Shown in pieces: positions 1 through 64,000 of a stretch of 64,000 bases of DNA. This DNA is from Thermus sp. GTDB taxonomy: Bacteria > Deinococcota > Deinococci > Deinococcales > Thermaceae. The stretch spans positions 117 through 64,116 of the forward strand of contig NZ_JBBIMD010000002.1 of the NCBI RefSeq assembly GCF_037444525.1. The letters are read 5' to 3'. Each line of letters begins with the position of its first letter. Positions within the stretch are counted from its first letter, which is position 1. Position numbers and translations under genes: made by a program. The notes beneath the pieces were generated by a model. It saw only the letters and a list, made by a program, of their open reading frames with translations. It did not search any database and had not been told where the DNA came from.

Positions 1-28
1 GGAACAGGCGCGCCTTCCCTCCCAAGGG

Positions 29-562
29 GTGTCCCTGTTTAGGCTCCTTGGCGCCTTCTTCTATGTGGGCCTCACCGCCTTCGGCGGGGGGGGATCCGCG
101 CACCTTTACCAGCTCCTGGTGGTGCGGCGGGGATGGCTGAGCGAGGGGGAGTTTTTGGAGGCCGCTGCCCTGTGCCGGCTGCTTCCCGGGCCGGTCTTTG
201 CCAACCTGGCCGCTCACCTGGGCGCCCGGCTTGGGGGGGTGCTGGGAGGCATGGCGGCACTGGTGGGAGTTTTGGCGCCCGGATCGAGCCTGATGCTGCT
301 CTTAAGCCTGGCTTACCTGGGCTCCGGAACCCAGCCCGGTCCCTCCGCCAAGGGAGCCCTGGCAGGGGTCATGGCCTCAGCCCTGGGGCTAATGCTGGCC
401 ACCACCTGGCACCAGGCCCGGATCGGGCTGGACTCACCCAAGGCGCTTCTCCTGGCCCTCGGGGTATTCCTGGCCTACGGCCTCCTCCACTGGCCCCTGC
501 CCGTGGTCCTCCTGCTCGCCGCCCCGGTGGGGGTTGCCCTGTACTGGAGGGAAAGCCGGTGA
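29..562 (+). CDS. Chromate transporter, short-chain ChrA subunit 1
   Basis: Hydrophobic ORF with the CHR-family motifs GLTAFGGG and LLPGP; its stop overlaps the next start (GTGA). Confidence 0.85.
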   Translation: MSLFRLLGAFFYVGLTAFGGGGSAHLYQLLVVRRGWLSEGEFLEAAALCRLLPGPVFANLAAHLGARLGGVLGGMAALVGVLAPGSSLMLLLSLAYLGSGTQPGPSAKGALAGVMASALGLMLATTWHQARIGLDSPKALLLALGVFLAYGLLHWPLPVVLLLAAPVGVALYWRESR

Positions 563-1074
563 GGGTCCTCGAGGTCTTCGCCACGTTTTTCTACCTGGGC
601 CTTGTGAGCTTCGGGGGGGGGATGGCCAACCTGCCCGAGATGGCCCGAATCCTCGTCGCCAAGGGATGGGTCACCCCCCAGCAGTTCGCGGATGGCTTCG
701 CCCTAGGGCAGTTCGTACCCGGACCCAACATGCTGGCGGTGGTGTTCTACGGCCTGAGCGCAGGAGGCCTGGGTGGAGCCCTGGCTGCTCTGGCGGGCAT
801 GTTCCTGCCCGGGGCCACAGGAGCCCTCTTGCTGGTGCAGGTGTGGGAGAAGATGGCACGCGCCCGGTGGAGCCGGGCCTTGCGCCGGACCCTGATCCCC
901 ATCAGCGTAGGTCTCGCCCTCAGCACCCTGCTGGTGCTTGCCCAAGTGGGCCTGGGGGGTCCAGGAAGCCTCCTCCTGATGGGGATGGCCGCCCTGCTGA
1001 TCCACCGGGGCGCCAGCCCCTTGGGGGTGCTTCTGGTGGGGGGAGGGCTAGGCCTAGTGGCCTCCTGGTTGTAG
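559..1074 (+). CDS. Chromate transporter, short-chain ChrA subunit 2
   Basis: GTG at 559 inside track ORF 133..1074; GLVSFGGG and QFVPGPN motifs; paired with the preceding gene as in heterodimeric SCHR transporters. Confidence 0.85.
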   Translation: MRVLEVFATFFYLGLVSFGGGMANLPEMARILVAKGWVTPQQFADGFALGQFVPGPNMLAVVFYGLSAGGLGGALAALAGMFLPGATGALLLVQVWEKMARARWSRALRRTLIPISVGLALSTLLVLAQVGLGGPGSLLLMGMAALLIHRGASPLGVLLVGGGLGLVASWL

Positions 1075-1444
1075 ACCCAGGGGCGCGGCTCACGTCAGCC
1101 CGCAGGGCTACCTTGCTGACCAGGGGGGAGCGTTCTTGAGCTACGAGTGGGTGGGGACGCTGCTTTTGCGGGACCATCAGCGGCTTTCATACAGCCTCAT
1201 GGGGGCGAAAGGAAATCCAGTAGTGGAAAATTTCTTTGGTCAGGGCAAGGTAACCTGACGGCTGACCAAGGGGGAGGCGAAGGACCTATTCCTGGGTCAG
1301 CCCGAGGACCATCTTGAAGCCAAGACTCCGGAGGATTTGCACCTATACAGGTGAATAACCTAAAGGGGGGTAGAACACGAAGGAATGTGGTGTAGCTTTC
1401 TTACATAAAGAGGCTCAAGGGTATATTGGGGGAGGAGGTGAGGG

Positions 1445-2302
1445 ATGGGGTACGCGCATCCTGAGGTCCTGGTCAGCACGGAGTGGGTGGCCCAGAACCT
1501 GGAGAACCCCCAGGTGCGGATCCTGGAGGTGGACGAGGACGTGCTCCTCTACGAGACCGGACACATCCCTGGAGCCCAGAAGGTTGACTGGCAGCGGGAC
1601 TTCTGGGACCCGGTGGTGCGGGACTTCATAGACGAGGAGGCCTTCGCCAAGCTCATGGAAAGGCTCGGCATCTCCAACGACACCACCGTGGTCCTCTACG
1701 GGGACAAGAACAACTGGTGGGCGGCCTACGCCTTCTGGTTCTTCAAGTACAACGGCCACCAGGACGTGCGCCTCATGAACGGGGGGCGGCAGAAGTGGGT
1801 GGAGGAGGGCCGGCCCCTCACCACCGAGGTCCCCTCCTACCCCCCGGGCCGCTACGAGGTCCCCTACCGGGACGAGTCCATCCGCGCCTACCGGGACGAC
1901 GTCCTGGAGCACATCATCAAGGTGCGGGAGGGCAAGGGGGCCCTGGTGGACGTGCGGAGCCCCGAGGAGTACCGGGGCGAGCTCACGCACATGCCCAACT
2001 ACCCCCAGGAAGGGGCCCTGCGGGCGGGGCACATCCCGGGGGCCAAGAACATCCCCTGGGCCAAGGCGGTGAACCCGGACGGCACCTTCAAAACCCCCGA
2101 GGAGCTTAGGGCCCTTTACGAACCCCTCGGGGTCAGCAGGGACAAGGACATCGTGGTCTACTGCCGCATCGCCGAGCGCTCCAGCCACTCCTGGTTCGTC
2201 CTCAAGTACCTCCTGGGCTACCCCCGGGTGAAGAACTACGATGGTTCCTGGACGGAGTGGGGCAACCTGGTGGGGGTGCCCATCGCCAAGGGGGAGGAGT
2301 AG
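1445..2302 (+). CDS. Thiosulfate/3-mercaptopyruvate sulfurtransferase (two-domain rhodanese)
   Basis: GHIPGA twice, active-site YCRIAERS, C-terminal YDGSWTEW signature; GGAGG ribosome-binding site upstream. Confidence 0.95.
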
Positions 2303-2313
2303 CCCTTAGGCCC

Positions 2314-2347
2314 AAGGCCCCTACCCCTTTCCGGGGGTAGGGGCCTT
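2314..2347. terminator. Hairpin between convergent genes, probable bidirectional terminator
   Basis: Perfect 14-bp stem aaggcccctacccc/ggggtaggggcctt followed by ctt. Confidence 0.7.
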
Positions 2348-3193
2348 CTTCAGGGCCTCCTCCGCCAGGCGGCGGCCCGTGGGGGTGTCCGCTAGGCCCC
2401 CAAGACCCGTCTCCTTGAGCTCCAGGGGGAGGAGGCGGCCGATGCCCGCCATGGCCAGGATAACCTCGTCCGGGGGGATGACGCTCCGGACCCCCGCCAG
2501 GGCCATGGAGGCGGCGCTCACCGCGTGGACGGCGTAGAAGCCATTGCGCATCACGCAGGGCACCTCCACAAACCCCCCCACGGGGTCGCAGACCAGGCCC
2601 AGGGTGTTCTGGAGGGCCAGGGCGGCGGCATGGGCGCAGGCCTCTGGACTTCCCCCTAAGAGCTCGGTCACCGCGGCCGCGGCCATGGCGGCGCTGGACC
2701 CGATCTCCGCCTGGCACCCCCCGGTGGCCCCGGCGATATAGATCTGGCGGCTTATGATCTTGGCCACCCCTGCGGCCAGGACCATGGGCATGAGAAGGTC
2801 CTGGTCGGGTAGGCCCAGGTGGTCGGCCACGCCGAGGAGGGCCCCAGGAAGGGTGCCCGCGCTCCCTGCGGTGGGAGCGGCCACGATGCGGCCCATGCGG
2901 GCGTTCTCCTCGTTCACCGCCATGGCGTAGGCCTGGACCCGCTTGAGAAGGGGATCTTTCAGGGAGTCCGGGGCCTCCCAGAGGGTTTTGGCGTTCTTCC
3001 CCACCAGCCCCGCCACGCTCGGGGCGTCGGAAGCCAGGCCCCGGCGGATGGCATCCCGCATCACCTGAAGGCGCTCGGCCATCTCGCCCAGGATCTCTTC
3101 CCGACTTAGGCCGGTCTCTTCCAAGTCCTCCTGAAGCACGTGTTCAGAAGCCCGGCCCTCGAGGCGGGCGAGCTCGTTCAAGGTAAGCGGCAT
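2321..3193 (-). CDS. sdaAA: L-serine dehydratase, iron-sulfur-dependent, alpha subunit
   Basis: Motifs [43 protein letters not shown]; start placed at ATG 3193 (MPLTLNE). Confidence 0.93.
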
Positions 3194-3198
3194 GGCTT

Positions 3199-3205
3199 TA
3201 GTATA
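3199..3205. promoter_or_regulatory. Overlapping divergent -10 elements for leaderless sdaAA and response-regulator mRNAs
   Basis: TAGTAT (+, 3199-3204) lies 7 nt before GTG 3212; TATACT (-, 3200-3205) lies 6 nt before ATG 3193. Confidence 0.6.
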
Positions 3206-3211
3206 GGGAAG

Positions 3212-3790
3212 GTGCGCCTCCTCATCGCGGACGACCACCCCCTTTTCCGCCTGGGGCTTAGGGTGGCCCTGGAGGAGGAGGGCCTCCAGGTGGTGGGGGA
3301 GGCCAAAGACGGCCTCGAGGCCCTGGAAAAGGCCCTGGTCCTGCAGCCCGACGCGGTCCTTTTGGACCTGAAAATGCCAAGCCTGGACGGGATTGCCTGC
3401 ACCGAGGCCCTAAGGGCCCGGGGATTTTCCGGCCTCATCGCCCTCCTCACCACCCACCAGGAGCCTGCCCTGCTCTTAAGAGCCCAAAGGGCGGGAGCGG
3501 ACGCCTTCTTTTCCAAGGAGCTCTCCGCGGCGGAGCTCAAAGAGCGCCTCCTCCGGGTGGCCCGGGGGGAGGAAGGGCTTAGGCCCCCGGAGCTTCCCAC
3601 CCTCACCCCCCGGGAGGAGGAGGTCCTCAGGCTCCTCGCCCAGGGGCTTCCCGCCAAGGCCATCGCCCGGGCCCTGGGGGTCTCCCCCGACACGGTGAAG
3701 GACCACCTGGAAAACCTCTACGCCAAGCTCTCCGCCAGGAACCGGGTGGAGGCTTTGGAACGGGCCAGGGTCCTGGGGTTTTTGCCCTAA
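3212..3790 (+). CDS. NarL/LuxR-family DNA-binding response regulator
   Basis: LIADDH receiver start, LLDLKMP phospho-Asp, LTPREEEVL...[13 protein letters not shown] LuxR HTH; GTG start at 3212. Confidence 0.92.
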
Positions 3791-3836
3791 AGGCCAAAGG
3801 CCCCGGGGATTCCGGGGGCCCCAACACCCATGGCCT

Positions 3837-4277
3837 TTAGGCCTCCCCGCCCCCTTGAGCCTTGGCCTCCTGGGCGGCCTCCTTGGCCTCGCGGGCGGCT
3901 TTCTGGTCCTGGGCGGTGCGGCGACGGTCCACCTTGAGCTTGCGGCGGATCTCCCGCTCGGAAAGGGAGCGGATGAAGTAGAGCTTGGCCCGGCGGGCCC
4001 GCCCCCGCTGGACGATCTCCACCTTGTCAATGAGGGGGGAGTTCATGGGGAAGATGCGCTCCACCCCCACCCCATAGCTCACCTTGCGCACGGTGAAGCT
4101 GGAGTTGTAGCCGTTGCGCTTGATCTTGATGACGATGCCCTCAAAGTTTTGGATGCGGGTGCGGTTGCCCTCCTTGACCCGGTAGGCCACCCGCACGGTG
4201 TCCCCGGGGCGGAACTCGGGCAGGTCGGTGCGTTCGTAGCGAGACTCCACCACCTTCAAAAGCGCTCCACGGTTCAT
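3837..4277 (-). CDS. rplS: 50S ribosomal protein L19
   Basis: [23 protein letters not shown] and RRAKLY motifs; position at the end of the ffh-trmD cluster. Confidence 0.98.
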
Positions 4278-4333
4278 GCTGCCTCCTGATCCCAGAGGAA
4301 CCCTTAAGGGTTCGTGGGCAAACAGCCCTTAGT

Positions 4334-5053
4334 TTAGTCTTCCCGGCCCAGTTCCGCAAGCCAGGCCACCTCCTCCCGGCCAAGCCGGGCCCGGGCAAGG
4401 AGCTCAGGGCGGAAGAGGAGGGTGCGCTTCAGGGCTTCCTTTCTGCGCCAGCGAAGCACCTCCCCATGGTGGCCCGAAAGGAGGACCTCCGGCACCCCAA
4501 GCCCCCGGAAGAGGGGGGGGCGGGTGTAGTGGGGGTAGTCCAGAAGCCCCCGGACGAAGGAGTCCTCCCGGTGGCTTAAGGGGTCGCCGATGACCCCGGG
4601 GACGAGACGGGCGGTGGCCTCCAAGACCGCGAGGGCCGCCACCTCCCCCCCCATGAGGACGTAATCCCCCACGGAGAGGATGCGGGTGGCAAAGGCCTCG
4701 AGGCGGGCGTCAAACCCCTCGTAGCGGCCCGCAAGGAGGACGAGGTGCCCCTTCCCAGCCAGCTCCTCCGCCACCTCCTGCGTGAAGGGGACCCCGGCCG
4801 GGGAGAGGAGGATCACCTCGTCCGCGGGGAGGACGGACTCCAGGGCGGCCACGGCCACGTCCGGGCGGATGACCATCCCCGGCCCCCCTCCATAGGGGGT
4901 GTCGTCCACCGTGCGGTGGGGGCCCAGGCCGAAGGCCCTAAGGTCCACCACCTCCACCTGGAGGAGGCCCTTGGCCATGGCCTTCTGGATGAGGGACTCC
5001 TCCAACCAGGGCCGGATGAGCCCCGGGAAGAGGGTAAGGATGGAGTAGCGCAC
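4334..5053 (-). CDS. trmD: tRNA (guanine37-N1)-methyltransferase
   Basis: [43 protein letters not shown]; GTG start at 5053. Confidence 0.97.
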
Positions 5054-5055
5054 CG

Positions 5056-5161
5056 CTAAGTGCCCCACTGAAGCTTTCGCTTCGGTGGGGACCCCAGAAA
5101 GAGGGTTCAGCATGCCCTTCCTCCGAGCCTCATGAGGATTTTTCAATGCCCGGGCACTTAG
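5056..5161. repeat. MITE/REP-like element with 10-bp terminal inverted repeats and an internal palindrome
   Basis: CTAAGTGCCC (5056-5065) and GGGCACTTAG (5152-5161); internal hairpin ccccactgaagc-tttc-gcttcggtgggg; partial second copy at 38495. Confidence 0.65.
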
Positions 5162-5646
5162 TCAAATAGGCCGGGGATGGGCTCCACCAGGATCCGGCCC
5201 TCCTCCACCCGCACGTAAGGGGCCTGGAGGGGTACGAGGCGCTCCCGCTGGTCCCGAAGCCTCCCCCCCACCCCCCGGATGACCAGTACGTCCTGCGCCC
5301 CCGCGTCCAGGATGTCCGCCACCTCCCCCACCTGCTCCTCCCCCACGTAGACCGGGAGGCCCAGCAGGGCAAAGTAGTAGTACTGGCCCTCCTCCAAGGG
5401 GGGAAGGTCCTCCACCTCCGCGTAGACCCGAAGGCCCACCAGAGCCTCGGCCAGGTCCCGGGTGGAAACCCCCGCCAGGTGGAGGATGAGGTCCTCCCCC
5501 ACCCAGTACAGGTCTTCCACCGCCCGGAACCCGTGCCCCTCCACGTAAACCCGCTCCAGGTGGAACACCACGGGCTCCCCCCGGAAGCGAAGCCCGCCCT
5601 GAAGGGCGTAGGGGGCCCCAAAGCGGCCGATCTCCACAAGGCGCAT
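5158..5646 (-). CDS. rimM: 16S rRNA processing protein RimM
   Basis: [17 protein letters not shown] start, [19 protein letters not shown]-barrel C-terminus; synteny. Confidence 0.95.
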
Positions 5647-5656
5647 ACCCCCCTCC

Positions 5657-5875
5657 CTAGCGCACCTCCACGCCCACCTTGCGCTTGGCATAGGCCCGCA
5701 CCAGGGTGCGGATGGACTCGATCACCCGGCCCTGTTTGCCGATGAGGCGGCCCTTGTCCTCGGGGTCCACCTCCACGATGTAGACCGGCCCCTCCCGGGT
5801 GCGCCGCTCCGCCACCCGCACCCGCTCGGGGTGGTCCACCACGCTCCGCGCCAGGTACTCCACCAAATCCCTCAT
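5657..5875 (-). CDS. khpA: KH-domain RNA-binding protein
   Basis: DKGRLIGKQGRVI GxxG loop; lies between rpsP and rimM. Confidence 0.9.
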   Translation of the reverse strand: MRDLVEYLARSVVDHPERVRVAERRTREGPVYIVEVDPEDKGRLIGKQGRVIESIRTLVRAYAKRKVGVEVR

Positions 5876-5889
5876 CCCTCCCATCCTAC

Positions 5890-5919
5890 AAAAAAGGAAG
5901 GGGCCGCTGGGCCCCCTCC
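5890..5919 (-). terminator. Intrinsic terminator after rpsP
   Basis: Minus-strand stem ggagggggcc/ggccccttcc followed by a T6 run. Confidence 0.7.
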
Positions 5920-5933
5920 TCCACCTTTGGGCC

Positions 5934-6188
5934 TTAGGCTTCCTTGCGGAAAACCCCCGCCAGGCGCAACAGGCGGCGGGCGGTGTCCGTGGGCTGGGCC
6001 CCCACGGAGAGCCAGTAGCGGGCCCGCTCCACGTCCACCTTGAGCCACTCTGGGGTGGTCTTGCGGGGGTCGTAGTAGCCGATCTTCTCCAGGTACGCCC
6101 CATCCCGCTTCCTGCGGGCATCGGTCACCACGATGCGATAGTGGGGGTTGTGCTTAGAGCCGAACCGAGAAAGGCGGATCTTGACCAT
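5934..6188 (-). CDS. rpsP: 30S ribosomal protein S16
   Basis: [33 protein letters not shown]. Confidence 0.99.
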
Positions 6189-6191
6189 GCG

Positions 6192-7490
6192 TTACCTCCA
6201 CATTCCCATGAATCCCCGGCCTTTGCGCTTCTCCAGGGATTTCATTAGGGCCTTGGTCTCCTCAAAGGCCTTGATGAGCCGGTTGATCTCCTGCACGGTG
6301 GTGCCGCTTCCCTTGGCGATGCGGCGACGGCGGGAGGCGTTGAGGATCCTGGGGTCCTTACGCTCCTCAGGGGTCATGGAGAGGACGATGGCCTCGAGGC
6401 GCTTCAGGGCCCCATCGTCCACCTGAACCCCCGCGGTGAGGCGGTTCGCCCCGGGCAGCATGGAGAGGATCTCGGAAAAGGAGCCCAGCCGCTTTAGGCC
6501 CTGCATCTGCTTGAGGAAGTCCTCCAGGGTGATCTCCTTGGCCGCCTTGGGGGCCTCGGCCTCTAGCCCCACGGCCCGTACCTTCTCCGCCAGGGTGGCC
6601 ACGTCCCCCATGCCCAGGATGCGGCTCGCCAGGCGGTCGGGGTAGAAGGGCTCTAAGCCTTCCGGCTTCTCCGAAACCCCGGCGAAGTAGATGGGCTTAC
6701 CCGTGACGTGGCGGGCGGAAAGGGCGGCCCCGCCTCGGGCATCCCCGTCCAGCTTGGTGAGGATGAGGCCCGTGACCCCAACCCTCTCGTCAAAGGCCCG
6801 GGCCACCCCCAGGGCCTCCTGGCCGGTCATGGCATCCAGGACCAGGAGGACCTCGTCGGGCTTCATGACCTCCTTGAGCCGGAAAAGCTCCTCCATGAGG
6901 GGCTCGTCAATCTGCAGGCGGCCCGCGGTGTCCACCAGGATGAGGTCCCGCACCTCCCGGCGCGCGGCCTCCTCCACCCGGCGGCGGATGGACTCCGGGC
7001 TCTCCCCGTCCATCACCTCCAGGACGGGCACCCCAATCCTCTCCCCCAGGATCCGGAGCTGGGCCCGGGCCGCGGGGCGCTGGGTGTCCGCGGCCACCAA
7101 GAGGGGGCGGCGACCCTTGGAGCGGTAGTAATGGGCCAGCTTGGCCGCGGTGGTGGTCTTGCCCGAACCCTGGAGACCCACCAGGAACCAGAGGTTCTTG
7201 TCCTTTAGGGTGGGCTGGCGGACCTCGCCCCCTAGGGCCTCCTTCAGGGCCTCGTACACCGTGGCGAGGACGATCTCCGCGGGGGTGAGGCTTTCCAGGA
7301 CCTTTTGCCCCAGGGCTCTTTGCCGCACCTCCTCTATGAAGGTGCGGGCCACCTCCAGGTTCACGTCCGCGTCAATGAGGGCCCGGCGGATCTCCCGCAG
7401 GGTTTCCTTCAGGTCCTCCTCGGTGATCCGGCCCCGGCCCCTCAGCCGGTCTATGGCCTCCTGGAGTTTGGCCGTAAGCCGCTCAAACAT
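6192..7490 (-). CDS. ffh: Signal recognition particle protein Ffh
   Basis: GLQGSGKTTT, DTAGR, TKLDGDARGG, M-domain RRRRIAKGSG; ATG 7490 (MFERL). Confidence 0.98.
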   Translation of the reverse strand: MFERLTAKLQEAIDRLRGRGRITEEDLKETLREIRRALIDADVNLEVARTFIEEVRQRALGQKVLESLTPAEIVLATVYEALKEALGGEVRQPTLKDKNLWFLVGLQGSGKTTTAAKLAHYYRSKGRRPLLVAADTQRPAARAQLRILGERIGVPVLEVMDGESPESIRRRVEEAARREVRDLILVDTAGRLQIDEPLMEELFRLKEVMKPDEVLLVLDAMTGQEALGVARAFDERVGVTGLILTKLDGDARGGAALSARHVTGKPIYFAGVSEKPEGLEPFYPDRLASRILGMGDVATLAEKVRAVGLEAEAPKAAKEITLEDFLKQMQGLKRLGSFSEILSMLPGANRLTAGVQVDDGALKRLEAIVLSMTPEERKDPRILNASRRRRIAKGSGTTVQEINRLIKAFEETKALMKSLEKRKGRGFMGMWR

Positions 7491-7590
7491 GCACCACTCC
7501 TCGGCCCCCATCCCAGGGCCGCGCTCCAGGATAGGCCACTCTCCCTTAGCGTGTCAACCTCAATTTTTCTGATATTTCTAGCGGGCACGG

Positions 7591-7619
7591 TTGACAGGGG
7601 CCCGGGGGCTCCCTAGGCT
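7591..7619 (+). promoter_or_regulatory. Sigma-A promoter of the mgtE leader
   Basis: TTGACA, 17-nt spacer, TAGGCT. Confidence 0.8.
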
Positions 7620-7629
7620 GGAAAAGGTT

Positions 7630-7665
7630 ATGGGCGAGCGACTGCCCTCGAGTCCCAGGCCCTGA
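7630..7665 (+). CDS. Putative proline-rich leader peptide MGERLPSSPRP
   Basis: 11-codon ORF just after the promoter with three CCC Pro codons; followed by mutually exclusive hairpins that include the mgtE Shine-Dalgarno. Confidence 0.5.
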   Translation: MGERLPSSPRP

Positions 7666-7707
7666 GGGCCGCCCAAGGGCGGCCTTCGGGCAGAAAGGAG
7701 GCCGCCT

Positions 7708-9054
7708 TTGGAGAGCGTCCTGAACCCCATAGTCCAGGCCCTAGAAGAGGGCGACACCCTAAAGCTGAAAAGCATCCTGGAACACACCCACCCCCAGGCC
7801 CTCCTGGAGGTCTGGGACGAGCTTAAGGGCGAACACCGCTACGTCCTCCTCACCCTCCTCTCCAAGGAAAAGGCGGCGGAGGTCTTCTCCCACCTGCCCC
7901 CGGAGGCCCAGGCGGAGTACCTGAAAACCCTCCCCCCCTGGCGGGTGCAGGAGGTCCTGGGGGAGCTCTCCCTGGACGACCTGGCGGATGCCCTGCAGGC
8001 GGTGGAGGCGGAGGACCCCGACCTGGCCCGCCGCCTCAAGGCCAGCCTAGACCCCAAGACGCGGGCCGAAGTGGAGGAGCTTGCCCAGTACGAGGAGGAT
8101 GAGGCGGGCGGCCTCATGACCCCGGAGTACATCGCCCTCAAGTCCTCCATGACCGTGGAGGAGGTCCTGCGCTTCCTGAGAAGGGCCGCCCCCGACGCGG
8201 AGACCATCTACTACCTCTACGTGGTGGACGAGGAAGGGCGCCTCATCGGGGTCCTCTCCTTGAGGGACCTCATCGTGGCCGACCCCAGGACCCGGGTGAA
8301 GGAGATCATGAACCCGGAGGTGGTCTTCGTCCGCACGGACACCGACCAGGAGGAGGTGGCCCGCCTCATGGCGGACTACGACTTCACCGTCTTGCCCGTG
8401 GTGGACGAGGAGGGGAAGCTGGTGGGCATCGTCACCATTGACGACGTGGTGGACGTGCTGGAGGAGGAGGCCACGGAGGACATCCACAAGCTGGCCGCGG
8501 TGGACGTTCCGGATCTGGTCTATAGCCAGGCCTCCCCGGTCCAGCTGTGGCTCGCCCGGGTGCGCTGGCTGGTGATCCTCATCCTCACGGGCATGCTCAC
8601 CAGCTCCATCCTCCAAGGGTTTGAAAGCGTCCTGGAGGCGGTCACCGCCCTGGCCTTCTACGTGCCCGTCCTCCTGGGCACCGGGGGGAACACGGGCAAC
8701 CAGTCGGCCACCCTCATCGTCCGCGCCCTGGCCACCCGGGACCTGGACCTGAAGGACTGGCGGCGGGTGCTCATGAAGGAAGCGGTGGTGGGCAGCCTCC
8801 TGGGCCTCACCCTGGCCCTCCTTCTCCTCCTCAAGGTGGCCTGGGACGGCCACCCCGCCCTCCTCCCCGTGGTGGGGGTGGCCCTCTTCCTCCTGGTCCT
8901 CTTCGCCAACCTGGTGGGGTCCATGCTCCCCATGGCCCTAAGGCGGCTTGGGGTGGACCCCGCCCTGGTTTCCAACCCCCTCATCGCCACCCTCTCGGAC
9001 GTGATGGGCCTCCTCATCTACCTGATGGTGGCCCGGACCCTCCTTGGCCTATAG
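7708..9054 (+). CDS. mgtE: Magnesium transporter MgtE
   Basis: N-domain, tandem CBS (AGGLMTPEY), transmembrane GGNTGNQS and PLIATLSD motifs; TTG start after AGGAG. Confidence 0.97.
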   Translation: MESVLNPIVQALEEGDTLKLKSILEHTHPQALLEVWDELKGEHRYVLLTLLSKEKAAEVFSHLPPEAQAEYLKTLPPWRVQEVLGELSLDDLADALQAVEAEDPDLARRLKASLDPKTRAEVEELAQYEEDEAGGLMTPEYIALKSSMTVEEVLRFLRRAAPDAETIYYLYVVDEEGRLIGVLSLRDLIVADPRTRVKEIMNPEVVFVRTDTDQEEVARLMADYDFTVLPVVDEEGKLVGIVTIDDVVDVLEEEATEDIHKLAAVDVPDLVYSQASPVQLWLARVRWLVILILTGMLTSSILQGFESVLEAVTALAFYVPVLLGTGGNTGNQSATLIVRALATRDLDLKDWRRVLMKEAVVGSLLGLTLALLLLLKVAWDGHPALLPVVGVALFLLVLFANLVGSMLPMALRRLGVDPALVSNPLIATLSDVMGLLIYLMVARTLLGL

Positions 9055-9065
9055 TGGGGAAAGCC

Positions 9066-10331
9066 ATGCGCATGATTGTGGAATGGACCAAGGGCAGCCC
9101 CTTGCGCCACGCCTGGAAGGAGGGGAGGCTGGTCCCTTTAGGGGAGGACCGGCCAGCCCCGGTGAACTATGGGCTCCTGCCGGGGCTCCTAAACCCCGCG
9201 GACGGGGAGGAGGTGGACGCGGTCCTCCTGGGCCCGCCCCACCCCCTGGGGGAGGCGGAGGGAGAGGTTTGGGGCCTCCTCCACCTGGAAGACGGGGACC
9301 ACAAGGTGGTCCTGGCGCCGGAAGGGTACGAGGGGGAGGACCTTGGGCCCCTCCTCGCCTGGTTCACCCCGGAAAGGGCCCCGAGGCTTTTGCCCAGGGA
9401 GGCCGCCCTGGCCTTTCTGGAGGAGAGGAGGCGGGAGCGGGACCGGTACCTGGGGGCCCTTTTGGGCTTGGCGGTAGGGGATGCCCTGGGGGCCCAGGTG
9501 GAGTTCATGCTCCAAGGGAGCTTTCCCCCCGTGGCGGAGATGAAAGGGGGTGGGCCCCACCGCTTAGGCCCCGGGGAGTGGACGGACGACACCGCCATGG
9601 CCCTCTGCCTGGCGGAAAGCCTTCTGGAAAAGGGGTTTGACCCTTTGGACCAGATGCGCTGCTACCTCCTTTGGTACCGGGAGGGGTACAACAGCCCCAA
9701 GGGGTACTGCTTTGACATCGGGACCACCACCCGCCGGGCCCTGGAAGGTTTCCTGAGGACCGGGGACCCCTTCTCGGGGCCCGAAGAAGAGAGCGCCGCA
9801 GGGAACGGGAGCCTCATGCGCCTGGCCCCCGTGGCCCTGGCTTACGCCGGAAGCCCAAGGCTTCTGGAGTACGCCCGGCTTTCCGCCCGCACCACCCACG
9901 GGGCCCGGGCCGCCTTGGAGAGCACGGAGGTCCTGGCCTGGCTTCTAGAGGGGGCCCTTCGGGGGAGGCCCAAGGCAGAGCTCCTGGCCCTAAAGCCCTT
10001 CCGGGGCAGGCCCCTCCACCCGGACGTGGCCGAGGTGGTGGAGGGAAGCTTCTGGAGGCGGGCCCAGGGGGAGGGGTACGCCCCCAGGACCCTCGAGGCC
10101 GCCCTCCACGCCTTCGTCCACACGGAAAGCTTTGAGGAGGGGATGCGCCTTGCGGTGAACCTAGGGGGGGACGCGGACACCGTGGGGGCGGTCTACGGCC
10201 AGCTGGCCGGGGCCTACTACGGCCGGGGGGCCATCCCCGAAAGGTGGCTTGAGCCCCTCTATCTGAGGGAACGGATAGAGGAGCTGGCCTTTGCCCTCTA
10301 CAGGATGAGCATGGCGTCTCCTAGGGAGTAG
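9066..10331 (+). CDS. ADP-ribosylglycohydrolase with N-terminal inorganic-pyrophosphatase-like domain
   Basis: N-terminal PVNYGLLP...DGEEVDA...DHKVV; C-terminal GLAVGDALG, WTDDT, GNGSLMRLAP, GGDADT. Confidence 0.85.
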   Translation: MRMIVEWTKGSPLRHAWKEGRLVPLGEDRPAPVNYGLLPGLLNPADGEEVDAVLLGPPHPLGEAEGEVWGLLHLEDGDHKVVLAPEGYEGEDLGPLLAWFTPERAPRLLPREAALAFLEERRRERDRYLGALLGLAVGDALGAQVEFMLQGSFPPVAEMKGGGPHRLGPGEWTDDTAMALCLAESLLEKGFDPLDQMRCYLLWYREGYNSPKGYCFDIGTTTRRALEGFLRTGDPFSGPEEESAAGNGSLMRLAPVALAYAGSPRLLEYARLSARTTHGARAALESTEVLAWLLEGALRGRPKAELLALKPFRGRPLHPDVAEVVEGSFWRRAQGEGYAPRTLEAALHAFVHTESFEEGMRLAVNLGGDADTVGAVYGQLAGAYYGRGAIPERWLEPLYLRERIEELAFALYRMSMASPRE

Positions 10332-11332
10332 AAGCGGTAGCGCTCGGCCACGGCCAAGCGGTAGGCGGCCATGGTCTTCTCGTGGCCCAAAAAGGCCGCC
10401 ACCAGCATGAGGAGGGTGGAGCGGGGCAGGTGGAAGTTGGTGAAGAGGGCATCTATGGCCTTGAAAGCGTAGGGGGGGCGGATGAAAAGCCGGGTCTCCC
10501 CCATCCCCGGCACCACCCCCTCCCCCTCCCGCCAGGCGCTCTCCAGGGCCCGCACCACGGTGGTGCCCACGGCCACCACCCGCCGCCCCTCCCGCCTGGC
10601 CCGGTTCACCGCCTCCGCGGTGGCCTCGGGGATCTCGTAGGGCTCGGCGTGCATCTCGTGCCGCTCGGGGTCCCCCTTCACGGGACGGAAGGTGCCAGGG
10701 CCCACGTGCAGGGTGAGGAAGCACACTTCCACCCCCATCCCCTTAAGCCGCTCCAAAAGCCCGGGGGTGAAGTGGAGGCCCGCGGTGGGGGCGGCCACGG
10801 AGCCCGGCCGCCGGGCGTAGACCGTCTGGTAGCGCTCCAGGGGGATCTTGGCCTTGATGTAGGGGGGCAGGGGCACCTCCCCCACCTCCTCCAGGTGGGC
10901 CAGGAGGTCCCCGTGGACGCGGAGGAGGCGGACCCCGCTCTCCTCCACCCCCACCACCTCGGCCAAGAGGCCCTCCACGGGTCTTAGGTCCCTGGGGGAG
11001 AGGAAGGCCAGCCGCGTTCCCGGGGGAGCCTTCCGGGCGGGGCCCAAAAGGGCCTCCCAAAGCCCCGGGGCCCTTTCCCGCACCAAGAGGACCTCCACCC
11101 GCCCCCCGGTGGGCTTCCTTGCCAGGAGGCGGGCCGGGATCACCTTGCTCTCGTTGAAAACCAGCACGTCCCCCGGGCGGAGGTAAAGGGGCAGGTCCCG
11201 CACCCGGCGGTGCTCGGCCCGGAAGGGGCCCTCCCGGAAGACCACCATCAGCCGGGCCCTATCCCGGGGCTCCGCGCCCTCCTGGGCGATGAGCTCCTGG
11301 GGAAGAAGGTAGTCGTAGGCCTCGAGGCTCAT
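10298..11332 (-). CDS. queA: S-adenosylmethionine:tRNA ribosyltransferase-isomerase
   Basis: PLPPYI, RYQTVYA, GSVAAPTAGLHFT, TNFHLPRSTL, YRFYSLGDAM. Confidence 0.98.
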   Translation of the reverse strand: MSLEAYDYLLPQELIAQEGAEPRDRARLMVVFREGPFRAEHRRVRDLPLYLRPGDVLVFNESKVIPARLLARKPTGGRVEVLLVRERAPGLWEALLGPARKAPPGTRLAFLSPRDLRPVEGLLAEVVGVEESGVRLLRVHGDLLAHLEEVGEVPLPPYIKAKIPLERYQTVYARRPGSVAAPTAGLHFTPGLLERLKGMGVEVCFLTLHVGPGTFRPVKGDPERHEMHAEPYEIPEATAEAVNRARREGRRVVAVGTTVVRALESAWREGEGVVPGMGETRLFIRPPYAFKAIDALFTNFHLPRSTLLMLVAAFLGHEKTMAAYRLAVAERYRFYSLGDAMLIL

Positions 11333-11865
11333 CCCTTAGGGGCCATGAAGGCGTCGGGGATGTCGGGGAGGTGGGTGAAGCGGTCCACCGCGTCGATGAG
11401 CTTCTGGGCGGTGGTCTCCCGGAAGGCGACGACCTCCACCCGGATGCCCCGCTCCATGAGGACCTCCAGGATCTCCACGAAGTCCCCGTCCCCGCTCCCC
11501 AGGACCACCACGTCCAGGTAGGGCATGAGGCGCACCATGTCCGCAGCGATGCCCATGTCCCAGTTGCCCTCGTAGATGGGCCGCCCGCCCTCCCCCATTT
11601 CCTTCAGGGTCAGGTACATGCGCCGCACCTTGTAGCCGATGGTGGAGAGCTTGTAGATGAAAGGCCAAGCGGAGGTGTCCCCTTCCTTCTCCACCACGTA
11701 GGCCGTGGCCCTGACGAGCCGCCTCCCCCCCACCGCAAAGCGGAGGAGGCTCTCAAAGTTCACGTTGCGCTCGTAGTAGTCCCGGGCGGAGTGGTAGAGG
11801 TTCTGGGTGTCCACGAAGACCCCCACCCGCTGCTCCTTGTGGTGCCCCAAGGGTTCAAGCTCCAT
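11329..11865 (-). CDS. NYN domain protein (LabA/DUF88 family)
   Basis: VFVDTQN, DMGIAAD, LGSGDGDF motifs. Confidence 0.9.
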   Translation of the reverse strand: MELEPLGHHKEQRVGVFVDTQNLYHSARDYYERNVNFESLLRFAVGGRRLVRATAYVVEKEGDTSAWPFIYKLSTIGYKVRRMYLTLKEMGEGGRPIYEGNWDMGIAADMVRLMPYLDVVVLGSGDGDFVEILEVLMERGIRVEVVAFRETTAQKLIDAVDRFTHLPDIPDAFMAPKG

Positions 11866-13174
11866 CGGCCACCATCTTAGCCAGTTCCGCCACCCTTTCC
11901 GCGAGCCTTTCCGCCACCTCCTCCACGAGCCCCTCTGGCCCCTCCACCATGACCCGCACCAGGGGCTCGGTGCCCGAGGGGCGGACATTCACCCGCCCAC
12001 GGCCCTGAAGGGCCCTTTCCGCCTCCTCCAGGGCCTCCCTCAGGGCGGGGTGGGCCATGACCTGGGCCTTGTCCACCACCCGGACGTTGCTCAGCACCTG
12101 GGGGTAGAGGGGGAGGGCCTCGTACCAGTCGGAAAGGTCCCCGCCCATCTCCTTAAGGGCCTTCAGGACGAAAAGGGCGGTGAAGAGGCCATCCCCTGTG
12201 GTGTGGTGGCGCCTTAGGATCACGTGCCCCGAAGGCTCCCCCCCAAGGTGGAGGCCCTTCTCCTTGAGCATCTCCAGCACGTACCGGTCCCCCACCGCCG
12301 CCCGGTGGAAGGCGATGCCCTCTTCCCTTAGGCGCACCTCCAGGGCCATATTGCTCATCACCGTGCCCACCACCCCCTTCTCCCCTAGGGCCTTGGCCAG
12401 GAGGTAGAGGACGTGGTCCCCGTGGAAAAGCCGCCCCCTTCGGTCCACGAAGAGGGCCCGGTCCCCATCCCCGTCAAAGGCCACCCCCAGGTCCAGGCCG
12501 AGCTCGGTCACGAAGCGGGCCAGGGCCTCGGGGTGGGTGGAGCCGCAGGCCCGGTTGATGTTCCGCCCGTCTGGGGTGTTGAAGAGGGCGAGGACCTCCG
12601 CCCCCGCCTTTTGGAAGAGCTTGGGGCCTAGGCGGTAAGTGGCCCCGTGGGCCAGGTCCAAGCCCACCTTGAGGCCCGAGAGGTCCGGGGCGTGGGCGAG
12701 GAGGAACTCCAGGTAAAGCCGCTCCGCTTCCCGGAAATCCCCCACCGTGCCCACGCCCCGTAAGGGATGGGCCTCGTCCAAGAAGGCCTCGATGGCCTCC
12801 TCCGCCTCGTCCGAGAGCTTTTCCCCGTCGGGACCGAAGAACTTGATGCCGTTATCCGTGTAAGGGTTGTGGCTGGCGGAGATCACCGCCCCCGCGGTGG
12901 CAGAAAGGGTCCGGGTGAGGTGGGCCACCCCGGGGGTGGGGAGGACCCCGAGGTGCTCCACCCTTACCCCCTGGCTCAAAAGCCCCGCGGCCAGGGCGGC
13001 CTCGAGGAGGTCGGAAGACTCCCGGGTGTCCTTCCCAAGAAGCACCACAGGCCGCCCCTCCCGCTCTCGGAAGTAGGCCCCCGCCGCCTGGCCGAGCTTT
13101 AGGACGAATTCCGGCGTCAGGGGAGGCTTGCCCACCTCTCCCCGCACGCCGTCCGTACCGAAATAGCGCCGCAT
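11855..13174 (-). CDS. glmM: Phosphoglucosamine mutase
   Basis: YFGTDGVRG, ISASHNPYTDNGIK, FDGDGDR, RPSGTEP. Confidence 0.97.
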   Translation of the reverse strand: MRRYFGTDGVRGEVGKPPLTPEFVLKLGQAAGAYFREREGRPVVLLGKDTRESSDLLEAALAAGLLSQGVRVEHLGVLPTPGVAHLTRTLSATAGAVISASHNPYTDNGIKFFGPDGEKLSDEAEEAIEAFLDEAHPLRGVGTVGDFREAERLYLEFLLAHAPDLSGLKVGLDLAHGATYRLGPKLFQKAGAEVLALFNTPDGRNINRACGSTHPEALARFVTELGLDLGVAFDGDGDRALFVDRRGRLFHGDHVLYLLAKALGEKGVVGTVMSNMALEVRLREEGIAFHRAAVGDRYVLEMLKEKGLHLGGEPSGHVILRRHHTTGDGLFTALFVLKALKEMGGDLSDWYEALPLYPQVLSNVRVVDKAQVMAHPALREALEEAERALQGRGRVNVRPSGTEPLVRVMVEGPEGLVEEVAERLAERVAELAKMVADGA

Positions 13175-13196
13175 GGAGGGCACTATACCAAAGGCG

Positions 13197-15689
13197 CTAG
13201 GCCTTGGCGGAAAGCCAGTCCTCCCCCATCCCCACCTCCACCTCCAGGGGGACGGAGAGGGGGTAGACCCCTTCCATGGTCTCCTTGGCCAGGCGGACGA
13301 TCTCCTCCGCCCGCTCCCGCGGGGCCTCCAGGACCAGCTCGTCGTGCACCTGGAGGAGGATCCTGGCCCCCTGGGGCCTAAGCTTGGGAAAGAGCTTCAC
13401 CATGGCCAGCTTCATGAGGTCCGCGGCGGTGCCCTGTACGGGCATGTTGAAGGCCATGCGCTCCGCCGCCTCCCGCACGCTTTTCACCCGGGCGCTCAAG
13501 TCAGGCACGTAGCGGCGGCGGCCGAAGAGGGTCTCCACGTACCCCTTCTTTCGCCCCTCCTCCAGGGTCTCGGCGATCCAAGCCCGCACCTTGGGGAAGC
13601 TCTGGAAGTAGCGCTCAATGAAGGCCGCCGCCTCCTCGTAAGGGATGGAAAGCTCCTGGGAAAGCCGATGGGCGGACATGCCGTAGAGCACCCCGAAGTT
13701 CACCGTCTTGGCCGCCCGGCGCATGGCGGCGTCCACCCCCTCAGGGGGCACGCCGAACATCCAGGCCGCGGTCTCCGTGTGGATGTCCTTCCCCTCCTGG
13801 AAGACCCGGATGAGGTTCTCGTCCCCCGAGAGGTGGGCGAGGACCCGGAGCTCTATTTGGCTATAGTCCAGGACCACCAGAAGATGGCCCTCCTCAGCGA
13901 TGAAGGCCTTGCGGATGCGCTGGCCTAGGGGGGTGCGCACGGGAATGTTCTGCAGGTTGGGGTCGGAGCTGGAAAGGCGGCCCGTGGCGGTGGCCGTCTG
14001 GTTGAAGCGGGTGTGGAGCCGGCCCGTCTTGGGGTGGACCAGCCTGGGCAAGGGGTCCACGTAGGTGCTCTTCAGCTTCATGAGCTCGCGGTACTCCAGG
14101 ATCCGCCCCACAATGGGGTGGGCCTCCCTTAAGAGCTCCAAGACGGCGGCGCTTGTGGAGCGCTTGCCGGTTTTTTCCGTTTTGCCGATGGGGGGAAGCC
14201 TGAGCTCATCAAAGAGGACCCGCTCCAATTGGTCCCGGGAGTTCAGATTGAAGGGGTGGCCCGCTAAGCGGTGGATCTCGGCCTCGAGGCGCTCAAGCTC
14301 AAAGGAAAGCTCCTGGGAAAGGGCCTCGAGGTAGGCCACGTCCAGCCGCACCCCCGTGGCCTCCATGTGGGCGAGGACCTGGGCGAGGGGCCGCTCCACC
14401 TCCCGGTATAGCCAAAGGAGCCGTTCCTCCTCCGCCACCCGGGGGTGGAGGGTCTGCCAGAGCCTTTCCGAAAGGAGGGCCCGGAGGGCGGCGTCCTCCT
14501 GCCACTCCCCCCCGTAGCGCCGGGCCACCCCTTCGGGGTTGGTGTTTCCCGGGTCCAGGAGGTAGGCGAGGAGCATGGGGTCGTCCCCCAGGGGGATCTC
14601 CAAGCCTTCCCGCAAGGCCAGCACCGCCAGGTCCTTGGCCAAAAGGCCCCGGATCTCCTTCAGGTCCCCTAGCGCGACCACAGGGGCTTCCGCCCGGTGG
14701 ACCCGCCCCCCGAGGGCCCCGGAGAGGGCCAGAAGCTCCGCCCACATGGGCTCGGGCCGGGAGAGGAGGAAGCCTAGGAAAGCCCCTTCCGGGGGGGGCC
14801 AGGGGGCCTCCTCCACCTCCTTGGGGGCCTCTAGGAGGCCGAACTCGTGGAGGAGGCTTCCGAACTCAAGCCGCTCCAGGAAGGCCTTAAGCCCTTCCCG
14901 GTCGGGGGCCCGCCTCCTCGCAAAGTCCACCTCCAGGGGGAGGTCCGTGCGCAGGCGGGAAAGCTCCAGGGACATCTGGAGTTTATCCAGGTTGTTCTGG
15001 ATGGCCTCCCGCACCCTTTCCGGCTTCACTCGGTCCAGGTTCTTTAGTATCTCCTCCAGGCTCCCCCACTCCTTCAGCAGTTTGAGGGCGGTCTTCTCCC
15101 CGATGCCCGGCACCCCGGGGAGGTTGTCCGAGGGGTCTCCGGTAAGGGCCCGAAAGTCCACCCACTGCTCGGGGGTGAGGCCGTAGCGCTCGTAAAGCCA
15201 CTTTGGGGTCAGGACCTCCCCCTCGGGGTGGAGGAGGTGGACCTGGGGGGAAAGGAGCTGGTAGAGGTCGCGGTCCGCGCTCAGGATGCGCACCTCGTAC
15301 CCCTCCCTCTCCGCCTTCTTGGCCAAAGTGGCCAAGACGTCGTCCGCCTCAAAGCCCGGGACCTCGAGGCGCACGAGGCCCAAAAGGTCCACCAGCTCCT
15401 TGATGAGGGCAAGCTGACGGGGAAAGTCCTCCGGGGTGGGGGCCCGGCCCGCCTTGTAGGCCTCGTAAGCCTCGTGGCGGAAGGAGGGGGCCTTGGCATC
15501 AAAGACCACGATGGCCACCTCCCCGTCCTCCTTAAGGGCCTTAAGGAGGCTTTTGGCGAAGCCATAGACCGCCTGCACAGGTTCGCCCCGGCTGGTGGTG
15601 AGGCCTTTTAGGGCGAAAAAGGTGCGGTAGGCCAGGTGGTGGCCGTCCACCAGGAGGACCCGGCCTTTGGGTTCAAAGAGGGGCCGCAT
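13197..15689 (-). CDS. polA: DNA polymerase I (Taq-like family A)
   Basis: 5'-nuclease LLVDGHHLAY, motif A DYSQIELR, motif B RRAAKTVNFGVLYG, motif C QVHDE. Confidence 0.99.
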   Translation of the reverse strand: MRPLFEPKGRVLLVDGHHLAYRTFFALKGLTTSRGEPVQAVYGFAKSLLKALKEDGEVAIVVFDAKAPSFRHEAYEAYKAGRAPTPEDFPRQLALIKELVDLLGLVRLEVPGFEADDVLATLAKKAEREGYEVRILSADRDLYQLLSPQVHLLHPEGEVLTPKWLYERYGLTPEQWVDFRALTGDPSDNLPGVPGIGEKTALKLLKEWGSLEEILKNLDRVKPERVREAIQNNLDKLQMSLELSRLRTDLPLEVDFARRRAPDREGLKAFLERLEFGSLLHEFGLLEAPKEVEEAPWPPPEGAFLGFLLSRPEPMWAELLALSGALGGRVHRAEAPVVALGDLKEIRGLLAKDLAVLALREGLEIPLGDDPMLLAYLLDPGNTNPEGVARRYGGEWQEDAALRALLSERLWQTLHPRVAEEERLLWLYREVERPLAQVLAHMEATGVRLDVAYLEALSQELSFELERLEAEIHRLAGHPFNLNSRDQLERVLFDELRLPPIGKTEKTGKRSTSAAVLELLREAHPIVGRILEYRELMKLKSTYVDPLPRLVHPKTGRLHTRFNQTATATGRLSSSDPNLQNIPVRTPLGQRIRKAFIAEEGHLLVVLDYSQIELRVLAHLSGDENLIRVFQEGKDIHTETAAWMFGVPPEGVDAAMRRAAKTVNFGVLYGMSAHRLSQELSIPYEEAAAFIERYFQSFPKVRAWIAETLEEGRKKGYVETLFGRRRYVPDLSARVKSVREAAERMAFNMPVQGTAADLMKLAMVKLFPKLRPQGARILLQVHDELVLEAPRERAEEIVRLAKETMEGVYPLSVPLEVEVGMGEDWLSAKA

Positions 15690-15692
15690 CCC

Positions 15693-16256
15693 TCACATTC
15701 TAAGGACCCGGCCCCGGGTGGCTTCCTTGAGGGCCTGGGCCACCGCCTCGAGGCGGTCCCTTGGGAGCCTCAGGCGGAGGAGAACCCCGTCCTCCCGGTA
15801 CTCCTCCACCGCGGATAGGCCCCTAAGGGCCCGGTAGGCCGCCCCAAGCTCGGAGAAGGGGACCAGGAAGGCCGCCTCGGCCCAGTCCACGATGGGGGCC
15901 TTCTCCGCCCGCCTCAGGGCCTCCGCGGCCACCCCCCCATAGGCCCGCACCAGCCCCCCCGCCCCGAGCTTCACCCCCCCGAAGTAGCGCACCACCACCA
16001 CCGCCACCCGGTCCAGGCCCTGGGCCTCTATGGCGTGGAGGATGGGGCGGCCCGCGGTGCCGCCCGGCTCCCCATCGTCGGAGAAGCGGTAGAGGGGACC
16101 GATCTTGTAGGCGTAGGGGTTGTGGGTGGCCTCCTCCTCCCGGGCCGCCTTCAGAAAGGCCAAGGCCTCCTCCTCCGAGGCCACGGGGGCCACCTTGGCG
16201 ATGAAGCGGCTTTTTCCGATGATCTCCTCGTACGCTAAGGGTTTCGCTAAGGTCAA
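15693..16256 (-). CDS. YigZ/IMPACT family protein
   Basis: KSRFIA, FSDDGEPGGTAG, RYFGGVKLGAGGLVRAY; probable TTG start at 16256 overlapping the vapC stop. Confidence 0.9.
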   Translation of the reverse strand: MTLAKPLAYEEIIGKSRFIAKVAPVASEEEALAFLKAAREEEATHNPYAYKIGPLYRFSDDGEPGGTAGRPILHAIEAQGLDRVAVVVVRYFGGVKLGAGGLVRAYGGVAAEALRRAEKAPIVDWAEAAFLVPFSELGAAYRALRGLSAVEEYREDGVLLRLRLPRDRLEAVAQALKEATRGRVLRM

Positions 16257-16678
16257 GGCACCTCTCCCAAAGGCTGAATCCAAGGCACCCCCTGGGCGCG
16301 CAGGGCATGGACCAGTTCCAAGTCCGCCGGTAGAAGCTGAGCTCCTTTATCTTCCGCTAAGGCCACATAAAAAGCTTCGTAGGCCCGTTTTTGACCCAAG
16401 ACCTCCGCCCAGCGCAAAGCGCGAAAGGCTAGAGCTTCATCCTCGGCGAAGTGGTCGGGAAGCCCAAGAAGAGCCTCCAAGATCTCTTCCGCCTCCCTCT
16501 GCACCATCCTGCGAACAAACACGAGGGTACGGAGAACCGAGGCCACTTCCGCGACAAAAAGCCGAGGCACCCACACTTCTCCTTTTGGAGCCTCCTCCCG
16601 CCAAAAGGCCTCCGCCTCCTTCTGCGCCAGATGCGGCAGGGCAAGGGAAGCGTCAACCACCCAGCAAACCTTGGACAC
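16253..16678 (-). CDS. PIN-domain toxin (VapC family)
   Basis: WVVDAS, AEVAS, AYEAFYVALA, PAD; directly downstream of a small antitoxin-like gene. Confidence 0.85.
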   Translation of the reverse strand: MSKVCWVVDASLALPHLAQKEAEAFWREEAPKGEVWVPRLFVAEVASVLRTLVFVRRMVQREAEEILEALLGLPDHFAEDEALAFRALRWAEVLGQKRAYEAFYVALAEDKGAQLLPADLELVHALRAQGVPWIQPLGEVP

Positions 16679-16928
16679 GCCCTTCCCTCACCTCTTCTAA
16701 AAGACTCTCCAAACTCAGGCCCCCTAAGGAAACCCGCTCCCTAAGGTAAGAAAGCCGCCTTAAAGCTTCAGCCCTGGAAACCTCCCGAAGGCCTTTGTCC
16801 ACAAGCTCCCGGAGCACTTCGCTGGGGCTTACCCGGCGGCCTCGCTCCCGGCTCAGCTCCTGGGCTAGACCCTTAAGCCGGATCCACTGGTCCTCTTCCA
16901 GAGAAACCCGAATCCGACGGTACCCCAT
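16653..16928 (-). CDS. Putative ribbon-helix-helix antitoxin (VapB-like)
   Basis: RRIRVSL beta-strand then helices SPSEVLRELV; overlaps the PIN gene; TAGAAT 6 nt before ATG. Confidence 0.7.
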   Translation of the reverse strand: MGYRRIRVSLEEDQWIRLKGLAQELSRERGRRVSPSEVLRELVDKGLREVSRAEALRRLSYLRERVSLGGLSLESLLEEVREGRVQGLLGG

Positions 16929-16937
16929 AAGAGCATT

Positions 16938-17732
16938 CTACCCCTCCTCCAAAGCCCTTAGGGCCACCCGCTCCATGCCCAAAGGATCGGGCAGGAACCC
17001 CGTCCAGATCCGGAAGGCCAAGGCCCCCTGCCAGGCCAGCATGGGAAGGCCGGTCTGCACGCCTAGACCCCGGGCTTGGGCCTCCTTTAGGAAGCGGGTC
17101 CAAAGGGGGCGGTAGACCAGGTCCACGGCCACCCCCTCTTCGGGAAAGAGCTCTGGGGGCAGGGGGGTGGCCCCGGGATCGTTTAGGCCCACCGAGGTGG
17201 CGTTCACCAGGAGGTAGGCCGCCCGCGCCGCCTCCAAGGGCACCGCCTCCAGGCCCATCTCCTCCGCCAGGGCCTGGGCCCTTTCCGGGGTGCGGTTCCA
17301 GACCCAGACCTCGAGGCCCGCCCCCTTCAGGGCGTAGGCCACGGCCCGCCCCGCCCCCCCGGCCCCCAGGACCAGGGCGGGGCCCCTTAGGGGGAAGCCC
17401 CCAGCTTTCAAGGCCTCCAGGAAGCCAGGCGCGTCCGTGTTGAAGCCGAGGAGGTGCCCCTCCACCACCAGGACCGTGTTCACCGCCCCGATGGCCCGGG
17501 CCTCGGGAGAAGCCCAGTCCAGAAGGGGAAGGGCCCTTTCCTTAAGGGGCACGGTGAGGTTCACCCCCCGGTACCCCTGGCGGACCTCCTCGAGCCTTGC
17601 GGGAAGGTCCTCTGGGGGGGTGTCCAGGGCCTGGTAGGCGCCTTCTAGGCTCAAGGCGGAAAGGGCCCAGGCGTGCATGGCCGGGGAGAGGGAGTGGGCA
17701 ATGGGATGGCCCAAGACCGCCAGGCGGAGCAT
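16938..17732 (-). CDS. aroE: Shikimate dehydrogenase
   Basis: GHPIAHSLSP, NLTVPLK, GAVNT, NTDAPG, GAGGAG, NRT. Confidence 0.97.
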   Translation of the reverse strand: MLRLAVLGHPIAHSLSPAMHAWALSALSLEGAYQALDTPPEDLPARLEEVRQGYRGVNLTVPLKERALPLLDWASPEARAIGAVNTVLVVEGHLLGFNTDAPGFLEALKAGGFPLRGPALVLGAGGAGRAVAYALKGAGLEVWVWNRTPERAQALAEEMGLEAVPLEAARAAYLLVNATSVGLNDPGATPLPPELFPEEGVAVDLVYRPLWTRFLKEAQARGLGVQTGLPMLAWQGALAFRIWTGFLPDPLGMERVALRALEEG

Positions 17733-17741
17733 GCCCCCATC

Positions 17742-20318
17742 TTATCCCGCGTTCCTTAGGCCCGCCGCCACGCCCAGGAGGGAGAGGAGAAGGGCCCTTT
17801 TCAGGGCCTCGTCCTCCCCTCCCCCGGGAGCGCGGTAGCGGCGGAGGAGCTCCACCTGGACGATGTTGATGGGGTCCACGTAGGGGTTCCGGAGGCCGAT
17901 CTGGCGCTCCAGGGTCTTCTGGTTGTGGAGGAGGGGGGCCTGGAAGATGGCCTCGAGGAGGGCCACGGTCTTCCCGTACTCCTCGGCGATCCGGTCAAAA
18001 AGGGGCCAAAGGGCCTCGGGGACCAGCTTGAGGTAAAGCCGGGCCACCCCCAGGTCCGCCTTGGCCAGGGCCATGGCCGCGCTCTCCAGGGTGGAGGCGA
18101 AAAAGGGCCAGTCCCGGTACATCTCCTGAAGGAGGGCAAGGGGCAGGCGCTCCAGGGCGGAAAGCCCGTACCAGCCGGGCAGGAGTAGCCGCACCTGCGT
18201 CCAGGCCATGACCCAGGGGATGGCCCTGAGGTCCCGGATCTCCCGCACCCGGCCGTGGCGGTAGACGGGGCGGCTCGCGATGGGGAGCTCCCCGATCTCC
18301 CGGATGGGGGTGAGGTGCTCAAAAAAGGGAAAAAAGCCCTCAGCCTGGAGGAGGCTCCGGTAGCGCTCCACGCTTAAGGAGGCGGCCTCCTCCAGGGCCT
18401 GGCGCCAAAGGGGCTTGGGGTCCTCCCCGTCCCCTAAGGCCGCCAGGGCGAAGTGGTAGAAAAGCTGCTCCAGGTGGCGCACCGCAAGCTCCACGTGGCT
18501 GTAGCGGTCCGCCAGGGCCTCCCCTTGTTCCGTGAGGCGGAGGCGGCGGCCCACACTCCTTGGGGGCAAGGAGGCGATGGCCCGGCCCGCGGGACCCCCG
18601 CCCCTCGCGGTGGAGGTGCCCCGGCCGTGGAAGAAGTGGACCTCGAGGCCCGCCTCCCGCCCCACCGCCGCCAGGGCCTCCTGGGCCTGGTAGAGGGCCA
18701 GGTTGGCCGCCAGGAAGCCCGCGTCCTTGTTGGAGTCCGAGTAGCCGATCATCACCTCCACCCCGCCCCGCCCCCGGGCGTGGGCCAGGAAGACGGGGTT
18801 TTGGAGTAGGCGGCGGAGGACCAGGGGGGCGCGCCTTAGGTCCTCCAGGGTCTCAAAAAGGGGCACCACATCGTAGGGGAGGGGCTTCCCCGGGCGGTAG
18901 TCCCCCACCTCCCGGGCCAAGAGGAAGACCACGAGGAGGTCCCTGGGGTGGTGGGTCATGGAGACCAGGTGGGCCCCCCGGTCCTGCCAGGCCCTCAGGG
19001 CCCCCAGGGCCACCCTAAGGGCCTCCCCCTCCGGGGCCTGGCCCACGGGGAGGAGGGGGCGCGGGGTCTTGAGCTCCTCCGTGAGGAGAGCCTCCTGGGC
19101 CTCCTCGGAAAGGCTTAGGAAATCGGGGTGCACCCCCCCAAGCCGGAGGAGCTCGGCCGCGGCCTCCAAGAGCTTCCCCGACTCCTCCCGAAGGTCCAGG
19201 GGGGCAAGGGCCAGGCCGAAGGCGGAAAGGCGGTGGGAAAGGGGCTTAAGGAAAACCTGGGCCACCTCCCCCAGACCCGCCTCCTCCAAGCCCCTTTCCG
19301 CCTGGAAGAGGGCCCGGGCGAAGGCCTCCTCGGAAAGCCCTTCCCTTTCCAGTTTCCGGTAGAGCTGGGCGAAGTAGCGCCGGTAGGGCTCCCCGGGAAA
19401 CCGCTCCACCTCTTCCCCCCCTTCCCGCACCGCCCGGGGCACGGGAAGGCGGCCCTCGGAGAGGGAAAGGTCGCGCACCAGGGCCTCGAGCTCGGCCAGG
19501 TAGCGCTCCTTGGCCACCCGCCGGGCGTAGTCCGCGGCGAAGGCGGTGACCTCGGGGGTCACGAAGGGGTTCCCGTCCCGGTCCCCCCCGATCCAGCTCC
19601 GGAAACGCACGGGGCTTTTCAGGCGGTGCCTTTCCCCATAAACCCGCTCCAGGGCATCCTCGAGGCGCTCCAGGAGAAGGGGCACCGCCTGCCAGAGGAC
19701 GGTGGGCAGGTAGTAAAGCCCCCCCTTGATCTCGTCCTCCACCGAGGGCCGGGCCTTGCGCACCTCCTCCGTGGCGTAGAGGAGGGCCACCCGGGCCTTG
19801 AGCGCCCGAGGGTCCCCCCGCTCCAGCGCCTCCTGGATCCTCTCCAGGTGGTGCCTTAGGGTGCGGCGGCGGGTCTCCGTGGGGTGGGCGGTGAAGGTGA
19901 GGAGGAGCTCCAGGCGGTTCAGGTGGGCCTCCGCCTCCGCCCGGGAAAGCCCCCGGGCCTTTAGGGCCAAGGCCAGGGCCAAGGGCCCCTCGGGCCTTGG
20001 AGCCTCGAGGGTCTCGGCCTCCGCCCTAAGGCGGTTCACCCGCACCCGGTGGCGCTCCTCCGCCAGGTTCACCAGGTGGAAGTAGTGGGTGAAGGCCCGC
20101 ACCAAGGCCTCGGCCTCGGCCACGGGGAGGGCCTCCGCCTTGGCCAAAAGGGCCTCCCCCGCCCCCACGTCCCCCTGGCGGCGGGCCTTGGAGAGGAGGC
20201 GCACCTCCTCCACCAGGGCAAAAAACCGCTCCCCTGAAACCGCCCGGATGGCCTCCCCAAGGAGGCGGCCCAAGAGGTCCACCTCCTCCTTGAGGCGAAG
20301 GAAGGGGTCTTCCCTCAC
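17742..20318 (-). CDS. ppc: Phosphoenolpyruvate carboxylase
   Basis: [58 protein letters not shown]. Confidence 0.98.
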
Positions 20319-21073
20319 GGCTCCTCCCAGACATAGGGGCTGATGGCAAGGGGCCGCCCCCCCGCAAACTCCAGCTCGGTGGCGTGGAAGCGGGCCTTGC
20401 CCTCCGCGGGGCGGAAGGGCTGGGGGCGGCCGGTGAGGAAGCGGGCGAGGAAGGTCCCCACCTCCCCCCCGATGATGGAGGCGTAGGTGCCGGTCATGCC
20501 CACGTCCGTCTGGTAAAGCGTGCCCTTGGGGAGGACCCCCGCGTCCAGGGTGGGGATGTGGGTGTGGGTGCCGAGGACCGCGGAGACCCGGCCGTCCAGG
20601 TAGTGGGCCAGGGCCATCTTCTCGCTGGTGGCCTCCGCGTGGACCTCCACCAGGACGTAGTCCGCCTTCTCCTCGGATAGGAGGCGGTCCAGGGCGCGAA
20701 AGGGGTCATCCAGGGGGTCCATGAAGACCCGGCCCATGACCTGGACGAAGAGGAGGGTCTCGCCCCCCGCCTCGAGGCGCCACCACCCCCGCCCCGGGGT
20801 GCCCGGGGGGTAGTTTAGGGCCCGCACCACGGGCTCCTTTTCCAGAAGCTCGTAGACCTCCTTGTGGTCCCAGGCGTGGTTGCCCAAGGAGATGAGGTCC
20901 ACCCCCGCCTCCCTCAAAAGGCGGTAAGCCCGCTTGTCCAGGCCCTTTCCCCGGGCCGCGTTCTCCCCGTTGGCGATGACCAGGTCGTAATGGGCCCGGA
21001 TGTCCGGCAGGTGGAGGGCCACGGCCCTGAGGCCGGGCTCGGCCATCACGTCGCCGATGAAGAGAACGCGCAT
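20315..21073 (-). CDS. YmdB-family metallophosphoesterase
   Basis: [36 protein letters not shown]. Confidence 0.93.
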
Positions 21074-21110
21074 GGGGGCATTATACGCACCCCATGCGGG
21101 CGCTGGCCGG

Positions 21111-21623
21111 TTAACCCACCTTGATGTAGGCGTACCCCTTACTCTGAAGCTCCCCCAAGGCCCCCACCCCCGAGGGCACCCACTTGATGAAGTCGTCGGG
21201 GCGGAGCTTATCCTTGGGGATGTTGTTCCGGGCAAAGGTAATCTCGCAGATGTAGAACCCCACCCCCAGCTGGGCCAGCTGGCGGATACGGCTGAAAAGG
21301 GCTTCCCGGTCGTACTGGATGCTGGCCCAAGGGGTGCCCTCCAAATCCTTCAAAAAGGGGTGTACCCCGGCCCCATGGGCCACCACCACGATGTGGATCT
21401 TGAAGGGATCGTTGTCATAAACGGAAAGGTGGTTGGCGATGTTGGTGAGCATCTGGCCAAAGCGGGCAGGGTCCCCAAAGTCCGCGTGGTAGACCACGGC
21501 CACCGGGGTTTCCTTCTTGAACTGGGCGTACTCCACCCGCTCGTTGGCCTGGGCCCTCAGCAACGAAGAAGCCCCCAAAAGCGCCGAAACACGAAGAAGC
21601 CACCTGCGGCTGATCTCCTTCAT
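21111..21623 (-). CDS. DsrE/DsrF-like protein with twin-arginine-type signal peptide
   Basis: N-terminal SRRWLL; IVVVAHGAG and FYICEIT, C-terminal GYAYIK typical of periplasmic DsrE-like proteins. Confidence 0.7.
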   Translation of the reverse strand: MKEISRRWLLRVSALLGASSLLRAQANERVEYAQFKKETPVAVVYHADFGDPARFGQMLTNIANHLSVYDNDPFKIHIVVVAHGAGVHPFLKDLEGTPWASIQYDREALFSRIRQLAQLGVGFYICEITFARNNIPKDKLRPDDFIKWVPSGVGALGELQSKGYAYIKVG

Positions 21624-21707
21624 TTTTCCCCTCGGGTGCTAAGGGTATACCAAGGGAGGCCCAAAGCGCAAGGGGCAGGCCGAAGCCTGCCCCAAACCCC
21701 TTGAAGC

Positions 21708-21947
21708 CTACTGGGCCGAGGAGGAGCGCCGCTGGAGGAAGTAGACCACCCCGTAGCCAATGGCGGCGATGATGAGGATGGGCACCACGTAGGTCAGGAG
21801 GGTCCAGATGAAGCCGGAAAGGGCTAGAAGGAGCTTCCCCAAGAAGGTGAAGACCCAGCCCCCCACCCAGAGGAAAAGGAGGACCCCTACCACCACCAAA
21901 AGGCCGAGGACCACCCACTCCAGGATGTCGCGCAAGGTGCGTTCCAT
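21708..21947 (-). CDS. Small membrane protein of unknown function
   Basis: Two hydrophobic segments; Thermus-like codon usage; probable start MERTLRD. Confidence 0.65.
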   Translation of the reverse strand: MERTLRDILEWVVLGLLVVVGVLLFLWVGGWVFTFLGKLLLALSGFIWTLLTYVVPILIIAAIGYGVVYFLQRRSSSAQ

Positions 21948-21970
21948 GAGGAAAGGATACACTAAAACCG

Positions 21971-22645
21971 GTGGACCGGCGGCAACCTTACCGGACGGAG
22001 GAGGGCATCGTGGTGGGGCGGAAGGCCCTCCCCCAGGGCGACCTTCTCCTCAGGTTTGTGACACCGGGGGGGAGCCTCGAGGCCCTGGCCCGCAAAGGGA
22101 GCCGCCCCACCGGGCGCTCGGGACGGCTTTCCCTCTTCCACCACGTGCGCTTCCAGCTCTACGCCAAAGGGGAGGCCCTACCCCTCCTCACCCAAGTGGA
22201 GCTTTTGGGCAAGCTCTACGGCCTGGAAGAACCCCGGCGCTTCCTCCTTGCGGGCTTCCTCTCCGAGCTCGCCTACCGCCTGGCCTCCCCCGAGGCGGCG
22301 GGGCGGGTGTGGCCGGTCTTCGTCTCGGGGCTTAGGGGCATCGCCAAGCACGAAGACCCCCTCCTCCCCCTGGTCTGGGCGGGCTGGCGGGTGGTGAAGG
22401 CGGGGGGGCTCGCCCCCGACCTCCGGGGCGAAGGGGAGCGCCTGAAGGAAGGGCGCTTGGGAAAGGAAGGGGTCTATCTGGGCCCCAAAGGGGTGGAGGC
22501 CCTGTGGGCCATCCTCCACCTGCCGGGGGGGGAGGCCCTGGGCCACCTGGAGGAGGCCCCCCTGGACCGGCTCTTCCTGGCCCTCAAGGCCCACACCGAG
22601 GAGGCCCTTGGTCCCTTGCAGGCAGGGGTCCTCCTCAAGGGGTGA
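21971..22645 (+). CDS. recO: DNA repair protein RecO
   Basis: EGIVVGRKALPQGDLLLRFVTPGG OB fold, GRLSLFHHVRFQLY; short helical C-terminus. Confidence 0.88.
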   Translation: MDRRQPYRTEEGIVVGRKALPQGDLLLRFVTPGGSLEALARKGSRPTGRSGRLSLFHHVRFQLYAKGEALPLLTQVELLGKLYGLEEPRRFLLAGFLSELAYRLASPEAAGRVWPVFVSGLRGIAKHEDPLLPLVWAGWRVVKAGGLAPDLRGEGERLKEGRLGKEGVYLGPKGVEALWAILHLPGGEALGHLEEAPLDRLFLALKAHTEEALGPLQAGVLLKG

Positions 22646-22678
22646 GGACCCCAGGCGGGGCACCCCCCACTCAAGGGC

Positions 22679-23116
22679 CTAGGTGGAAAGGACCCGCTCC
22701 TCTAGGCCCTTTAGGAGGCTTTCCACGTTCTCCTGCATAAGCTTCTGCACCAGCTTCTGCAGGAGGCCCCCAAAGATGGGGATGGTGAGCTCGTAGGTGA
22801 GGGTGAGGACCACCCGCGTCCCCTCCCCTTCCGGGAAGAAGGCCCAGGTGCCCTCGTAACGGTCAAAGTCCCCCTCGGGCGACCAAAAACGGTTCTTTAG
22901 CCCCGCGTCGTCCCACTCCTCCTCCTCCAACCAGCGCACCTTCTTGCCCATAGCCACCGCCACCCACTCGCTTTTGGTGCGGTGGCCCTCCTGGGCCAGG
23001 ACCTTCAGGGTTTCCACCTCCTTGAGGTAGGGCTTCAGCCCCTCCAGGTCCTTGGCCAGGGCGTAGACCTTTTCCGGAGGAGCGGGGATGAAGCGTTCGG
23101 CGCGCACCTCGGGCAT
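22679..23116 (-). CDS. SRPBCC/polyketide cyclase-like protein
   Basis: APPEKVYALAKD, YEGTWAFFP, START-like fold pattern. Confidence 0.85.
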   Translation of the reverse strand: MPEVRAERFIPAPPEKVYALAKDLEGLKPYLKEVETLKVLAQEGHRTKSEWVAVAMGKKVRWLEEEEWDDAGLKNRFWSPEGDFDRYEGTWAFFPEGEGTRVVLTLTYELTIPIFGGLLQKLVQKLMQENVESLLKGLEERVLST

Positions 23117-23125
23117 GGGCTCTTT

Positions 23126-23551
23126 TTACCCCTTTTCCTCCTCCAGGGCAAGCCGGTAGGCCTCGAGGGCCACCCCCAAGGGGAAGCCCCGCCCCTGGAG
23201 GAAGCGCACCGCCTTGGCCTTATCTCGCCGGTGAGGGTAGCGGCGGAGGACCCTTAGGGCATCCTCCACCGAGGCCTCCCCCACCGCTTCCTCGGCCACC
23301 TCCTCGGGGACGCCCCGGGCCCGGAGGAGGGCTTTGAGCTTGAGGGGCCCGTACTTGCGGTGGGTTTCCACAAACGAGCGGGCGAAGGCCTGGTCATCCA
23401 GGTAGCCCATGGCCTTAAGCCGTTCCAAAACCCTCTCCACCGCCTCCTCGGGAAAGCGGGCGGCGAGCTTCTCCCTAAGGCGCCTTTCGCTTTGGGCACG
23501 GGCCCCAAGGAGCCTTAGGGCGTAGGCCATGGCCTCCTCGTAGGCCCCCAT
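23126..23551 (-). CDS. recX: Regulatory protein RecX
   Basis: ALRLLGARAQSERRLREKL, GYLDDQAFA, YGPLKL, FLQGRGF. Confidence 0.92.
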   Translation of the reverse strand: MGAYEEAMAYALRLLGARAQSERRLREKLAARFPEEAVERVLERLKAMGYLDDQAFARSFVETHRKYGPLKLKALLRARGVPEEVAEEAVGEASVEDALRVLRRYPHRRDKAKAVRFLQGRGFPLGVALEAYRLALEEEKG

Positions 23552-23558
23552 CCCCCTT

Positions 23559-23568
23559 AGGGTAACCT
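23559..23568. promoter_or_regulatory. Overlapping divergent -10 elements (recX and metallophosphoesterase)
   Basis: TACCCT (-, 23559-23564) is 7 nt from ATG 23551; TAACCT (+, 23563-23568) is 7 nt from ATG 23576. Confidence 0.55.
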
Positions 23569-23575
23569 AAGGCCC

Positions 23576-24262
23576 ATGCGGGTCTTCGCCATCGCCGACC
23601 CCCACCTCTCCCGGGTTCACCCCAAGCCCATGACCATCTTTGGGCCGGCCTGGGCGGGGCACCCCGAGGCCTTCTTCCGGGGCTGGCGGCGGGTGGTGGG
23701 CCCAGAAGACCTGGTCCTGGTGCCGGGGGATATCTCCTGGGCCATGCGCCTTGGGGAGGCCCTGCCCGACCTCTTGGACCTCGCGGCCCTCCCCGGGAAA
23801 AAGGTGCTCCTCAAGGGCAACCACGACTACTGGTGGCCCTCCATCAGCCGCCTCAGGGCCGTCCTCCCCCCGGGGATGTACGCCCTCCAGAACGACGCCC
23901 TGGTGCTGGAAGGGGTGGCGGTGGCGGGCACCCGGGGTTGGCAGTACCCCCCGGAGACGGAGGAGGACGCCCGCATCCTCGCCCGGGAGGTGGAAAGGCT
24001 TAAGCTCTCCCTGAAGGCCCTTAAGGGGCAGAACTACGGGAAGCTGGTGGTGGCCTTCCACTTCCCCCCCTTTGGACCCCGGGGAGAGGCCTCGCCCCTT
24101 TTGGGGCTCGCGGAAGAGGCCAGCCCCCAAGCCATCGTCTACGGCCACCTCCACGGGGTGGACCCCGAGAGGCTTCCCCAGGCCTACCGGGGCATCCCCC
24201 TCCACCTGGTGGCCGCGGACGCCTTGGGCTTCCAACCCAAGCTTATCCTGGAAGACGCATAA
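23576..24262 (+). CDS. Calcineurin-like metallophosphoesterase
   Basis: IADPH, VPGDIS, KGNHD, HFPP, YGHLH. Confidence 0.92.
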   Translation: MRVFAIADPHLSRVHPKPMTIFGPAWAGHPEAFFRGWRRVVGPEDLVLVPGDISWAMRLGEALPDLLDLAALPGKKVLLKGNHDYWWPSISRLRAVLPPGMYALQNDALVLEGVAVAGTRGWQYPPETEEDARILAREVERLKLSLKALKGQNYGKLVVAFHFPPFGPRGEASPLLGLAEEASPQAIVYGHLHGVDPERLPQAYRGIPLHLVAADALGFQPKLILEDA

Positions 24263-24269
24263 TAGAGGC

Positions 24270-24548
24270 GTGGTCACGGCCTTCGTGCTCATCCGGGCTA
24301 AGGGCCAAAGGATCGGGGCCCTGGGGGAGGCCATCGCGGAGATCCCCCAGGTGGCCGAGGTCTACTCCGTCACCGGGCCCTACGACCTCATCGCCCTTCT
24401 AAGGCTTAAGGACCTCGAGGAGCTGGACCAGGTGGTAACCCAAGGCATCCTAGCCCTGGACGGGGTGGAGCGCACGGAAACCCTCCTGGGCTTCCGGGCC
24501 TACCCCAGTAGGCTTCTGGACCAGGGCTTCGCCTTGGGGGAAGGTTGA
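24270..24548 (+). CDS. Lrp/AsnC ligand-binding-domain protein (no HTH)
   Basis: EVYSVTGPYDLIA...GVERTET; GTG start at 24270. Confidence 0.85.
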   Translation: MVTAFVLIRAKGQRIGALGEAIAEIPQVAEVYSVTGPYDLIALLRLKDLEELDQVVTQGILALDGVERTETLLGFRAYPSRLLDQGFALGEG

Positions 24549-25096
24549 AGGACCCCCTGGCCTTCCTCCTCCTCCTCCAGGTGGGGCTCCTCCTCCTAGG
24601 GGGAGGTGGGATGCTCCTTTTGGGCTTTCCCTTAGGGCCCAAGGGCCCTTGGCTGGATCTGGGGGTTGCGGGCGGGCTTTTCCTCCTCCTCTTCGGCCTG
24701 GAGGCCCTATTTAGCCGCCTCTTCCCCGCTTCCTTCAAGGAGGCGGAGGCCCTCCACCGGGAACTGGGGCGCGCCCTAAGGCGGGGGGGGCTGGGACCTA
24801 CGGCCCTCCTCTTCCTGGCCCTCCTTTCCGCCTTAGGGGAGGAGGTCTTCTTCCGGGGCTTCCTGCAAAGCCTCCTCGCGGGGTGGGTGGGGGGGTGGGG
24901 GGTTCTCCTGCAGGCCCTTCTCTTTGCCCTCTTCCACCCCGCCCCCCGGGCGGCCTGGGCCTACCCCCTTTACACAGGGGTAGCCGGCCTCCTCTTCGGC
25001 CTGGCCTACGCCCTTTCGGGAAGCCTCCTTCCCGGGGTCCTGGCCCACTTTCTCCATAACGCCCGCGGCTTCTACGAGATGGCGCGCGCCCCGTAG
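24545..25096 (+). CDS. CPBP/Abi-family intramembrane glutamic endopeptidase
   Basis: GEEVFFRG, FALFH, AHFLHN motifs within transmembrane helices. Confidence 0.9.
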   Translation: MKDPLAFLLLLQVGLLLLGGGGMLLLGFPLGPKGPWLDLGVAGGLFLLLFGLEALFSRLFPASFKEAEALHRELGRALRRGGLGPTALLFLALLSALGEEVFFRGFLQSLLAGWVGGWGVLLQALLFALFHPAPRAAWAYPLYTGVAGLLFGLAYALSGSLLPGVLAHFLHNARGFYEMARAP

Positions 25097-25127
25097 CGCC
25101 CCAGGGCACATTCCCCCAAGCCCTTCC

Positions 25128-25136
25128 TGCTACAAT
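25128..25136 (+). promoter_or_regulatory. Extended -10 promoter of the prkA operon
   Basis: TGcTACAAT about 45 nt upstream of the prkA start. Confidence 0.55.
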
Positions 25137-25180
25137 AGGGAGCGAGGCTATCCCCAAAGGCCTATGGAGGAGGGCTATCC

Positions 25181-28368
<3,188 letters not shown>

Positions 28369-28372
<4 letters not shown>

Positions 28373-29430
28373 GGCCCATTGAGCGCGACCTGGAGCGCTT
28401 CAAGGAGATCGTCCGCGGGGAGGTGAAGAAGCGGGCGCGGGAGTTCCTCACCCGGGAGGAGCTTTTCGGCGAGGTGGAGGGGCGGATCGTCTCCATCCCC
28501 CTTCCCCAACTGGAGCTCCCCAAGATCGTCTACCGGGACCCCTTGGGGGAAGGCCTCTTGGGGGGTGGCCCGGGGGAGGAGGCCCTGGGCCCCGGGGGAC
28601 ACATCCCCGTGGCCGAGCTGGAGCTCGAGGAGTTCTTGGACCTCATGGGGGAGGCCCTAAGGCTCCCCAGGCTCAAGCCCAAGGGGGAGGGGGAGGTGAC
28701 GGAGGAGGCCTTCCGCTACACCACCCTCGCCCGAAAAGGGCCTAGGGGGCTTCGCCACGTGCGCCGCACCCTCAAGGAGGCCCTGAAGCGCACCCTCATG
28801 AGCGGAAGCTACGCCCCGGAAAACCCCGGGCTCAGCCTCGAGCCCGAGGACTTCCGCTACCGGGCCCCCAAAAACCGGCCCAGACCCCACGCCCAGGCGG
28901 TGGTCCTCTTCGCCCTGGACGTCTCGGGGAGCATGCGGGAGGAGGAGCTTAGGCTCGTCAAGACCCTCTCCTTCTGGATCACCCTCTGGATCCGCCGCCA
29001 CTTCCCCAGGCTGGAAAGGCGCTACCTCCTCCACGACGCGGAGGCCTGGGAGGTCTCGGAGGAGGAGTTCTTCCGCGCCCGGGAGGGCGGGGGGACGAGG
29101 CTTTCCAGCGCCCTCCTCCTGGCGGAGGAGATCCTCGAGGCCTACCCCGAGGCCTTTTACAACCGCTACCTCTACCACTTCTCCGACGGGGAGAACTGGC
29201 ACGGGGACACCCCCAAGGCCCTGGAGGTCCTAAGGGGCCTCCTTCCCTCCCTGGCCCTTTACGGCTTTGCCCAGGTGGAGGGCCCCTACGGGCAGGGCCA
29301 CTTCCTGGAGGAGGTCCGCGACAGCCTGGGGGACCGGGAGGAGGTGGCCTTGGCGGAGGTGCGGGGCCGGGAGGACCTGCCCCGGGCCCTTCGGCTTCTT
29401 TTGGGAGGCAAGGGTGAGGGCCGAGCTTAG
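28369..29430 (+). CDS. YeaH/YhbH (DUF444) vWA-like protein
   Basis: RDLERFKEIVRG, ALDVSGSM MIDAS, GGTRLSSA, YHFSDGEN; follows prkA. Confidence 0.9.
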
Positions 29431-30784
29431 GGTGTGGGCGGAAGCGCTGAGGGCACGGGCGGAGGCCGAGGGGCTCTCCTTCCCCCCGGTGCTCTTCCAG
29501 GAGGTGGAGCCGGAAGAGATGGCCATGCTGGCCGCCTATGGGGGCTTCCCCCGCCGCTACCCCCACTGGCGCTTTGGGAGCGAGTACTTAAGGCAGCGGG
29601 AGGTCTACCGCTATGGGCTTGGCCGCATCTACGAGCTCGTGGTGAACACCGTCCCCGTCCAGGCTTACCTCCTCAAGGGGAACACCCCCCTGGCCCAGAA
29701 GCTGGTGATGGCCCACGTCTACGCCCACGCCGACTTCTTCCAGAACAACCTGGCCTTCCGCCCCACCCCCAAGGACATGCTGGACGAGATGGCCCACCAC
29801 GCGGCCTACGTGGAACGGACCATGGAGCGGCACGGGGCGCGGAGCGTGGAGGAGTTCTTGGACATGGCCCTCTCCCTGGAGAACCTCATAGACCCCCACG
29901 CCCCCTACATCCGAAGGCCCGAAGAGCCCGAGGAGGCGCCGGAGCCGGCCCGCCTGCGGGTGCGCCCCTACCTGGAGCCCTACGTGAACCCGCCCCCAAC
30001 CCCCCCCAAGGAGGCGGAGGAGGGGGCCAGCCCCAAACCCCTTCCCCCCAGGCCCACCCGGGACCTCCTGGGCTTTTTGGCCCAGCACGCCCCCCTGGCC
30101 CCTTGGCAGAAGGGAATCCTGGAGATCATCCGCGAGGAAAGCCTCTACTTCGCCCCCCAAGGGGCCACCAAGATCCTGAACGAGGGCTGGGCCACCTACT
30201 GGCACACCCGGCTCCTCCTCCCCCTCCTCACCCCCGAGGAGGCGGTGGAGTTCGCCGAGCTCCAAGCGGGGCTTCTTGCGGCCCGGGGGTTCAACCCCTA
30301 CCGCCTGGGCTACCTCCTCCTCAAGGAGGTGGAGGAGCGCTGGGACAAGGGCCGCTTCGGCCCGGAGTACGAGGCCCTGCCCCTAGGGGAGAGGCTCCGC
30401 TACGAGAGGCCGGTGGGGGAGGGGCGCAAGAAGCTTTTCCAGGTGCGCACGGTCTACACCGACCTCCCCTTCCTAGAAGAGTTCCTCACCCCGGAGTTCG
30501 CCTTAAGGCACCGCCTCCTCTCCCCGGAGGATCTCCCCCGTTTTGAGGAGGCCAAGCGGGCCCTCCTCTTCCGCCTCACCAACCTGGGCTACCCGGTGGT
30601 CCAGCTTCTGGATGCCAACCACGGCAACCGGGGGGAACTCCTCTTGGAACACCTCTACGAGGGGGTGGAGCTAGACCTGAAAAAGGCCCAGGCGGTGCTG
30701 GAGAACCTGCACCGCCTCTGGGGCCGGCCCGTGCGCCTGAAGACGGTGGTGGGCGGGAAGGAGGCCTGGCTTAAGGCGGGCTGA
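29414..30784 (+). CDS. SpoVR/YcgB family protein
   Basis: RYPHWRFG, IYELVVN, AHVYAHADFF, TKILNEGWATYWH, NPYRLG; GTG start at 29414. Confidence 0.92.
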   Translation: MRAELRVWAEALRARAEAEGLSFPPVLFQEVEPEEMAMLAAYGGFPRRYPHWRFGSEYLRQREVYRYGLGRIYELVVNTVPVQAYLLKGNTPLAQKLVMAHVYAHADFFQNNLAFRPTPKDMLDEMAHHAAYVERTMERHGARSVEEFLDMALSLENLIDPHAPYIRRPEEPEEAPEPARLRVRPYLEPYVNPPPTPPKEAEEGASPKPLPPRPTRDLLGFLAQHAPLAPWQKGILEIIREESLYFAPQGATKILNEGWATYWHTRLLLPLLTPEEAVEFAELQAGLLAARGFNPYRLGYLLLKEVEERWDKGRFGPEYEALPLGERLRYERPVGEGRKKLFQVRTVYTDLPFLEEFLTPEFALRHRLLSPEDLPRFEEAKRALLFRLTNLGYPVVQLLDANHGNRGELLLEHLYEGVELDLKKAQAVLENLHRLWGRPVRLKTVVGGKEAWLKAG

Positions 30785-31574
30785 TGGCCCTGAGGTACCC
30801 CCTGAGGAGGGCCTCGGAGAGCTCCCCCATGTGCCGGGCCACGAGCCGGCCCTCCCGGTCAAAGAAGAAGGTGGTGGGGAGGCCTTGGATCTTCAGGGCC
30901 TCGGAAAGCCGGGTCTCGGGGTCCAGGAGGAACCAGTCCCCCGCAAGCTTCTCCCTTTCCAAAAAGGCCCGCACCACCGCAGGGCCCTCCCCCTGGCTCA
31001 CGAAGGCGAAGCGCACCCCCGGGGTCTCCTCCGCCACCTCGAGCATCATGGGGAGCTCCCGGCGGCAGGGAGGGCACCAGCTGGCCCAGGCGTTCAGGAC
31101 CAGGGGCCTGCCCCGGAAGTCCTGGAGGTTCACCGGGGTCCCCCCTAAGGAGGTGAGGGTGAGGGGGGGAAGGGTCTCGGAAGAGGCGCGCCTTCCCGGG
31201 CTTAGGGCGAAAACCAAAAGGAAGACCACCCCGCCCGCCAACGCCGCGAAGAGGGCGGGGCGCAAGAGGCCTTTGGGTAGGGTCATGAGCGTGTACCCTC
31301 CTCCCACCAAAATACCCCACCAGGGGTCAAACCCCCCCTGCCAGACGTAAAGGACGGAGAGGGGGTCTTTGGCATAGACCGAAGCGTTCGCCAGCACGAA
31401 GCCCAGCCGGGCCCCCACCAGGCCCCAAAAGACCGCGCCCGAGGCCCAGGCGTTCAGCCTGGGGTCCACCCGCCGGGCCAGGACCCCCGCGGCCAGCAGG
31501 AAGGCAAGGAGCCCCAGGGCCACCTGGACCCGGGTCCAGGGTAGGGCCAAGGGGCCGAGGGTGAGGGCGTCCAT
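30771..31574 (-). CDS. TlpA-family thiol:disulfide oxidoreductase with N-terminal Lgt-like membrane segment
   Basis: GARLGFV...YVWQGGF N-terminus; NAWASWCPPCRRELP; GLPTTFF. Confidence 0.88.
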   Translation of the reverse strand: MDALTLGPLALPWTRVQVALGLLAFLLAAGVLARRVDPRLNAWASGAVFWGLVGARLGFVLANASVYAKDPLSVLYVWQGGFDPWWGILVGGGYTLMTLPKGLLRPALFAALAGGVVFLLVFALSPGRRASSETLPPLTLTSLGGTPVNLQDFRGRPLVLNAWASWCPPCRRELPMMLEVAEETPGVRFAFVSQGEGPAVVRAFLEREKLAGDWFLLDPETRLSEALKIQGLPTTFFFDREGRLVARHMGELSEALLRGYLRAISPP

Positions 31575-31948
31575 CAGCGGACCAAGGGGTAGCCCGCCCG
31601 CTCTATGGCCAGGATACCCCCCTCGAGGTTGTAGAGGTTCCGGTACCCCTGCCGGGCCAGGTGCTCCGCCGCCTGGCGGCTACGGTTGCCGCTACGGCAG
31701 TAGAGGTAGACGGGCCGGTCCTTGGGGAGGTCCTTGGCCCAACGGCTCACCTCCTCCACAGGGAGGTTGACCGCCCCCGGCACATGACCCTGGGCGAACT
31801 CCATGGGCGTGCGCACGTCCACGATTAAAGCCCCCTGGGCCGCCGCCTGGTAGAAGGCCTCGGGGCCCACGTTTTGGTAGCTCCCCTTGGGGCCACAGGC
31901 GGCTAGGAGGGAGAGGGCCAGAAGGCCCAGGAGGGCGCGGCGGCTCAA
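31574..31948 (-). CDS. Rhodanese-domain lipoprotein
   Basis: TTG start, SRR...LAAC lipobox; DVRTPMEFAQGHVPGA, YCRSGNRS. Confidence 0.88.
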   Translation of the reverse strand: MSRRALLGLLALSLLAACGPKGSYQNVGPEAFYQAAAQGALIVDVRTPMEFAQGHVPGAVNLPVEEVSRWAKDLPKDRPVYLYCRSGNRSRQAAEHLARQGYRNLYNLEGGILAIERAGYPLVR

Positions 31949-32019
31949 GACCCCACCGCGGCGGGGATCCCGAAAAAGAGCGCCCTTAAATGGCACGGTG
32001 TACCCCAGAGGCAAGAGGC

Positions 32020-32709
32020 CTAGGCCTTGACCCCCACGGCCTGCCGGATGGCCTGGAGGAACTGGGAAAGGGGCTGGGCCCCGAGCACCCGCGCCTTGCC
32101 GTGGTTGACGATGGTGTCCGGCACCCCGTGGATGCCGTAGCGGCTAGAGAGCTCGGGGAACTCGTTGGCCTCAATCATCTCCCCGAAGACCTTGGGGGAA
32201 GCGTAGGCCAGGCGGTGGGCGGTGCGCACCGCCTGCGGGCAGTAGGGGCAGGTGGGGGTGACGAAGACCTGAAGGACGACCTCCTCGGGGAGGTTACTGA
32301 GCTCCTCCACCACCTGCTCAGGCAGGCCGTGCCCGTCCCGGCCCAGCATCTCCAGGTCCTCCAGAAGGCTTGCAAACTCGTAGCCCGCGGGGATACCCCG
32401 GTAGCGGAGGTTGGTGGCCTCCGAACCTTTCTCCCGAAGGATAAGGGTGGGGGCCGCCTCCACCTGGAAGGCCTGGGCCTTCTCCTTGCCTTCAGGGGTG
32501 GCGAGGTCGTAGACCACCAGGTGGAGCTTATCGGAAAGCTCCTTGAGCTCTTTCAGAAGCTGCTCCGTCTCCCGGCAGTACATGCAGGGCTCCTTCCCCG
32601 GGGCGATGAGGGTGGAGGTGTCGGTGAAGAGGACCATCTCCACGTCCCGGTTCAGGGTGGAAAGCCTTTCCCTTACGATCTCCTGTTCCTTAGGTCCTAG
32701 AAGCGGCAT
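32020..32709 (-). CDS. Protein disulfide oxidoreductase (double thioredoxin fold)
   Basis: CMYC and CPYC redox motifs, YRGIPAGYEF, GVP. Confidence 0.9.
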   Translation of the reverse strand: MPLLGPKEQEIVRERLSTLNRDVEMVLFTDTSTLIAPGKEPCMYCRETEQLLKELKELSDKLHLVVYDLATPEGKEKAQAFQVEAAPTLILREKGSEATNLRYRGIPAGYEFASLLEDLEMLGRDGHGLPEQVVEELSNLPEEVVLQVFVTPTCPYCPQAVRTAHRLAYASPKVFGEMIEANEFPELSSRYGIHGVPDTIVNHGKARVLGAQPLSQFLQAIRQAVGVKA

Positions 32710-32722
32710 CTTTTCCTCCCGG

Positions 32723-32836
32723 ATACCCCCGTAGGGGCTCATCCTTTAAAGAGCATAGCACAGAGCCTTAAGGTTGAGAATGGGAGGGCATGAACTTTTC
32801 TACCTAGGCTTGACACCCATTACCCCGGTAGGGTAT
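32723..32836. promoter_or_regulatory. Divergent promoter region with two CsoR/CstR-like operators
   Basis: atacccccgtaggggct (32723-32739) and ttaccccggtagggtat (32820-32836); the second overlaps the spacer and -10 of TTGACA(32810)-18 nt-TATGTT. Confidence 0.6.
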
Positions 32837-32877
32837 GTTAGGGCCCGGGACAAAGGTCCCATTCTGGAGGTGAAGCC

Positions 32878-34314
32878 ATGGTCTTTCGGCAAATCTACGA
32901 GGAAGGCCTTGCCCAGATGAGCTACTTCCTGGGCTGCCCCGCCACCGGGGAGGCCCTGGTGGTGGACCCCAAGCGGGACATAGACACCTACCTGGACCTG
33001 GCAGGGAGCCTCGGCCTTACCATCACCGCCGTGGCGGAAACCCACATCCACGCGGACTACCTCTCGGGGGCCCGGGAGCTTGCCAAGGCCACTGGGGCCA
33101 CCCTCTACCTCTCCGACGAGGGGGACGAGAACTGGAAGTACCGGGGCCTGGAGGGCCTCCCCCATGTCCTGGTGAGGGATGGGGACGAGTTCAAGGTGGG
33201 GAACATCCGGGTGAAGGTCCTCCACACCCCTGGCCACACCCCCGAGCACATCGCCTTCCTGGTGGCGGATGGGGCGGTTTCCGACGAACCTCTTCTCCTC
33301 CTCACCGGGGACTTCGTCTTCGTGGGGGACATCGGGCGCCCGGACCTCCTGGAGGAGGCCGCGGGGTTTAAGGGCACCGCGGAGCCCGGGGCCAGGCGGA
33401 TGTTTAGGAGCCTCAAGGAGAGGTTCCTGACCCTCCCCGACCACGTGCAGGTCTGGCCCGGCCACGGGGCGGGCTCGGCTTGCGGCAAGGCCCTGGGGGC
33501 CCTTCCCGCCACCACCGTGGGCTACGAGAGGCGGCACGCCTGGTGGGCGGAGTACCTGGAACGGGACGATGAGGAAGGCTTCGTGAAGGCCCTCCTCCAA
33601 GGCCAGCCCGAGGCCCCCACCTACTTCAAGGAGATGAAGCGGCTGAACCGGGACGGGATGCCCATCCTGGGGGGTATCCCCCACCCTGCCCGGCTCACCA
33701 AGAGCCAGTTCGGGAAGGCCCTGGCCGAGGGGGCCATCCTGGTGGACACCCGGGACAAGTTCGCCTTCGCCGGGGGGCACCTGGAGGGGGCCATCAACAT
33801 CCCCGCGGGCAAGAGCTTCACCACCTTTGCGGGCTGGCTCCTCCCCTACGACCGGCCCCTCGTCCTCCTGGCCCGGCCCGAGGAGGTGGAGGGGCTGGTG
33901 CGGGCCCTCATCCGCATCGGGCTGGACAACGTGGTGGGGTACATCCCGGACCTCGAGGGCTACGCGGAAGGGGAGCTGGAGACCGTGCCCCAGATCACCG
34001 TGGAGGAGGCCAAGGCCCTTTGGGAGAGGAGGGAGGCCCTGGTCCTGGACGTGCGCGGCCGGGACGAGTATCTGGCGGGCCACATCCCCGGGGCCTTGAA
34101 CCTCCACGCGGGGCGGGTTTTGGCCCACCTGGACCGCCTTCCCAAGGACCGGCCCCTCATTGTCCACTGCCTAGGGGGGGACCGCTCCAGCACGGCCATC
34201 AGCGCCCTTCTGGCCCATGGCTTTAGGAACGCCCTGAACCTCACGGGGGGCATCCGGGTTTGGCAGGCTGCGGGCCTTCCCATGGAAAAGGGCGAGGCTC
34301 TGGTGAGCGCCTAA
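32878..34314 (+). CDS. MBL-fold persulfide dioxygenase fused to rhodanese domains (CstB/Blh-like)
   Basis: ETHIHADYLSG, HTPGHT, TGDFVFVGDIGRPD, PGHGAGSACGK; C-terminal rhodanese HCLGGDRS. Confidence 0.92.
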   Translation: MVFRQIYEEGLAQMSYFLGCPATGEALVVDPKRDIDTYLDLAGSLGLTITAVAETHIHADYLSGARELAKATGATLYLSDEGDENWKYRGLEGLPHVLVRDGDEFKVGNIRVKVLHTPGHTPEHIAFLVADGAVSDEPLLLLTGDFVFVGDIGRPDLLEEAAGFKGTAEPGARRMFRSLKERFLTLPDHVQVWPGHGAGSACGKALGALPATTVGYERRHAWWAEYLERDDEEGFVKALLQGQPEAPTYFKEMKRLNRDGMPILGGIPHPARLTKSQFGKALAEGAILVDTRDKFAFAGGHLEGAINIPAGKSFTTFAGWLLPYDRPLVLLARPEEVEGLVRALIRIGLDNVVGYIPDLEGYAEGELETVPQITVEEAKALWERREALVLDVRGRDEYLAGHIPGALNLHAGRVLAHLDRLPKDRPLIVHCLGGDRSSTAISALLAHGFRNALNLTGGIRVWQAAGLPMEKGEALVSA

Positions 34315-34347
34315 CCCGGCCCTTTCCAAGAAGATTGGGAGGAATCC

Positions 34348-35007
34348 ATGTACGAAACCGAAGTGAAGAACCTCACCCCCGAGGAGGCCAAGGCCCTTTA
34401 CGAGGAGGGGGCCCTCTTTCTGGACGTGCGCGAGGTGGAGGAGTTCGCCCAGGCCCGCATCCCCGGGGCCAGGCTCCTCCCCCTTTCCGAGTTCATGGCC
34501 CGCTTCGCCGAGGTGCCCAAGGAAGGCCCCGTGGTCCTCTACTGCCGCACAGGGAACCGCTCCTGGCAGGCGGTGGCCTGGCTTTCCGCCCAGGGCTGGA
34601 AGAACCTCTTTAACCTCGAGGGCGGCATCGTGCGCTGGTACCGCATGGGCCTTCCCGTGGACACCACCCCGGTGGAGGTGGGCTACCAAGGGGTGCCCTT
34701 CCAGGAGGTGGGGCCGGAGGAGGCCAAGGCCCTCCTGGAGGAGGCCTTCGTGGTGGACGTGCGCGAGCCCTGGGAGTACCAGGAAGGGCACCTGCCGAAG
34801 GCGGTGAACATCCCCCTTTCCACCCTGCCCGCAAGGCTTTCCGAGCTCCCCAAGGACCGGCCCATCCTCCTGGTGTGCAACTCCGGGAACCGCTCGGGGG
34901 TGGCCGCGGACTTCCTGGTGCAGCAGGGCTTTCCCGGGGAGAGGGTCTATAACCTCGAGGGCGGCACCTACGCCTGGATGGGCCACGGCCTCCCCATAGA
35001 GCGATGA
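34348..35007 (+). CDS. Tandem rhodanese-domain sulfurtransferase
   Basis: Two DVRE...CRTGNRS / CNSGNRS domains. Confidence 0.92.
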
Positions 35008-35747
35008 GCCTCGCCCTTCTCGGCGCCCTCCTCATCGGCCTCTCCTTAGGGCTTATGGGCTCTGGGGGGTCCATCCTCACCGTGCCCGTCCTGGTCTACC
35101 TGGTGGGGGAGCCCCCCAAGCAGGCCATCGCGGAAAGCCTCCTCATCGTGGGGGGGATCGCCCTCCTGGGGGGTCTCCCCTACGCCTTGCGCAGCCTGGT
35201 GGACCACCGGAGCCTCCTCCTCTTCGGCTTGCCCGGCATGGCGGGCACCTACCTAGGGGCCTGGCTTTCCCGCTTCACCTCGGGGGAGGTGCAGCTCCTC
35301 ACCTTCGCCCTGGTGATGCTCCTTGCGGCCTACTTCATGGCCCGGCCCCTTCCCTTGCGGCCTAGGGGGGCGCGGAAGGCCTGGAAGGTGGTCCTGGAAG
35401 GGCTTTCCGTGGGCGTACTCACGGGGTTTGTGGGGGTAGGGGGTGGGTTCCTCATCGTCCCCGCCCTGGTCCTCCTCGGGGGGCTTCCCATGCACCTGGC
35501 GGTGGGCACGAGCCTTTTCATCATCGCCTTGAAATCCTTCGCTGGGTTTTACAAGTACCTCCACCTCCTGCCCGAATACGGCCTCTCGGTGGACTGGGGC
35601 CTGGCCCCCCTCTTCGTCGCCCTGGGAGCGGTGGGGAGCTTCCTCGGGGGGCGGATTGCGGTGCGCCTGCCCCAAGAGGCCTTAAAGCGGGGCTTCGCCC
35701 TCTTCCTGGTGGTCATGGGGGTCTTCATCGTGGTCCAGAACCTCTAG
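35004..35747 (+). CDS. TauE/SafE-family sulfite exporter
   Basis: [26 protein letters not shown] in transmembrane repeats. Confidence 0.92.
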
Positions 35748-36131
35748 GGGGCCACGGGCACCCCAAGGCGCCGGGCTGCCTGGGCCAAGGGGGCATCCAG
35801 GGTCCAAAGGGGTAGCTTAAGGTGGAGCGCCAAGGCGAGAAGGCGCTTTCGTAGACCGGAAGGCCGACGGAAAGGGCAAGCTCCAGGACGGCGGCCGGCT
35901 CCACCTCCCAAACCTCCCAGCCCAAGACCCTCAAGGCCTCGTGGGCCAGCCCCTCCTCCAGGCGGCCCCAACGCACCGCCGCCCAAAGGGCGTTGGCCAC
36001 CTCGTAGGGGAAAAGGGAGGGTACCAGGAGGTTCACCCCCTCCTCCACCGCGCGCCGCCTAAGTCCAGCCCCGCGTCCTCCCCGGGAAGGACCCGGCTTA
36101 GGGCTAAGGAGGCGTCCACCACCGCCTTCAT
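35744..36131 (-). pseudogene. Frameshifted PIN-domain (VapC) toxin
   Basis: Three frames read MKAVVDASLALSRVLPGE / EEGVNLLVPSLFPYEVANAL...LPVYE / LALALHLKLPLWTLDAPL, so two frameshifts. Confidence 0.8.
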
Positions 36132-36371
36132 GGGGAGGCCTCCTCGAGGCCCTCCCGCTTCAAGGCCCGGATCTCCCCCGCCCTAAACCGTCCCCGGATG
36201 CGCCGCCTGAGCCCCTCCATCCTCAAGGCCACGGGCCCCCAGTCCCCCTCCTCCAGAAGGCGCAAAGCCCCCTCTAAGAGGAAGCCGGAGAGGGTCTTGC
36301 CCCGGAGGCTGGCGGCGGTGGGTCTCCTCGCCCACGTACACCGTGATTCGGGCCACGAAGGCCAGCTTCAC
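36128..36371 (-). pseudogene. Frameshifted RHH-type antitoxin
   Basis: ARITVYVGEETHRR continues in another frame as SLRGKTLSGFLLEGALRLL...EEASP-stop, whose TGA overlaps the toxin ATG. Confidence 0.7.
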
Positions 36372-36374
36372 GCT

Positions 36375-36392
36375 TTGACGTTATAGCGTCAA
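36375..36392. promoter_or_regulatory. Palindromic operator TTGACG-N6-CGTCAA over the TA promoter
   Basis: Perfect 6-bp inverted repeat covering a minus-strand TAACGT -10 that lies 6 nt before GTG 36371. Confidence 0.55.
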
Positions 36393-36427
36393 GGGCCCCT
36401 TGGAAAAAAGGGGCTAAGATGGAAGGC

Positions 36428-37282
36428 GTGTACGCCGTCCGCGAAGGGTTCCGCCAGATCCTCCGCCACCCCACCGCCAGTCTGGCCACCTTCTTCACCG
36501 CCTTGGTCTCCTTCACCCTGCTTTACTTCCTGGGGCTTCTCCTTTGGAACCTGGAGCGGGTGGTGCAGGGCTTGGAAAGGGAGCTGGAGGTGGCGGCCTT
36601 TCTGAAGCCCGAGGCCAACGTGGAAGCCCTCCTTACGGAAATCCAGGCCTGGCCCGAGGTGCGGGAGGTCCGCCTCCAGCCCAAGGAGGAGGCCCTGGCC
36701 CAGCTGGTCCTGGACTACCCCTACCTGGCCGAGGCCAAGGACCTGGTGGAAAACCCCTTGCCCGACACCCTGCGCCTGCGGCTCAAGGACCCCGAGGCCG
36801 TGCGCCAGGTGGCGGGGCGCCTCCGGGCCCTCCCCGGGGTGGAAGGGGTGGAGTATGGGGGGGAGCTCACGGAAAGGCTCGTGGGGGTGCTGTCGGGAAG
36901 CCGGGTGGCCATGGGGCTTTTGGTGGCCCTCCTTCTCCTCAACACCTTCTTCAGCGTGATGGGCGCCATCCGCCTCTCGGTGGAAAACCGCAAGGAGGCC
37001 CTGGGCATCATGCTCCTGGTGGGGGCCACCCGCCGGTTCATCCAGGGGCCTTTTCTGGCGGAAGGGGCCTTCCTCACCCTGGGGGCCGGGATCCTTGCGG
37101 TCCTCTTCGGGGGCCTCCTTTACCGGCGCCTTTCCGAGGCCCTGCAGGGGCTCCTCCCCTTCATCCCGGTGCTCAGCCTGGAGGACCTCTTCCGCACCGG
37201 CCTGGCCGTCCTCCTCCTGGCCTTCTTTCTGGGCCTAGGGGGGGCGTACCTGGCGAGCCGTGCCCACCTTAGGGAGGTTTAG
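36428..37282 (+). CDS. ftsX: Cell division permease FtsX
   Basis: ENPLPDTLRL, GVEGVEYG, IMLLVGATRRFIQGPFLAEG; GTG 36428 lies 7 nt after TAAGAT (track start 36419). Confidence 0.9.
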   Translation: MYAVREGFRQILRHPTASLATFFTALVSFTLLYFLGLLLWNLERVVQGLERELEVAAFLKPEANVEALLTEIQAWPEVREVRLQPKEEALAQLVLDYPYLAEAKDLVENPLPDTLRLRLKDPEAVRQVAGRLRALPGVEGVEYGGELTERLVGVLSGSRVAMGLLVALLLLNTFFSVMGAIRLSVENRKEALGIMLLVGATRRFIQGPFLAEGAFLTLGAGILAVLFGGLLYRRLSEALQGLLPFIPVLSLEDLFRTGLAVLLLAFFLGLGGAYLASRAHLREV

Positions 37283-38497
37283 GTGCGCTTCCTCCTCCTT
37301 CTCCTCTTGGGGCTGGTCTGGGCCCAGGACCTGAAGACCCTCGAGGCGGAAGCCGAGAAGGCCCGGGCCCTGGAAGGGCGAATCGCCCAGCGCATTGCCC
37401 TCCTAAACCGCGAGCTCCAAAACCTCTCCCAAAGGGCGGAGGCGCTCCTTCGGGAAAAGGGGCGCCTGGAGGAGGAGATCGCCCGCCTAGAGGCCCAAAG
37501 GGCAGCCTTAAAAGGGGAAATCGCCCGCCTTAAGGAAGAGGTGCGCCAAACCGAAGCCCGCATCGCCAAAGGGGAAAAGGAGCTGGAAGCCCTCAAAGGA
37601 CGGCTTAAAGCCCTGATGCTTAGCCTTTACAAGGAGAAGGCGGCCCGCTACCTTCCCCTCCTCCGGGCGGAAAGCTTCACCGACCTCATGGTGCGGGCCC
37701 GCCTGGTGGGTTACATCTCGGAACGGGACACCGCCCTCGTGCGCCAGATCCAAGGGGTGCTGAAGGCCCTGCAGGAGGAAAAGGTCCGGCTGGAACTCCT
37801 CCTGAAGGACCTTTCGGCCAAGGAGGCGCGCCTGGGGGAAACCCAAAGGGCCCTGGAAGAGGAAAAGAAGGCCCTGGAGGCCACCTTATCCAACCTGAAC
37901 AAGGAGGCTCAAGGGAAACGGGCCCTCCTCCGGGAAACCCTAAGGGAGCGCCAGCGCCTGCAGGCCGAACTGGCCCAGCTCCAGGCCCAAATTCTAGCGG
38001 AAAGGCGGCGCCAGGAGGAGCTAAGGAGACAGGAAGAGGAAAGGCGGCGCCAGGAGGAGGCCAAGAGGCGGGCCGCGGCCCAGCCCGCCCGGGTGGTGGT
38101 CCCTCCTCCGCCCCTGCCCAGCACCGTGGGCCGCCTGGCCTTTCCGGTGCCGGGAGGGCGGATCGCGGTGCCCTATGGGGCGGAAGGCTCCTTCATCGTC
38201 ATCCAGGGCCCAGCCCCGGGAAGCCCCGTGCAGGCCGCCGCGGAAGGGTACGTGGGTGGGGTGCTCTACCTCCCCAACCTGGGCTACACCGTAATGCTGG
38301 TGCACACGGAAACCCTCTCCAGCGTCTACACCAACCTGCAAGAACCCCTGGTGAGGGAGGGGGAGCGGGTGGGGCGGGGGCAGCTTCTGGGCTACACGGG
38401 GGGAGGGCTTCTCATCCGCCCGGAGGAGCTGGAGTTCCGGGTGGCGGTGCGGATAGGGGAGGAGACCCGCTTCGTGGACCCGGCGGCCTACTTTTAA
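37283..38497 (+). CDS. EnvC-like murein hydrolase activator (coiled coil plus degenerate M23 domain)
   Basis: Signal peptide, long heptad repeat, M23-like fold with VYTNL in place of the Zn-binding HxH. Confidence 0.85.
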   Translation: MRFLLLLLLGLVWAQDLKTLEAEAEKARALEGRIAQRIALLNRELQNLSQRAEALLREKGRLEEEIARLEAQRAALKGEIARLKEEVRQTEARIAKGEKELEALKGRLKALMLSLYKEKAARYLPLLRAESFTDLMVRARLVGYISERDTALVRQIQGVLKALQEEKVRLELLLKDLSAKEARLGETQRALEEEKKALEATLSNLNKEAQGKRALLRETLRERQRLQAELAQLQAQILAERRRQEELRRQEEERRRQEEAKRRAAAQPARVVVPPPPLPSTVGRLAFPVPGGRIAVPYGAEGSFIVIQGPAPGSPVQAAAEGYVGGVLYLPNLGYTVMLVHTETLSSVYTNLQEPLVREGERVGRGQLLGYTGGGLLIRPEELEFRVAVRIGEETRFVDPAAYF

Positions 38498-38543
38498 GTA
38501 CCCCGCCGAAGCCTTCGCTTCGGCGGGGGCCCCAAAGGGGTTC
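38495..38543. repeat. Second copy of the REP-like palindrome
   Basis: taagtaccccgccgaagc-cttc-gcttcggcgggggccccaaaggggttc, collinear with 5057-5108; also positioned as a terminator between convergent genes. Confidence 0.65.
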
Positions 38544-39104
38544 TCACGCGGGCTCAATGAGCCCGTAGTTCCCGTCCTTGCGCCGGTAGATGACGTTGAT
38601 CTCCTCCGTGTCCCGGTTGCGGAAGACGAAGAAGTCGTGCCCCAGGGCTTCCATTTGGAAGGCCGCCTCCTCGGGGTCCATGGGCTTCATCTCAAAGCGC
38701 TTGACCCGGACGATCCTAGGGCCTTCCTCCTCCTCGGGCTTGCGCAGGGCCTCGAGGGCCCGCACCTCCTCGGGGGGAGGGCCCTGGTAAGAGTGGCGCT
38801 TGCCCATATAGCGGCGCTCCTTGAAGCGCTTGAGCTGGGTTTCCAGACGGTCCACCATGCGGTCTATGGCCGCATAGAGGTCCTGGTCCTCCTCCTCCAC
38901 CCGCACAAGCCCCCCAGGGAGGTCCACCTGGACCTCGGCCTTGGCCTTCCGCTCCACGTGGGGGCTAGAGGCCAGGGAAAGCACCACCTTGGCCATGAGC
39001 TCGCCGTTTTGGTAGCGGTCCAGGCGGGCAAGCTTCTTCTCCACGTAGTCCCGGATGGCGTCGGTGATCTCCAGGTTGCGGCCGATGAGTTTGTAGACGT
39101 TCAT
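38544..39104 (-). CDS. hpf: Ribosome hibernation promoting factor (long HPF)
   Basis: GRNLEITDAIRDYVEKKL, DLYAAID, C-terminal MDPEEAAFQMEALGHDFFVF. Confidence 0.95.
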   Translation of the reverse strand: MNVYKLIGRNLEITDAIRDYVEKKLARLDRYQNGELMAKVVLSLASSPHVERKAKAEVQVDLPGGLVRVEEEDQDLYAAIDRMVDRLETQLKRFKERRYMGKRHSYQGPPPEEVRALEALRKPEEEEGPRIVRVKRFEMKPMDPEEAAFQMEALGHDFFVFRNRDTEEINVIYRRKDGNYGLIEPA

Positions 39105-39829
39105 CCCTCCTCCTTTCCGCCCCCAAGAGGGCTTTCCCTTACCCTTATCCTATCACCCTCCCCGGGACGCTCGTCCCGGACCACCTGCCCGGCCTTCAGC
39201 ACCACCACCCGCGCGGGGTAGGCTTCCAAGAGCTCCCGGCTGTGGGTGGCGAGGAGGACCGTGGCCCCCCGGGCGTGGGCCGCCTTGAGGATCTCCAAGA
39301 CGGAAAGGGCGTTTTCCGAGTCCAGGTTGCCCGTGGGCTCGTCCGCCAGGATGACGGGGGGGTCCAGGAGCAGGGCCCGGGCAATGGCCACCCGCTGGGC
39401 CTCCCCTACGGAAAGCTCCTCGGGGAAGGCCCGCTTCTTGTGGGCAAGGCCCACCCGGCGAAGCGCGGTGTAGATCCGCCCCTCCCACTCCCGCCGGGGC
39501 ACCCCCTGGACCTGGAGGACGAAGGCCAGGTTCTCCTCCACGGTCATGTCCTTGAGGAGGCGGTGGTCCTGGAAGACCATGCCGATGCGGCGGCGGTGGA
39601 GGGACACCCCGTCCCCTTTAAGGGCTTTAAGGTTCTGCCCGGCGAAGTAGACCGCGCCCTGGGTGGGAAGGAGGCGGCGCAGGATGAGGCTTAGGAGGGT
39701 GGACTTTCCCGCCCCGGAATGCCCCACGATGTAGACGAACTCGCCCTTCTTGACCTCGAGGCTCACGTTGTAAAGGGCCTTGGTCCCGGTCCTGGGGTAT
39801 TCCAGGGTAACCCGGTGGAAGGCGATCAT
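39101..39829 (-). CDS. ftsE: Cell division ATP-binding protein FtsE
   Basis: [39 protein letters not shown]. Confidence 0.88.
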
Positions 39830-39879
39830 GCCCCCATCCTACTTTCCTTCTCACCCGGGCACGCTATAGTGGGACCTAG

Positions 39880-41214
39880 GTGAGTGCGAAGATGAAAAGA
39901 CGCGCGTGGTTTCTCGTCGGCCTGGGGGTCCTCCTGGCCTTGGTCTACGCCCAGCTTCCGAGACCCCAGGCGGAAACCCTCTTGCAAAACCCCAACGGCC
40001 AGGCCCTTCTGGAGGTCTACCAGCGCATCCAGCAGGACTACCTAGAACCCCTGCCCAAGGAAAAGCTCAACAAGGTCCTGGAAGGGGCCATCGGGGGCAT
40101 GATCCAGGCTTTGGAAGACCCCTTCACCAGCTACTCCCCGCCTGAGCGGGCAAGCCTCCGCCAGGAGGACCTTAGGGGCGAGTTCTTCGGCATCGGGGCC
40201 ACCCTCTCCCCCGCCAACCCCGACGGCACCGGGGCCAAGGTGGAGGGGGTCATGAAGGGCCTCCCCGCCCAAAGGGCTGGGATTCGGGCCGGGGACGTCA
40301 TCCTGGAGGTGGACGGCCAGGACGTGACCAAGCTCCCCCTGCAGGAGGTGGTGGCCAAAATCCGCGGCCGGGAGGGGACCAAGGTCATCCTGAAGATAAG
40401 GCGGGAAGGGGTGCCCGCCCCCTTGGTCTTTGAGCTCATCCGGGAGCGGGTGGAGATCATCGCCGTGTCCACCGGGCGGATCGGGGATGTGGGCTACGTG
40501 GCCTTGGAGACCTTTGCCAACTTCAAGGTGGAGGACCAGCTTAAGAAGGCCTTGGACGAGCTCAAGGCCCAAGGGGTGAAGAAGCTCATCTTTGACCTGA
40601 GGGACAATGGGGGCGGCCTCCTGGACCAGGGCTGCGCGGTGGCGAGCGCCTTCCTGAAGGAGGGCCCCATCGTCTACACCCGCACCAAGAACCTCACCCG
40701 GGTCTGGTGCGAGGCCTCGGGGCGGCCCCTTTGGGACGGGCCCATGGTGGTGCTGGTGAACGGGAACTCCGCCTCCGCCAGCGAGATCGTGGCCGGGGCT
40801 CTCCAGGACTACGGTCGGGCCAAGCTCATCGGGGAGAAGACCTTCGGCAAGGGCGTGGGCCAGACCCCCTTCACCCTGGCCAACGGCGGGGAGCTCACCC
40901 TGGTGACCTTTGAGTGGCTCACCCCCAAGCGCCGGGCCATCAACAAGGAGGGCCTGAAGCCGGACATCGAGGTGAAGGACACCCGCTTCCCCACCCCCTT
41001 CTCCCTCCAAGGCGCGGGGGCACCCCCTGGGGCCGAGATCAGCTTGACCCTAAACGGCAAGACGCTGAAGGTGAAGGCCGATGCCGAGGGCAAGTTCACC
41101 TACGCCGAGCCCCAGCGCCAGCGCCCCCTCCCCGAGGACCGGGGGCAGGCGGTCTTGGACCTCGAGGGGGACGCCATCCTGAAGCGGGCCCTGGAGGAGC
41201 TGCAGGGAAGGTAG
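39880..41214 (+). CDS. S41-family C-terminal processing protease with PDZ domain
   Basis: GIGATL PDZ, DLRDNGGG, SASASEI, TFGKG. Confidence 0.93.
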   Translation: MSAKMKRRAWFLVGLGVLLALVYAQLPRPQAETLLQNPNGQALLEVYQRIQQDYLEPLPKEKLNKVLEGAIGGMIQALEDPFTSYSPPERASLRQEDLRGEFFGIGATLSPANPDGTGAKVEGVMKGLPAQRAGIRAGDVILEVDGQDVTKLPLQEVVAKIRGREGTKVILKIRREGVPAPLVFELIRERVEIIAVSTGRIGDVGYVALETFANFKVEDQLKKALDELKAQGVKKLIFDLRDNGGGLLDQGCAVASAFLKEGPIVYTRTKNLTRVWCEASGRPLWDGPMVVLVNGNSASASEIVAGALQDYGRAKLIGEKTFGKGVGQTPFTLANGGELTLVTFEWLTPKRRAINKEGLKPDIEVKDTRFPTPFSLQGAGAPPGAEISLTLNGKTLKVKADAEGKFTYAEPQRQRPLPEDRGQAVLDLEGDAILKRALEELQGR

Positions 41215-41270
41215 GAGGGAGGGGCCCTACCCCTCCCTCCTTGCGCCCCCGCCCTAGCTAGGGCGGGGGG
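41214..41270. terminator. Double hairpin between the convergent protease gene and metG
   Basis: ggagggagggg/cccctccctcc and cccccgccctag/ctagggcggggg stems. Confidence 0.6.
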
Positions 41271-41273
41271 TCC

Positions 41274-43231
<1,958 letters not shown>

Positions 43232-43236
43232 CACCC

Positions 43237-44394
<1,158 letters not shown>

Positions 44395-44451
44395 TTATAA
44401 ACCCCACCGCGGCGTCCACCACGGCGGGGCCCCAAAACGCGCCGATTTTGC

Positions 44452-45591
44452 CTACTTGGGCTCCCCCGGCCAGTCCCCCACCACCCCGGGGGCCGCCCAC
44501 TCCAGGGTGAGGAGCTCCTCCAAGGTGGCCTTCCGCCCCGCGGGGATGCGCACCACCCCCTTGCGATCCCGGATGGGCCCGGTGAAGGGGTCAAAGGTGG
44601 GCTTAGGAGAAGACATGTCCTTGAGGAGGCCCAGGATGCGGTCGTAAACCGCCACCTTCTTCCCCCCCACGGTCATGGAGGCCGCCTTCAAGAGGGGCAC
44701 GTGCTTGGGGTTGATGGGCACGCCGTAGTTCGCCCCCATCTCCACCGCCTTGTGCTGAAGAAGCCAGAAGTAGTCCACCTTTTCCAGGTTCTTAGGGGTG
44801 TAGACCCCTTCCCGTACCTTCTTGAGGAAATCTATGTAAATCGCATCCCAGTGGACGATCTGGCCCGAAACCACGTGGTCGGGAGCGAACTTCAGCATGG
44901 GGGTGTAGTGGCCGAAGCTGTAGGCCCCCTTGCGGGCTGCGGTCTGGATCACCGTGGGGGTGTCCTCGGTGAAGGCGAAGACATCCGCCCCCTGGGAGAG
45001 GAGGGCCTCCGTGGCCTCCCGGGCCTTGGCGGGGTCGTACCAGGCGTTGATCCAGCGCACCAGGACTTGGGCCTTCGGGTTCACCGCCCGCACCCCCAGG
45101 GCGAAGGCGTTGATGTGCCGCTTCACCTCGGGGATGGGGAAGGCGGCCACGTACCCCACCTTGCCCGTCTTGGTGAGGGCCCCGGCGGCAAGGCCATTCA
45201 AGTAGTAGACCTGGTAGAAGTCCGCCATGTAGGTGGCCACGTTGGGGGCCCGCTTGATGCCGGTGGCGTGGGCGAAGATGACCTCGGGGTACTTCCTGGC
45301 CGCTTCCAGAACCCCGTCCATGTACCCGAAGCTGGTGGCGAAGACCACCCGGCACCCCTCCCGCACCAGCCGGTCAATCACCGGCACCACCTGGGCCTCG
45401 GGAACGCCCTCCACGTACTTGGTCTCAAGCCAAGGCAGTGCGGCCTCGGCCTTCTTGCGCCCGATGTCGTGGGCGTAGGTCCAGCCCGCATCCCCGATGG
45501 GCCCCACGTAGATGAAGCAGGCCTTGAGCTTCGCCTCCTGCCCCAGGGCAAGCCCCAGGGCCAGAACCAGAAGGAAGATCCACCGTCTCAT
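44452..45591 (-). CDS. BMP-family ABC transporter substrate-binding protein (nucleoside/purine-type)
   Basis: [34 protein letters not shown]. Confidence 0.92.
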
Positions 45592-45594
45592 CCC

Positions 45595-46428
45595 TCACCT
45601 CCCCCGTTCAAAGGGCATGCCCAGGGCCCTCGGAGCCCGGGCACGGCCCGAAAGGGCCAGGACCAGGATAACCAGAAGGTAGGGCATGGCGGCAAAGGCC
45701 TCGCTCGGTATAGGTACACTGCCTTGGAGCCGGAACTGGAGAAAGAAGAGGAGGCCGAAGAAGTAGGCCCCGAAAAGGGCCCTTAAGGGCCGCCAGGCGG
45801 CCAGGATGACCAGGGCCACCGCCACCCAACCCAGCCCCCCGGTCATGCCGTCGGTCCAGGCGGGGCGGTAGGCCAGGGAGAGGTAGGCCCCCCCAAGGCC
45901 GATAAGCCCGCCCCCTACCCCCAAGGCCAGGTAGCGCACCCCGTCCACGCTCACCCCGAAGAGATCCGCCGCCTTGGGGTTCTCCCCCACGCTCCTCAGG
46001 TAAAGCCCCATGCGGGTATAGAAGAGAAAGGCGTGCAGGAGAAGGGCGAAGAGAAAGCCCAAAAGGGCAAACCCCCCCTCGGGCAAGGGGACAGGGAGGG
46101 GAAGCCCCTCGTAGCGCTTCCCCAAAAGCCCCGAGGCCCCAAGGCCCAGGGCAGAAAGGGCAAGCCCCGCCACAAACTGGTTGGCCCTTAGGGTCACGGT
46201 AAAGATCCCGTGGAAAAGGCCCAGGGAAGCCCCCACCAAAACCCCTAGGAAAACCCCAGGGACGGGCCCCAGGGCCAGGGCCACGGCAAAGGCCGCCAGG
46301 GCGGAAAGGGCCATCATCCCCTCCACCCCAAGCTGCACCACCCCGCTCCGCTCCGAAAGCAAAGCCCCCAGGGTGGCAAGGAGGATGGGGGTGCCGAAGA
46401 GGACCGCGCGCAAAAGGGCCTCTTCCAT
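45595..46428 (-). CDS. ABC transporter permease (BPD_transp_2)
   Basis: SERSGVVQLGVEG, VGENPKAA, GLGWVAVA. Confidence 0.92.
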   Translation of the reverse strand: MEEALLRAVLFGTPILLATLGALLSERSGVVQLGVEGMMALSALAAFAVALALGPVPGVFLGVLVGASLGLFHGIFTVTLRANQFVAGLALSALGLGASGLLGKRYEGLPLPVPLPEGGFALLGFLFALLLHAFLFYTRMGLYLRSVGENPKAADLFGVSVDGVRYLALGVGGGLIGLGGAYLSLAYRPAWTDGMTGGLGWVAVALVILAAWRPLRALFGAYFFGLLFFLQFRLQGSVPIPSEAFAAMPYLLVILVLALSGRARAPRALGMPFERGR

Positions 46429-47477
46429 CAGCGCCTCCAGACCACGCGGTGGCGGGCCAAGGCCTCGGCCCCGATGAGGGCGAGGAGCATGAGGCCGGCG
46501 AAGACGTCCACCCCCCTAAAGGGCATGGAAAGCTCTAGCTTAAGGAGATCCCCCCCCGCCAACACCACCCCCATAAGGGGCGCGGTGAGGAGGGTGAAAA
46601 GAGGCCCCCCCCGGGCCAGCCAGGCCACCAGGATGGCGGTGAAGCCGTAGCCTAAGGAGATCTGGGCAGGCTCCAGAAGCTTGTGGTGGATCCCCGCCAC
46701 CTCCCCCACCCCGGCCACCCCCGCAAGGAGACCGGAGAGGAGGGCCACCCGGAGGAGAAGCCCCCCCTCCCTTAAGCCCAGGTACCGGGCGGCCTTGGGG
46801 TTATCCCCCAGGACCCGCCACTCCAGGCCCAGGGGGGTGCGGAAGAGGAGAAAGTGGAGGAAAAGGGCAGCCAGCACCCCAAGGAGTAGGGTGGGCCAGG
46901 GAACGAGGCTTTCCCCCAGGCGGGGAAGCCAGGCGGCCTCTGGGAAGGTGTCGGTGTAGAGGAAGCCAAAGACCCGCTCCCCCTTCCAGGGCCCCGCCAC
47001 CAGGTAGACCACCAGGTAGTAGGCCAGGTAGTTCTGCATGAGGGTGGTAAGGATCTCGCTGGCGCCAAAGCGCACGCGAAGCCAGGCAGCAGGGAGGGCC
47101 CAAAGGGCCGCAAACCCCCCGCCCAGGAGGAACATGAGGGGGAGGGTCCAGGGGCCCGTGGGGAGGAAGAGCGCGGCGTAGGCCGCCCCCACCGCCCCTA
47201 AGAGGAGCTGCCCCTCGGCCCCGATGTTGAAAAACCCCACCCGGAAGGCCAAGGAAAGCCCCGCCCCGATGAGGAGGAGGGGAACGGCGCGCCTTAGGAC
47301 CTCAAAAAGGCCCAAGGGGTCCAGGACCACGGAAAAGACGAGGCCGTAGGCCCTAAGGGGGGAAACTCCATAGAGGGCAAAGAGAAGGGCCAAAAGGAGA
47401 AAGGTCAGGAGGAGAAACGCCCCATAGCTCAAGGCCATCTTGGCCGGGGTGGGGCTTGGGTCCAGCTCCAGCCTCAT
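46428..47477 (-). CDS. ABC transporter permease (BPD_transp_2)
   Basis: FNIGAEGQ, GYGFTAILVA. Confidence 0.92.
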   Translation of the reverse strand: MRLELDPSPTPAKMALSYGAFLLLTFLLLALLFALYGVSPLRAYGLVFSVVLDPLGLFEVLRRAVPLLLIGAGLSLAFRVGFFNIGAEGQLLLGAVGAAYAALFLPTGPWTLPLMFLLGGGFAALWALPAAWLRVRFGASEILTTLMQNYLAYYLVVYLVAGPWKGERVFGFLYTDTFPEAAWLPRLGESLVPWPTLLLGVLAALFLHFLLFRTPLGLEWRVLGDNPKAARYLGLREGGLLLRVALLSGLLAGVAGVGEVAGIHHKLLEPAQISLGYGFTAILVAWLARGGPLFTLLTAPLMGVVLAGGDLLKLELSMPFRGVDVFAGLMLLALIGAEALARHRVVWRR

Positions 47478-48949
47478 TGTCCCTCCGCCATCATCCGGCC
47501 CAGGCGCTCGAGGGTGGCCTCCTCCCGGGGGATGGGCCCCACAAGCCGCCCCCGATGGAGGGCGGCCACCCGGTGGCTCAGGGCCAGGATCTCGTCCAGG
47601 TCTTCGCTCACCAAAAGGATGGCCGTGCCCGCGGCCGCAAGGTCCAGGAGGAGGCGGTGGACTTCCTCCTGGGCCCCCACGTCCACCCCGTAGGTGGGGT
47701 GCATGGCGAGGAGGAGCCTAGGGCCTTCGGAAAGCTCCCGGGCTAGGATGACCTTCTGGGCGTTTCCCCCCGAGAGGAAGCGCACGGGGGCCCAAGGGGA
47801 GGGAGCCTGGATGCGGAAGCGGGCCATGAGGCCCCTCGCCCGCTCCTCCAGCACCTTCCGGGGCAAAACCCCCCTTCGGGCAAGGCGCCTTTGGGTGCGC
47901 AGGGCCAGGTTCTCCGCCACGGGCAGGGCTGGGGCCAGACCCATGGCCCGCTCCTCGGGGATGTGGGCCACCCCCAGGGCAAAGGCCCGGGCGGGGTCTT
48001 TGGGTAGGGGCTTACCCAAAAGGCGCACCTCTCCCCCGTAGGGCCTAAGCCCCGCCAGGGCCTCCACCAGCTCGCTCTGGCCGCTTCCCGCCACCCCCGC
48101 CACCCCCAGGATCTCCCCCGCCCACAAGGCGAAGGAAACCCCTTGCAAGGGGAAGCCCCGCCTGGGCACGTGGAGGCCCTCCACCTCCAAGACCACCTCC
48201 TCTCCGGGGGGAAGGGCCCGGGGCAGGGGCGAAAGGCGCCGCCCCACCATGAGGCGGACCAGCTCCTCCTTGGTGGCCTCCTGCCGGGAAAGCTCCCCCA
48301 CCTTGCGCCCGGCCCGGAGCACGGCGATGCGGTCCGCTACCTCCAGCACCTCGTCCAGCTTGTGGCTGATGAAGATGACCGCTAGGCCCTCCCCCTTAAG
48401 CCGCCGGATCTCCCCGAAAAGGCTCTCCGCCTCCTTAGGGGTGAGGACGCTGGTGGGCTCGTCCAGGATGAGGACCTTGGGGTGGGAAAGGAGGGCCCTT
48501 AGGATCTCCAGGCGCTGTTTCTCCCCCGCGGAAAGGGCGGCCACGGGGAGGCGGAGGAAACCAGGGTCCAGACCCAAGGCGCTCCGTTCCAGGTGGCCCT
48601 GGAGGCGGTGGAGGAGGGCTTCTTGGGTGAAAAAGGGGGGGAGGGAAAGGCCCAGGGCTAAGTTCTCCGCCACGGTGTGGGCCTCAATGAGCTCGGGGTG
48701 CTGGGGCACCAGGGCGATCCCCAGGCGCTGGGCCGCCTGGGGGGAGGGGATCCGAACCTCCCGGCCTTCCAAGAGGATCCGCCCCGAATCCGGGGCGTAG
48801 AGACCGTAGAGGAGGCTCACCAGGGTGGTCTTCCCCGCCCCGTTTTCCCCAAGGAGAGCCAGGACCTCGCCCCGCCCCACCTCGAGGTCCACCCCCTGGC
48901 AGGCCAGGACCGGCCCAAAGCGCTTGGTGATGCCTTCCAGCCTCAGCAT
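47474..48949 (-). CDS. ABC transporter ATP-binding protein (two ABC domains)
   Basis: GENGAGKTTL, LSAGEKQR, LDEPT, LSGGNAQK; ATG start at 48949. Confidence 0.93.
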   Translation of the reverse strand: MLRLEGITKRFGPVLACQGVDLEVGRGEVLALLGENGAGKTTLVSLLYGLYAPDSGRILLEGREVRIPSPQAAQRLGIALVPQHPELIEAHTVAENLALGLSLPPFFTQEALLHRLQGHLERSALGLDPGFLRLPVAALSAGEKQRLEILRALLSHPKVLILDEPTSVLTPKEAESLFGEIRRLKGEGLAVIFISHKLDEVLEVADRIAVLRAGRKVGELSRQEATKEELVRLMVGRRLSPLPRALPPGEEVVLEVEGLHVPRRGFPLQGVSFALWAGEILGVAGVAGSGQSELVEALAGLRPYGGEVRLLGKPLPKDPARAFALGVAHIPEERAMGLAPALPVAENLALRTQRRLARRGVLPRKVLEERARGLMARFRIQAPSPWAPVRFLSGGNAQKVILARELSEGPRLLLAMHPTYGVDVGAQEEVHRLLLDLAAAGTAILLVSEDLDEILALSHRVAALHRGRLVGPIPREEATLERLGRMMAEGQ

Positions 48950-49073
48950 AAGCCCCAATCGTCCGAAGGATATCACAGCCCTTAGGGAAGGCCGGCGCCC
49001 TAGGGGGATGACCCCCTGCTTTCACAAAGTTTTAACACCCTCTCCGCTATACTCCATTCTAGGGGGTGGTCGA

Positions 49074-49556
49074 ATGAGAAACCTAGGCCGGCTTTGGGTC
49101 CTCCTCGCCTTCCTCTTTACCACGGCCTTGGCCCAGCTGGGGCTGGACCTCAAAGGGTTTAAGGTCCAGGTGAAGGAGGGCAAGGAGGTCTTGGTGGAGG
49201 CCCTGGAGGTAGCCCCTGGGGATGTGGTGGCCTGGCGCCTCCTGGCGGAGAACAAGGGGAAAGACCCCCTGCGCCAGGTGGCCCTGGTCATCCCCATCCC
49301 GAAGGAAACGGTGTTCCTCGAGGCGCCGGTTCTCCTTTTCAAGGGAGTCCAAATCCGCCCGGAGTTCAGCTTTGACGGGGGCAAGACCTTCGGCTTCCCC
49401 CCCCTGAAAAAGCGGGTCCGGGTGGTGGAAGGGGGAAAGGAGGTGGAAAAGGAGGTAGAAGTTAGGCCCGAAGAGTACACCCATGTACGCTACCTGATAC
49501 CCGAGCTCAAGCCCGGCGAACAGGTGGAGGTCCTGGTCAGGACCAAGGTCCGCTAG
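49074..49556 (+). CDS. Small secreted protein made of one C-terminally incomplete DUF11-like domain
   Basis: Signal peptide ending TALA; PGDVVAWRLLAENKG...IPIPKET; ends LKPGEQVEVLVRTKVR. Confidence 0.8.
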   Translation: MRNLGRLWVLLAFLFTTALAQLGLDLKGFKVQVKEGKEVLVEALEVAPGDVVAWRLLAENKGKDPLRQVALVIPIPKETVFLEAPVLLFKGVQIRPEFSFDGGKTFGFPPLKKRVRVVEGGKEVEKEVEVRPEEYTHVRYLIPELKPGEQVEVLVRTKVR

Positions 49557-49571
49557 CAGAAGGAGGTACGG

Positions 49572-52274
49572 ATGAAAAGACTAACGTTTTTAGGTCTGGG
49601 CCTTATGGCCCTCCTGCTGGGGGTGGCCCTGGCCATGACCCCCGCAGGCACCAGCATCACCAACCAAGCTTCGGCCAGCTACATTGACTCCGCTGGCCAG
49701 CCCCGGACCACCACCTCCAACCAGGTGGTCACGGTGGTCCAGCAGGTCTTCAGCTTCACCATCACCCCAAACGGCAGCGAAGCAAGCCCCGGCCAAACCA
49801 AGTCCGCCCTGCCCGGGGGCCAGGTGCTCTTCAACTACCGGGTGGAGAACACCGGTAACGGCACGGACACCATCAACCTGGCCACGGCCCAGGGCACCTC
49901 GGACGACTTTGACCTGCTAAACGTCCTCATCTATCGGGACAGCAACTGCAACGGCACCGTGGACGCGGGGGAGCCCCAGGTGGCCTCTGTCACCCTGGGC
50001 ATGGGCCAGCAGGCCTGCGTGGTGGTGGTGGCCACCCTCCCCACCACGGCCACCGGTGGCCAGTACGGCAACCTGAACCTTACAGGCACCAGCCAGGGAA
50101 ACCCCAGCGTCACCGACACGGATAACTGGGCCCGCGCGGTGACCACCACGGCGGCCGCCCTCACCGCCACCAAGTCCGCCACCCCCACCAGCGTGGCCCC
50201 GGGTGGCACCATCACCTTTACCATCTCGGGGGCCAACGTGGGTGGAAGCGCAGCCTACGGGGTGAGCATCTCTAGTCTGGGCACGGGCATCCTCATCTCC
50301 GACACCATCCCCACCGGGCTTACCGTGAGCGCCATGCCCACGGGCACCGCGGGGGCAGGGACGGTGAGCTTTGTCTACACCCCGAACGGCACCACCTGGC
50401 AGACCCTCTCCCCGTCCAACCTCCCCCTCACGGGGAACGGCACCGTGGCCATAGGGATGTTCATTGAGGGAAGCGGGGCCTTCTTCCCCCAAGGGGCGGG
50501 GTACACCTTCAGCTTCCAGGCCGCGGTGCCCACCAGCGCCCCAGCCAGCACCACCTATGCCAACACCGCCACGGTGCGCTTTGACGCCAACGGGGACGGA
50601 TATAGCGACGACCCCGGGGAGACGGTCTCCTCCAACACCACCACCAATACCGTAGCCACCAGCTACAACGTGGCCGTGGGGCCCTACGGTTACCCCGAGG
50701 GGGGTGCCACGGGCACCTACTCCGTGGGCGGCTACACCGTGACCCGCTCCGGGGATAGCCAGACCATCGCCAGCGCCAATAGCGGCACCGCGGTCATCTT
50801 CCGCCACACCCTGAAGAACACCGGGAACGCCCCAGACAGCTTCACCCTGGCCTATAGCGGCGCCCCCTCGGGCTGGGCTTGCCAGCTTGTGGCCGACGAC
50901 CTCACCACGCCCATCTCTGGCCCCGTGGGCCCGGTGGCGGCGGGGGCTAGCTACGACTTCGCCCTCAAGTGCCAGATCCCCGCAAGCGACACCGGGGGCC
51001 CCGTGAATCTCACGGTGACCGCCACCAGCGTGGGGGACACCGCTAAGAGCGACACCACCACGGACACCGTGCAGAGCGTGGCCCTGGGCTACGCGGTGGA
51101 CCTGGCGGCCCACGGCTACGCGGGGGATGGCAACGCCGCCAACGACAACCCCGCGGCCCAAAGCGCCAACCCTGGCCAGACGGTCTACTTCCCCTTGGAC
51201 ATCTACAACGCCGGGGCCAACACGGATAGCTACAACCTCACCGCAAGCCTCCCCAGCGGCTGGAGCGTCCTCTTCTACCCCGACGCGGACTGCGACGGGG
51301 CCATGGACGCCCCCACCCCCGCGCCCTTGAGCAACACCGGGCCCATCAACCCCGGGGCCACCAAGTGCTACATCGCCGCGGTGAGCGTGCCCGCGGGGGC
51401 TGCGCCTGGGAGCAACCCCGTGAGCTTCACCGCCACCAGCGCCACCCTGGGCACGGTTTCCGACACCGTCACCACCCAGGTGAACGTGAACACCCTGGCC
51501 CAGGTGCTCCTGGACCCCGACCGCAACGGCACCGTGACCAGCCCCGGGACCATCCAGTACACCCACACCCTCCACAACAACTCCAACGCCCCCGCCCACT
51601 GCGACATCTCGGCCAGCGGCGGAAGCCACGGCTGGACCTACCAGCTCTCCACGGACGGCAGCACCTGGTACGGGGCCCTGGCGGACGTCTACGCCGCCCC
51701 CAACGGCGGCACCCAGACCATCTACGTGCGGGTCCTGGTGCCGGCGGGCCAGGCCATCGGCACGGTGGACGTGAACACCCTCACGGCCCAGTGCGACGTC
51801 ACCACCGGCACACCCGACAACACCTACGAGGCCACGGACACCGCCACGGAGACCACCACCATCGTGGGCGGGGAGCTCAGGCTCACCAAGAGCGCGGTGA
51901 GCTACGTGGGCACCTCCTCCACCGTGCGCTCCACGGACGGCAGCCGGGCCTACCCCGGGGACGTCATACAGTACTCCATCGTGGCCGAGAACATCGGCAC
52001 CGGGAACCTGACCAATGTCAAGGTCTCCGACCCCGTCCCCGCCTACACCACCTTCCTCGACGTCTCCGCCACGGCCACGGGCTTTAGCGGCACCTTCACC
52101 GTCCTCTACTCCACGGACGGCACCACCTGGAGCACCACGGCGCCTTCCAGCGTGGGCGCCGGCCAGTCCGTGTACGTGGGCGTGGACACCAACGGGGACA
52201 GCACCATCGACAACAACGACGTGATGCCGCCTGCGGCCAAGATCACCGTCACCCTTAAGGTGCAGGTGCAGTAA
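49572..52274 (+). CDS. Secreted Thr/Ser-rich DUF11-repeat protein, 900 aa (putative major filament subunit)
   Basis: Signal peptide; N-terminal TPAGTSITNQA...SNQV; repeated xNTGN-DT/S motifs; Dx[DN]xDG loops; C-terminal LTK...SDPVP...LKVQVQ; AGGAGG RBS. Confidence 0.85.
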   Translation: MKRLTFLGLGLMALLLGVALAMTPAGTSITNQASASYIDSAGQPRTTTSNQVVTVVQQVFSFTITPNGSEASPGQTKSALPGGQVLFNYRVENTGNGTDTINLATAQGTSDDFDLLNVLIYRDSNCNGTVDAGEPQVASVTLGMGQQACVVVVATLPTTATGGQYGNLNLTGTSQGNPSVTDTDNWARAVTTTAAALTATKSATPTSVAPGGTITFTISGANVGGSAAYGVSISSLGTGILISDTIPTGLTVSAMPTGTAGAGTVSFVYTPNGTTWQTLSPSNLPLTGNGTVAIGMFIEGSGAFFPQGAGYTFSFQAAVPTSAPASTTYANTATVRFDANGDGYSDDPGETVSSNTTTNTVATSYNVAVGPYGYPEGGATGTYSVGGYTVTRSGDSQTIASANSGTAVIFRHTLKNTGNAPDSFTLAYSGAPSGWACQLVADDLTTPISGPVGPVAAGASYDFALKCQIPASDTGGPVNLTVTATSVGDTAKSDTTTDTVQSVALGYAVDLAAHGYAGDGNAANDNPAAQSANPGQTVYFPLDIYNAGANTDSYNLTASLPSGWSVLFYPDADCDGAMDAPTPAPLSNTGPINPGATKCYIAAVSVPAGAAPGSNPVSFTATSATLGTVSDTVTTQVNVNTLAQVLLDPDRNGTVTSPGTIQYTHTLHNNSNAPAHCDISASGGSHGWTYQLSTDGSTWYGALADVYAAPNGGTQTIYVRVLVPAGQAIGTVDVNTLTAQCDVTTGTPDNTYEATDTATETTTIVGGELRLTKSAVSYVGTSSTVRSTDGSRAYPGDVIQYSIVAENIGTGNLTNVKVSDPVPAYTTFLDVSATATGFSGTFTVLYSTDGTTWSTTAPSSVGAGQSVYVGVDTNGDSTIDNNDVMPPAAKITVTLKVQVQ

Positions 52275-52277
52275 GCC

Positions 52278-54902
52278 ATGCGCGCCTTTGCCCTCCTCCC
52301 CCTCCTAGGCCTGGTGCTGGCCATGACCCCTGCGGGAACGGTCATCCGCAACCAGGCCCAGGGGTGGGTGGGGGGCGGGGTCTACCTTTCCAACCCCGTG
52401 GAGACCGTGGTCCAGGCCCTGTGCATGCCCCTCCTCTCCCCAGACGGCACCCAAGCCACACCCGGCCAGCGGGCCACGGTCCTCCCGGGGGGCTTCGCCT
52501 ACCTGCCCTACCGCTTGCAAAACGCCGGAAACGCCCCCTTTACCTTCACCCTGAGCGTGGCCCTGTCGGGGGATTTCACCCCAGCCATGCGGCTCCTACT
52601 GGATAGGAACGGCAACGGTCTCCCCGACCCCGGGGAAGGCGAAGCGGCCTCCCTAACCCTCGCCCCCGGGGAAGGGGTGGACCTGGTCCTCGAGGTCCAG
52701 GCACCCCCTGGGGCCTCGGGGACGACCCTCGTCTCCCCCGTGGCCACCTGCCCCGGGGGGGGTGAGGACGGGGAGAACTGGGCGGCGGTGGAGGTGGCCC
52801 AAGCCGCCCTCTCCCTCCTCAAAACCGTGGCCCCGGGCCGGGTCCTCCCCGGCGAGGAGGCCACCTTTACCCTGGAAGTCAGGAACCTAAGCCCCGCGGC
52901 GGTCCCGGTGAGGGTGGAGGACCTCCTGGACCTCCCGGGCCTGGCCTACATCCCCGGCTCCGCCTCGTCCACCCAGGGCACCCTGGAATACTACGATGGA
53001 GCCACCTGGCGCCTCACAGAGCCCCCCACCGTCTTAGGGTTAGCCCTAAGGTTGGACCTCCCCCCTGGCGGCAGCGCCAGGCTGGCCTTCCGGGTCCGGG
53101 CCCTGGAGGGCGCCCCTCCTGGGGTGCGCACCAACCGGGCTGTGGCCACGGGCGGGGGGGCCCGGGCGGAGGGGCAGGCTACCCTGGAGATCCTTCCCCT
53201 CTACCGCCATCACCTGGGCCCCGGGGGGAACCCCAAGGCCTTGCCGGGTGGGGAAGGAAGCGCAGACGACGAGCAAAGGGCACGCACCCTCCAGGGGCAA
53301 CCCTACTGCTTCCCCCACACCCTCCTCAACGAAGGCACGGCGGAGGACCGCTACCGCATGGAGGCCACGGGCCTGCCCCCAGGGGTGGGCCTCACCCTGA
53401 GGCAAAACGGCCTCCCCCTGCAGGAGCCCATCCCCTTGGGGCCAGGGGAAAGCCTGGGCTTTGAGGCCTGCCTCCTCCCCCAGGAGGCGGGGACCTTCAG
53501 CCTGGAGCTAAGGGCCCTGAGCCTGGAAAGCGGCACCCTAAACCGCACCCGGGACCTCCTGGAGGTGGTGCCCCAGGGGGCCCTGGCCCTGGTCAAGGAG
53601 GCCGACCCCCCCTCGGGGTCCACGGTACGGCCAGGGAACGTGATCACCTACACCCTCCGCATCCAAAACGCCTACGCTCCCCTCCCCCAAGCCACCATAG
53701 AAGACCCCTTGCCGGCCGGGGTGGAGTTCCTGGAGGCCCCAGGCGGCACCTATGACCCCAACACCCGCACCGTCCGCTTCCTCCTGGACCCACTCCCCTT
53801 GGGGGAAACCGCCCTCACGGTGCGGGTACGGGTGAAGGAGGTCCCCGACGACACCCTCCTGCAAAACCGCTTCACCTTAAGGAGCGGGCCCACCCCGAAC
53901 CCCATCCCCTCCAACCCCGTGGAGCACCCGGTCTTTGCCACCCACCTCCTCCTGAAGAAGAGCGTGGCCCCGGAGGTGGTCCGCCTGGGGGAGGTGCTGG
54001 AGTACCGCCTCGAGGTGACCAATCCCTCCTCGGCTCCCCTCACCGTGCGCCTGCTGGACACTCCCGACCCCGCCCTCCGCTACCTCCCGGGCTCCGCCCG
54101 CGTGAAACCGGACTGCCAGGGGGAAGGGGTGGCCCAGGAGCCCAGGGTGGAAGGGGGCGCCCTGGTGTTTGAGGGGCTTAGCCTGCCCGGGAAGGGCCGC
54201 CTCTGCCTGGTCTACCGGATGCGCCTGGTGCAACCCGGGGGCGAAACCCTTCGGAACGTGGCCCAGGCCTTTGGCCTCTCCGCCCAGGGGGCCGCGGTGG
54301 CCAGCGCTCAGGTACAGGCCCTGGCCCGCACCTCAAACCCCCCGGAGGAAAAGGCCCTCCTGGTGGGCCGGGTCTACCTGGACCTGGACGAGGACGGGCG
54401 CTACACCCCCGGGCAGGACCTCCCCCTGAAAGGGGCCCGCCTCCTCCTGGCCAAGGGCTGGCAGGTCCTCACGGACGGGGGCGGGCGCTACGCCTTCCGG
54501 GACCTCCGGCCCGGCCCCTACCAGGTGATGCTGGACCCCCTCTCCGCCCCCTTCCCGCCCCTTCCCCATCCCGAAGCCCTAGGGGAGGGGTACCGCCGGG
54601 GGGTCCAGGTCTTTGGCCTCACCCAGGTGGACTTTCCCCTCAAGGCCCCCAAGGGCACGGTCACCGTGGAACGGAGCACCGAGCTCCGCTTTGGGCCCCT
54701 TTACCTAAAGAAGCGCCTGGTGCGGGCAGGAGGGGAAACCTGGGTCCACCTCCTCTTGCGAGCCCAAGCCCCCCTGCCCGAGTTTTCCCTCAGGGACGGC
54801 GAGGAGGTCTTTAGCGTGGAGGTTTTGGAAGGCGAACGGGAGCTCACCCTTCCCTACCGGGGCACGTTCACCGACCCCGAGGTGCGCTGGAGGTACCCAT
54901 GA
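52278..54902 (+). CDS. Secreted DUF11-repeat protein with SdrD-B-like C-terminal domain, 874 aa
   Basis: Signal peptide; TPAGTVIRNQA...SNPV; three LxK...Y/FTLxxxN repeats; GRVYLDLDEDG...TDGGGRYAFRDLRPGPY. Confidence 0.85.
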   Translation: MRAFALLPLLGLVLAMTPAGTVIRNQAQGWVGGGVYLSNPVETVVQALCMPLLSPDGTQATPGQRATVLPGGFAYLPYRLQNAGNAPFTFTLSVALSGDFTPAMRLLLDRNGNGLPDPGEGEAASLTLAPGEGVDLVLEVQAPPGASGTTLVSPVATCPGGGEDGENWAAVEVAQAALSLLKTVAPGRVLPGEEATFTLEVRNLSPAAVPVRVEDLLDLPGLAYIPGSASSTQGTLEYYDGATWRLTEPPTVLGLALRLDLPPGGSARLAFRVRALEGAPPGVRTNRAVATGGGARAEGQATLEILPLYRHHLGPGGNPKALPGGEGSADDEQRARTLQGQPYCFPHTLLNEGTAEDRYRMEATGLPPGVGLTLRQNGLPLQEPIPLGPGESLGFEACLLPQEAGTFSLELRALSLESGTLNRTRDLLEVVPQGALALVKEADPPSGSTVRPGNVITYTLRIQNAYAPLPQATIEDPLPAGVEFLEAPGGTYDPNTRTVRFLLDPLPLGETALTVRVRVKEVPDDTLLQNRFTLRSGPTPNPIPSNPVEHPVFATHLLLKKSVAPEVVRLGEVLEYRLEVTNPSSAPLTVRLLDTPDPALRYLPGSARVKPDCQGEGVAQEPRVEGGALVFEGLSLPGKGRLCLVYRMRLVQPGGETLRNVAQAFGLSAQGAAVASAQVQALARTSNPPEEKALLVGRVYLDLDEDGRYTPGQDLPLKGARLLLAKGWQVLTDGGGRYAFRDLRPGPYQVMLDPLSAPFPPLPHPEALGEGYRRGVQVFGLTQVDFPLKAPKGTVTVERSTELRFGPLYLKKRLVRAGGETWVHLLLRAQAPLPEFSLRDGEEVFSVEVLEGERELTLPYRGTFTDPEVRWRYP

Positions 54903-57900
54903 GGCGGGCCTTGGCCTTACTGGCCTTGGTCACCCTGGCCCTGGGCCAGACCCTCATCAAGGCCACGGTTCCGGGCCCCGAGCTGGGCTGGTCCGTGAGG
55001 AGCCTCGAGGTCTGGCTCCTGCCCCAGGGGAAAAGCGTGAAGGTGGAGGTCTACTCCCCCGGCTTTGACCCCACGGATTACCGGAGCGCCCTAAGGGGGC
55101 AGGAGGAGCTGGGGGACGAGCGCTACGATGGAGGGCAAGGCGAGGTGGAGGCCACCTTCCACCTGGAAAGGCGGGGGGAGGTCCTGAGGGAGGCCCGCTT
55201 TGGGGTGGAGCCCCACCGCTGGGTGACCCTCTGGGAAGGGCCCCTTCCCCAGGAGCCCCATCTCCTCCTAGCCCGCATCCGGGGCCTGGGGAAAAACGCC
55301 TTCGTTTACCGCATCTCGGGGGCCAGGCTGGTCCTGGACGAGATCCCCCAACTCCTGGACGTGCGCACCGGCGGGCCCACCCTCCGCCAGCCTTCGCAAG
55401 GGGAAGGGCCGTGGGTGGAGCTCCTGCGCCTGGAGGCTCCAAACCCCTTCACCGTCCACTTCTACGACGAGGACGGCCCCGAGGAGCTGGAGTCCAGGGT
55501 GGTCTACCCTGGTTTTGAGGAAACCCGCCCCGTCTCCGGCGACCTGGCCTGGGCCCCCTACGCCTTGCGCCAGGCTGGGCTGGTGCGCTTCCTCTTCCGC
55601 CAGCCGGCCACGGCCGAACAGTACTCCAACACCATCGCCTTCCGGGCAGAAGCCTGCCTCGAGGTCCTCCCGGACCGCCTAAGGGCCATCCCCCCCGAAG
55701 AGGCGGAAGCCCTAGCGGTAGACCCCGCGGGCACCCCCCTTTCCCTCCCTATCCGCCGGGAAGGGCGTCGGTTCGTCCCCGACCTCCCCCCAGGCTACCG
55801 CCTCCTCCGGGCGGAGGGGGAAGGAGCGGTGCGGATCAGCCCAGAGGGGCGGAGCGCGGAGGTGGGCTGCCCCGGGGGCCGGGTGCGCTTCGTGGTGGAG
55901 CCCCCCACGGCCACCCTGGAGGTGGAGGCCCTCCTCCTCCTCCCAGAGCGCACCCTTCCCGCCCGCCTGCGGCTAAACGGCCAGCCCCTGGAGGGCAGCC
56001 TCCGCCTGGACCTTCCCCCCGGCCGCCACCCCCTCTCCTGGGAGGCCCCAGGGCTCCTCCCCTTAGACCCCCTGCCCCAAACGGCGGAACTCGGGCCGGG
56101 GGAGGTCCGCCGCCTCCAGCTCCGCTTCCGCCCCCAGGTGGACCTCACCCTCACCCCCCCGAGCCAAACCGTGCGGCGTGGAGAGGAGGGCAAGGTGGCC
56201 CTCCAGGCCACCACCCTTTACCCCGGCCTCCTCCCAGCCGAGCTGGCCCTGGAGCTTCCCCCCGGGCTCACTCCCCTGGGCCCCACCCGCGTCTCCGGCC
56301 CCCTGGGAGGCGGGCGGGCCTTGGCCCTAGAGGTCCCCTTCCGAACCGAGGCTGGAGGGAGCTTCCAGGTCCGGGGCACCCTGGCCCCGTACGGCCTGGA
56401 CCGCACCGGAGAGGTCCGGGTCTTCCTCCCCGCCACCCTCACCCTCAAAAAAGAGGCCCTCACCCCCGAGGTGCCCGCCGGGGGCGTGGCCCGCTTCCAG
56501 GTCACCGTGGTCAACCAGGGGGACGAGCCCGCCCGGGCCACCCTCCTGGACCGCTTCCTGGACCGGGAGGAGCGGATAGAGGTGGCCCTGGGGCCCAGGG
56601 AGGGTCGGAGCCACACCCTGGAGTTCCCCGTGCCCGAAGGGGCCCAAGGGGTCCTGGTGAACCGGGCGGAGCTGGGGGAGCTCAGGGCCGAGGCCAGCGT
56701 GCGGGTTCTCCGGCCGGAGGCCCTCCTCGCCCGGGAAACCCCCCACCGGGCCTACCTGCCGGGGGAGGTGGCGGAGGTGCGCCTCCGGGTGAGAAACCCC
56801 GGGGAAGCCCCCTTGCGCTACCAGCTTTCCGACAGATGCCCAGACGGCTTCACCCCCCTTTCGGAGCCCCGCTTTGAAGGGGTGCTGGCCCCCGGGGAAG
56901 AGCGGGTCCACACCTACCGCCTTAAGGTGGAGTTCGGCCCCGAGACGGAAGGGGTCTGCCAGGCGGAGCTTGCCGGGAACGCCGGCAGGCGCCAAGCGGA
57001 AACCCCCATCGCCCGCAAGCTCCTCAGGCTCAGCAAGGTGGCCGAGCCCGCCCGAATCCTGGAAGGGGGCGAGGGGCGCTTTCTCCTCCGGGTGGAAAAC
57101 CCCACGGACCACCAGGTGGAGGTGAAGCTCCGGGAGGTGCCCGACCCCGCCCTGGGCCTCCTCCTGGAGGAGAGGATCCTAAGGCTAGGCCCTGGAGAAG
57201 TGTGGACGGGAGAAGTCCCCTTCCGCGCTCCGGCGCCCGGCCGCTACCGCAACACCCTCCAGGCCCAGGTGGGGGAAGCCATGGCCGCCTTCCCCCAGGA
57301 AGCCCTGGTGGAAAGCCTTCCCCTCTTAGTCCCAGAGCGCATCTCCACCCTAAGCCTCCGCTACGGGGTGGAAGGCCCCGCAGGAAGCCTCCTCCTGGCC
57401 CACAAGCCCCCTGAGGGGAGCGCCTACGTTCCGGGCTCCGCCCGGCTCCAGGGCCTCCCCCTGGAAGACCCCCACCTCCTCCCCGATGGCCGCCTGGCCT
57501 GGCGCCTCCCCTTCCCTGGGGGCAAGGCCGAGGGGGAGGTGACCTACCAGGTGCGCCACCAGACCGCCCTCTCCCCCCTTTCCGAGCCCCACCTCACCCT
57601 GGTGGCCCTGGACCGGGAGATCCCCCTCAAAGGGCAGGTCACCCTTAAGGACTACGAGCGGGGCAAGCCCCTGGAAGGGGAGCGCCCGGGCCTCATCCGC
57701 GAGCCCAAGGATGGGGCCATCCTGGGGGAGCGGGCGAGGCTTTCCGTCCAAGCCCCCATGGGCCCCCTGGAGGTCCTCCTAAACGGCAAACCCGTGCCCA
57801 AGGAGCTCCTTGGTGAAGCCCAGTACGACGAGAAGGCCGGGGTGCAGCGCCTGGCCTACTACGGCCTTCCCCTGGCGGAGGGCAAAAACGTCCTGGAGGT

Positions 57901-60190
57901 CATCACCCCCTCGGCCTACGACCAGGTGGAGGTCTTCCGGCCGGGAGCCCCAGTGAGGGTGGTGGCCGAACCCACGCGATTCGTGGCGGATGGGCGCACC
58001 CCCCTGGAGCTTCGGCTGAAGGCGGTGGACGCCCTGGGCCTCCCCTCAGGCTTCGGCTTCCTCACCCTCGAGGCCGACCCCGAGCCCATCGCCGCGGACG
58101 CAAGCCCCCTGGAGCCCGGCTACCAGGTCCTCCTCAAGGACGGGGTGGCCGAGGTCCTCCTCAAGCCCCTCCCCGCGCCCCGGCCGGTCACCCTCCGCTA
58201 CCGCTTGGGCAACCTGGAGGGGTCCTTCCGCTCCGAGCCCCAAGGCCCCACCAGCACCCTCTGGCTGGCCCAGGCGAGCCTCACCCTGGGGTACGACGCG
58301 GTCCAAGGGGGGCTTTACCTCCAGGGCCTGGGCCGGGCCTACGGGGAGGGTCCCCTCCTCCGGGGCTCCTTCCAGGGGGCCTTGGACACCACAGGAGACC
58401 TGGCCCGCACCCCAGAGGGGAGCTTCCTCCCCCTTACCGGCAGCGGCACCGAGGCCACCCGCCCCCTCACCTCCGACGACCCCGTGGCCTTCCGCTACAC
58501 GGAAGCGGGCCTGGCCCTCTCCTACGAACGGGCCCCCCTAGGGCCCACCCTCCCCGAGGCCACCGCCTTGAGGCTTAGGGCCCTGGGGCCGGTGGAGGCC
58601 GAGGCCTTCTTGGGCCTCCTCCCCCTCGGGCGGGTGGAGGAGGAGATCACCCCCGATGGGGGCTCCAGCTACCGCCTGCGCTTCATCCCCAAGGCGGGGA
58701 GCCTGGCCCTCTACCTCCGGGAGGGGGGCCGGGAGGCCCTCCTCCAGGAGGGGCGGGACTACGTCCTGGACCGCACCACAGGGTACATCCACCTGGCCAG
58801 GCCCCTCCTCCCCCTCACCCCCGACTTCGCTCCCGTGCGGCTCCTCGCGGTCTACACCCCCGAAAGCGCCCCCAGGGAGGCCCTAGCCTATGGCCTTTCC
58901 GTGGGCTACCGGGAAGGGGCCTTCCGGGCACGCCTGGGGATCGCCTACTACGAGGGCTTTCAGTTTGGGGGCGAGGTGGGGTACGAGGCCGGGGGGAGCC
59001 GGGCCCTCCTCACCTACCGGCAAGAGGAGGGCAAACCCCCCACCTTCGGTCTCACCCTGGCCTACCGGGAAGGCGCCCTCGAGGCCCAAGGCGACCTGCG
59101 CTACGCCTATGGCAGCCCGCCCGAGGGCCGGGCGCGCCTGGCCTACGATCTTGGCCCCTGGGCCCTGGCCCTGGAACAAAGCGGCCCCAAGACCGCCCTG
59201 GCGGCCGAGGCCAAGCTCGGGGGCCCCTTCCGGGTGGGGGCTGGTGCGGGGTACGACTGGGGCCTGAAGAGCACCTTCCTCCTCGCCCGCCTGGCCTACC
59301 AGGAAGGGGAAAACCGCCTGGCCCTCTCCTACTACACCCCCGGCGAAGGAGAGCTTTCCGGGCGCTTCGGCCTGGCCCAAAACCTCTTCCTGGAAGGGGG
59401 CCTGCGCTACCGGGAAGGGGAGGTGGGGGGCAGCGTGGGGCTCAAAAGCGCCCTGGGGGGCGCCAACCTGGCCCTTTCCTACGAGCTCCCCACGGCGAGT
59501 GGGGAAGGGAACCGGGCCCGGTTGGGCCTGGAAGCCCCCCTCCCCCTGGATGAGCGCTGGAGCCTGAACGTTACCGCAGGCCTGGCCTACAAGCTGGACA
59601 CGGCGGAAGGGCAAAGCGCCCTGGGCCTTGGCCTGCGCTACCGCACGGAGGCGTTCGTGGCCACCCTGGCCGGGGAGTGGGCCACGGGCCGCCTCCTCTT
59701 CCGGGCTGGGGCCGCGGGAGCCCCTGCCGAGGACCAGGCCTTGGCCCTGGACCTCACCCTGGAGGCCCTCCCCACGCCTAAGCTCGGTTTCAGCGTCTCC
59801 TACGCCCTCTGGGCCGAAGGCTTCACCCTCCTCACCCACCACCTCTACAAGGAGAGCACCCTGGAAGGCCAGACCCTGGCCAACCTCCACGGCAAGGAGT
59901 TCAGCCTGCGCCCAAGCCTTCTCTACCGCTACCCCTTCCAGGACCCCGAGGGCTTGGCCCTGGAGGTGGGCCTTGGGGGCACCTACCTCTTTAGCGCCTT
60001 CGGGGTGGGGGCCAACCTCTACTATGGCCTCCTCCCCCGGCTTGGGGAGGGGGCGGGCGCCTTCAGCGTGGAGGGCACCTGGCGGGCCCTGGAGGGCTTT
60101 TGGCTCAGCCTGGGGTACACCTTCGGCGAGACCGGCTTCCGCCGTCCGGGGCCCTACCTGAGGCTGGATGTCTTCGGAGGTAGCCGATGA
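54899..60190 (+). CDS. 1763-aa secreted protein: Ig/DUF11 domains plus predicted C-terminal outer-membrane beta-barrel
   Basis: Signal peptide; LKK/LSK...VxNxG repeats; ADGRTPLELRL Big-like domain; about 600 C-terminal residues of alternating amphipathic strands rich in G/Y/F, ending YLRLDVFGGSR. Confidence 0.8.
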   Translation: MRRALALLALVTLALGQTLIKATVPGPELGWSVRSLEVWLLPQGKSVKVEVYSPGFDPTDYRSALRGQEELGDERYDGGQGEVEATFHLERRGEVLREARFGVEPHRWVTLWEGPLPQEPHLLLARIRGLGKNAFVYRISGARLVLDEIPQLLDVRTGGPTLRQPSQGEGPWVELLRLEAPNPFTVHFYDEDGPEELESRVVYPGFEETRPVSGDLAWAPYALRQAGLVRFLFRQPATAEQYSNTIAFRAEACLEVLPDRLRAIPPEEAEALAVDPAGTPLSLPIRREGRRFVPDLPPGYRLLRAEGEGAVRISPEGRSAEVGCPGGRVRFVVEPPTATLEVEALLLLPERTLPARLRLNGQPLEGSLRLDLPPGRHPLSWEAPGLLPLDPLPQTAELGPGEVRRLQLRFRPQVDLTLTPPSQTVRRGEEGKVALQATTLYPGLLPAELALELPPGLTPLGPTRVSGPLGGGRALALEVPFRTEAGGSFQVRGTLAPYGLDRTGEVRVFLPATLTLKKEALTPEVPAGGVARFQVTVVNQGDEPARATLLDRFLDREERIEVALGPREGRSHTLEFPVPEGAQGVLVNRAELGELRAEASVRVLRPEALLARETPHRAYLPGEVAEVRLRVRNPGEAPLRYQLSDRCPDGFTPLSEPRFEGVLAPGEERVHTYRLKVEFGPETEGVCQAELAGNAGRRQAETPIARKLLRLSKVAEPARILEGGEGRFLLRVENPTDHQVEVKLREVPDPALGLLLEERILRLGPGEVWTGEVPFRAPAPGRYRNTLQAQVGEAMAAFPQEALVESLPLLVPERISTLSLRYGVEGPAGSLLLAHKPPEGSAYVPGSARLQGLPLEDPHLLPDGRLAWRLPFPGGKAEGEVTYQVRHQTALSPLSEPHLTLVALDREIPLKGQVTLKDYERGKPLEGERPGLIREPKDGAILGERARLSVQAPMGPLEVLLNGKPVPKELLGEAQYDEKAGVQRLAYYGLPLAEGKNVLEVITPSAYDQVEVFRPGAPVRVVAEPTRFVADGRTPLELRLKAVDALGLPSGFGFLTLEADPEPIAADASPLEPGYQVLLKDGVAEVLLKPLPAPRPVTLRYRLGNLEGSFRSEPQGPTSTLWLAQASLTLGYDAVQGGLYLQGLGRAYGEGPLLRGSFQGALDTTGDLARTPEGSFLPLTGSGTEATRPLTSDDPVAFRYTEAGLALSYERAPLGPTLPEATALRLRALGPVEAEAFLGLLPLGRVEEEITPDGGSSYRLRFIPKAGSLALYLREGGREALLQEGRDYVLDRTTGYIHLARPLLPLTPDFAPVRLLAVYTPESAPREALAYGLSVGYREGAFRARLGIAYYEGFQFGGEVGYEAGGSRALLTYRQEEGKPPTFGLTLAYREGALEAQGDLRYAYGSPPEGRARLAYDLGPWALALEQSGPKTALAAEAKLGGPFRVGAGAGYDWGLKSTFLLARLAYQEGENRLALSYYTPGEGELSGRFGLAQNLFLEGGLRYREGEVGGSVGLKSALGGANLALSYELPTASGEGNRARLGLEAPLPLDERWSLNVTAGLAYKLDTAEGQSALGLGLRYRTEAFVATLAGEWATGRLLFRAGAAGAPAEDQALALDLTLEALPTPKLGFSVSYALWAEGFTLLTHHLYKESTLEGQTLANLHGKEFSLRPSLLYRYPFQDPEGLALEVGLGGTYLFSAFGVGANLYYGLLPRLGEGAGAFSVEGTWRALEGFWLSLGYTFGETGFRRPGPYLRLDVFGGSR

Positions 60191-63100
60191 AGCGCCTCTT
60201 GGCCCTTGTGCTTCTCCTGTTCCTAACAGCTCAAGGCCAGATAGTCCGCCCCTTCGCCCTCCGCTATTCCAACACGGTCCAGGGGGATATCCTCATCATC
60301 GGCAACACCCTGGAGGCATGTAGCAACAACGCGTTTACTACGATTACCCCAAGCCAGCCTCCATCCTGCAACCCCAATGGCAGTAAAAACAACAATCGCT
60401 ACCAAATGGCTTTCGTTGACTTTGATGGGGTATCTGGCACGTTCAACTCCAGCGCCGCCACCCTCAACCTTCCCCTTGGGAGCACCGTACTCTGGGCAGG
60501 CCTCTACTGGGGCGGCTCCCTTGACGGAAGCGTGCCCCCCCCAAACTCCAGTGCGATCGGTCAGGTACAGCTCCGTTTTGGGAGCGAAAGCTACGTTCCG
60601 GTTTCTGCAACCCAAATAGACACCGGCATCACCCACCCCGAAAACCCCTACAGCGCTTTCGCTGATGTCACAAGCTTTGTCCAGACTCACGGAGCAGGCC
60701 CGTACTGGGTGGCTAACGTGCAAGCTTCCAGGGGAACCGTTAACGGCGGCACCTTCGCCGGATGGAGCCTGGTGGTGGTTTTCCAGAATCCCAGTGAGCC
60801 GCTTCGCAACCTAAGCGTTTTTGACGGATACCTCAACCAGGCTTGCAACGCTCCACCCACCACCATCTCCGTGTCCGGCTTTTTAACCCCGAGCACAGGC
60901 CCAGTCAACGCTCGCATTGGCTTCGTTACCCAGGAAGGTGATGCAGCCACCACAGGGGACAGCTTAGCCATGAGCCGAGATTGCCTTCTCTTTAACAATC
61001 TCGCGGACGCCCAGGAACAGGAAGAAGAACAGGAAGAAGAACAGGAAGAAGAACAGGAAGAAGAAGATGATGCAGCCACCACAGGGGACAGCTTAGCCAT
61101 GAGCCGAGATGGCCTTCTCTTTAACAATCTCGCGGACGGAAGCGTGCGGCCAGCAAACAACTTCTTCAACTCCCGGGCCACGCAGCTTGGCAGTATTCTC
61201 ACAGGACGTACCCCGAACTACACCAACCTTTTGGGCTTTGACCTTGGGGTATTGGAAAACAGCACCGTCTTGCAAAACGGAGATCAACAGGCCTATTTGC
61301 GCTTCTCCACCAATGGAGACGGATATTACCCCCAGGTGCTCACCTTCGCCATCAACGTCTACCTCCCCGACCTCACCACCACCTTCACCAAAACCCAGCA
61401 GGACCTAAACGGGGGGAACCTGGAGGTGGGGGATATCCTGGAGTACACCATAAGCTTCACCAACACTGGCGGGGACGGGGCCACCAACGTGGTGGTGGTG
61501 GACCCCATCCCCCCCAGCACCCAGTACGAGCCAGGAAGCCTCCAGGTGGTGCAAAACGCCCCCTCAGCCCCCACCGGCGCCTTCACCGATGCCCCAGGGG
61601 ACGATATCGCCGAGTACGACAGCACCAACAACCGGGTGGTCTTCCGCCTGGGCACGGGAGCCAACGCCAGCCAAGGGGGGCTCATCCTTCCCACCCAGGG
61701 GGCCACAGTGAGGTTCCGGGTGAGGGTCCTCCCTTCCGCTGCCGGGCAAACCCTCACCAACACCGCCCAGGTGACCTACAACAGCCAAACCTTAGGCACG
61801 GCCTTCAGCCAAACCGCCTCCTCCAGCGCAAGCGTTGCCGTCCAGCCCGCGGCCGACCTAAGGGTTAGCAAAGTGGGGCCCGCCACCGCCCTGCCAGGGG
61901 GCCCCATAAGCTACACGGTCACCGTGGAGAACCTAGGGCCTTCCCCGGTGACGAGCGCCCCGTTCACGGACAACGTACCTAGCGGCATCGGCGGCGTGAG
62001 CTGGACCTGCACGGGAAACAGCGGGGCAAGCTGCAGCACCCCTTCCGGCACCGGAAACGCCATTGGCCTCACCCTGGACCTTCCCGCAGGAAGCGCCGCC
62101 ACCCTCAGCATCTCGGGCACCGTAAGCCCCAGCGCCGCCGGGCAGACCCTCACCAACACCGCAACCGCCTCCACCCCTGCTGGGGTAACGGAGCTGAACC
62201 CCAGCGACAACACCGCCAGCGCCTCCACCAGCGTAAGCCCGGGCTACACCCTTTCCGGTTCCGTCTACCACGACCGGGAGCCCAACGGGGCAAAAAACGG
62301 GGAGGACTGGGCCGATGGGGTTACGGTCTATGTAAAGCTCGTCCAGGGGAGCACGGCGGTGGCGGTGCAAGCCGTGGGCCCAGGAAGTGGAGGGTTCAGC
62401 TTCTTCCCCGTCCCGCCCGGAAACTACACCCTGGTCCTGGACGACAACGGAAGCACCACCGACACCACCCCCACCCCCCCTCCCGGCTGGCACTTCATCA
62501 ACCCCGGGGGCGGGCTCCTCAGCGTGACCGTAAACGGCGACCTGCCGGGCCTGGACTTCGGCCTCTTCCACGGCACCCGCCTGGTGGGCACCGTCTTCTA
62601 CGACGACGGGGAGGGTGGGGGCGCAGCGAACAACGCCCTTAGGGATGGGGGTGAGCGGGGCATAGCTGGGATCGCGGTCACCGCCACCGATGGAAGCCAG
62701 TTCCGCACCGCCCTCACCGATGGAAACGGAAGCTACCTCCTCTGGATCCCCTACGGCTGGGGCCGGGTGACCCTCTCCCACCCCCTCCGTCCTGCCACAG
62801 GCTGGAACGATGGGAGCGCGGCCACGCCGGTGGGGAGCTGGGCGGACGCCACCGCGCCCACCTCCCCCGGCGCGGTGGTGGACCTGGGGCCGGCCTCAAG
62901 CCTTCCCCCCGCCTTGGCGCGGAACTTCGGGGTGGTGCGGCCTAGCCTCCTCAGACCCCCCCAGTCCGGCCAGGCCACCAGCCCCGGAGTCTACACCCTC
63001 GCCCATACCTTCCGCCCGGGCACCCTGGGGGGCTTCACCTTGAGCCTGGCCGGCGGAATCTACACCTACCGGGTGCGGGCGGACCTGAACTGCGATGGGG

Positions 63101-63696
63101 ATTTTGACGACCCCGGGGAGGGGTTCTCGGCCTTTCCCATTGCCCTCAGCGTGAGCGCCGCCTGGCCCAGGGAAGCGGACGGCGGCCTCAAGGCCTGCCC
63201 CCTCGAGGTCCAAGCCCTTGTCCCTCCTGGGGAGCCCCCTGGGCGCACGGATGTGGCCCTCCTCCAGGGGAGCCTAGCCTGGGCGGGTAGCGGCGTGGTG
63301 GAACCCCTCACCCTCACCGACCTCCTCACCGTGACGGGGGGCGAGGTGCGCCTCAGCAAGGAGGTGCGCAACCTCACCCAAGGGGGGCCCTTCGGCAGGA
63401 GCGCCCAGGCCAGGCCCGGCGAGGTCCTGGAGTACTGCATCGCCTACCAGAACCTGGGCACCGCCCCCGTGACGAACGTGGCCTTGGCCGATCCCATCCC
63501 CTTCTTCACCGACCTGGTCCTTGGGGCCTACGGGGGTAGAGACCTCCGCTGGACCCAGGGGAGCACGGTCCAGGACCTCACCGCCGCCCAGGACAGCGAC
63601 GCCGGGCACGTGGCCGCGGGGGTGGTCTACCTCCAGGTGGGCTCCCTGAACCCCGGGGAAAGCGGAAGCCTCTGCTACCGGGTGCAGGTGCGGTAG
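60187..63696 (+). CDS. Secreted 1169-aa putative tip adhesin: variable N-domain, DUF11 repeats, SdrD-B-like domains
   Basis: Signal peptide; AT-richer N-domain; FTK/VSK...NTA repeats; LSGSVYHDREPNG and LVGTVFYDDG domains; C-terminal LSK...ADPIP...CYRVQVR. Confidence 0.85.
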   Translation: MKRLLALVLLLFLTAQGQIVRPFALRYSNTVQGDILIIGNTLEACSNNAFTTITPSQPPSCNPNGSKNNNRYQMAFVDFDGVSGTFNSSAATLNLPLGSTVLWAGLYWGGSLDGSVPPPNSSAIGQVQLRFGSESYVPVSATQIDTGITHPENPYSAFADVTSFVQTHGAGPYWVANVQASRGTVNGGTFAGWSLVVVFQNPSEPLRNLSVFDGYLNQACNAPPTTISVSGFLTPSTGPVNARIGFVTQEGDAATTGDSLAMSRDCLLFNNLADAQEQEEEQEEEQEEEQEEEDDAATTGDSLAMSRDGLLFNNLADGSVRPANNFFNSRATQLGSILTGRTPNYTNLLGFDLGVLENSTVLQNGDQQAYLRFSTNGDGYYPQVLTFAINVYLPDLTTTFTKTQQDLNGGNLEVGDILEYTISFTNTGGDGATNVVVVDPIPPSTQYEPGSLQVVQNAPSAPTGAFTDAPGDDIAEYDSTNNRVVFRLGTGANASQGGLILPTQGATVRFRVRVLPSAAGQTLTNTAQVTYNSQTLGTAFSQTASSSASVAVQPAADLRVSKVGPATALPGGPISYTVTVENLGPSPVTSAPFTDNVPSGIGGVSWTCTGNSGASCSTPSGTGNAIGLTLDLPAGSAATLSISGTVSPSAAGQTLTNTATASTPAGVTELNPSDNTASASTSVSPGYTLSGSVYHDREPNGAKNGEDWADGVTVYVKLVQGSTAVAVQAVGPGSGGFSFFPVPPGNYTLVLDDNGSTTDTTPTPPPGWHFINPGGGLLSVTVNGDLPGLDFGLFHGTRLVGTVFYDDGEGGGAANNALRDGGERGIAGIAVTATDGSQFRTALTDGNGSYLLWIPYGWGRVTLSHPLRPATGWNDGSAATPVGSWADATAPTSPGAVVDLGPASSLPPALARNFGVVRPSLLRPPQSGQATSPGVYTLAHTFRPGTLGGFTLSLAGGIYTYRVRADLNCDGDFDDPGEGFSAFPIALSVSAAWPREADGGLKACPLEVQALVPPGEPPGRTDVALLQGSLAWAGSGVVEPLTLTDLLTVTGGEVRLSKEVRNLTQGGPFGRSAQARPGEVLEYCIAYQNLGTAPVTNVALADPIPFFTDLVLGAYGGRDLRWTQGSTVQDLTAAQDSDAGHVAAGVVYLQVGSLNPGESGSLCYRVQVR
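60940..61138 (+). repeat. 70-bp direct duplication flanking a (CAGGAAGAAGAA)x4 tandem repeat
   Basis: 60940-61009 and 61069-61138 differ at one base; four 12-nt units at 61018-61065; the reading frame is kept. Confidence 0.92.
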
Positions 63697-63708
63697 AGGG
63701 CTTGGCCT

Positions 63709-63743
63709 AAGAAAAACCCCCGGGCCCTAGGGCCCGGGGTCTT
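63709..63743. terminator. Bidirectional intrinsic terminator
   Basis: 10-bp stem ccccgggccc/gggcccgggg flanked by aagaaaaa and tcttt. Confidence 0.8.
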
Positions 63744-63793
63744 TGGTGGGCGGCGTAGGACTTGAACCTACGACCTCTCGCGTGTGAGGCAAG
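63744..63793 (-). mobile_element. 3' fragment of tRNA-Val(CAC): probable attachment site of an integrated element
   Basis: Minus strand reads cttgc-ctCACac-gcgag, T-arm gtagg-TTCAAGT-cctac, gccgccc-A-CCA; no D-arm or 5' acceptor strand upstream. Confidence 0.85.
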
Positions 63794-64000
63794 CCCAGAA
63801 CCCCCGTCATCTTCCGTTTTTCCCCTTCCAGACGCGGTTTTCTCCAATAGCACTTCCTGGAATTTACTCCGATAGCCGGCCATTTCCGGGGTGATAGACC
63901 GGCTGATAAACCGGCTGGCCGTAGAGTCGTTCTAGGAAACATTGAGGAGGCCGAGGAGCCTCGAGGTGCGCCTTCATCAGGCAAGCTCAGATAGTCCCCA

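Follow-up and report, generated by a model that had tools for sequence, protein, structure and literature searches.

Introduction

[quoted passage not shown] To our knowledge, sensing of Mg2+ through a uORF has been described only for the enterobacterial genes mgtA, corA, and mgtCBR, where it operates via Rho. At high Mg2+, efficient translation of mgtL or corL represses mgtA or corA (PMC11552253). In each of these leaders the progress of the ribosome on the uORF selects between two exclusive RNA conformations.

Here we describe the leader of mgtE in Thermus. The starting point was the window, by which we mean the whole 64,000-nt stretch of Thermus sp. contig NZ_JBBIMD010000002.1 that was analyzed. 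In the window mgtE (7708..9054; this and all other features are on the + strand) has a TTG start codon and encodes a Mg2+ channel of 448 amino acids with Pfam MgtE_N, two CBS, and MgtE domains. As with MgtL (mgtA), CorL (corA), and MgtP (mgtCBR), a Mg2+ transporter gene is led by a very short uORF that has Pro and often acidic residues near its N-terminus and on which the position of the ribosome would decide between two exclusive RNA folds. Like the M-box, the leader precedes mgtE and should lower expression when Mg2+ is sufficient. We put at roughly 0.55 the probability that the leader is a ribosome-operated translational attenuator of mgtE built from four RNA segments, R0 to R3. Translation of the uORF probably sets the amount of MgtE channel that is made. 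In the Thermus mgtE leader, the enterobacterial MgtL and CorL leaders would have a hitherto undescribed counterpart that works at the level of translation, and leader-peptide control of Mg2+ transporters would then extend to a further transporter class, a further phylum, and a further level of output.

Results

A covariance model of the 95-nt leader element found it once per genome, always directly upstream of mgtE, in 32 of 32 Thermus genomes. Scores were 92-117 bits in 30 genomes, 67 bits in G024, and 39 bits in G019, where the element is degenerate. The next-best match in any Thermus genome scored at most 33 bits. Candidates for extra leader copies away from mgtE all lay at or below this score and were rejected, being only GGCGGCCUUC...GGAGGCCGCC hairpins or weak matches in coding regions. 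A pattern scan of the genome_contigs and metagenome_contigs collections, which apparently hold no Thermus records, returned 121 loci; L186 was the one non-chance match, and the rest came from unrelated GC-rich taxa. The leader gave no match to the M-box covariance model at E-values up to 10: an Rfam scan of 6500-9000 at this threshold returned unrelated noise only, with no M-box, Mg_sensor, or other family. Rfam scans of the outgroup leaders and of the sequence preceding the second mgtE paralogue likewise matched no family. A literature search on the regulation of Thermus mgtE, on TTHA1060, and on Thermus transcription start site maps yielded no usable paper.

A first-pass annotation of this DNA had placed a consensus promoter ahead of the uORF. 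The -35 box TTGACA (7591..7596), in which TTGAC is nearly invariant in 30 Thermus leaders, and its 17-nt spacing from the -10 box bear this out, but the -10 box TAGGCT (7614..7619) matches TATAAT at only three of six positions. The box is of the TAnnnT type, with T, A, and the final T as invariant columns, and for this reason a consensus promoter scanner made no call there. The distance from the -10 hexamer to the uORF ATG is 9-11 nt in 31 leaders; with the transcription start placed from the -10 position, this implies a putative 5' untranslated region of ~3-4 nt. The sequence AGG or GAGG occurs only 1-3 nt upstream of the uORF ATG. Initiation led by this Shine-Dalgarno (SD)-like sequence was rejected. 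Because the motif is too near the ATG and the ATG follows the -10 box so closely, a near-leaderless start of the uORF is more likely (PMC3160421).

The uORF (7630..7665) encodes MGERLPSSPRP in 11 codons and ends with a TGA stop codon at 7663-7665, as had been annotated. It was found in the leaders of 31 of 32 Thermus genomes and in one metagenome contig; in the T. thermophilus-type leaders L027-L029 it reads MREGPLPSSPER. The uORF starts with ATG in 31 of 31 leaders; the start codon of mgtE, at an unchanged position in the orthologues, is GTG in 28 leaders, TTG in 2, and ATG in 1. The uORF stop codon is TGA in 29 leaders, TAG in one, and TAA in one, at an unchanged position. Length variants of the uORF have 12, 13, or 20 codons only (+3, +6, and +27 nt), unlike the -10-to-ATG spacer and both hairpin loops, which vary by 1-2 nt. 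The sole species without the uORF ATG (G019, leader L010) has lost the stop codon and segment R2 as well. Because the ATG is invariant, the stop position is kept through three different codons, and the indels are multiples of three, the uORF looks translated. The uORF and mgtE share a reading frame in the window and in 24 of 31 leaders but differ in frame in the other 7, and a read-through fusion to MgtE was rejected as the purpose of the uORF.

The description of the uORF as proline-rich held up poorly. The window uORF has three Pro residues, of which Pro6 alone is invariant among the leaders; Pro9 is replaced by Arg, Leu, or Ser in three species and Pro11 by Arg or Ser in about ten. Glu3 is found in about half of the species. 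A PP motif was absent from the Thermus uORFs except in one species. With Pro6 as the only invariant Pro and no polyproline motif, one would not predict strong stalling that depends on Pro or EF-P.

In the core of the uORF, GCCCUCGAGUC, even the synonymous sites do not vary, a constraint that could come from a function of the RNA itself or from protein binding, unrelated to decoding. The Pro-Ser-Ser codons CCC-UCG-AGU are invariant, and a GC-rich hairpin (hairpin A, below) starts ~11-14 nt downstream of them. Both Ser codons are non-preferred (TCG 10.5%, AGT 2.4%), and these codons and the nearby hairpin are hints of possible ribosome stalling. Segment R0 (GCCCUCG, 7644..7650), which spans codons Leu5-Ser7, is anti-SD-like and is invariant in 30 of 31 leaders, synonymous sites included. 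Its predicted partners are R1 or, once hairpin A has formed, the mgtE SD. This pairing role is inferred from folding, the leader alignment showing no covariation in the R0 pairings. RNAalifold proposed an R0:R1 helix, which its invariance makes uninformative and whose pairing L026 and L030 weaken; it was kept as a possibility only. The folds also contain a small 5' hairpin, P0, in which codons 2-4 pair with GCCC.

Downstream of R0, two hairpins share one strand. R1 (GAGGGCCGCC, 7664..7673), an SD look-alike, is the 5' arm of hairpin A, a 10-bp helix of 7664-7673 with 7678-7687 that is closed by the loop CAAG (7674..7677; 3-6 nt and variable in sequence among the Thermus leaders). R1 begins at the second base of the uORF stop codon, and the helix can lengthen via U7663 and C7662 to 12 bp, bringing the entire stop codon into the stem. 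The register given in the first-pass annotation (7667 with 7684) was correct, but the helix in fact continues further at its base, and the innermost pair that had been drawn is impossible, as it would leave a 2-nt loop. Over 12 bp, 99.4% of cells in the leader alignment are paired, a value matched by none of 500 shuffles, and four pairs show compensatory double changes. In L030 the stop codon has changed from UGA to UAG while the facing bases have changed from UC to CU, so that neither the stop nor the pairing is lost.

Folding and covariation identify R2 (GGCGGCCUUC, 7678..7687) as an anti-SD that serves either as the 3' arm of hairpin A or as the 5' arm of hairpin B. The 3' arm of hairpin B is R3 (7697..7711), which comprises GGAGGCCGCC with the SD GGAGG (7697-7701), a U, and the TTG start codon of mgtE (7708-7710). 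The loop between them, GGGCAGAAA (7688..7696), is 7-10 nt long and variable among leaders; only GAAA before the SD is conserved. Hairpin B pairs 7678-7687 with 7697-7706 and buries the SD, as proposed earlier, and in the minimum free energy structure of the window it reaches 15 bp (7673-7687 with 7697-7711), so that the start codon is paired too. It has a folding z-score of -3.4, and none of 200 shuffles folded equally well. Across the leaders hairpin B has 12-15 bp, with 98.9% of cells paired and three double-changed pairs in 11 cells. In hairpin B the A-loop bases 7674-7677 are paired with the mgtE start-codon region, and the A-loop base that faces the first start-codon base covaries with it (CG 23, UG 3, AU 2).

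Hairpins A and B had been proposed to be mutually exclusive. R2 is common to both, and each helix carries compensatory changes across the Thermus mgtE leaders, in agreement with this proposal. The covariation is confined to a few lineages (L030, L016, and L001/2), since the two helices hardly vary. A further proposed pairing, of ctgccc (7642-7647) with gggcag (7688-7693), is complementary in the window but not conserved, since the hairpin B loop differs elsewhere, and appears to be incidental.

Folding calculations gave hairpin B alone as more stable than hairpin A alone in every species. Along the growing transcript, hairpin A was the minimum free energy structure for 3' ends at 7688-7705, and hairpin B was dominant from about 7710. 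In full context the most stable ON and OFF conformers are predicted to be nearly isoenergetic, with a mean difference of -0.9 kcal/mol at 37 °C and +1.2 kcal/mol at 70 °C. The modeled barrier to refolding from A to B was ~9.9 kcal/mol, and the estimated lifetime of hairpin A in the model was only ~0.2-10 s.

The probability that the SD is unpaired was calculated at 70 °C as the mean of 31 leaders, with ribosomes represented as masks on the RNA. It was 0.23 for the free RNA and 0.29 with hairpin A enforced. The highest value, 0.65, was obtained with a ribosome on Ser7 together with hairpin A, and the lowest, 0.09, with a ribosome at the stop codon. Masked-ribosome folding therefore reproduced the direction suggested earlier, in which a ribosome at the stop switches mgtE off and a ribosome in mid-uORF with hairpin A intact switches it on. 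The embedding of the stop codon in the stem of hairpin A agrees with the suggestion that a ribosome there melts this hairpin. The idea of an A/B switch needed qualification: the hairpins are indeed exclusive alternatives, but they do not form a simple two-state equilibrium, as B is more stable and A alone leaves the SD closed. When hairpin A forms by itself, R3 finds other partners within the uORF, for example R0 (GCCCUC), so the SD is still not free. At equilibrium the SD was paired at any ribosome position, so the ON state would depend on kinetics, which lie beyond nearest-neighbor models. By this modeling, the switch is kinetic, and the ON state requires hairpin A plus a ribosome over R0, co-transcriptional order of folding, and a barrier of ~10 kcal/mol.

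Discussion

In the mechanism that we propose, the promoter would give an mRNA starting a few nucleotides ahead of the uORF AUG. R2 could pair with R1 as hairpin A or with R3 as hairpin B, and A, being transcribed first, would form first. A ribosome that finishes the uORF would unwind hairpin A at the stop codon and free R2 to take R3, closing the mgtE ribosome-binding site (OFF); hairpin B, once formed, would be effectively irreversible. If a ribosome instead pauses on the invariant Pro-Ser-Ser stretch (CCC-UCG-AGU, with two rare codons), it would cover R0 and spare hairpin A, and R3, left without a partner, would be available for mgtE initiation (ON). When the ribosome is absent, R3 would be paired in hairpin B or with R0 (OFF). 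From these three ribosome states it follows that mgtE translation should vary inversely with the translation efficiency of the uORF.

By analogy with MgtL and CorL, we infer that ribosomes pause on the uORF and that the leader responds physiologically to cytoplasmic Mg2+ by way of the ribosome. Gene context and this analogy are what suggest Mg2+ as the signal, and the stalling as well. We tentatively entertain the possibility that the Thermus ribosome is itself the Mg2+ sensor. At low Mg2+ either initiation or elongation on the almost leaderless uORF would fail or slow, hairpin A would survive, R0 would be covered, and MgtE would be made; at sufficient Mg2+ the uORF would be finished and the ribosome-binding site locked. 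Candidate causes of an effect of low Mg2+ on the uORF are instability of the 70S ribosome, intrinsic ribosome destabilization, and slow decoding of Pro-Ser-Ser.

Several of the above observations would also fit a leader that reads no signal. Hairpin B could act as a constitutive damper that holds MgtE low, with the uORF and hairpin A providing a fixed, short translation window or stabilizing the 5' end. Such a leader is compatible with the greater stability of B in every species, with an SD that is paired at equilibrium wherever the ribosome stands, and with a uORF without a strong stalling motif. Control of expression may also be needless, as MgtE is reported to be gated by cytoplasmic Mg2+ itself (PMC8104411). 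A damper, however, needs neither an R1 that competes exactly with R3 and carries compensatory changes nor a stop codon inside hairpin A. Two leader designs in sister genera link a uORF to an anti-SD, suggesting that a signal is read, and the enterobacterial Mg2+ transporter genes do read Mg2+ through uORF translation (PMC11552253); on balance we think a damper fairly unlikely. The uORF might alternatively be kept mainly as RNA (R0 and P0), its translation being incidental to an RNA that senses Mg2+ or temperature directly, without the ribosome. The invariance of GCCCUCGAGUC at synonymous sites and its rare Ser codons are in keeping with this, as are the prediction of P0 in every species and the near balance of the ON and OFF conformers, which moves by ~2 kcal/mol on going from 37 to 70 °C. 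The same can be said of the g6 sister clade, where the SD is sequestered by a plain hairpin without a uORF. Left unexplained by an RNA sensor are the invariant ATG, a stop fixed through TGA, TAG, and TAA, indels that are in frame within the uORF and of 1-2 nt elsewhere, and the joint loss of ATG, stop codon, and R2 in G019. No Rfam riboswitch, the M-box included, matched the leader, and 80 nt of simple helices offer no obvious ligand pocket. We regard such a sensor as improbable.

Transcriptional control of the kind found at mgtA and corA would have uORF translation decide on termination, either at hairpin A or by Rho, before mgtE is reached. The nearest functional precedents, MgtL and CorL, do use Rho-dependent termination (PMC11552253), and a strong GC-rich hairpin directly follows the uORF. 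Hairpin A is followed by UUCGGG rather than a U-tract, however, and scanning 7400-7800 for an intrinsic terminator gave no terminator-like site. Being short and G-rich, the leader does not resemble a rut site, and the fact that R3 carries the SD and start codon suggests that initiation is the step under control. Termination is in our judgment very unlikely to be the output.

The attenuator that we favor, acting on initiation, agrees with the parallel to MgtL with a translation-level output that was drawn in the first-pass annotation: its logic fits MgtL and CorL (PMC11552253), and the strand under control carries the SD and start codon. Whereas the output of MgtL is Rho-dependent termination, that of the Thermus leader is predicted to be occlusion of the SD and start codon. 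The Thermus gene is the channel mgtE and not a P-type ATPase or CorA, and its leader differs from MgtL in lacking sequence or Rfam similarity, in having an almost leaderless uORF, and in having one invariant Pro.

The leader also resembles the erm, cat, and cmlA attenuators, in which alternative hairpins lie downstream of a leader ORF and one of them buries the SD and start codon of the next gene. As in those systems, a ribosome held in the leader ORF is predicted to re-pair the RNA and expose the SD, and the topology of R0, R1, R2, and R3 is that of ermC segments 1-4. The hallmarks of the erm and cat leaders found computationally in Thermus are a hairpin that sequesters the SD and start codon and an exclusive alternative hairpin set by ribosome position. 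Unlike in the erm, cat, and cmlA systems, no antibiotic inducer is implied. The Thermus leader further differs from erm and cat in that the uORF stop codon lies in the anti-sequester hairpin, so that normal termination would drive the OFF state, and in that the OFF hairpin is the predicted ground state even with segment 1 covered, so that the switch would be kinetic.

The leader peptide TnaC ends in Arg-Pro-UGA, as do most Thermus uORFs, and a ribosome parked at this stop codon would hold R1 open. Unlike in TnaC, the last two residues of the uORF are not conserved (RP, KP, KR, WR, RR, ER, and RS occur), and TAG and TAA stops are found, so a sequence-specific termination arrest is unlikely to be essential.

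Thermus supplies the reference structures of MgtE as well as the standard ribosome for structural work, and a native Thermus pair of regulatory peptide and mRNA would therefore be open to direct toeprinting and cryo-EM. The switch, of ~85 nt, thermostable, and with three near-identical 10-mers, would be an attractive model of kinetic, ribosome-driven RNA refolding.

The mgtE leader of the sister genera, Meiothermus among them, is different, with a 'MED...' uORF that is unrelated to the Thermus uORF. It follows the same inverse logic between uORF and mgtE. If the Thermus ribosome does sense Mg2+ here, the two leaders together would mean that ribosome-mediated Mg2+ sensing evolved independently and recurs in a deep-branching thermophilic lineage, acting through translation initiation and not through Rho termination. 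In the sister genera the anti-SD pairs with the uORF's own SD and start codon or with the mgtE SD.

Organization of the mgtE Leader

In the window, mgtE (7708–9054, plus strand; TTG start; Pfam MgtE_N, two CBS and MgtE domains) is divergent from ffh (6192–7490, minus strand). Upstream of mgtE and on the same strand, the sequence contains a promoter, with TTGACA at −35 (7591–7596) and, after a 17-nt spacer, TAGGCT at −10 (7614–7619), and a uORF encoding MGERLPSSPRP, with its ATG at 7630 and its TGA at 7663–7665. There follow the SD look-alike R1 (GAGGGCCGCC, 7664–7673), the A loop (CAAG, 7674–7677), the anti-SD R2 (GGCGGCCUUC, 7678–7687), the B loop (GGGCAGAAA, 7688–7696), R3 (GGAGGCCGCC, 7697–7706), which carries the mgtE SD GGAGG (7697–7701), and U7707, adjoining the TTG start (7708–7710). 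R1 and R3 are near-copies of one another and each is complementary to R2, so R2 can pair with either R1 (hairpin A) or R3 (hairpin B). The minimum free energy (MFE) fold of 7625–7730 (−57.1 kcal/mol, z = −3.4) contains a 15-bp hairpin B, 7673–7687 with 7697–7711, in which the SD and the entire start codon are paired. Read against sequence and fold, the element coordinates of the first-pass annotation were essentially right; its hairpin A is present, although the base of the stem is longer than described there and includes the uORF stop codon.

Conservation and Distribution

MgtE orthologues were found in all 32 Thermus species genomes, and the 140 nt upstream of mgtE can be aligned across them from the promoter through the start codon. 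A covariance model built on the 95-nt leader and searched against the Thermus genomes gave exactly one match in each of the 32, always immediately 5′ of mgtE. Thirty genomes scored 92–117 bits, G024 scored 67 bits and G019 scored 39; elsewhere, the best match reached at most 33 bits and had only a hairpin in common. A further copy (94.5 bits) was present on a metagenome contig, L186. No Rfam family matches the leader in the window, and a literature search for work on how mgtE is regulated in Thermus gave no paper. As judged by these searches, the uORF/A/B leader is restricted to one genus-level group.

Hairpins with the arms of hairpin B (GGCGGCCUUC ... GGAGGCCGCC) also occur in some other Thermus genomes (L069:301–385, L073:301–383 and L074:601–685), away from mgtE and without the uORF; they may represent a shared terminator or repeat-like stem.

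Pairing of both hairpins was assessed in a model-guided alignment of 31 sequences (A4) that had been fitted to B only. Hairpin A, counted as 12 bp with the stop-codon bases U and GA included, was paired in 99.4% of 348 cells, with two-sided changes at four pairs (slid controls, 25–57% paired). Hairpin B, also 12 bp, was 98.9% paired, with double changes at three pairs in 11 cells (slid controls, 38–59%). Leader L030 has UAG in place of UGA as its stop and CU in place of UC opposite, and a C-to-U change in R2 is matched by G-to-A in R3, so that stop, A and B are all kept; in L016 a C-to-G change at the third position of codon 11 is matched by G-to-C on the opposite strand of the stem. The window's unusual TTG start finds its pairing partner in an A of the A loop, a base that is C or U in species starting mgtE with GTG. 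The near-invariance of both helices leaves little variation, and on this alignment the covariation in A and B is real, though from few lineages.

Probable Translation of the uORF

Four independent sequence signatures point to translation of the uORF. Its start is ATG in 31/31 leaders having the frame; the mgtE start codon in these leaders is GTG (28), TTG (2) or ATG (1). The stop position is constant, with the codon being TGA in 29 leaders, TAG in L030 and TAA in L186. The uORF varies in length by whole codons only, to 12 codons in a T. thermophilus-like clade, 13 in G014 and 20 in G024; single-nucleotide variation is found in the −10-to-ATG spacer (9–11 nt), the A loop (3–6 nt) and the B loop (7–10 nt). 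Length events are thus multiples of three in 3/3 cases within the uORF versus ∼0/8 elsewhere (roughly p = 0.01, with events not phylogenetically resolved). Finally, G019, the only species lacking the uORF ATG (ATT instead), also lacks the in-frame stop and R2, and its RNA folds differently.

The G019 leader (L010:1425–1516) is the sole degenerate one among the Thermus species; with R2 deleted, R0 forms a 10-bp hairpin with CUUGGGGGCC. G019 has a second mgtE paralogue (31% identical), as do G005 and G029, which retain the leader.

Because the ATG lies 9–11 nt past the −10 hexamer, the 5′ UTR is probably only ∼3–4 nt, suggesting a near-leaderless start; about 40% of Deinococcus-Thermus genes are predicted to be leaderless (PMC3160421). 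In 24/31 leaders the uORF is in frame with mgtE. Loop lengths of A and B sum to 13 nt in 25/31, via offsetting +1/−1 changes (5+8, 6+7), which suggests that the 42-nt distance from uORF stop to mgtE start is under a constraint that our model leaves unexplained.

Conservation of the peptide is partial and follows the pattern M-x-x-x-(L/S)-P-(S/P)-S-(P/R/L/S)-x-x. Its sole invariant proline is Pro6, which makes the earlier description of the leader peptide as proline-rich a weak one. In 30/31 leaders the nucleotide run GCCCUCGAGUC does not vary, even at synonymous positions, despite the rarity of the serine codons TCG and AGT (10.5% and 2.4% of the Ser codons used by genes in the window), indicating constraint beyond the amino acids. 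This could reflect slow decoding, pairing of the C-rich segment R0 (GCCCUCG, 7644–7650), or both.

Folding and Proposed Mechanism

In every species the isolated hairpins have folding energies of about −20 (A) and −26 (B) kcal/mol at 37 °C, and of about −10 and −13 kcal/mol, respectively, at 70 °C. Within the full leader the best A and B conformers are close in energy, differing on average by −0.9 kcal/mol at 37 °C and by +1.2 at 70 °C. For growing transcripts the MFE structure is A for ends from 7688 to ∼7705 and then B, once the start-codon region emerges. The barrier to direct A-to-B refolding is ∼9.9 kcal/mol, implying a lifetime for A of very roughly 0.2–10 s, and the return barrier is 14–18 kcal/mol. 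At equilibrium the SD is paired at every ribosome placement, and so the ON state must be kinetic. Enforcing A without a ribosome leaves the SD still mostly paired, R0 (GCCCUC) being one of the uORF segments that then pair with it. Averaged over 31 leaders at 70 °C, with an assumed ribosome footprint that runs from −14 to +13 nt about the P site, the probability that GGAGG is unpaired was 0.23 for free RNA, 0.29 with A enforced, 0.65 with a ribosome on Ser7 plus A, and 0.09 with the stop codon in the ribosomal A site.

Taken together, these results describe a four-segment translational attenuator built of R0, R1, R2 and R3, a scheme that is modeling throughout. Termination at the uORF would give the OFF state of mgtE, and ON would require a ribosome held mid-uORF. 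The architecture and direction of the switch first suggested for this leader therefore stand; its equilibrium picture gives way to a kinetic one, with R0 added. Segments 1–4 of ermC correspond to R0, R1, R2 and R3, and the Thermus element belongs by mechanism, without homology, with leader-peptide translational attenuation.

By function, again without homology, the element belongs with the MgtL/CorL leaders of Mg2+ transporters. In both E. coli and Salmonella, mgtA or corA is repressed when mgtL or corL is translated efficiently at high Mg2+ (PMC11552253), and Mg2+-sensitive elongation is ascribed to Pro and acidic residues in that paper and work cited there. In the Thermus uORF a single Pro is invariant, Glu3 is frequent and two Ser codons are rare, with a GC-rich stem lying 11–14 nt 3′ of these Ser codons; such features are compatible with a pause, yet they do not make up a recognized strong stalling motif. 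From context and analogy, we put Mg2+ as the signal at somewhat below even odds, and consider stalling at Pro codons specifically, as originally proposed, to be unlikely. The input could also come from Mg2+ dependence of 70S initiation at the near-leaderless start.

mgtE Leaders in Sister Genera

mgtE is present in each of five other genera of the family. Most examined genomes of genera g2, g3 and g5 have a different, strongly conserved mgtE leader of 150–180 nt, three g5 leaders excepted, and the single g4 genome has a related, more diverged version of its frame. These leaders (L036–L068, upstream of mgtE; for example L040:247–400) have no match in Rfam. They open with a strong SD and GUG, beginning a frame of 17–21 codons, MED(H/Y/S/N)S(S/D)(S/G)R..., that stays in frame across five length variants. 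After the frame come UAA-UCCUCGAC, a pair of covarying hairpins, the anti-SD GCUUCCUUCC and, last, the mgtE SD GAAGGAGGC. RNAalifold pairs the SD and start of the MED uORF with CUGCGG.AGCUUCCU in a 13-bp long-range helix, and GCUUCCUUC is 9/9 complementary to GAAGGAGGC. Since GCUUCCUUC matches both partners, one anti-SD would toggle between the uORF and mgtE ribosome-binding sites. We regard the MED leader as a candidate for a second class of mgtE leader worked by a uORF, with the same inverse coupling as in Thermus but a different construction. The recurrence of uORF/anti-SD leaders in sister lineages supports the regulatory reading, without testing regulation itself.

In clade g6 (L031/G066 and L032/G067), nothing more than a short hairpin covers the SD and start, and there is no uORF, yet the MgtE of this clade is 82–83% identical to that of the window. 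The g6 leader is ∼35 nt long, after a −10 box TAGACT; UCUCC pairs with the SD GGGGG, and CACGGC with GCCGUG across the start codon.

Genes Flanking the Leader

An ADP-ribosylglycohydrolase gene (9054–10331, plus strand), without a Pfam match over its first ∼130 residues, begins with a GTG lying across the stop codon of mgtE, an overlap that makes co-transcription of the pair possible. On the other side, 7528–7580 holds the divergent ffh promoter on the minus strand (TTGACA at 7557–7552, 18 nt, and TATCCT ending at 7528). The adjoining AT-rich block, CCTCAATTTTTC...ATTTCTAG, is almost invariant across all Thermus species and partly kept in other genera (GTCAA..CAATTTTT), a degree of conservation greater than the promoter alone would need.

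Follow-up and report, generated by a model that had tools for sequence, protein, structure and literature searches.

The Lys/Asp/Asn isopeptide triad of the CLIPPER (DUF11) domain has been defined, relatives of CLIPPER domains form the stalks of surface adhesins, and compact seven-strand relatives of DUF11, named DUF7507, exist as well (PMC12617251). Outside this family, the BsaA fibres of Clostridium perfringens (TasA family) are built by exchange followed by a lock, N35-K74 with E56 (10.1101/2024.11.04.621531), and in the archaeal threads (Saci_0406), N57 is bonded to the N-terminal amine (PMC9715654). The Elr WxL pilus of Enterococcus faecalis has recently been recognised as a donor-strand-exchange pilus outside the chaperone-usher family (10.64898/2026.10.17.759780). 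Here, we describe a five-gene Thermus operon whose products, judged from their sequences and from structure models, appear to be the parts of a head-to-tail chain in which a naturally split CLIPPER (DUF11) domain is completed between molecules; we put the probability of this reading at roughly two in three.

Operon layout and domain content

The operon lies at positions 49,074-63,696 of the window, that is, of the whole 64,000-nt stretch of DNA analysed, and its five plus-strand ORFs, whose places and lengths in the first-pass annotation proved correct, form one unit with gaps of 15 and 3 nt and two gene pairs overlapping by 4 nt (Table 1). The sole convincing terminator, a strong one, follows P0005. 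Each of the five encoded proteins has a signal peptide, in all cases with an AxA-type cleavage site and without Cys. Type V pili (Bacteroidota Fim/Mfa), whose lipoprotein precursors mature through proteolytic loss of an N-terminal strand, were considered and rejected, as the lipobox Cys is missing from these AxA-type signal peptides. At the C-terminal ends (..VQVQ, ..VQVR, ..TKVR, ..RWRYP and ..FGGSR), no LPXTG-type sorting signal followed by a hydrophobic tail is present. The absence of PapD, PapC and sortase motifs noted earlier for these proteins extends to the genome: the 99%-complete genome has no match to the usher (PF00577; E. coli control positive), the PapD-like chaperone (PF00345; controls positive) or sortase (PF04203; three Gram-positive controls positive), and among the five operon proteins, there is no Pfam or NCBIfam match to the TasA/camelysin family.

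Table 1. Features of the operon, in window coordinates
Feature	Positions	Strand	Description
P0001, 160 aa	49074..49556	+	signal peptide, single truncated DUF11-like domain
P0002, 900 aa	49572..52274	+	about six Ig-like domains; candidate shaft subunit
P0002 donor hairpin, residues 23-58	49638..49745	+	Asn31, codon 49662-49664; signal peptide is residues 1-22
P0002 internal complete CLIPPER/DUF11 domain, residues 195-365	50154..50666	+	full triad K201/D244/N331; reference for the terminal domain
P0002 acceptor domain, residues 766-900	51867..52271	+	Lys773 (51888-51890), Asp820 (52029-52031); ends ..TLKVQVQ; without closing hairpin and triad Asn
P0003, 874 aa	52278..54902	+	donor only; candidate base adaptor
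P0003 donor hairpin, residues 17-47	52326..52418	+	Asn25, codon 52350-52352
P0004, 1763 aa	54899..60190	+	Ig-like modules, then barrel-like C-terminal region
P0004 barrel-like region, about residues 1110-1763	58226..60187	+	repeated amphipathic strands; last strand YLRLDVF, then GGSR
P0005, 1169 aa	60187..63696	+	acceptor only; candidate tip adhesin
P0005 acceptor domain, about residues 1050-1169	63334..63693	+	Lys1058 (63358-63360), Asp1102 (63490-63492); ends ..CYRVQVR
Bidirectional intrinsic terminator	63718..63739	.	9 G-C pairs; closes the operon

The description of the locus as a DUF11 operon stands for P0002, P0003 and P0005, which match PF01345 and TIGR01451 above the curated cut-offs (30 and 53 bits for P0002, 59 and 75 bits for P0003, 85 and 109 bits for P0005), and fails for P0004, which has no DUF11 match, and for P0001, which in the host genome has only sub-threshold matches; Pfam DUF11 does match the Alcanivorax homologue of P0001. 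The complete internal repeat proposed for P0002 is real, running LTATK...ISDTIP...FSFQAAV and then PASTTYANTATV...SSNTTTNTV, and all three of its triad residues are invariant among 45 orthologues. The full triad is also found in one chain in an internal domain of P0005 (K562/D595/N657).

Donor hairpins and truncated acceptors

The two-strand hairpin with which a DUF11 (CLIPPER) domain normally closes stands at the start of P0002 and P0003, immediately behind the signal peptide. As the first-pass annotation had it, the mature N-terminus consists of this closing hairpin alone, TPAGTSITNQASASYIDSAGQPRTTTSNQVVTVVQQ in P0002 and TPAGTVIRNQAQGWVGGGVYLSNPVETVVQA in P0003, each of which aligns with the hairpin of the internal repeat; the two have in common the core TPAGTxIxNQA...SN..xTVV. 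Just two ORFs of the whole 2.2-Mb genome have such a motif immediately after a hydrophobic signal sequence, and since both are in the operon and the P0002 hairpin, nearly invariant, is the best-conserved stretch of its protein (45 orthologues), the placement of the donors exceeds chance.

At the other end, P0001, P0002 and P0005 each finish one hairpin short of a complete domain, their C-termini (VRTKVR, LKVQVQ and YRVQVR) stopping, as had been proposed, before the closing hairpin. The same truncation is seen in Alcanivorax, where the last domain of a 987-aa protein reaches the C-terminus with Pfam DUF11 aligned only over positions 10-84 of the 114 in the model, and the small protein is aligned over positions 10-83 of 114. 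When the hairpin was added, the alignment to a domain HMM of 175 positions, which had covered positions 15-114, reached from 15 to 170, and its score went up modestly, from 25.3 bits to 31.5; shuffled hairpins scored 24.1 +/- 1.4 bits, and 1 of 100 shuffles nearly reached the real score.

The cut runs through the isopeptide triad: internal domains hold it within one domain of one chain, and terminal domains do not. Asp is kept in all 99 acceptor ends and Lys in all 28 P0002-type acceptors; the triad Asn was found only in donors, 62 out of 62, comprising 28/28 of the P0003 type and 34/34 of the P0002 type. With the triad split in this way, a covalent lock between subunits is likely. It also sets P0001 apart from the other acceptors. 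In the P0001 family, the Asp position is I, V or L in 34 of 34 members (I73 at the catalytic position in P0001 itself), and Lys is present in just 18 of the 34, which suggests that P0001 is a non-covalent hairpin-binding cap or chaperone. The division of Lys, Asp and Asn across chains is a feature that the first-pass annotation did not mention.

Structural modelling

We ran AlphaFold2 twice, on natural stop-codon read-through fusions modelled as a single chain and thus with the donor tethered to the acceptor. For P0002 758-900 joined to P0003 1-47, the mean pLDDT was 91.8 and the pTM 0.86; the hairpin was placed as strands at pLDDT 93-98, with the acceptor body at 97-98 and the linker at 59-74. 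For P0001 joined to P0002 1-58, the mean pLDDT was 89.5, with the body at 96-98, the docked hairpin at 91-97 and the linker at 56-70. Neither construct has another part able to hold the hairpin; on the other hand, AlphaFold2 may favour the docked state, because the donor is tethered and complete DUF11 domains are known to it. The acceptor-plus-hairpin models form a CnaA-like beta-sandwich and match the CLIPPER structure 9IFR with target-normalised TM-scores of 0.67-0.70, and in Foldseek the completed domain falls among the CnaA-type isopeptide domains (SspB, BcpA, SpaD, RrgB). An analogue of donor-strand completion, with a two-strand hairpin as the donor, is predicted by AlphaFold2 on the tethered constructs.

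A simpler account would take the proteins for ordinary, self-contained DUF11 fibrillar adhesins encoded beside an outer-membrane protein, the hairpin packing in cis or acting as a sorting motif and the last domain being a seven-strand variant that folds alone, with no joining between chains. Single-chain DUF11 adhesins are common, compact seven-strand relatives are known (DUF7507; PMC12617251), and P0002 and P0003 themselves have weak DUF7507 matches. This would, however, leave unexplained why the terminal domains, which keep Lys and Asp, all lack the Asn that the hairpins invariably have, why proteins with only a donor accompany proteins with only an acceptor across phyla, and why the hairpins dock with high confidence on foreign acceptors in the models, and we regard it as improbable.

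Candidate adaptor, barrel and tip proteins

Besides the donor hairpin, P0003 contains internal DUF11 domains, one domain that resembles SdrD_B, and the conserved C-terminus DPxVRWRYP. In P0004, the signal peptide is followed by Ig-like modules that span about 1100 aa and belong to no Pfam family and by a C-terminal region, about 450-650 aa long, that, from its amphipathic pattern and conserved last strand, resembles an outer-membrane barrel. The terminal strand is conserved as YLRLDxFGG in the Thermaceae and as YLRxRxKFDE in other phyla; the family has 4306 representatives, and the barrel-like region has no relative in the PDB or Pfam. P0004 was also considered as a classical type Va autotransporter and rejected: neither the full protein nor its last 680 aa matches PF03797 or another autotransporter family at E up to 1, and the barrel-like region is several times larger than the 12 strands of that class, so that the passenger-then-barrel order is the sole shared feature. 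In P0005, the N-terminal head (about residues 18-395) is unclassified; the protein also has complete DUF11 domains, modules resembling SdrD_B and the terminal acceptor, without a donor. The head shares 35-39% identity with its Eisenbacteria homologues and, being variable and lower in G+C, looks like an exchangeable adhesin.

Distribution and proposed assembly

A gene-neighbourhood survey, one of the checks set out in the first-pass annotation, recovered the same gene set and the same logic of the ends in the Thermaceae, Deinococcus-type genomes, Acinetobacter, Alcanivorax, Polaromonas, Eisenbacteria and others. The counterparts of P0003 and P0004 in Proteobacteria, Eisenbacteria and further phyla form one fused polypeptide, with the donor hairpin at its start and an outer-membrane-type last strand at its end, and a strict pattern detects the hairpin in at least 57 of the 111 long members of the family. 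The fusion fits a base adaptor plus anchor. As far as they could be computed, the roles first assigned to the proteins all appear to fit and are supported by sequences and models: P0002 has both the N-terminal hairpin and the truncated C-terminal domain of a subunit with donor and acceptor; P0005 ends as an acceptor does and lacks a donor; P0003, the donor-only base adaptor, has its hairpin docked in the model on the C-terminal domain of P0002 and is fused to the barrel protein elsewhere; and P0001, the lone acceptor, takes up the P0002 hairpin in the model.

With one self-crosslinking domain cut between protein ends, the proteins probably link up head to tail, and the links may be covalent. 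The acceptor is the C-terminal domain, which keeps the catalytic Asp and the Lys of the first strand and stops before the last two strands; the donor is the missing two-strand hairpin with the triad Asn, exposed at the mature N-terminus by signal-peptide cleavage. P0005, a head plus an acceptor, would make the tip, one or more copies of P0002 the shaft, and P0003, donor only, the end of the chain, tying it to the P0004 outer-membrane barrel. Docking would bring Lys, Asp and Asn together, and an isopeptide bond would then arise spontaneously between Lys and Asn, as it does in SnoopTag/SnoopCatcher, locking the subunits without a sortase. P0001 probably holds donor hairpins reversibly, acting as a chaperone in the periplasm or capping them for a time. 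The barrel may serve solely as an anchor or may, like an usher, also give the chain a passage.

The hairpin of P0002 could in principle enter its own C-terminal domain and close a ring, the split then serving stability. Its six or so flexible domains could bend back, and it has both a donor and an acceptor of its own; yet conserved donor-only proteins (P0003 and the fused giants) and acceptor-only ones (P0001 and P0005) would be left without a partner, which makes ring closure highly improbable. A fixed, short hetero-chain of one tip, one P0002 and one adaptor-barrel, a long stalk in three pieces with no self-polymerisation of P0002, is unlikely, though the strongest of the alternatives: P0002 is already some six domains long, and the three or four different P0002-like paralogues that stand in a row in Acinetobacter loci hint at an ordered rather than repetitive assembly. 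Against this, P0002 has a donor and an acceptor of types predicted to fit, its hairpin has the same core as that of P0003, and nothing seen blocks self-joining; P0002 may form long polymers rather than a short fixed chain.

We place the fibre, presumably, outside the cell. A structure inside the envelope, tethering the outer membrane to peptidoglycan or S-layer or forming a periplasmic scaffold, would agree with the presence of Sec signal peptides only and no evident export route for folded subunits, with the OmpA-like peptidoglycan-binding lipoprotein included in Proteobacterial clusters and with the unusual envelope of the Deinococcota. Within the genus of the host, however, the barrel and the small protein are both present in 19 genomes and both absent in 11, and an operon missing from about one-third of the species is not a core part of the envelope; the variable head of P0005, of lower G+C, resembles an exchangeable adhesin, and relatives of these domains build surface-adhesin stalks (PMC12617251). 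We therefore give the internal location little credence and prefer the external head-to-tail fibre.

Comparison with known systems

Our literature search found no published description of such a split-domain fibre system, and its closest relatives each have a part of it. The CLIPPER/DUF11 proteins (PF01345; PDB 9IFR; PMC12617251) are of the same family, with a CnaA-like fold and the Lys/Asp/Asn triad in internal domains; in those described, the triad and all strands are in one chain, giving a single-chain stalk (PMC12617251), whereas here, the Asn hairpin is on the N-terminus of another protein or copy. In sortase pili (SpaA, RrgB, BcpA), subunits made of CnaA/CnaB isopeptide domains, Foldseek neighbours of the domain studied here, are covalently linked into a fibre; the Thermus genome has no sortase and the proteins no LPXTG, and completion of the fold, rather than transpeptidation, would make the link.

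Chaperone-usher pili of type 1 or P (FimH-FimA-FimI, FimC, FimD) offer a parallel cast in one operon, namely an acceptor-only tip, a donor-plus-acceptor shaft, a donor-only terminator, a barrel and a small periplasmic helper, predicted in our case from genes and models. Unlike there, homologues of the usher and of PapD are absent from the host genome, the donor has two strands, as a hairpin, instead of one, the subunits are 900-aa multidomain proteins whose join is probably covalent, the helper P0001 would accept a donor rather than donate a strand, and the barrel protein, 1763 aa here and about 2000 aa elsewhere, is of an unclassified family and would itself be joined to the chain. The Elr WxL pilus has a comparable set of tip, polymer, terminator and dedicated chaperone (10.64898/2026.10.17.759780) but differs in its WxL fold, its membrane-anchored, strand-donating chaperone, its sortase anchoring and its restriction to the Bacillota. 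BsaA fibres and archaeal threads likewise insert an N-terminal donor into the next subunit and form a spontaneous inter-chain isopeptide bond, in Thermus a proposal with the residues in place; their folds are unrelated, their subunits single-domain and their hosts without an outer membrane, and they have no barrel anchor, tip and adaptor set or small acceptor protein.

A comparable cut was made in SnoopTag/SnoopCatcher and RrgA Jo-In (PMC6539128, PMC5333627), in which a CnaA/CnaB-type domain is divided into a piece with Lys and the catalytic acid and a short piece with Asn that dock and bond spontaneously. Those are man-made, whereas the Thermus split, if our reading is right, would be a natural and conserved one that serves the assembly of an adhesin-tipped surface fibre.

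Operon layout and flanks

The five-gene unit that the first-pass annotation had placed at 49074–63696 is indeed present: five plus-strand genes follow each other with gaps of 15 and 3 nt and with 4-nt overlaps at the two remaining gene pairs, and each of their products, P0001 to P0005, starts with a type I signal peptide (5/5). On the 5' side, the neighbour is a divergent ABC-transporter operon on the minus strand, ending at 48976, and on the 3' side the operon is bounded by a strong bidirectional terminator at 63718–63739. The proteins of this Thermaceae genome find their best matches in Thermus species. No sigma-70-like site turned up when the sequence 5' of 49074 was scanned for promoters, and ARAGORN found no tRNA gene in 63000–64000. 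The contig ends 192 bases past the window end.

Genes of the operon with their positions in the window and the role proposed for each product
Protein	Length	Position	Strand	Proposed role
P0001	160 aa	49074–49556	+	Cap or chaperone
P0002	900 aa	49572–52274	+	Shaft
P0003	874 aa	52278–54902	+	Base adaptor
P0004	1763 aa	54899–60190	+	Barrel
P0005	1169 aa	60187–63696	+	Tip adhesin

Domain content

Searches with Pfam and NCBIfam identified SdrD_B-like modules as well as DUF11/TIGR01451 repeats, the latter in P0002, P0003 and P0005; P0001 gave sub-threshold matches only, and P0004 no significant match. With Pfam at E up to 1, no family emerged for the P0005 head, the N-terminal 1100 aa of P0004 or the barrel region; across these regions, a match to YadA_anchor was at chance level and one to ASH was sub-threshold. 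Solved structures were also searched by sequence: P0001, P0002, P0003 and P0005 as queries gave nothing useful, and neither did a barrel-region profile, which found no relative among them. A simple count of amphipathic strands gives about 20 segments in P0004, a measure too crude for estimating the size of the barrel.

Two of the proteins have further local features. P0002 carries, at residues 122–133 (50028–50063) and 567–577 (51270–51302), the loops DxNxNGxxDxGE and DADCDGAMD with paired cysteines, which are of the calcium-binding type known from SdrD_B-like modules; in the orthologue alignment, the loop residues D123, N125, C126, N127, G128, D131, G133 and E134 are invariant. In the head of P0005, around residues 251–318 (60937–61140), a segment of about 23 aa (DAATTGDSLAMSRD.LLFNNLAD) is duplicated in frame on both sides of an acidic (QEEE)x4 stretch, and the G+C content at 60000–62000 is 0.60–0.62, against about 0.70 in the remaining operon. 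The duplication and the low G+C could reflect an adhesin head that was recently exchanged or has slipped, or an assembly artefact.

A domain and its isopeptide triad divided between chain ends

Residues 195–365 of P0002 form a complete DUF11 domain that runs from a first strand LTATK through ISDTIP and the strand FSFQAAV to a closing hairpin, PASTTYANTATV...SSNTTTNTV. This closing hairpin and its preceding loop align with the mature N-termini of P0002 (residues 23–58, TPAGTSITNQASASYIDSAGQPRTTTSNQVVTVVQQ) and P0003 (residues 17–47, TPAGTVIRNQAQGWVGGGVYLSNPVETVVQA), which we call donors; the C-terminal ends of P0001 (..TKVR), P0002 (..VQVQ) and P0005 (..VQVR), the acceptors, correspond to the strand just before the hairpin. 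All three parts of the original observation thus hold: complete internal repeats end in a hairpin, the mature N-termini of the 900- and 874-aa proteins match it, and the C-termini of the 900-, 1169- and 160-aa proteins lack it. The same truncation is seen in Alcanivorax, where the last C-terminal domain of a 987-aa homologue covers only positions 10–84 of the 114-position Pfam model of DUF11 and the small protein matches that model over 10–83. Open reading frames with the hairpin motif directly after a signal sequence number only two in the whole 2.2-Mb genome, both of them in the operon, and the hairpin of P0002 is its most conserved stretch across 45 orthologues (58–77% identical).

DUF11 is a CnaA-like domain, named CLIPPER, with an intramolecular Lys–Asn isopeptide bond whose formation is catalysed by an Asp; in the structure 9IFR, the triad consists of K715, D748 and N806 (PMC12617251). 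The internal domain of P0002 has the complete triad, K201, D244 and N331, all invariant. Its terminal domain retains K773 and D820 with no Asn at the triad place, and the equivalent Asn is found as N31 in the N-terminal hairpin of P0002 itself and as N25 in that of P0003. In Thermaceae, Proteobacteria and Eisenbacteria, 28/28 P0002-type proteins have both the Lys and the Asp of the acceptor, and the donor Asn is found in 28/28 and 34/34 sequences. Across all fetched loci, the Asp is kept in 99 of 99 acceptor-type C-terminal domains; the Lys column is also 99/99 there, but the filter that collected these domains demanded a nearby Lys. In the P0001 family, all 34 members have Ile, Val or Leu in place of the Asp, and only 18 of them have a Lys in the corresponding column. 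The would-be load-bearing acceptors thus keep the chemistry of a covalent lock, whereas the small protein does not, and from these residue patterns we infer a Lys–Asn bond at each joint.

Predicted fit of hairpin and acceptor

The stop codon of P0001 is in frame with the start of P0002, and that of P0002 with the start of P0003, so that reading the stops as Gly yields natural acceptor–linker–donor fusions in which the signal peptide serves as the linker. We modelled two hetero pairs as such single chains, the P0002 acceptor with the P0003 hairpin and P0001 with the P0002 hairpin, using AF2 with alignments built from orthologous loci and with paired rows where the genes were likewise in frame. 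The first construct (P0002 758–900, Gly-Ala, P0003 1–47) reached a mean pLDDT of 91.8 and a pTM of 0.86, with values of 97–98 for the acceptor domain, 74 and 59 for the linker, and 93, 96, 98 and 93 for the hairpin (four short strands). The second (P0001, a 6-residue spacer, P0002 1–58) had a mean pLDDT of 89.5, with 96–98 in the P0001 body, 70, 59 and 56 in the linker, and 92, 97, 96 and 91 in the hairpin. As each construct contains one folded domain, the confidently predicted hairpin strands must pack on that domain.

In Foldseek searches, both models grouped with the CnaA-type isopeptide domains of the Gram-positive adhesins and pilins SspB, BspA, BcpA, SpaD and RrgB, and their TM-scores against 9IFR were 0.67–0.70, normalised to the 123-residue target. 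The top match for both was TTHA1873, a 158-aa protein of unknown function from Thermus thermophilus with monomeric and dimeric structures (7wwo, 7wwn and 7wrk). Its size is similar to that of P0001, but the two sequences show no detectable similarity, and it was rejected as an orthologue.

Independent but weaker evidence comes from an HMM built on the complete internal domain (175 positions). The C-terminal domain of P0002 alone matched positions 15–114 with 25.3 bits; joined to the protein's own hairpin, it matched 15–170 with 31.5 bits, against 24.1 +/- 1.4 bits with shuffled hairpins, a difference that is only modestly discriminating. Overall, donor and acceptor ends are present, the models predict that they fit each other, the triad is split between them, and both ends are conserved along with the barrel protein.

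Conservation, fusion and distribution

The five-gene order is retained across Thermaceae, and loci L083 and L084 of Deinococcus-type genomes show it too. A gene-neighbourhood survey, proposed with the first-pass annotation, found the same parts beyond Deinococcota: relatives of about 30% identity occur in Proteobacteria (Acinetobacter, Alkanindiges, Alcanivorax, Polaromonas, Granulosicoccaceae and Steroidobacteraceae), in Eisenbacteria, and in metagenome-assembled genomes of Planctomycetota and Thermotogota. Shared by these distant relatives are a truncated single domain of about 170 aa, at least one donor-plus-acceptor protein of about 900 aa, acceptor-only proteins whose heads vary, and a protein of 2000–2250 aa. 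The last begins with a signal peptide and a donor hairpin, continues through modules like those of P0003 and P0004, and has YLRxRxKFDE as an outer-membrane-type strand at its end; through this fusion the barrel protein is tied to the donor-only adaptor. The separate adaptor and barrel genes of Deinococcota are read as the products of a gene fission. The P0003 orthologues across Deinococcota (L003–L047, L083, L084) have a near-invariant end, DPxVRWRYP (54870–54902 in the window), which in Deinococcus-type genomes reads DPTASWRY or DPNAGWRY, and the stop codon of P0003 shares an ATGA with the start codon of P0004. With the two proteins separated by the fission, this end may provide the docking of P0003 to P0004.

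Searching 1.84 billion sequences with a profile built from the final 680 residues of the barrel protein gave 4306 representatives, clustered at 50% identity, with E <= 1e-3; the number with E <= 1e-30 was 2133. Most are about 2000 aa long and match at their C-terminus, and at least 57 of 111 long members start with a donor hairpin by a strict pattern, several more by eye. Of 301 Deinococcota genomes, 200 carry the barrel family and 262 the small-protein family. Within the genus of the window, both families occur in 19 genomes, neither in 11, and the small protein only in one, an 87%-complete assembly; this joint presence and absence indicates that the operon, found in about 60% of Thermus species, is accessory and is gained or lost as a unit.

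The composition of the loci varies between lineages. Many Deinococcus-type genomes (G029, G110, G194 and others) have two to four barrel-family copies and several small-protein genes, and may hold several such systems each. Some of these matches contain one in-frame TGA, as does the six-frame match in the genome of the window, the cause being overlapping gene ends. In Acinetobacter and Alkanindiges (L035:403-8445, L043:17-8771, L031:52-10648), two extra proteins of about 900 aa, with variant donor hairpins of their own (e.g. KAGSSITNIASGDF, SSQQIISNMAIGEY) and acceptor ends, are encoded upstream of the core cluster, and an acceptor-only protein of 900–2260 aa is also present; the extra proteins suggest more than one type of shaft or a chain of several subunits in a set order. 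Gammaproteobacterial versions (L041:12356-12967 in Alcanivorax; L040:9437-10000) have a gene for an OmpA-like peptidoglycan-binding lipoprotein directly 3' of the giant barrel gene, and the Thermus operon has none.

Proposed assembly and comparison with known systems

We infer an order P0004–P0003–P0002–P0005 outward from the cell. The P0004 barrel would be placed in the outer membrane with P0003 bound to it, as the two are fused in other phyla; the N-terminal hairpin of P0003 would insert into the C-terminal domain of P0002, and the hairpin of P0002 into the next P0002 or into P0005, whose N-terminal head would be the distal adhesin. The Lys–Asn isopeptide bond would lock each joint. If type 1 pili are taken as the analogy, assembly could begin with the tip and stop once the donor-only P0003 is added. 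P0001 would be a reversible binder of free hairpins, either a temporary cap or a periplasmic chaperone whose action is the reverse of that of PapD. That the large barrel acts as a conduit is a speculation.

The first-pass annotation had seen no PapD, usher or sortase motifs in these proteins, and the whole-genome searches agree: no sortase, usher or PapD-like chaperone was found, with control genomes positive for each search. LPXTG tails and lipoboxes are absent from the five proteins, and none of them matches a TasA/camelysin or autotransporter family in Pfam or NCBIfam. Full-text literature searches found no published description of the system. The nearest published works are the paper on the CLIPPER domain (PMC12617251), the "exchange and lock" of BsaA in Clostridium perfringens (10.1101/2024.11.04.621531), the archaeal threads (PMC9715654) and the Elr WxL pilus (10.64898/2026.10.17.759780). 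A paper on haloarchaeal tafi was rejected as not relevant, its passages dealing with DUF1102 proteins, and we found no link between the operon and DR_0685, a DUF11 protein of D. radiodurans from a proteomics paper.

The most far-reaching interpretation, at a probability of somewhat under one half (about 0.45), is that the operon represents a widespread, undescribed class of pilus in outer-membrane bacteria. Separately secreted multi-domain subunits would polymerise head to tail through completion of a naturally split CLIPPER domain and a spontaneous Lys–Asn lock, and usher, PapD-type chaperone, sortase and protease would all be dispensable. At its end, the fibre would be attached by a covalent link to a giant outer-membrane barrel protein, perhaps also its export channel, and a small acceptor lacking the Asp would hold the hairpins as an inverse chaperone. 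Two questions are raised by this: by what route folded Ig-like domains in cross-linked chains arrive at the cell surface, and what job is done by a barrel of about 650 residues from an unclassified family. If the reading is true, the Thermus version offers a heat-stable and genetically approachable model of the class, with proteins that lend themselves to in-vitro reconstitution and cryo-EM, and orthogonal donor–acceptor pairs from a thermophile are possibly useful in protein engineering. Diderms of at least half a dozen phyla would then make covalently linked surface fibres by a separate route, one that is neither chaperone–usher, type IV, type V, curli nor sortase, and that would be a natural counterpart of the engineered protein glues of the SnoopCatcher type.
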